Shown piece after piece: positions 1 through 20,780 of a stretch of DNA of 20,780 nt. The stretch is from Octopus sinensis (Eukaryota). Both the position numbers and the translations under genes were made by a program. The DNA lies in assembly GCF_006345805.1 (NCBI RefSeq), contig NW_021823895.1:1-20780 (forward strand). The letters run 5' to 3'. The notes beneath the pieces were generated by a model that made no database searches, was not told the DNA's origin, and saw only the letters and a list, made by a program, of their open reading frames with translations. How positions within the stretch are numbered: the first letter of the stretch is position 1; each line of letters starts with the position of its first letter.

Positions 1-122
1 CTGTCATTGAATACCAGAAGCACGAACACGAGGAACAGTAGTGAATCGTTTTCAACAAACTATTCATCAAATGTAAACATAGCAGGCTGGATACTGTGGG
101 TTTGAGACAGACGAGAAAAAGA

Positions 123-441
123 ATCATCATCAGCATCATCATCATCACCATCATCATCATTGTCGTCGTCGTCGTCGTTTAGCGTCCGCTTTCCATGGGT
201 TGGACGATTTGACTGAGGGCTGGCAAACCAGATGGCTGCACAGAGGCTCCAATCTTGATCTGGCAGAGTTTCTACAGCTGGATGCCCTTCCTAACGCCAA
301 CAACTCCGAGAGTGTAGTGGGTGCTTTTACGTGCCACCGGCACGAGAGCCAGTCAGGCGGTGCTGGCAACGGCCACACTCAAATGTATGTTTTTTACGTG
401 CCACCTGCACAGGAGCCAGTCCAGCGGCACTGGCAACGAAA
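123..441 (-). mobile_element. 3' end of an RTE-like LINE or LINE-tailed SINE with (ATG)n tail
   Basis: (CAT)n/(GTC)n run at about 123-178 next to GCTGGATGCCCTTCCTAACGCC, which resembles RTE-clade 3' UTR motifs. Internal imperfect duplication TTTTACGTGCCACC..GAGCCAGTC..CTGGCAACG at about 326 and about 392. Family assignment is from recalled similarity only. Confidence 0.55.
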
Positions 442-720
442 GTGTGTGCGTGTGTGTGTGTGTATGAGTCTTTGTGGGCATGTATGCGCGTACAGACGCG
501 CGCATGTGTGTGTGTGTGTAAGTATGTCAGTTTATATATGCGTTGACAAATGTCCATTCTCTCATCTGGTCTAAACCTCTCACCTATTCCTTAATGCTTG
601 TTCTCAAAGCCACTGCCCTGACCTCCTCTCGCCTGCCATATTTCTATGTCCTCCGCTTAATTCCATTTCTTTCTCTGCATATTTCCTATGAAACTCTTCC
701 AATGTTTTATTTCCCTTCAG

Positions 721-817
721 GTCTTCCTTCCTACTGATGACTCGGGCGTTTGGACCCTGGCTAAAATGTGGTATAACCTGGCGGATTCCAGCTACCATCA
801 ATCTGTTGTGCACCTAG
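721..817 (+). CDS. Lipoxygenase-family gene, first exon visible in window (internal exon; VFLPTDDSGVWTLAKMWYNLADSSYHQSVVHL-G)
   Basis: Pyrimidine tract plus AG at 719-720, GT donor at 818-819. The translation has the lipoxygenase W-x-L-A-K motif and the start of the H-Q-x3-H iron-binding motif (His codons 796-798 and 811-813). Ends in phase 1, matching the next exon. Confidence 0.93.
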
Positions 818-857
<40 letters not shown>

Positions 858-865
858 TATTTTTT

Positions 866-934
866 ATTCCATCGAGGTCGACTTTTCCTTTCGTCCTTTC
901 GGGATCGATAAATCAAGTACCAGTTACGTACTGG
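866..934 (+). mobile_element. Fragment of tRNA-derived SINE with Deu/Nin-like core
   Basis: GAGGTCGACTTTTCCTTTCGTCCTTTCGGGATCGATAAATCAAGTACCAGTTACGTACTGG is near-identical to the core of the copies at 11077, 12373 and 14341. Bounded by (ATT)n and (GGT)n tracts. Confidence 0.8.
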
Positions 935-1218
935 TGGCGGTGGCGGTGTGGTGGTGGTGGTGGCGGCGAGGGGGCGATGGTAGTGGGCATGGCGGTGGCA
1001 GTGGTGGCGTCATCGGCGGTGGTGGTGGTGGTGGCGGTGGTGGCGTCATCGGCGGTGGTTGTAGTGGTGGTGGTGTTGGTGGAGGTGGTGGTGGTGGTGG
1101 TGGTGATGGTGGTGGTGGTTGTGGTGGTGGTGGTGGTAGTTGTGGTGGCGGTGGTGGTATTTGTGGTGGTGGTGGTGGTGGTGGTAGTTGTGTGGTGGTG
1201 GTGGTGGTGGTGGTAGTG
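935..1218. repeat. Imperfect (GGT)n trinucleotide microsatellite
   Basis: Direct reading. Source of the spurious poly-Gly, Pro, Val and His ORFs. Confidence 0.95.
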
Positions 1219-1437
1219 TTGATGCTGATTTTGTTGCGTATAATTTTGATATCATTCATTGTTTGAGAAATACACCAACGACGCACCGAAAGTTTAATCG
1301 AAGCGACCCACCACATACGAAAGATGCTATGATCACGGCGGTTATTCTTTTTATAACCATTGGAGAAACAACAAAACAGAGATTTGATATTCACTTGAGC
1401 CCACCGTTCTATTTTTCATGCACACATATTTATAGCT

Positions 1438-2853
1438 GTGTGGAGGCGCAATGGCCCTGTGGTTAGGGCAGCGGAATCGCGGTCATAGGATCGCGGTTTC
1501 GATTCCCAGACCGGGCGTTGTGAGTGTTTATTGAACGAAAACACCTAAAAGCTCCACGAGGTTTCCGGCAGGGATGGTGGTGATCCCTGCTATACTCTTT
1601 CACCCAACTTTCTCTCACTCTTACTTCCTGTTTCTGTTTGTACCTGTATTTCAAAGGGTCGGCCTTGTCACTCTCTGTGTCACGCTGAATATCCCCGAGA
1701 ACTACGTTAAGGGTGCACGTGTCTGTGGAGTGCTCAGCCACTTACACGTTAATTTCACGAGCAGGCTGTTCCGTTAATCGAATCAACCGGAACCTCGTCG
1801 TCGTAACCGACGGAGTGCTCCAGCAGGGGATGTGGCGATCCCTGCTGTACTCTTTCACCACAAACTTTCTCTCACTCTTCTTTCCTGTTTCTGTTGTACC
1901 TGTATTTCAAGGGGCCGGCCTTGTCACTCTCTGTGTCACGCTGAATATCCCCGAGAACTACGTTAAGGGTGCACGTGTCTGTGGAGTGCTCAGCCACTTA
2001 CACGTTAATTTCACGAGCAGGCTGTTCCGTTAATCGAATCAACCGGAACCCTCGTCGTCGTAACCGACGGAGTGCTCCAGCAGGGGATGGTGGCGATCCC
2101 TGCTGTACTCTTTCACCACAACTTTCTCTCACTCTTACTTCCTGTTTCTGTTGTACCTGTATTTCAAGGGGCCGGCTTGTCACTCTCTGTGTCACGCTGA
2201 ATATCCCCGAGACTACGTTAAGGGTGCACGTGTCTGTGGAGTGCTCAGCCCTTACACGTTAATTTCACGAGCAAGGCTGTTTTTCCGTTAATCGAATCAC
2301 CGGAACCCTCGTCGTCGTACCGACGGAGTGCTCCAGCAGGGAATGGTGGCGATCCCTGCTGTACTCTTTCACCACAACTTTCTCTCACTCTTACTTCCTG
2401 TTTCTGTTGTACCTGTATTTCAAGGGCCGGCCTTGTCACTCTCTGTGTCACGCTGAATATCCCCGAGAACTACGTTAAGGGGCACGTGTCTGTGGAGTGC
2501 TCAGCCACTTACACGTTAATTTCACGAGCAGGCTGTTCCGTTAATCGAATCAACCGGAACCCTCGTCGCGTAACCGACGGAGTGCTCCGGCAGGGATGGT
2601 GGCGATCCCTGTGCTGTACTCTTTCACCACAACTTTCTCTCACTCTTACTTCCTGTTTCTGTTGTACCTGTATTTCAGGGGCCGGCCTTTCACTCTCTGT
2701 GTCACGCTGAATATCCCCGAGAACTACGTTAAGGGTGCACGTGTCTGTGGAGTGCTCAGCCACTTACACGTTAATTTCACGAGCAGGCTGTTCCGTTGAT
2801 TCGGATCAACCGGAACCCTCATCGTCGTAACCGACGGAGTGCTTCCATCCACC
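1438..2853 (+). mobile_element. tRNA-derived SINE whose 3' ~255 bp is tandemly repeated five times, with 10-bp TSD
   Basis: A-box-like TGGCCCTGTGG and B-box-like GGTTTCGATTCC in 1438-1510. Repeat units start at about 1569, 1824, 2081, 2337 and 2591. ATTTATAGCT at 1428-1437 and 2854-2863. Confidence 0.9.
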
Positions 2854-3227
2854 ATTTATAGCTACGTAAATTTAATTTCCAAGTTAGAGGGCCGTAACTC
2901 GTAAATATAGATGATGTTTGTCATCTCCAACATGAAGCTAGAGTTATTCCCCTTGCGGACGAAGTTATCTGCGAACGAAAAATTGTCTTATAGCAAAGAT
3001 CATACGTAGCTAATTGGTCTTAAATACGGCGAGAAGTGTTTTAGACTCGATGGAATTTCACCATTGAACTTCGTTTTCGATGGCAATATTAAGTAGCAGT
3101 AGCAGTAGTACCGCTTTCTACTTGTACCACAAGGTACGAGATATAAATGGCATGAGCGACCAAGACAAAATTTGCACATACAGGAGACTAAAAACTGGAA
3201 GAAACATCACTAGGCATCTTCATATTG

Positions 3228-3237
3228 CTATATACAT

Positions 3238-3290
<53 letters not shown>

Positions 3291-3291
3291 G

Positions 3292-3333
<42 letters not shown>

Positions 3334-3392
3334 TATGTATGTATGTATTATATATATATAATATGTATGTATGTATATATATATATTTATAT
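3228..3392. repeat. Compound (TA)n/(TG)n/(TATG)n microsatellite
   Basis: Direct reading. Confidence 0.95.
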
Positions 3393-3672
3393 ATTTCAAC
3401 AATTGAGGGTAAAATTAATTAATTATAATCAGTTTCACCAAGTGTCAGTTAAGGGAAAAGGGAACCATTATAGGCGAATTCAAAATATTACATTATATAT
3501 AGGGCCTTAGTAAAATAAATTACTTTGCCACATACTGACTCATTAGAATAGCAGCTAAAGAATTCTTCAGCTATTCTAATACTTAAAGAAGATCTCTCTC
3601 AGATAGTGTTTGCCTAAACTAACTCACAAAAGTATGGGGGGAAAAACATTAAAAAATCAAGTGCAAAGGTTA

Positions 3673-3728
3673 TTTGAGAACGTACGTTTCTAGATTAGTC
3701 AATTCGACATTTCTTTCTTCAGCTCAGA
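3673..3728 (-). ncRNA. Putative type I hammerhead ribozyme (copy 1 of the 555-bp unit)
   Basis: Reverse complement of the motif at 4122-4177. CTGAAGA at 3722-3716, GAAA at 3690-3687. Stem I is 4 bp, then a mismatch, then 1 bp in this copy. Confidence 0.5.
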
Positions 3729-4121
3729 ATTCCTTGAATCGATTTGGGAACACTTAAAGTCGGGAGCATACCCTTTCGGCTTCTAATCACCTATAGAATT
3801 CTGCTCGAACTAAAAGTGCTATCAAATTCGAATATGCAAGCGAAGAATTTCTTTCTGCTCTCCCCTTTCCACCAGCGTGGGTTAAAATTGACAAACACCA
3901 TGTATTAACAGTGAAAACCGCAGAATTTAGCAAGGAGAGATGAATTATAATTTCAACAATTGAGGGTAAAATTAATTAATTATTAATCAGTTTCACCAAG
4001 TGTTCAGTATGTAAAGGGACCATTATAGGCGAATTCAAAATATTACATTATATATAAGGTGATTAGAAGTCGAAAGGGTATGCTCCCGACTTTAAGTGTT
4101 CCCAAATCCGATTCAAGGAAT

Positions 4122-4177
4122 TCTGAGCTGAAGAAAGAAATGTCGAATTGACTAATCTAGAAACGTACGTTCTCAGA
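4122..4177 (+). ncRNA. Putative type I hammerhead ribozyme (copy 2)
   Basis: Stem I TCTGAG (4122-4127) / CTCAGA (4172-4177). Core CTGAAGA (4128-4134). Stem II AGA..GTC-GAATT-GAC..TCT. GAAA (4160-4163). Stem III ACG-TA-CGT. GUU triplet, with predicted cut after 4171. The base of stem II is A.A rather than the usual G-C. Confidence 0.6.
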
Positions 4178-4671
4178 TAACCTTTGCACTTGATTTTTTA
4201 ATGTTTTTTCCCCCATACTTTTGTGAGTTAGTTTAGGCAAACACTATCTGAGAGAGATCTTCTTTAAGTATTAGAATAGCTGAAGAAATTTCTTTAGCTG
4301 CTATTTCTAATGAGTTCAGTATTGGCAAAGTATTTATTTTACTAAGCCTTATATATAATGTAATATTTGAATTCGCCTATAATGGTCCCCTTACATACTG
4401 AACACTTGGTGAAACTGATTAATAATTAATTAATTTACCACCCTCAATTGTTGAAATTATAATTCATCTCTCTTTGCTAAATTCTGCGGTTTTCACTGTT
4501 AATACCTGGTGTTTGTCAATTTTAACCCCGCTGGTGGAAAGGGGAGACGAACTTCTTCGCTTGCATATTCGAATTTGATAGCACTTTTAGTTCGAGCAGA
4601 TTCTATAGGTGATTAGAAGCCGAAAGGGTATGCTCCCGACTTTAAGTGTTCCCAAATCCGATTCAAGGAAT

Positions 4672-4727
4672 TCTGAGCTGAAGAAAGAAATGTCGAATTG
4701 ACTAATCTAGAAACGTACGTTCTCAAA
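4672..4727 (+). ncRNA. Putative type I hammerhead ribozyme (copy 3)
   Basis: Same motif 550 nt downstream. Core 4678-4684, GAAA 4710-4713, predicted cut after 4721. Stem I TGAG/CTCA plus one further pair. Confidence 0.55.
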
Positions 4728-4913
4728 TAACCTTTGCACTTGATTTTTTATGTTTTTCCCCCATACTTTTGTGAGTTAGTTTAGGCAAATACTATCTGAG
4801 AGAGATCTTCTTTAAGTATTAGAAATAGCTGAAGAAATTTCTTTAGCTGCTATTTCTAATGAGTTCAGTATGTGGCAAAGTAATTTATTTTACTAAGCCC
4901 TTATATATAATGT

Positions 4914-4933
4914 TATATATTTATATATATATT

Positions 4934-4994
<61 letters not shown>

Positions 4995-5035
4995 ATATAT
5001 ATATATATGTATGTATGTATGTATATATATATATT

Positions 5036-5078
<43 letters not shown>

Positions 5079-5144
5079 ATATATATATATATATATATTA
5101 TGTATATGTGTGTGTGTATGTATATATATATATATATATATAAA

Positions 5145-5175
<31 letters not shown>
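4914..5175. repeat. Compound (TA)n/(TG)n/(TATG)n microsatellite
   Basis: Direct reading. Confidence 0.95.
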
Positions 5176-5180
<5 letters not shown>

Positions 5181-5424
5181 CTTGAGCAAGACACTTTATT
5201 TCACGTTGCTCCAGTTCACTCAGCTGTAGAAATGAGTTGCGACGTCACTGGTGCCAAACTGTATCAGCCCCTTTGCCTTTCCCTTGGATAACACTGGTGG
5301 CGAGGGAAGGCCGGTATGCATGGGCGACTGATGGTCTTCCATAAACAACCATGCCCAGACTTGTGACTAGGAGGGTAACTTTCTAGGTGCAATCCCATGG
5401 TCAGTGTCGTGACCGACGGGGGTC
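5176..5424 (+). mobile_element. 5'-truncated SINE (conserved central domain plus distinct tail)
   Basis: GTGTTCTTGAGCAAGACACTTTATTTCACGTTGCTCCAGTTCACTCAGCTG..AAATGAGTTG matches the central part of the minus-strand SINE at 18660-18984. The downstream sequence differs from it. Confidence 0.75.
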
Positions 5425-5436
5425 CCGGATCCCGGA

Positions 5437-5472
5437 TATATAATATATATATATATATATATAATATATATA

Positions 5473-5512
<40 letters not shown>

Positions 5513-5662
5513 TATATATATATATATAATACATATATATATATATATATATATACATATGGCAAATGAAAGACGGAAGATGGAATATAAGAGAATTTAT
5601 TATAATAAATTCTTGTATATTCCATCTTACGTCTTGCATACATATACACACACCACAAACAC

Positions 5663-5709
<47 letters not shown>

Positions 5710-5712
5710 GAT

Positions 5713-5746
<34 letters not shown>

Positions 5747-5805
5747 CATGCATACATACATGCATATATATGTGTGTGTATGTGTACGTGTGTGTGTGGG
5801 TGTAT
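5437..5805. repeat. Compound (TA)n/(CA)n microsatellite containing a 66-bp palindrome at 5570-5635
   Basis: Direct reading. Arms 5570-5601 and 5604-5635 match at 29/32 positions. Confidence 0.9.
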
Positions 5806-5966
5806 CAGTTAACAACAAAATGGAAAAAAGGGAAACATTTTCTTGTTCCTATCATCAACAATGAAATGTATAAACGATTGATATCACACCGCCAACAACA
5901 GCACTTCCCCTCCAACAGCAAAGCAATAAAATTCATTAAAACCCTTTAAACGAATATATTTTGCAG

Positions 5967-6084
5967 GTTTAACTCGTTTACTGATGCAAATGGTTGTCCT
6001 TGCCCTACACAGAAACATATCTGTGTCGCATCCAGTCTACAAGATTTTGGCACCTCACACACTTTACCTTTTGGCCATCAACGA
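5967..6084 (+). CDS. Lipoxygenase exon 2 in window (LTRLLMQMVVLALHRNISVSHPVYKILAPHTLYLLAIN-D)
   Basis: ttttgcAG acceptor (5965-5966), GTgagt donor (6085). The split codon G+GT = Gly joins exon 1. Contains the H-P-V-x-K-I-L-x-P-H lipoxygenase signature and LAIN. The expected His ligand codon is CGT (Arg, 5975-5977). Confidence 0.93.
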
Positions 6085-6616
6085 GTGAGTTCTGTTTTTG
6101 TATTTGATTTTTGTCTTTATTTTCTTTTGTCTTTCTGGCATTTTTTTCTCTTGTAATAGCAAGAGAGAACCTCTAATTTCCAGTCGCATTCTTCACAATT
6201 TGCCAACAATAAAAATTAAGGAAACAAATTTTTAAGTAGTAATATAAATGTTTGGTAAGATCAGTTGCTGTAAGGAGTTATGAAATATTTTTCAGATTGC
6301 CAAAAGTGCTAAAATGCATAGCCAAATCTTGCTCAGATTATATCTTACGTGTCTTAAATATATGAAAGACAAACTAGATGAAGTTATCCTTGAGGTACTT
6401 TCTGTCTGTATGCTATACCTAGGGACAATGGTGGTCATAGAACGCCATGTCAAAATCTGAGAGTTCAAACTTGGCCTTGGAGAAACAGAAAAGTGATTAC
6501 ACGTAGAGACTCCTCAAACACACGGCCGAATAAATTTTAATATAAGGAAACTCGTTCATGTGACATCAAGGCATGACCAATCTATAGCGAGTTTCTGTTA
6601 TATTTTATCAAACATC

Positions 6617-6647
<31 letters not shown>

Positions 6648-6664
6648 ATATATATTATATATAT

Positions 6665-6932
6665 GTATAACGGGAAGGTTTACGAAAATAAACAAAAGCG
6701 AAGGCAGGTAGAGTACAAACAAACAAATGTATTAGTATGGGCGCTCAGGAACAGAAATAAAACAAGTCTTTTACGTTTCGAGCCTACGCTCTTCGACAGA
6801 AAGATACACAGAAAAGAAACAAGGAGAGAAAAAAAATGCGTGTAGGAGCTAACGATCCAACATGGCGTTCTGATTTCAGGCAGAAGTCAGATATCAGAGG
6901 TCACACGTTAGACGCTAGAGGGATAGTAGGGG
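6665..6932 (-). mobile_element. (TA)n-embedded non-coding insert with minimal hammerhead variant (Penelope-like element fragment)
   Basis: (TA)n on both sides. The minus strand at 6804-6767 reads TCTTT-CTGTCGA-A-GAGC(GTAG)GCTC-GAAAC-GTA-AAAGA. Shares TATTAGTAT..CGCTCAGGAA and ACGTTTCGAGC..GCTCTTCG with the insert at 17101. Confidence 0.6.
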
Positions 6933-7364
6933 ATATATATATATATATATATATATACACCGCTTTGAATTTTGGCGCTCGCTGTTCAACGGTTATTTTT
7001 CCTCCAAGAACCAGTGGGAAGCAAGCTAACTCTTTAACCCGGATTAATTTGTGAATTCCCCTGAAGAGGAACGAAACCTTATTGGTTAAATTTCGAAGTC
7101 ATATGATAGGATCAAGTTACTTAATTCATCGAGTTTTATCTCGCTGGAAAAAGATGTTGTGGCTTGCTACTCGTAGTCCCTTTGGAAACTTCATGAGGTT
7201 GGCGATTTTGTGTGAGTACTGGAGTTATATTTCTAGCAATTGTAGATGCTGCTTTGCACCCTTATTCACGTATTCTACCTTTTTTGTCTTTATTTGCTTT
7301 AGCCACCTATTTTTTTATTCCTTTTTTAAAATTTTTTTTTATTCCTTTGATTTTATTTTTCCAG

Positions 7365-7457
7365 TTTTGCATTTGAAAAACTAGTATCGACTGAAGGTTT
7401 GGTCGATAAAGTAATGGCGATTGGACGAGATGGAATGTACGAACTTATCCATAACAG
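7365..7457 (+). CDS. Lipoxygenase exon 3 in window (FAFEKLVSTEGLVDKVMAIGRDGMYELIHN-S)
   Basis: T-rich tract plus ccAG (7363-7364), GTatgt donor (7458). Phase 2 at both ends. Fits the lipoxygenase arched-helix segment that follows LAIN. Confidence 0.9.
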
Positions 7458-7817
7458 GTATGTTATAAACGCAAATTATCCTGTGTCACCTGTGTCGTTG
7501 ATGAGGTTCAACAGATAGGTGTGAACATAGGTGTATTCAATAAGCAATAGGAAGCGCCCAGTCGCATGCTCTTACGTGAGAGTTGAGTCCAGTTTGTCTA
7601 AGCTTGGACTGTCATGTAATCACTCCGTGGCTGTTTCTTTCTTTTCTGGTAATCTATGTATAGGTCTGTGTGTGTGGTGGGGGGTGTCTCTCTCTGAATA
7701 TCTGCATGTTTTTTCTGTGTGCGTATATATCTACTATCTACTATTATATCTAATTTCCTTTGGATATACACGTTTTATATGCATCCGTACTGACTTTCTC
7801 ATTTGTAATGCTTTTAT

Positions 7818-8065
7818 TATACATATACATACATATATATATATGTATAATATATATATATATATAATATATACATATTATATATATAATACATATATAT
7901 ACATATATATATATACATATACATATATATATATGCATTATATATATATATATTATAATATATATCTATATATATATACATACATACATCATACATACAT
8001 ACATACATACATGCATACATATATAAAAGGAAGTATGTATTCTTATATGTATAAACTATTATATT
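7818..8065. repeat. (TA)n/(CATA)n microsatellite
   Basis: Direct reading. Confidence 0.95.
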
Positions 8066-8078
8066 TATTATTACTATA

Positions 8079-9363
8079 CGAGGGGCGTTTCAATAAGTAA
8101 TGCCTCTGACCCACTTGCCTTTGTTTGATCTAGCTGAAATTTTGCATGTGCACTTATTGATATTTCTATAGATTAAGTGGCAAATTATAGCTCCGAACTA
8201 ATTGTGGTTTCTGATTTACAGGTGTTTGAAATGAGTCCAAGTGGGAAATGGAGCATGTTTGAGTGTCGAGCAGTGATCCGGTTTTTGTATTTGAAATGAC
8301 GCACACCACAGGAGACTTTTAAGAAATGAAAGTAACTTATGGTGATGATGCCCCATCATGACCTTGTAAAACGCTGGCATCGTGAATTCAAACATGGTCG
8401 GAACTCTGTGGAAACAGCTCCCAGATCTGGTCGCACCCCTTCTGCCATTGATGAGGCATCGTCCGTCAAGTTGAGGCTGCCATTTTGGAAGATCGACGCA
8501 TAACTATTCGCCAAATAGCCCATGAGGTCAAGATTAGTACCGGGTCTGTGGAAACTATCATTCATACCATTTGCATATGCAAAAGGTGTCTGCCAGATGG
8601 ATTTCCAGGTTGCTCACACTTTTCCAGAAGCAAAACGCAAGAATTCCAGAAGCAAGAATTTAGGGATGTGCCAAGAAGATGAGTCAAAATTTTTCAAAAG
8701 ACTGATTACACAGGATGAGATTGGGTCCATCACTATGATCCAGAGACCCAAGCCCAGTCAATGCAGTGGAAGCACCATGACTCAGCTCCTCCAAAGAAGG
8801 CAAGGGTGCAGCCCTCCGCGGCAAGGTCATGCTCACAGTCTTCTGGGACCAGGACGGAGTAGTGATGACAGATTTCCTGGCAAGGGTACCACAATTACAG
8901 GAGCCTATCATGTTTCACTTTTGAGGAAATTAAGAGAAGCTATCGAAACCAAGAGGCGGGGCAAGATCAGCAAAGGCATCCTCGTCCTGCAGGACAACGC
9001 TCCGGTCCAGAACTCGCGTGTCGCCAGATCAGAAGCACAGGCGTGCGGCTATGAACTCTTCCCCCATCCCCCTACTCTCCCTGACCTTGCACACCCTCTA
9101 TTTCACCTCTTCCCAGCCATGAAGTTATTTTGAAAGGAAAGTGTTTCCCAGATGATGCAGCCTTGATTTCTGAAGTCACGTCGTGGTTGGAGACCAAGCT
9201 GGGTTCTTCTACGAAAACGGTCTCCAGAACTGCATCAAACGATGGGAGAAATGCGTACCTCTGGGTTGTTCCTATGTGGAAAAAGACTAATACCTGTGCC
9301 AAGTTTCGTTGCTCTACTGCTATGGGAAGTGGGTCAGGGGCATTACTTATTGAACGCCCCTCG
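8079..9363 (+). mobile_element. Full-length mariner (Tc1/mariner) transposon
   Basis: TIRs CGAGGGGCGTTTCAATAAGTAATGCCTCTGACCCACT (8079-8115) and its reverse complement at 9328-9363, differing by 1 indel and 1 mismatch. TA on both sides (8077-8078, 9364-9365). 1285 bp. The TIR start resembles the Hsmar2/irritans type (recalled similarity). Confidence 0.95.
8248..9290 (+). pseudogene. Mariner transposase, multiply frameshifted
   Basis: Fragments across frames: ECRAVIRFLYLK (HTH), APRSGRTP, RRITIRQIA, ARWISRLL (WVPRxL-like), LITQDE, VFWD..G, LQDNAP and PHPP..PDLA, which are the mariner DDD motifs. Several frameshifts, and a stop near 8288. Confidence 0.9.
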
Positions 9364-9409
9364 TAAATGATATTCAAATAGTATGTATATGTGTGTGTGT
9401 GTGTGTGTG

Positions 9410-9443
<34 letters not shown>

Positions 9444-9474
9444 ATGTATGTATGTATGTATATGAATATATATA

Positions 9475-9674
9475 TTAGGTTGGTGCATAATTATTGCGGC
9501 TTTTTTCAATAAATTTTATTCTACAAAAACAATAACAACATTTAACAAAAACATATTTAAATGCTTATTCCGGACCATATTCACCATCTACTTCAATTTC
9601 TGCTTGGCATTTTGTGTAATTTTTGGGGGTGAATAGCATTTATTGAAAAAAAAGCCGCAGTAATTATACACCAG

Positions 9675-9679
<5 letters not shown>
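9475..9679 (-). mobile_element. Mariner-derived MITE or internal deletion derivative (Hsmar1/MADE1-like TIR)
   Basis: TIRs 9475-9514 (TTAGGTTGGTGCATAATTATTGCGGCTTTT...) and 9638-9679, with TA on both flanks. The minus strand at 9612-9565 encodes KCQAEIEVDGEYGPE*, like a mariner transposase C-terminus. Confidence 0.88.
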
Positions 9680-9737
<58 letters not shown>

Positions 9738-9739
<2 letters not shown>

Positions 9740-9936
9740 GGAGTAAACACATAAATGTGAAACAAGGTGGAAAAAAAGAGTACTCAAATACCAGTGGTAG
9801 AGTAATATGCTTTATTTAAAGCAGCAGAAAATTCCATAAAACCTGTTACTCTGAGTTTCGCAAAAACTGTCCGACGAACGGCAACGCGAAACTCAGAGTA
9901 ACAGGTTTTGTGGAATTTTCTGCTGCTTTAATGAAG
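9738..9936 (+). mobile_element. (TA)n-embedded insert with 45-bp inverted repeat and hammerhead variant (Penelope-like element fragment)
   Basis: Arms 9817-9861 and 9886-9930 match at 44/45 positions with a 24-nt loop. The + strand at 9867-9904 reads CTGT-CCGACGA-ACG(GCAA)CGC-GAAACTC-A-GAGTA-ACAG. Long (TA)n on both sides. Confidence 0.6.
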
Positions 9937-10022
<86 letters not shown>

Positions 10023-10077
10023 TTATAATAATAATAATATATGTATATATATATATATATATGATATATCCTTATAG

Positions 10078-10138
10078 TTCACACGAATGGAACTTTTCAA
10101 GTGACGGACATCCAGCTACTGATTTTGAAAACCGAAAA
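10078..10138 (+). CDS. Lipoxygenase exon 4 in window (SHEWNFSSDGHPATDFENRK)
   Basis: cttatAG acceptor (10076-10077), GTaagc donor (10139). Phase 2 start and phase 0 end exactly bridge exons 3 and 5. Fits the W-x-F...P-x-D-x3-R segment of lipoxygenases. Confidence 0.85.
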
Positions 10139-11076
10139 GTAAGCCTTTCTCTTTTTCTTGATTTCTCAGAGTTCTAATTTCAAATCCTGCGGTTCCAACT
10201 ATAAATTTATGTTCACAGTTTCGATGTTAGTAAAGAATTGCTAGTTTAGATTAGATAAATGGAATTACTAGAACCAGAGCGAAGTGGCTTTCAGTATTTC
10301 TTCTGAGTCTTTGTATCCGGACAACAACACCTGAAACGGCTGTCATTCCAACATCTCTCGGCCTTGTCTTGCCTTTTGGACGGCATCGGTGGCGGGAGAT
10401 GAGAGACTTGCATACGTGAATATCTGTGTAGTCTTGCATTAAAATAAAAATATTTGCCCAAGTCTGTGACAGAAGACTTCCAGTTTCAGAAACATAATAT
10501 CACATGACATTGGGTGGCTACTGTTATGATATATTTTAATAATGAACCGGAGATTACTGGAAAGAAATGTATTTCTCATCGGGCATTTTCTGATTGCTTC
10601 GTTTCTTACCAGTTCTTTTAAGAAATTTTTCCACAACGCAGTATTTTTTTTTTCTTGTAGGTAATAGATTTTATCCATTAAATGTATTTTTCTTGGAATT
10701 TTCTTGAAAACCCCTCACCTGGTAACTTTTTTCTTTTGGAGAAAGCGTTTCATTTTCAGACGAATATTTTTATGGCTTTTTTCTATAATTGAAAATCTCA
10801 TCTGATGTATCCGGGTTTCCAATAGAAGGTTCATACTCATAGTTATCTCCTGAGTTCGACATCTGGCGTAATTTGTAAAAGAAAGAAAAAACAGAAAATG
10901 AAAACGAGAAATGCCGAGAATTGATGTATAACGATATCTGTGACAGGTTTTGAAATTATATGCTTTGGACGAGTTTACTTGTTACACTCTGAAAAAGACA
11001 AATAAGTGAAGACAATTCGTCTTTGCCGGGTAAGGGGTTAAACAATTCATCAACAATGGTAATATAGTCAACACGT

Positions 11077-11696
11077 AAGGCGGCGAACAGGCAGAATCGT
11101 TAGCACGCCGGACGAAAGGCGTAGCCGTATTTCGTCTGCCGTTACGTTCAGAGTTCAAATTCCGCCGAGGTCGACTTTGCCTTTCATCCCTTCGGGGTCG
11201 ATAAATTAAGTACCAGTTACGCACTGGGGTCGATTTAAGTCGACTTAGTCCGTGTATCTGTCCTTGCTTGTCCTCTCTGTGTTGTGGGTAGTAAAGAAAT
11301 AGAAATAGGTATTTCGTCTGCCGTTATGTTCTGAGTTCAAATTCCGCCGAGGTCGACTTTGCCTTTCATCCTTTCGGAGTCGATAAATTAAATACCAGTT
11401 ACGCACTGGGATCGATATAATCGACTTAATCCGTTTGTCTGTCCTTCTTTGTCCCCTCTATGTTTAGCCCCTTGTGGGCAATAAAGAAATAAGAATCGAT
11501 AGCCCACCGGGCGAAATGCTTAGTGGTATTTCGTCTGTCTTTGCGTTCTGTGTTTAAATTCCGCCGAGGTCGACTTTTCCTTTCATCCTTTCGGAGTCGA
11601 TAAATAAAGTACTAGTTGCGTACTGGGGTTAATCCAATCGACTGCCCCACCCACCCAACAAAATTTTGAGCTTTATGCCTGGAGTAGAAAAGAATA
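11077..11696 (+). mobile_element. Three tandem units of the tRNA-derived Deu/Nin-like-core SINE
   Basis: Head AAGGCGGCGAACAGGCAGAA (A box) and GAGTTCAAATTCC (B box), core GCCTTTCATCCTTTCGG.GTCGATAAATTAA.TACCAG. Units at about 11077-11308, 11309-11493 and 11494-11696. Confidence 0.9.
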
Positions 11697-11764
11697 TAAG
11701 CAACACGTTTCTCTGGCGCAACTCAGTTTCGTTGAGAACATATTCCTCTGCTTTCTAATTTCAG

Positions 11765-11870
11765 GTTGACGACCCGAAAGTTTTACCCAAATACTATTTC
11801 AGAGATGATTCGCTTGTATTGTACAACGCAATACATAAGTATGTCTCAAGCTACATAGATATCTACTATG
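11765..11870 (+). CDS. Lipoxygenase exon 5 in window (VDDPKVLPKYYFRDDSLVLYNAIHKYVSSYIDIYY-A)
   Basis: tttcAG acceptor (11763-11764), GTaatt donor (11871). Contains the conserved LP-x-Y-x-[YF]-RDD and YY motifs. Confidence 0.93.
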
Positions 11871-11915
11871 GTAATTATATCGGTTTGGTTTATTTCTTTT
11901 ATGTTATATGTATTA

Positions 11916-11945
11916 CTAGCAGAGTTACCCAGCGTTGCCCGAGTT
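11916..11945 (-). mobile_element. 3' terminus of a non-autonomous Helitron (5' end not located)
   Basis: The minus strand reads CTCGGGCAACGCTGGGTAACTCTGCTAG followed by T, the same hairpin plus CTAG end as the elements at 15003 and 15897. The body probably extends rightwards towards about 12370. Confidence 0.65.
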
Positions 11946-12372
11946 ACATACAATTGAAGAATTAGACTTTTCTGTTATATTTTCTGTAATGAACTGGAAT
12001 ACCTATGTTTCGAATTTCATCAAAATTGCAGATGAGGGTTATTTCCCTCTTTATACACCCTGAAAAAAATTGTAATCGTGCCACATGTATCCCATACTAA
12101 TGATTGTTATGCGCATATTCCAAAATTCCAGTCTCATAGAACCTGTTGAAAGGATTTTGCTCCTGAAAAATGGAGGTGATGGAGCTCTAAAATGTGAGAG
12201 TTAAGGCCCCTGTTGGGGTGGGCATCTTAATGTGAACCAGAGAAGTTGAATTGTTGAGAATCTTTTTAACTTGGGTCTTATATCTTTGAGAAAACTTGTA
12301 AAGAAGACGTGCCACACGGAATAAATACCAGAAGTCAGTACACAATCGCAGCATACATAGCGTCCTGTTGAT

Positions 12373-12782
12373 AAGGCGGTGAGCTGGCAGAAACGTTAGC
12401 ACGCCTGGCGGTATTTCGTCAGTCTTTACGTTGTGAGTTCAATTTCCGCGGATGTCAACTTTTCCTTTCATCCTTTCGGGATCAATTAAATAAGTACCAG
12501 TTACGCACTGGGATCGATATAATCGACTTAATCCGTCTGTCTGTCCTTGTTTGTCCCCTCTGTGTTTAGCCCCTTGTGGGTAGTAAAGAAATAAGTATTT
12601 CATCTGTCTTTACGTTCTGAGTTCAAATTCCGCCGAGGTCAACTTTGCCTTTCACTCTTTCGGGATCGATTAAATAAGTACCAGCTACGCACTGGGGTCG
12701 ATATAATCGACCTAATCCGTTCGTCTGTCCTTGTTTGTCCTCTGTGTTTAGCCCCTTGTGGGTAGTAAAGAAATAGAAATAG
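12373..12782 (+). mobile_element. Dimeric Deu/Nin-like-core SINE
   Basis: Head AAGGCGGTGAGCTGGCAGAA. The second unit starts at GTATTTC (12595), directly after AAAGAAATAA. Confidence 0.9.
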
Positions 12783-13049
12783 ATATATAGGGAGCGGCAG
12801 AAAGCAACTTACTGCCACGTTGGGGACAGAACACGTGACGCAAGAGCAGCAGATGAATCCATTTCTTTTCTTTTTATCGATTTAGAAATTGAAAAACGAA
12901 TTGAAGGAACGAGAATCTGTTACAGATGACCGCTTTTTTACTTTTAATTTGTTTTTGTTTTTTGGGGGGTTTTTTTGTCAAAACTGAAACCATACTATAT
13001 TTGTACAGGACTTTTTCTAATTATATTTCTGTTTTAATTACAAATTCAG

Positions 13050-13135
13050 CTGATGAAAACGATGTAAATAATGACTGGGAGATACAAAACTGGATCGAAA
13101 GTTTAGCCGTAGGACACGAGAATGGAGGTTTAGAG
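13050..13135 (+). CDS. Lipoxygenase exon 6 in window (DENDVNNDWEIQNWIESLAVGHENGGLE)
   Basis: ttcAG acceptor (13048-13049), GTaaat donor (13136). Has the D-x-E-[IL]-Q-x-W motif. Phase 1 start, phase 0 end. Confidence 0.9.
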
Positions 13136-13306
13136 GTAAATGATGTTTATAATTATTGGAGACTGGTTGTTGTTGTTGTTACTGTTGTTGTCCGTGAACT
13201 TGTATAAAATTAGGGTTCCTTATTTTTCTCAACATCCCTACGCCGGACCGTTCCACCTGTTAGTTCTATAAGTCAACACACCTTTATTATTACAACCTTT
13301 TTACAG

Positions 13307-13489
13307 GGTTTACCAATGAAAGATGGCAAAGGTCACGTGTCTTCAAAGGAAGAATTAAAAGAGATTCTAGCCATAATTATCTTCACCTGTAGCGTGACAC
13401 ATGCCGCTGTCAATTTCCTGCAGTATGAAGAATATGGTTTCCCTGCAAATTATCCAGCGACACTAAACACACCATTGTTAAAAGACAAA
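13307..13489 (+). CDS. Lipoxygenase exon 7 in window (GLPMKDGKGHVSSKEELKEILAIIIFTCSVTHAAVNFLQYEEYGFPANYPATLNTPLLKDK)
   Basis: ttttacAG acceptor (13305-13306), GTaagt donor (13490). IIFTCS..HAAVNF.QY motif with iron ligands His (13400-13402) and Asn (13412-13414) intact. Confidence 0.95.
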
Positions 13490-13933
13490 GTAAGTTTATT
13501 TTTCGTTTTTTTTTATAGAATAATATTTGATATAGCTTGTTAATGAGTGCTAGTGTGCGATAATAAAATATGCAATATGTGATAATATGATCATGTATTA
13601 ATTTATAACATGTAATAACGTGTGATAATGCATTGCAACTTTAGGAATAATGCCTACGTAAAGTACTTTCAATACAGTAAAAATAAGAGGCCCCACAACA
13701 AACCACAGCACATACCCAAGGCTTACAGAGCTGCACCCGGTAGTGCAGTGAAAGCATGTGATAAAAAAATCCGAAACCTCATTCGTATCAGTATTAGTTT
13801 CCTAGCTAAATATCTAACGTCAATTATTTTAACAAAATGTGGTATTTTCAATTCCTTATTATTGATAGTTTGAATTAAAGATTGGTTTATTTTCCTCTTT
13901 CTTCTTTTCGTTTTCGCCATTTTACATCGATAG

Positions 13934-14097
13934 GATCCTAAAACGGAGAGCGATATCATTGCTGCTCTCCCTAATAAAGAAGAAACTTTCAACATGGTGA
14001 CACTCACACGCATACTCAGTGAAAGAGCAACTAAGTCGTTGGGTAATTTTGAAACACAGTATATCTACGACCCGAAAGCAGTTGGCTGTGTCAAATG
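13934..14097 (+). CDS. Lipoxygenase exon 8 in window (DPKTESDIIAALPNKEETFNMVTLTRILSERATKSLGNFETQYIYDPKAVGCVK-C)
   Basis: cgatAG acceptor (13932-13933), GTaagt donor (14098). Open in the required phase, with the LP...LS...LG pattern of the lipoxygenase C-terminal region. Confidence 0.9.
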
Positions 14098-14340
14098 GTA
14101 AGTATAAATATTAAATTGTACGAAAATATATATACAAGGCCATGTGATATTAGGAGGCTCTCCAATACGTCATAATGTTGTGTTCATTAATATGTGATAA
14201 CGTAATATGTGATAACAATGGTTAATGTGATGTGGTGTGAGAACGTGATATGATACGATAATGATAAAGTGAGTAAACATTTAATAACGTGGAAATGGTG
14301 TCATAATTTGTGATGGCATCATATGTGATACCATGTAATA

Positions 14341-14554
14341 ATCTTTTCTACTCTAGGCACAAGGCTGGAAATTTGGGGGGAGGGGGCCAGTCGATTAGAT
14401 CGACCCAAGTGTGCAACTGGTATTTCATTTATCGACCTCGAAAGGATGAGAGGCAAAATCGACCTCCTCGGAATTTGAACTCAGAACGTAAAGACAGACG
14501 TAATACTGCTAAGCATTTCGCCCTGCATGTTAACGTTTCTGCCAGCTCACCGCC
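14341..14554 (-). mobile_element. Monomeric Deu/Nin-like-core SINE
   Basis: The reverse complement begins GGCGGTGAGCTGGCAGAAACGTTAAC and has the GAGTTCAAATTCC B box, the core, and the ..GTGCCTAGAGTAGAAAAGAT tail also seen in the third unit at 11494. Confidence 0.9.
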
Positions 14555-15002
14555 GTAGATACATGAAATATATATGTGACATTGTGTAGCATATATGTGA
14601 AAATGCAAGAATATATTACGTAATAACATGTGAGATCAGTATTATCTGTTAATATCATATAATGTATGGTGTTAACGTGAGATGGTATGTGTTAATACGA
14701 CATATAATATGTAATACTATGTGATAATCAATGATAATATACGGCAATGCAGTAATATGCGATTAATATACAATAGTATGCAATAAAGAAATAATGTTAT
14801 ATCTTAATATCTGCAAGTATTGGATAGCAGTATGTGATAAATTTCATAAAAAGAAATCGTATTATAACGTGGCAACATGTGATATGTCGTGTTATATGTC
14901 AATATGGATTAATACGTGATATAATGTGATAATGTGATAACATCTGATATAAATGACAACAGTATATTGTCATGTATACCATATAGAGTGTTCTTGTGCT
15001 AA

Positions 15003-15394
15003 TCTCTCTCTATATAAAGCTGAAGTTGTCTGTGTATGGCAAGTTTGGTAGCTTTCAACTAACAGTATCTCCTCAGAGACTCTGTGGTGCAAGTTGACCA
15101 AAATTGAAAGTATGATAGAAGAAGGCTTGTTCTTCCTTCCGTAAGAGAAGAAATTCAAATCGGACCATGTTAACACCAAAAATTATTTACATCAAAAAGG
15201 TGCTTTTTTTCTATGAAAATCTCTATATTTTACGATTTTTTGACTGCTGTGTCGCCATTTTTCGGTGTATTTCAACCAGAAAAATGTTCACTTAAAGAGA
15301 ATAACAAGCTACATAATGCAAAACTTTTACTTTTTAAAAATTCCACTTCTAAAGGGTCCAAACAAAACCGAGCAACGCCGGGCGATACTGCTAG
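15003..15394 (+). mobile_element. Non-autonomous Helitron
   Basis: Starts TC after A (15002), has the subterminal GC-rich hairpin CCGAGCAACGCCGG, and ends CTAG before T (15395). No TSD. 392 bp. Confidence 0.8.
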
Positions 15395-15735
15395 TGTTTG
15401 ATAATGTTTGATAATATATTTAAAATGTGTGAATTTGTATGACTGAGTGTGAAAACGGGAATATGTGAAAATTTTATTATGTTTGATAAAAATGTTAAGT
15501 TTTAATGTTTAACAATATGAAAATTATAAAATATCTGAGACTGGCGAAGAGCAAGTGATAAAACCTTGGTACATTTTATTCTTGACTGGCACCGTTTAGA
15601 TGAAAAACTGACAAGGTCTCAGTGGTGGATACTACCAAATGTGCTCTGTACACAGACAGAATTTAATCTGTATTAAAATCTCGTTATATTTTTCTTATTT
15701 CTTTTTTCTTCTCGTTCTCTCTTTTTCTATTTTAG

Positions 15736-15850
15736 TTTCCAGTCAGATTTGAAAAGAATTAGTGACGAAATTAGAAGAAGAAACAAGACCTTAGAGAAAC
15801 CTTACGAAGTCTTGGACCCTGTCAACATTCCTAATGCTATCAGCATTTAA
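15736..15850 (+). CDS. Lipoxygenase terminal exon (FQSDLKRISDEIRRRNKTLEKPYEVLDPVNIPNAISI*)
   Basis: Long pyrimidine tract plus tttAG (15734-15735). F-x2-L-x2-I-x3-I-x2-RN...PY-x2-L-x-P and a C-terminal PNAISI whose Ile carboxylate is the usual iron ligand. TAA at 15848-15850. The nine exons total 1023 nt = 340 codons plus stop. Confidence 0.95.
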
Positions 15851-15896
15851 ATGTATGTGTGCATGTGTGTGTGTATACATAGTATATTATACTATA

Positions 15897-16290
15897 TCTT
15901 TATATATAAAAGAGAGGTTGTGTGTCTGTCTCCTACGATTTAGATTCCTAACTACTCCCACATTTTGCGGTGCAGTTTAACCAAAACCGGGTATCTTATA
16001 GTCGTGATTCATATCGAGCCCTTCTGGGTATTAGCGCGCGTCTACGATGAGTCTACGATTTTTAAAAAAATACCATCATTTTTTCCATTTTAATGCATTT
16101 TTTCGCTATTATATAAGGGAAGTAACTCTCTAAAAATGTCTACAATGAGTCAACGATTTTTAAAAAAATTTACCACAATATTTTTCCATTTTTAATGCAT
16201 TTTTTTGCTATATTTTGGCTATAACTCTCTAAAAATGCTTATATAGTTATTTCCCTTACAAATCCGAGCAACGCCGGGCGATATTGCTAG
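15897..16290 (+). mobile_element. Non-autonomous Helitron in the putative lipoxygenase 3' UTR
   Basis: A|TC start and CCGAGCAACGCCGGGCGATATTGCTAG|T end. Internal ~105-bp direct duplication (TCTAC.ATGAGTC.ACGATTTTTAAAAAAAT...AACTCTCTAAAAATG twice). 394 bp. Confidence 0.8.
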
Positions 16291-16333
16291 TTATATTATA
16301 TATCATTATACTACAATATACTATATTATTTTA

Positions 16334-16339
16334 AATAAA
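16334..16339 (+). promoter_or_regulatory. Candidate polyadenylation signal of the lipoxygenase gene
   Basis: First canonical AATAAA I find downstream of the stop codon. No transcript evidence available. Confidence 0.3.
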
Positions 16340-16950
16340 TTTAAAAACTTCACAAATGACTATTTTGTGTTTCAAATTATTGATCATCAGACAGAAATGA
16401 TCATTTAAATGATTAGTTACGGAAAACACTGACTCACACATGTATGCGCGGGGGGGTTGTTAAGGATTATTAGATTCAAAAGTGCTATGTTCATTTGCCT
16501 AGGTAAATAATCTCTCCTTGTTCACCTTTGAAAACAAGAACCATTTTCTTTTGTAGTGTTCGCCTATACAAATACAAACCCTCTGTTTTAATAATCCTGC
16601 ATTCGCTACTCACAATCTAATACCCTTAATCAATTAGATTCAAAGATATATGTCTTCTCACAAGATATTTATTAGCAACATGCATTGGCTGTACTCTGCG
16701 CCCTTTTTTTTCCAAAACATTTCGGACTTCCAATCATAAATATTGCCACACACTATTAAGTTTATATAAAAGAAATAATAATAATAATGATATGAGCCTG
16801 GGTAGATATCAGCAAGACCCGTGAAGCGGATAAGCTCGTTGCGGGTCTTGTTATCTCTCTACAAAATTGTGTATTGAGTCTTTAAATCCTTGTTTGAGAT
16901 ATGGTCTTCCCAGATGTATAGGTGCATATACATATACATATACACTATAC

Positions 16951-16982
<32 letters not shown>

Positions 16983-17051
16983 TATATATATATATATATA
17001 CTTATATATATATAACTTTATTATATATATATATAACTTTATATCTTATAT

Positions 17052-17099
<48 letters not shown>

Positions 17100-17100
17100 T

Positions 17101-17305
17101 AAAGTTAATCCAAACAAGAAAGCACAAAAAAAACACAATAACGCGAGGACGTGTAACAAATATTAGTATTATTGGACGCTCAGGAAAGAGGAGGGATTAA
17201 CGTTTCGAGCGGAGCTCTTCGTCGGAAACATAGGAGAAGCAAAGATCCAGAGAAGGGAAGACAGAGGAAAAAAATCGCCAACGATACACACGCGGTCACA
17301 TTTTG
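17101..17305 (-). mobile_element. (TA)n-embedded insert with degenerate hammerhead variant, related to the 6665 insert
   Basis: The minus strand at 17225-17199 reads CCGACGA-A-GAGC(TCC)GCTC-GAAAC-GTT, but stem I is only 2 bp. (TA)n on both sides. Confidence 0.55.
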
Positions 17306-17322
17306 ATATATATATATTAGAT

Positions 17323-17361
<39 letters not shown>

Positions 17362-17496
17362 AAGGAGCTTCTACAGGACTAGAACTGTTTCATTCAAAAT
17401 AAATCGATGATTTCTTTTGAATGAAACAGTTACTCTGCTAGGTATTGAGTACCTTATTTAACTGTGGTTAACCCCGACTCAACCGGGACCTACCTA

Positions 17497-17543
<47 letters not shown>

Positions 17544-17655
17544 TATTATATATTTATATTATATATTCATATATATTATATATTCATATATATCATATAT
17601 ATTATATATATATATATTATATATTATATTATATATATATATATATATATATTAT

Positions 17656-17686
<31 letters not shown>

Positions 17687-17720
17687 ATATATGATAAACA
17701 ATGACGTTAGCTATTAAACG

Positions 17721-17945
17721 TGTGTAAAATGTGGAAGGATGTGCTTCTCAGTTGGAGATCTAAAAAGACATGTTAAGAGAGTGCGTATGGTGGCACCTGT
17801 GTCTCCTGCCAGTCAGCACAGTTGTCTACAATGTAATAAAATGAGTAAAAGCGTGACTGGGCTATAAAATCATATAAGGGCATCACTTATCATTCTGTTG
17901 CCCCTCTGCGATCAGTGAGGGACCTCCGTGGAACGAGGGCCTTAT
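17721..17945 (+). pseudogene. Degenerate tandem C2H2 zinc-finger coding remnant (LINE 3' end or ZNF fragment)
   Basis: The frame starting at 17721 gives CVKCGRMCFSVGDLKRHVKRVR..CLQCNKMSKSVTGL*NHIRAS. That is two C-x2-C-x9-L-x2-H units, with an in-frame TAA at 17865-17867. Confidence 0.6.
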
Positions 17946-18489
17946 TTTATAATACTATCGAAGCGATTTCCTAATAAATTTATATAAAAAAAAAATACTT
18001 TTCAGATCAATTTCCAATGCCCTTCAGCCCTTGTTTCTTTTTCTGTTCTTTTCTTCTTATGAGAATGTTTGGTTTTGTATTCTGTCACTAGGTGTCTCTT
18101 TACTATTTGCATTCTTTTAGTTGTTTATTAAAGCAATTTAAGATTTTTGTTCTTCTTCTCATAAGAATTTTCATTTTTCTGAGAATTATCATTTTGTCCT
18201 AGAATTGTGTATTTCGGCAATTTGATCCTTGTTTGTCGCTTCATAAGAATTTTTCTTTCTCTGGAAATGATATTTTAATGTATTTTCACATTCCTTTCTG
18301 AAACAACTTTAATACATATGGCGAGTATTACTGGCCTTAACTGCTTGGTTTATATGACATTGTTTTCCAGAGAGCGACTTTCGAAATCAGTTATGTTTGA
18401 CAATCTATTTTCACTCGATTTCCAGTCAACGCTTTAGAAGTTCGAGTTCGATTAAGAAAGGAGTAGTTTCTACAAGTTACAGGCCTCCT

Positions 18490-18535
<46 letters not shown>

Positions 18536-18540
18536 TTCTT

Positions 18541-18579
<39 letters not shown>
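18490..18579. repeat. (CT)n microsatellite
   Basis: Direct reading. Confidence 0.95.
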
Positions 18580-18659
18580 GAATTTACATACCAATAAAGT
18601 CATGGAATGGGTCATCAAGGGAATTTAATTACCATTGTAGAAGAAAATGATTTACTGAG

Positions 18660-18984
18660 CACTCCGTCGGTTACGACGACGAGAGTCCCAGCTGATACGA
18701 TCAATGGAACAGCTTGCTCGTGAAATTAACGTGCAAGTGACTGAGCACTCCACAGACACGCGTACCCCTAACGTAGTTCTCAGGGAGATTCAGCGTGACA
18801 CAAAGTGTGACAAGGCCGGCCCTTTGAAATACAGGTACAACTCATTTTTGCCAGCTGAGTGGACTGGAGCAATAAAGTGAAATAAAGTGACTTGCTCAAG
18901 GACACAACGCGCCGCCGGGAATCGAACTCACGACCTTACAATCGTGAGCCGAATGCCCTAACCACTAAGCCACGCGCCTTCACT
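18660..18984 (-). mobile_element. Full-length tRNA-derived SINE with 9-bp TSD
   Basis: Minus-strand head GAAGGCGCGTGGCTTAGTGGTTAGG..GAGTTCGATTCCC, central GTGTCCTTGAGCAAG domain, and a tail matching the 1438 SINE. TTTACTGAG at 18651-18659 and 18985-18993. Confidence 0.92.
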
Positions 18985-19835
18985 TTTACTGAGTGGCACA
19001 ATGTATGGATTACGTTTCGAAGAAGCTGCCTCACAAAATTCCAGTCAGCGCTTCGGAAGTTCTTGTAAGGGGTTAATCTTTAACCTCCTATCGCTATACA
19101 TTGTAAGTTCTGCAAGAACATGGTGTAAGAAAGTGGGCGGCATCCCGTTCACGTGATGAGTGAGTTTCGTGTTAATTGTGAAGCAGTGATATCAAATGTT
19201 GTTGCCGCTGGCTGTGTGGAGGGGTATTATTTGTTCTACGAACAAGAAGGTCAAACAGAGATTTTGCTTGTCTTTGTTCATGCAGTGACATTCCTGAGAG
19301 GAATAGGTCTGCCCCCGGTTCGGAAATTCGTGTGTTAAAGCCACTCAGGGATAGTACATTAATGAGGTAGTCTACTTTTACTAATAGCTTTTATATCTCT
19401 CATAAGCTATCTTCAAATTTACCATCATGATTTCAGATATGATTGTTTGCCAACATAATGTGGCAGTCCTGGTTAGGACGCATGTTACTGTTATTTAGCC
19501 CCAGGAAACATCGTATCCGGATGGCTATACGACACACTATCTGTGTCCTTATATTTTCGAACAAGGGAGTTTGGCGTCCCCACTCAGCACAAAGCAATAT
19601 CTGCGTATCGCGGTCTCTGGGTTATTTCCCTTTGTCAGCACAGAATAACTGCTCGGCTAGAGATGGCGCTGCTAAACTCTTGTGTTGAGACCGATTGTGT
19701 TCTCAATAGTCTGCATGACATATTCCTCACATACGATGCCAGCTAGTCCTGGTTGTCGGTCGAATCTTCGTTGTTCCTTCTTGATTCTGTCTATCTGGTT
19801 TAGAAATGACTCGACAAGGGCACAAGAACATATAT

Positions 19836-20246
19836 ACTCTTTACTCTTTACTCTTTTACTTGTTTCAGTCATTTGACTGGGCCATGCTGGAGCACCGCCT
19901 TTAATCGAGCAACTCGACCCCGGGACTTATTCTTTTTAAGCCAGTATTATTCTATCGGTCTCTTTTGCCGAACCGCTAAGTAACGGGGACATAAAACACA
20001 CCAGCATCGGTTGTCAAGCAATGCTAGGGTGACAAACACAGACACACAAACACACACATGCATATATACATATACATATATACGACGGGCTTCTTTTCAG
20101 TTTCCGTCTACCAAATCCACTCACAAGACTTTGGTCGGCCCGAGGCTATAGTAGAAGACACTTGCCCAAGGTGCCACGCAGTGGGACTGAACCCGGAACC
20201 ATGTGGTTGGTAAACAAGCTACTTACCACACAGCCACTCCTGCGCC
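19836..20246 (-). mobile_element. tRNA-derived SINE with CORE-like domain, internal microsatellite and (AGAGTAA)n tail
   Basis: Minus-strand head GGCGCAGGAGTGGCTGTGTGG..GGGTTCAGTCCC, then GGCACCTTGGGCAAGTGTCTT, an internal (TA)/(TG) tract and a tandem AGAGTAA tail. Confidence 0.85.
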
Positions 20247-20780
20247 ATAGCCACTCCTGCGCCATTCATCTCTTTTTGAACCATCGACCTGTGGAATCCA
20301 TAACTTTTCAAGGTGTCTGCAATTACATTATTAGGCAGAGATTGTTCGACCGAAATCAATGCCATTATATTTGCCAGTTTCCTCTCACCTTTTTTTAAAA
20401 TGTTCATTGTCGTTGTTTAGCTTTTGATAAAGTTAAGCAGTGTAAATCTAATGATAGACTTTCTCTTTTCCGTCAACGAAAAGTGTTTATCTTTGTTGGG
20501 TAAGACAAAGAAAGAAAGTAGGTGAGAGAGAGGCGGGGGAAAAGAGAAAACATCTTTTACTGCTTACGAAGAAGGAGCATTAGAAATAAAACAGATTTAA
20601 CTTTTTATCGGGATTTAAGTCCATCATTGTGAGTAACTTTACCTTTTTTTGTGAACAGAGAGATAAGAGAAAGAAGAAAAGAAAGAGAGAAAGAGAGAGA
20701 AAACTTATGTAAAGGAGAACAGAACTAATTTCGTCAGACAGAAAGTTTGTAAGGAAAAGAGGAAAGGAAAATTAAAAAAA

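What the first reader, a model, noticed from the sequence alone, without database searches (positions are those of the whole stretch)
721..15850. Intact lipoxygenase gene lacking an iron-ligand histidine: candidate pseudoenzyme
Seen: nine canonical exons splice into 340 stop-free codons, and WxLAK, HPVYKILAPH, RDD, HAAVN and the C-terminal Ile are all retained. The motif that normally reads H-[EQ]-x3-H-x4-H-x3-E reads HQSVVHLGLTRLLMQ. The third His is Arg (CGT, 5975-5977) and the Glu is Gln (CAA, 5987-5989). Established: this His is one of the three His ligands of the catalytic non-heme iron (equivalent to soybean LOX-1 H504). Inference: two changes on one helix in an otherwise conserved gene suggest a protein kept for a non-catalytic role such as lipid binding, scaffolding or structure. 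Cephalopods have recruited other enzymes as low-activity lens crystallins (GST as S-crystallin, ALDH as omega-crystallin). I cannot tell whether this family has already been described.
Basis: partly seen in the sequence, partly recalled or inferred. Interest (0 to 1): 0.82.

Follow-up and report, generated by a model that had tools for sequence, protein, structure and literature searches.

The report
Octopus lipoxygenase fragment, iron-ligand His→Arg
The window is a short unplaced Octopus sinensis scaffold holding only the back half of an already annotated lipoxygenase gene, in which a single A-to-G change turns one iron-binding histidine into arginine; the protein would probably be catalytically dead, but nothing here shows it has been kept for a new role.

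Summary
The sequence observation holds. Nine GT-AG exons (721-15850) splice into 340 stop-free codons of a lipoxygenase (LOX) catalytic domain. CGT (Arg) sits at 5975-5977, where every solved LOX and all five related octopus gene copies examined (four CAT codons read from DNA) have the second iron-ligand His.

Three parts of the finding do not hold:
- **Not an intact gene.** The window is a whole 20,780-bp unplaced O. sinensis scaffold. It carries only Pfam LOX positions 326-654 of 673. It is already annotated as XP_029653740.2.
- **Glu→Gln is not specific.** The His-keeping octopus cluster paralogues seen across this exon also have Gln. One helix change is unique to this gene, not two.
- **Not a decayed or remodelled copy.** This is the slowest-evolving member of its octopus clade. 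Of 85 family-conserved columns, it alone deviates at two (H36R, R322L). Its branch dN/dS is about 0.3-0.4. An intact frame allows only about 0.04-0.08 neutral substitutions per site.

My best reading is a recent loss-of-catalysis substitution in one copy of a birth-and-death tandem family, either fixed or a single allele. A selectively retained pseudoenzyme remains possible, because ligand-less LOX homologues with Arg at the same column exist in amphioxus, Lingula and a barnacle. No orthologue, transcript or reads could be reached. The crystallin idea has no support.

The parts
721..817 (+). Exon 1 of the part present. It is an internal exon of the full gene and encodes VFLPTDD...WTLAK...HQSVVHL(G). 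The first ligand His31 is CAC at 811-813.
   Evidence: Acceptor cag, donor gt. 82-88% identical to paralogue exons in L001, L002, L003 and L008.
5967..6084 (+). Exon 2, encoding (G)LTRLLMQ...HPVYKILAPH...AIN(D). It contains the Arg codon that replaces the second iron-ligand His.
   Evidence: There is only one copy of this exon in the window, and no alternative or mutually exclusive exon.
5975..5977 (+). CGT = Arg36, at the position of the iron ligand (soybean LOX-1 H504, 5-LOX H372, 8R-LOX H389). All four related copies read at the DNA level have CAT, so this is a single A-to-G transition.
5987..5989 (+). CAA = Gln40 where most LOX have Glu. It is shared with the His-keeping octopus cluster-C paralogues, so it is not specific to this gene.
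7365..7457 (+). Exon 3, encoding FAFEKL...VDKVMAIGRDGMYELIHN.
10078..10138 (+). Exon 4, encoding SHEWNFSSDGHPATDFENRK.
11765..11870 (+). Exon 5, encoding VDDPKVLPKYYFRDDSL...
13050..13135 (+). Exon 6, encoding DENDVNNDWEIQNWIESLAVGHENGGLE.
13307..13489 (+). Exon 7, encoding GLPMKDGKGH...FTCSVTHAAVNF... The third ligand His219 is CAT at 13400-13402. The fifth ligand Asn223 is AAT at 13412-13414. Both are retained.
13934..14097 (+). Exon 8.
15736..15850 (+). Exon 9, ending ...IPNAISI. The C-terminal Ile340, whose carboxylate is the iron ligand, is at 15845-15847. The TAA stop is at 15848-15850.

Best explanation
The window holds the 3' half of a real, long-constrained lipoxygenase paralogue from the octopus-specific LOX expansion. 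It is sister to the tandem 'cluster C' genes on O. sinensis chromosome CM016867.1 and O. vulgaris OX597823.1.

In this assembly one A-to-G transition (CAT to CGT) replaces the second iron-ligand His with Arg. If translated, the protein would fold as a LOX catalytic domain but could not hold the catalytic non-heme iron, so it would have no dioxygenase activity.

The change is most likely recent. It may be a newly fixed inactivating mutation or a loss-of-function allele of the sequenced animal. It arose in one redundant member of a birth-and-death gene family. It is not the signature of a protein remodelled for a new non-catalytic job.

Shown: the exon structure, the substitution, the family placement, the rate pattern and the bound on neutral time. 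Inferred: loss of iron and activity, recency, and redundancy as the reason the change is tolerated.
For: 1. The substitution is real in the assembly and is a single transition relative to CAT in the four related copies read as DNA. L008 also keeps His at the protein level.
2. The position is the iron ligand, shown by alignment to solved LOX. Ligand lists are in PMC11593649 and PMC5113960. The latter also states that iron deficiency abolishes 5-LOX activity.
3. This copy is the most conservative of its clade.
   - Tajima-type counts give fewer WIN-unique than paralogue-unique changes in 22 of 22 comparisons, 8 of them with p<0.05.
   - Of 85 columns at least 88% conserved in 17 non-octopus LOX, it alone deviates only at H36R and R322L. 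P0002 and P0003 have 8-9 private deviations each.
   - The other ligands His31, His219, Asn223 and Ile340 are intact.
4. The WIN branch has dN about 0.11, dS about 0.28-0.37 and dN/dS about 0.29-0.41. That is no higher than the His-keeping sister branch at 0.40-0.52.
5. 155 of 3,060 possible single-base changes give stops. With 34 splice-site bases added, an intact frame has probability of at least 0.05 only for about 0.035-0.08 or fewer neutral substitutions per site. That is roughly the per-lineage O. sinensis/O. bimaculoides divergence (pairwise dS about 0.10-0.125).
6. The family visibly turns over.
   - The P0029 locus has an in-frame TAG in exon 3.
   - P0003 is flagged LOW QUALITY.
   - The O. 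vulgaris L001 copy has Asn-to-Asp at the fifth ligand.
   - Several tandem copies exist.
Against: - The age of the substitution could not be measured. No orthologue of this copy, no transcript and no reads were reachable. The O. vulgaris loci L001 and L008 hold only cluster-C copies.
- dN/dS below 1 with retention of all other features is equally what a selectively maintained dead enzyme would show.
- Ligand-less LOX homologues that persist across species exist in other phyla, with Arg at this same column. A pseudoenzyme fate is therefore not exotic for this family.
- Retention of only three or four other ligand residues is weak statistical evidence for recency.
Confidence: 0.45

Rival explanations
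1. Selectively retained pseudoenzyme. The His-to-Arg change is fixed and old enough to matter. The iron-free LOX fold is kept for a non-catalytic role, such as lipid binding, or regulating active LOX paralogues by heterodimerisation. The Arg guanidinium may fill the empty metal site.
For: - The frame and all splice sites are intact, and branch dN/dS is about 0.3-0.4.
- LOX homologues lacking ligands recur. Seven of about 165 representative homologues lack His at this column. Four of them have Arg: two amphioxus entries (P0075 and P0031, 82% identical to each other), Lingula P0129 and barnacle P0102.
- The B. floridae model P0031 and the B. belcheri-type forms (P0075, P0181, P0182) share the same substitutions at the two ligand positions that P0031 covers.
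- Iron-free, catalytically inactive human 5-LOX isoforms are stable and modulate the wild-type enzyme (PMC5113960).
Against: - The ligand-less homologues elsewhere have lost several ligands and often the C-terminal Ile. Here only one residue differs.
- The copy is more conserved at catalytic and family-invariant columns than its His-keeping sisters. That is unexpected if catalysis had been dispensable for long.
- The supposed second supporting change, Glu to Gln, is a clade trait.
- There is no expression, orthologue or full-length evidence, and nothing on lens or any other tissue.
Confidence: 0.27
2. Assembly or consensus error. The true codon in the animal is CAT, and the gene encodes an ordinary active lipoxygenase.
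For: - The scaffold is a 20.8-kb unplaced piece.
- Neighbouring LOX models in the same assembly needed correction or carry stops: P0003 is flagged LOW QUALITY and L003 has a TAG in exon 3.
- Everything except one base looks like a normal, well-conserved active LOX.
Against: - Errors in long-read assemblies are mostly indels, and the 1,023-nt frame has none.
- A substitution error landing on one of about a dozen ligand-defining bases is improbable a priori, although the finding was picked after the fact.
Confidence: 0.15
3. Still an active oxygenase. The metal is held by the remaining ligands (His31, His219, Asn223, Ile340 carboxylate) plus water, or another residue compensates.
For: - The LOX coordination sphere tolerates variation at the fifth position. 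ALOX15B uses four protein ligands and two waters (PMC11593649).
- All other ligands and active-site motifs are retained.
Against: - The three His positions are close to invariant. 158 of 165 covered representative homologues have His here.
- From my own knowledge of the classic mutagenesis on 5-LOX, soybean LOX-1 and 12-LOX, cited as refs 31-32 in PMC5113960 but not read here: replacing this His abolishes iron binding and activity.
- A protonated Arg is not a metal ligand.
Confidence: 0.05

Closest known systems
Animal arachidonate lipoxygenases (Pfam PF00305); closest solved structures are coral 8R-LOX (2fnq, 3fg1) and 11R-LOX (3vf1), then human ALOX15B and ALOX5
   Same: - Clear homology: E about 1e-61 to 8R-LOX and 8e-52 to PF00305.
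- Same helix motifs, and the same ligand positions His31, His219, Asn223 and C-terminal Ile.
- By my own positional mapping from remembered landmarks, not a tool result: Ala at the Coffa position (INDFAF), and Val-Met where rabbit 15-LOX has the Sloane pair Ile-Met.
   Different: - Arg replaces the second His ligand.
- Only the C-terminal half of the domain is present in the sequence.
- Gln replaces the helix Glu, a difference shared with octopus sisters.
Octopus tandem LOX cluster C (O. sinensis P0002, P0003, P0029 on CM016867.1; O. vulgaris copies in L001 and L008 on OX597823.1)
   Same: - Identical nine-exon structure. Exon sizes are identical apart from exon 6 (86 against 83 nt).
- Shared derived features: LMQ, INDFAFEKL, and the LPMKDGKGHVSSKE insertion.
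- The same (ATT)n microsatellite after the exon-1 donor.
- Closest by dS, about 0.7-0.78.
   Different: - Only 57-61% amino-acid identity.
- Cluster C keeps CAT (His) but evolves faster and deviates at more conserved columns.
Lineage-A octopod LOX (Argonauta hians GAB1601975.1 = P0033, 673 aa; O. bimaculoides gene in L005)
   Same: - Highest overall identity, 62-64%.
- Many shared ancestral residues: NISVSHP.YKILAPHTLYLLAIN, FETQYIYDPKA and RRRN.TLEK...VLDPVNIPNAISI.
   Different: - Lineage A has THLLME, keeping both His and Glu.
- dS to the window gene is about 1.1-1.3, so it is not the orthologue.
Ligand-less LOX-like proteins of amphioxus (P0075, P0181, P0182, P0031), Lingula (P0129, P0183) and the barnacle Amphibalanus (P0102)
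   Same: Arg at the same ligand column within a recognisable LOX domain.
   Different: - They have lost two or more further ligand residues, and the amphioxus and barnacle forms also lack the C-terminal Ile. Lingula keeps it.
- They are only 33-36% identical to the window protein.
- I found no paper describing them.
Iron-free splice isoforms of human 5-LOX (Δ4, Δ13)
   Same: LOX proteins that lack iron and activity but are stable, with proposed regulatory effects on the active enzyme (PMC5113960).
   Different: They arise by exon skipping from an active gene, not from a ligand substitution in a separate paralogue.

Membership tests
Lipoxygenase family (PF00305) | Significant match to the LOX catalytic-domain profile | tested here: met
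   177 bits against a cut-off of 23.6, E = 8e-52, but only profile positions 326-654 of 673. E about 1e-61 to solved 8R-LOX.
Lipoxygenase family (PF00305) | Full two-domain architecture (N-terminal PLAT/C2-like domain plus complete catalytic domain) | tested here: not met
   - No upstream exons lie in 1-720, and the scaffold ends there.
- The only orphan N-terminal half found in O. sinensis (P0186, on a 14-kb scaffold) has dS of about 0.1 to the O. bimaculoides lineage-A gene. It therefore most likely belongs to another paralogue.
- Absence from the scaffold does not prove absence from the genome.
Catalytically competent iron lipoxygenase | Three His ligands plus the C-terminal carboxylate (plus Asn, His or Ser) | tested here: not met
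   His31, His219, Asn223 and Ile340 are present. The second His is Arg36, CGT at 5975-5977.
Catalytically competent iron lipoxygenase | Iron content and dioxygenase activity | not testable with these tools
   This needs recombinant full-length protein, and the 5' half is unknown.
Pseudoenzyme (selectively retained dead homologue) | Loss of a catalytic residue | tested here: met
Pseudoenzyme (selectively retained dead homologue) | The substitution is fixed and conserved in orthologues, with purifying selection after the loss | tested here: inconclusive
   - No orthologue was found in the protein collections or in about 150 kb of the O. vulgaris cluster.
- Whole-branch dN/dS of 0.29-0.41 cannot be split into before and after the change.
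Pseudoenzyme (selectively retained dead homologue) | Expressed as a protein | not testable with these tools
   - No transcript-derived relative closer than 58% appears in the collection.
- An 'allene oxide synthase-lipoxygenase protein' is reported in O. vulgaris skin mucus (PMC11431876), but the paralogue is not identified.
Processed or decayed pseudogene | Stops, frameshifts, lost splice sites, or dN/dS near 1 | tested here: not met
   - 340 codons are open, and 17 of 17 splice dinucleotides are canonical.
- dN/dS is 0.3-0.4.
- Neutral time is bounded at about 0.04-0.08 substitutions per site.
Cephalopod enzyme-derived lens crystallin | High lens expression of a recruited enzyme homologue | not tested
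   No expression data are reachable. No paper links LOX to cephalopod lens.

The most novel reading that the evidence does not exclude
This gene is the earliest stage of a recurrent but undescribed class: iron-free lipoxygenase pseudoenzymes. In them Arg replaces the second ligand His. The same substitution is seen independently in amphioxus, Lingula and a barnacle. The LOX fold would be kept for lipid binding or for regulating active paralogues. In a coleoid, His-to-Arg (CAU to CGU) is also exactly the recoding that A-to-I editing would make in the CAT-bearing paralogues. The genomic G could therefore be a hard-wired form of an 'off' state. That last point is pure speculation.
Probability: 0.2. 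Interest if true: 0.6.

Novelty: new member of a known kind. Interest (0 to 1): 0.3.

Why it matters
As it stands, this is an annotated partial LOX paralogue with one unusual residue. It is worth a database note, not a discovery.

It would matter if the Arg proves fixed and conserved. LOX pseudoenzymes are not described in the literature I could search, yet ligand-less LOX homologues appear in several invertebrate phyla. An octopus copy differing from an active enzyme by a single residue would then be a clean natural experiment. An R-to-H revertant could show what an iron-free LOX fold does.

Tried and rejected
- **Alternative or mutually exclusive exon 2 carrying His.** tblastn of the protein and of paralogues against the window finds only one copy of that exon.
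- **Upstream exons within 1-720.** None found.
- **A near-identical placed copy, which would make the scaffold a haplotig.** No protein above 62% identity exists other than the window's own model. Only interspersed repeats match the fetched chromosome loci at high identity.
- **Orthologue hunting through neighbouring genes.**
  - The P0025 and P0002 gene ranges were too long to fetch.
  - L001, L002, L003 and L008 hold only cluster-C copies.
  - L004 (P0020) is a more distant paralogue.
  - L005 is lineage A, with dS about 1.1.
- **Pairing the window with the orphan N-terminal scaffold P0186/L006.** Rejected. P0186 has dS about 0.1 to the O. bimaculoides lineage-A gene, while the window has dS about 1.1 to that gene's 3' half.
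- **Logan contig L007 (SRR11869390) as a possible transcript.** It reads through into the intron after the large first coding exon, so it is unspliced. Its source organism could not be identified.
- **Rfam scan of the window.** Nothing found.
- **Literature.** No paper on LOX pseudoenzymes or on the octopus LOX gene family.
- **Structure prediction.** Not run. A half-domain model without metal would not show where the Arg side chain sits.

Full report
**What the window is**

The best database hit is the window's own product. P0001 is NCBI XP_029653740.2, 'allene oxide synthase-lipoxygenase protein-like [Octopus sinensis]', 351 aa. It is encoded on a contig of exactly 20,780 bp. The window is therefore a complete, short, unplaced scaffold of assembly GCA_006345805.1.

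**Checking the observation**

Six-frame translation and tblastn with the paralogues give nine exons, every one with an AG acceptor and a GT donor:
- 721-817
- 5967-6084
- 7365-7457
- 10078-10138
- 11765-11870
- 13050-13135
- 13307-13489
- 13934-14097
- 15736-15850

Spliced, they give 340 codons plus TAA. The product equals P0001 without the model's invented start MKLFQCFISLQ.

- The motif reads HQSVVHLGLTRLLMQ, with CGT at 5975-5977 and CAA at 5987-5989.
- In the HMMER alignment to coral 8R-LOX, Arg36 lies under the second ligand His (…hqlnthllrtHltte…).
- The alignment offsets place Arg36 at soybean LOX-1 H504, 5-LOX H372 and ALOX15B H378.
- These are listed as iron ligands in PMC11593649 and PMC5113960.
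- The other ligands are present: His31 (811-813), His219 (13400-13402), Asn223 (13412-13414) and Ile340 (15845-15847).

So the core observation is correct.

**What is not correct**

First, the gene is not intact in the sequence.
- The protein covers only Pfam PF00305 positions 326-654 of 673. That corresponds to residues 367-698 of the 699-residue 8R-LOX chain.
- No earlier exon lies in 1-720, and the scaffold ends there.

Second, Gln in place of the helix Glu is not special to this gene.
- The octopus cluster paralogues that cover this exon read LTH[ML]LMQ. They keep His and also have Gln.
- Only lineage A (O. bimaculoides L005, Argonauta P0033) keeps Glu.
- Exactly one helix change is lineage-specific. 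It is a single A-to-G transition relative to CAT in the four other gene copies read at the DNA level.

**Family context**

Octopus LOX genes fall into at least three lineages.

*Lineage A.*
- It is a compact gene of about 14 kb in O. bimaculoides (L005).
- Its counterpart is the 673-aa Argonauta hians protein P0033.
- Its O. sinensis N-terminal half sits on another orphan scaffold (P0186/L006).

*Cluster C.*
- It is a tandem array of very long genes, 40-230 kb each. It lies on O. sinensis CM016867.1 and O. vulgaris OX597823.1.
- The O. vulgaris copy in L001 has the same nine-exon layout as the window. Exon sizes are identical apart from exon 6 (86 against 83 nt).
- It even has the same (ATT)n repeat after the exon-1 donor.

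*The window gene.*
- It groups with cluster C in a neighbour-joining tree.
- By dS it is also closest to C: about 0.7-0.78 to C and 1.07-1.29 to A.

The family is turning over.
- The P0029 locus has an in-frame TAG in exon 3.
- P0003 is a LOW QUALITY model.
- The O. vulgaris L001 copy has Asp at the fifth-ligand Asn.

**Rate evidence**

- Pairwise dN/dS between the window gene and a cluster-C copy is 0.33-0.41.
- Three-taxon branch estimates give dN about 0.11, dS about 0.28-0.37 and ω about 0.29-0.41 for the window branch. The cluster-C branch has ω about 0.40-0.52. The lineage-A-plus-stem branch has ω about 0.14-0.17.
- At the protein level the window copy has fewer private changes than P0002 or P0003 against all 11 outgroups, 22 of 22 comparisons, 8 of them with p<0.05.
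- Of 85 columns at least 88% conserved among 17 non-octopus LOX, it deviates at 8. Six of those are shared with its sisters. The private ones are H36R and R322L. P0002 and P0003 deviate at 14 and 15.
- The copy that lost the ligand is therefore the best-preserved LOX of its clade.

**How long could it have been unconstrained?**

- 155 of the 3,060 possible single-base changes create a stop.
- Adding the 34 splice-site bases, the chance of an intact structure falls to 5% at 0.035-0.08 neutral substitutions per site. Indels are ignored, and they would tighten the bound.
- That is 10-25% of the branch. It is about the per-lineage O. sinensis/O. bimaculoides divergence (pairwise dS about 0.10-0.125).
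- An old pseudogene is excluded. A very young one is not.

**Interpretation**

By established LOX chemistry, a protein with Arg here should not hold the catalytic iron.
- 158 of 165 covered representative homologues have His at this column.
- Iron loss abolishes 5-LOX activity (PMC5113960).
- The classic His-mutant papers are cited there as refs 31-32. I know them from memory and did not read them here.

What cannot be decided is whether the change is old and selected or recent. Three points favour recency:
- a single private ligand change;
- stronger conservation of family-invariant columns than in the His-keeping sisters;
- a family in which copies are plainly being lost.

Three points favour a retained pseudoenzyme:
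- ω below 1 with an intact structure;
- precedent from other phyla. Among the best 150 representatives plus the first hits, seven lack His at this column. Four of them have Arg: two amphioxus entries (P0075 and P0031), Lingula P0129 and barnacle P0102;
- the B. floridae model P0031 and the B. belcheri-type forms share the substitutions at the two ligand positions P0031 covers, at 82% identity.

Those proteins have lost several ligands, however, not just one.

I put the possibilities as follows:
- recent inactivation, including a segregating allele: 0.45
- retained pseudoenzyme: 0.27
- consensus error: 0.15
- residual activity: 0.05
- unassigned: 0.08

**Comparison with what is known, and novelty**

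- The gene is already annotated. It is a member of the LOX family by homology, but it fails the ligand test for a competent enzyme.
- I found no paper on LOX pseudoenzymes or on octopus LOX genes.
- The only octopus LOX mention was an 'allene oxide synthase-lipoxygenase protein' in O. vulgaris skin mucus, with the paralogue unspecified.
- Nothing supports a crystallin role.
- The finding is a reasonable lead of modest interest.
- The more general lead is the recurrent His-to-Arg in ligand-less LOX homologues across phyla.

**Limits**

- No octopus reads, RNA-seq or whole genomes were searchable.
- Orthologue absence means only 'not in the protein collections and not in the ~300 kb of octopus LOX loci fetched'.
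- dS near 1 for lineage A is close to saturation, so the branch values are rough.

Noticed in passing
P0075/P0181/P0182/P0031 (Branchiostoma), P0129/P0183 (Lingula anatina), P0102 (Amphibalanus amphitrite): These LOX homologues lack iron ligands and have Arg at the same column as the window's Arg36. Amphioxus has Asn, Arg and Arg at the three His positions and no C-terminal Ile. The B. floridae model P0031 covers only the first two positions and shares Asn and Arg with the B. belcheri-type forms, at 82% identity. This looks like an undescribed class of conserved ligand-less LOX proteins.
   Followed up: partly
L003:50150-50296 (O. sinensis CM016867.1, P0029 locus): Exon 3 of this cluster-C copy carries an in-frame TAG (GGA TAG GAG, against GGA TCA GAG in O. 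vulgaris L001). It is either a pseudogenised tandem copy or an assembly error.
   Followed up: partly
L001:60764-60946 (O. vulgaris OX597823.1): This cluster-C copy reads SHAAVDF, with Asp instead of the fifth-ligand Asn. The O. sinensis counterpart P0003 and the second O. vulgaris copy L008 have Asn.
   Followed up: no
window 8177-9360 (+), inside intron 3: A frameshifted remnant of a mariner-type transposase (…HHYDPETQAQSMQWKHH…). It gives weak Pfam Transposase_1 and HTH hits below the cut-off.
   Followed up: partly
window 818-~860; L001:37138-; L005 just after the gap 17199-17818: An (ATT)n microsatellite directly after the exon-1 donor in the window and in O. vulgaris L001. O. bimaculoides L005 has a similar trinucleotide repeat just after the gap that hides its exon 1. 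The repeat thus appears in paralogues that differ by dS of 0.7-1.2.
   Followed up: no
window 932-1218, 1564-2843, 12411-12775: Intron repeats: (TGG)n of about 97 copies, a 256-bp unit repeated 5 times at 94% identity (also present on scaffold L004), and a 184-bp unit repeated twice.
   Followed up: no
window 19844-20250: A roughly 400-bp interspersed repeat found at 87-95% identity in every octopus LOX locus fetched (L001-L004), several copies each. It is probably an abundant SINE-like element. There was no Rfam hit.
   Followed up: no
L006:4846-13141 (O. sinensis VCDQ01012356.1) against L005:10001-17083 (O. bimaculoides): The N-terminal (PLAT) half of the lineage-A LOX has dS of about 0.10-0.125 but dN/dS of 0.7-0.9 between the two species, which is nearly neutral or adaptive. 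Its first 160 or so codons lie in one exon. Lineage A is compact (about 14 kb), while cluster-C genes span 40-230 kb.
   Followed up: partly
window exons against L005 and L001: Exon-wise identity is mosaic. Exons 2, 3, 6, 8 and 9 are closer to lineage A. Exons 4, 5 and 7 are closer to cluster C. This could reflect gene conversion among paralogues, or only the uneven acceleration of cluster C.
   Followed up: no
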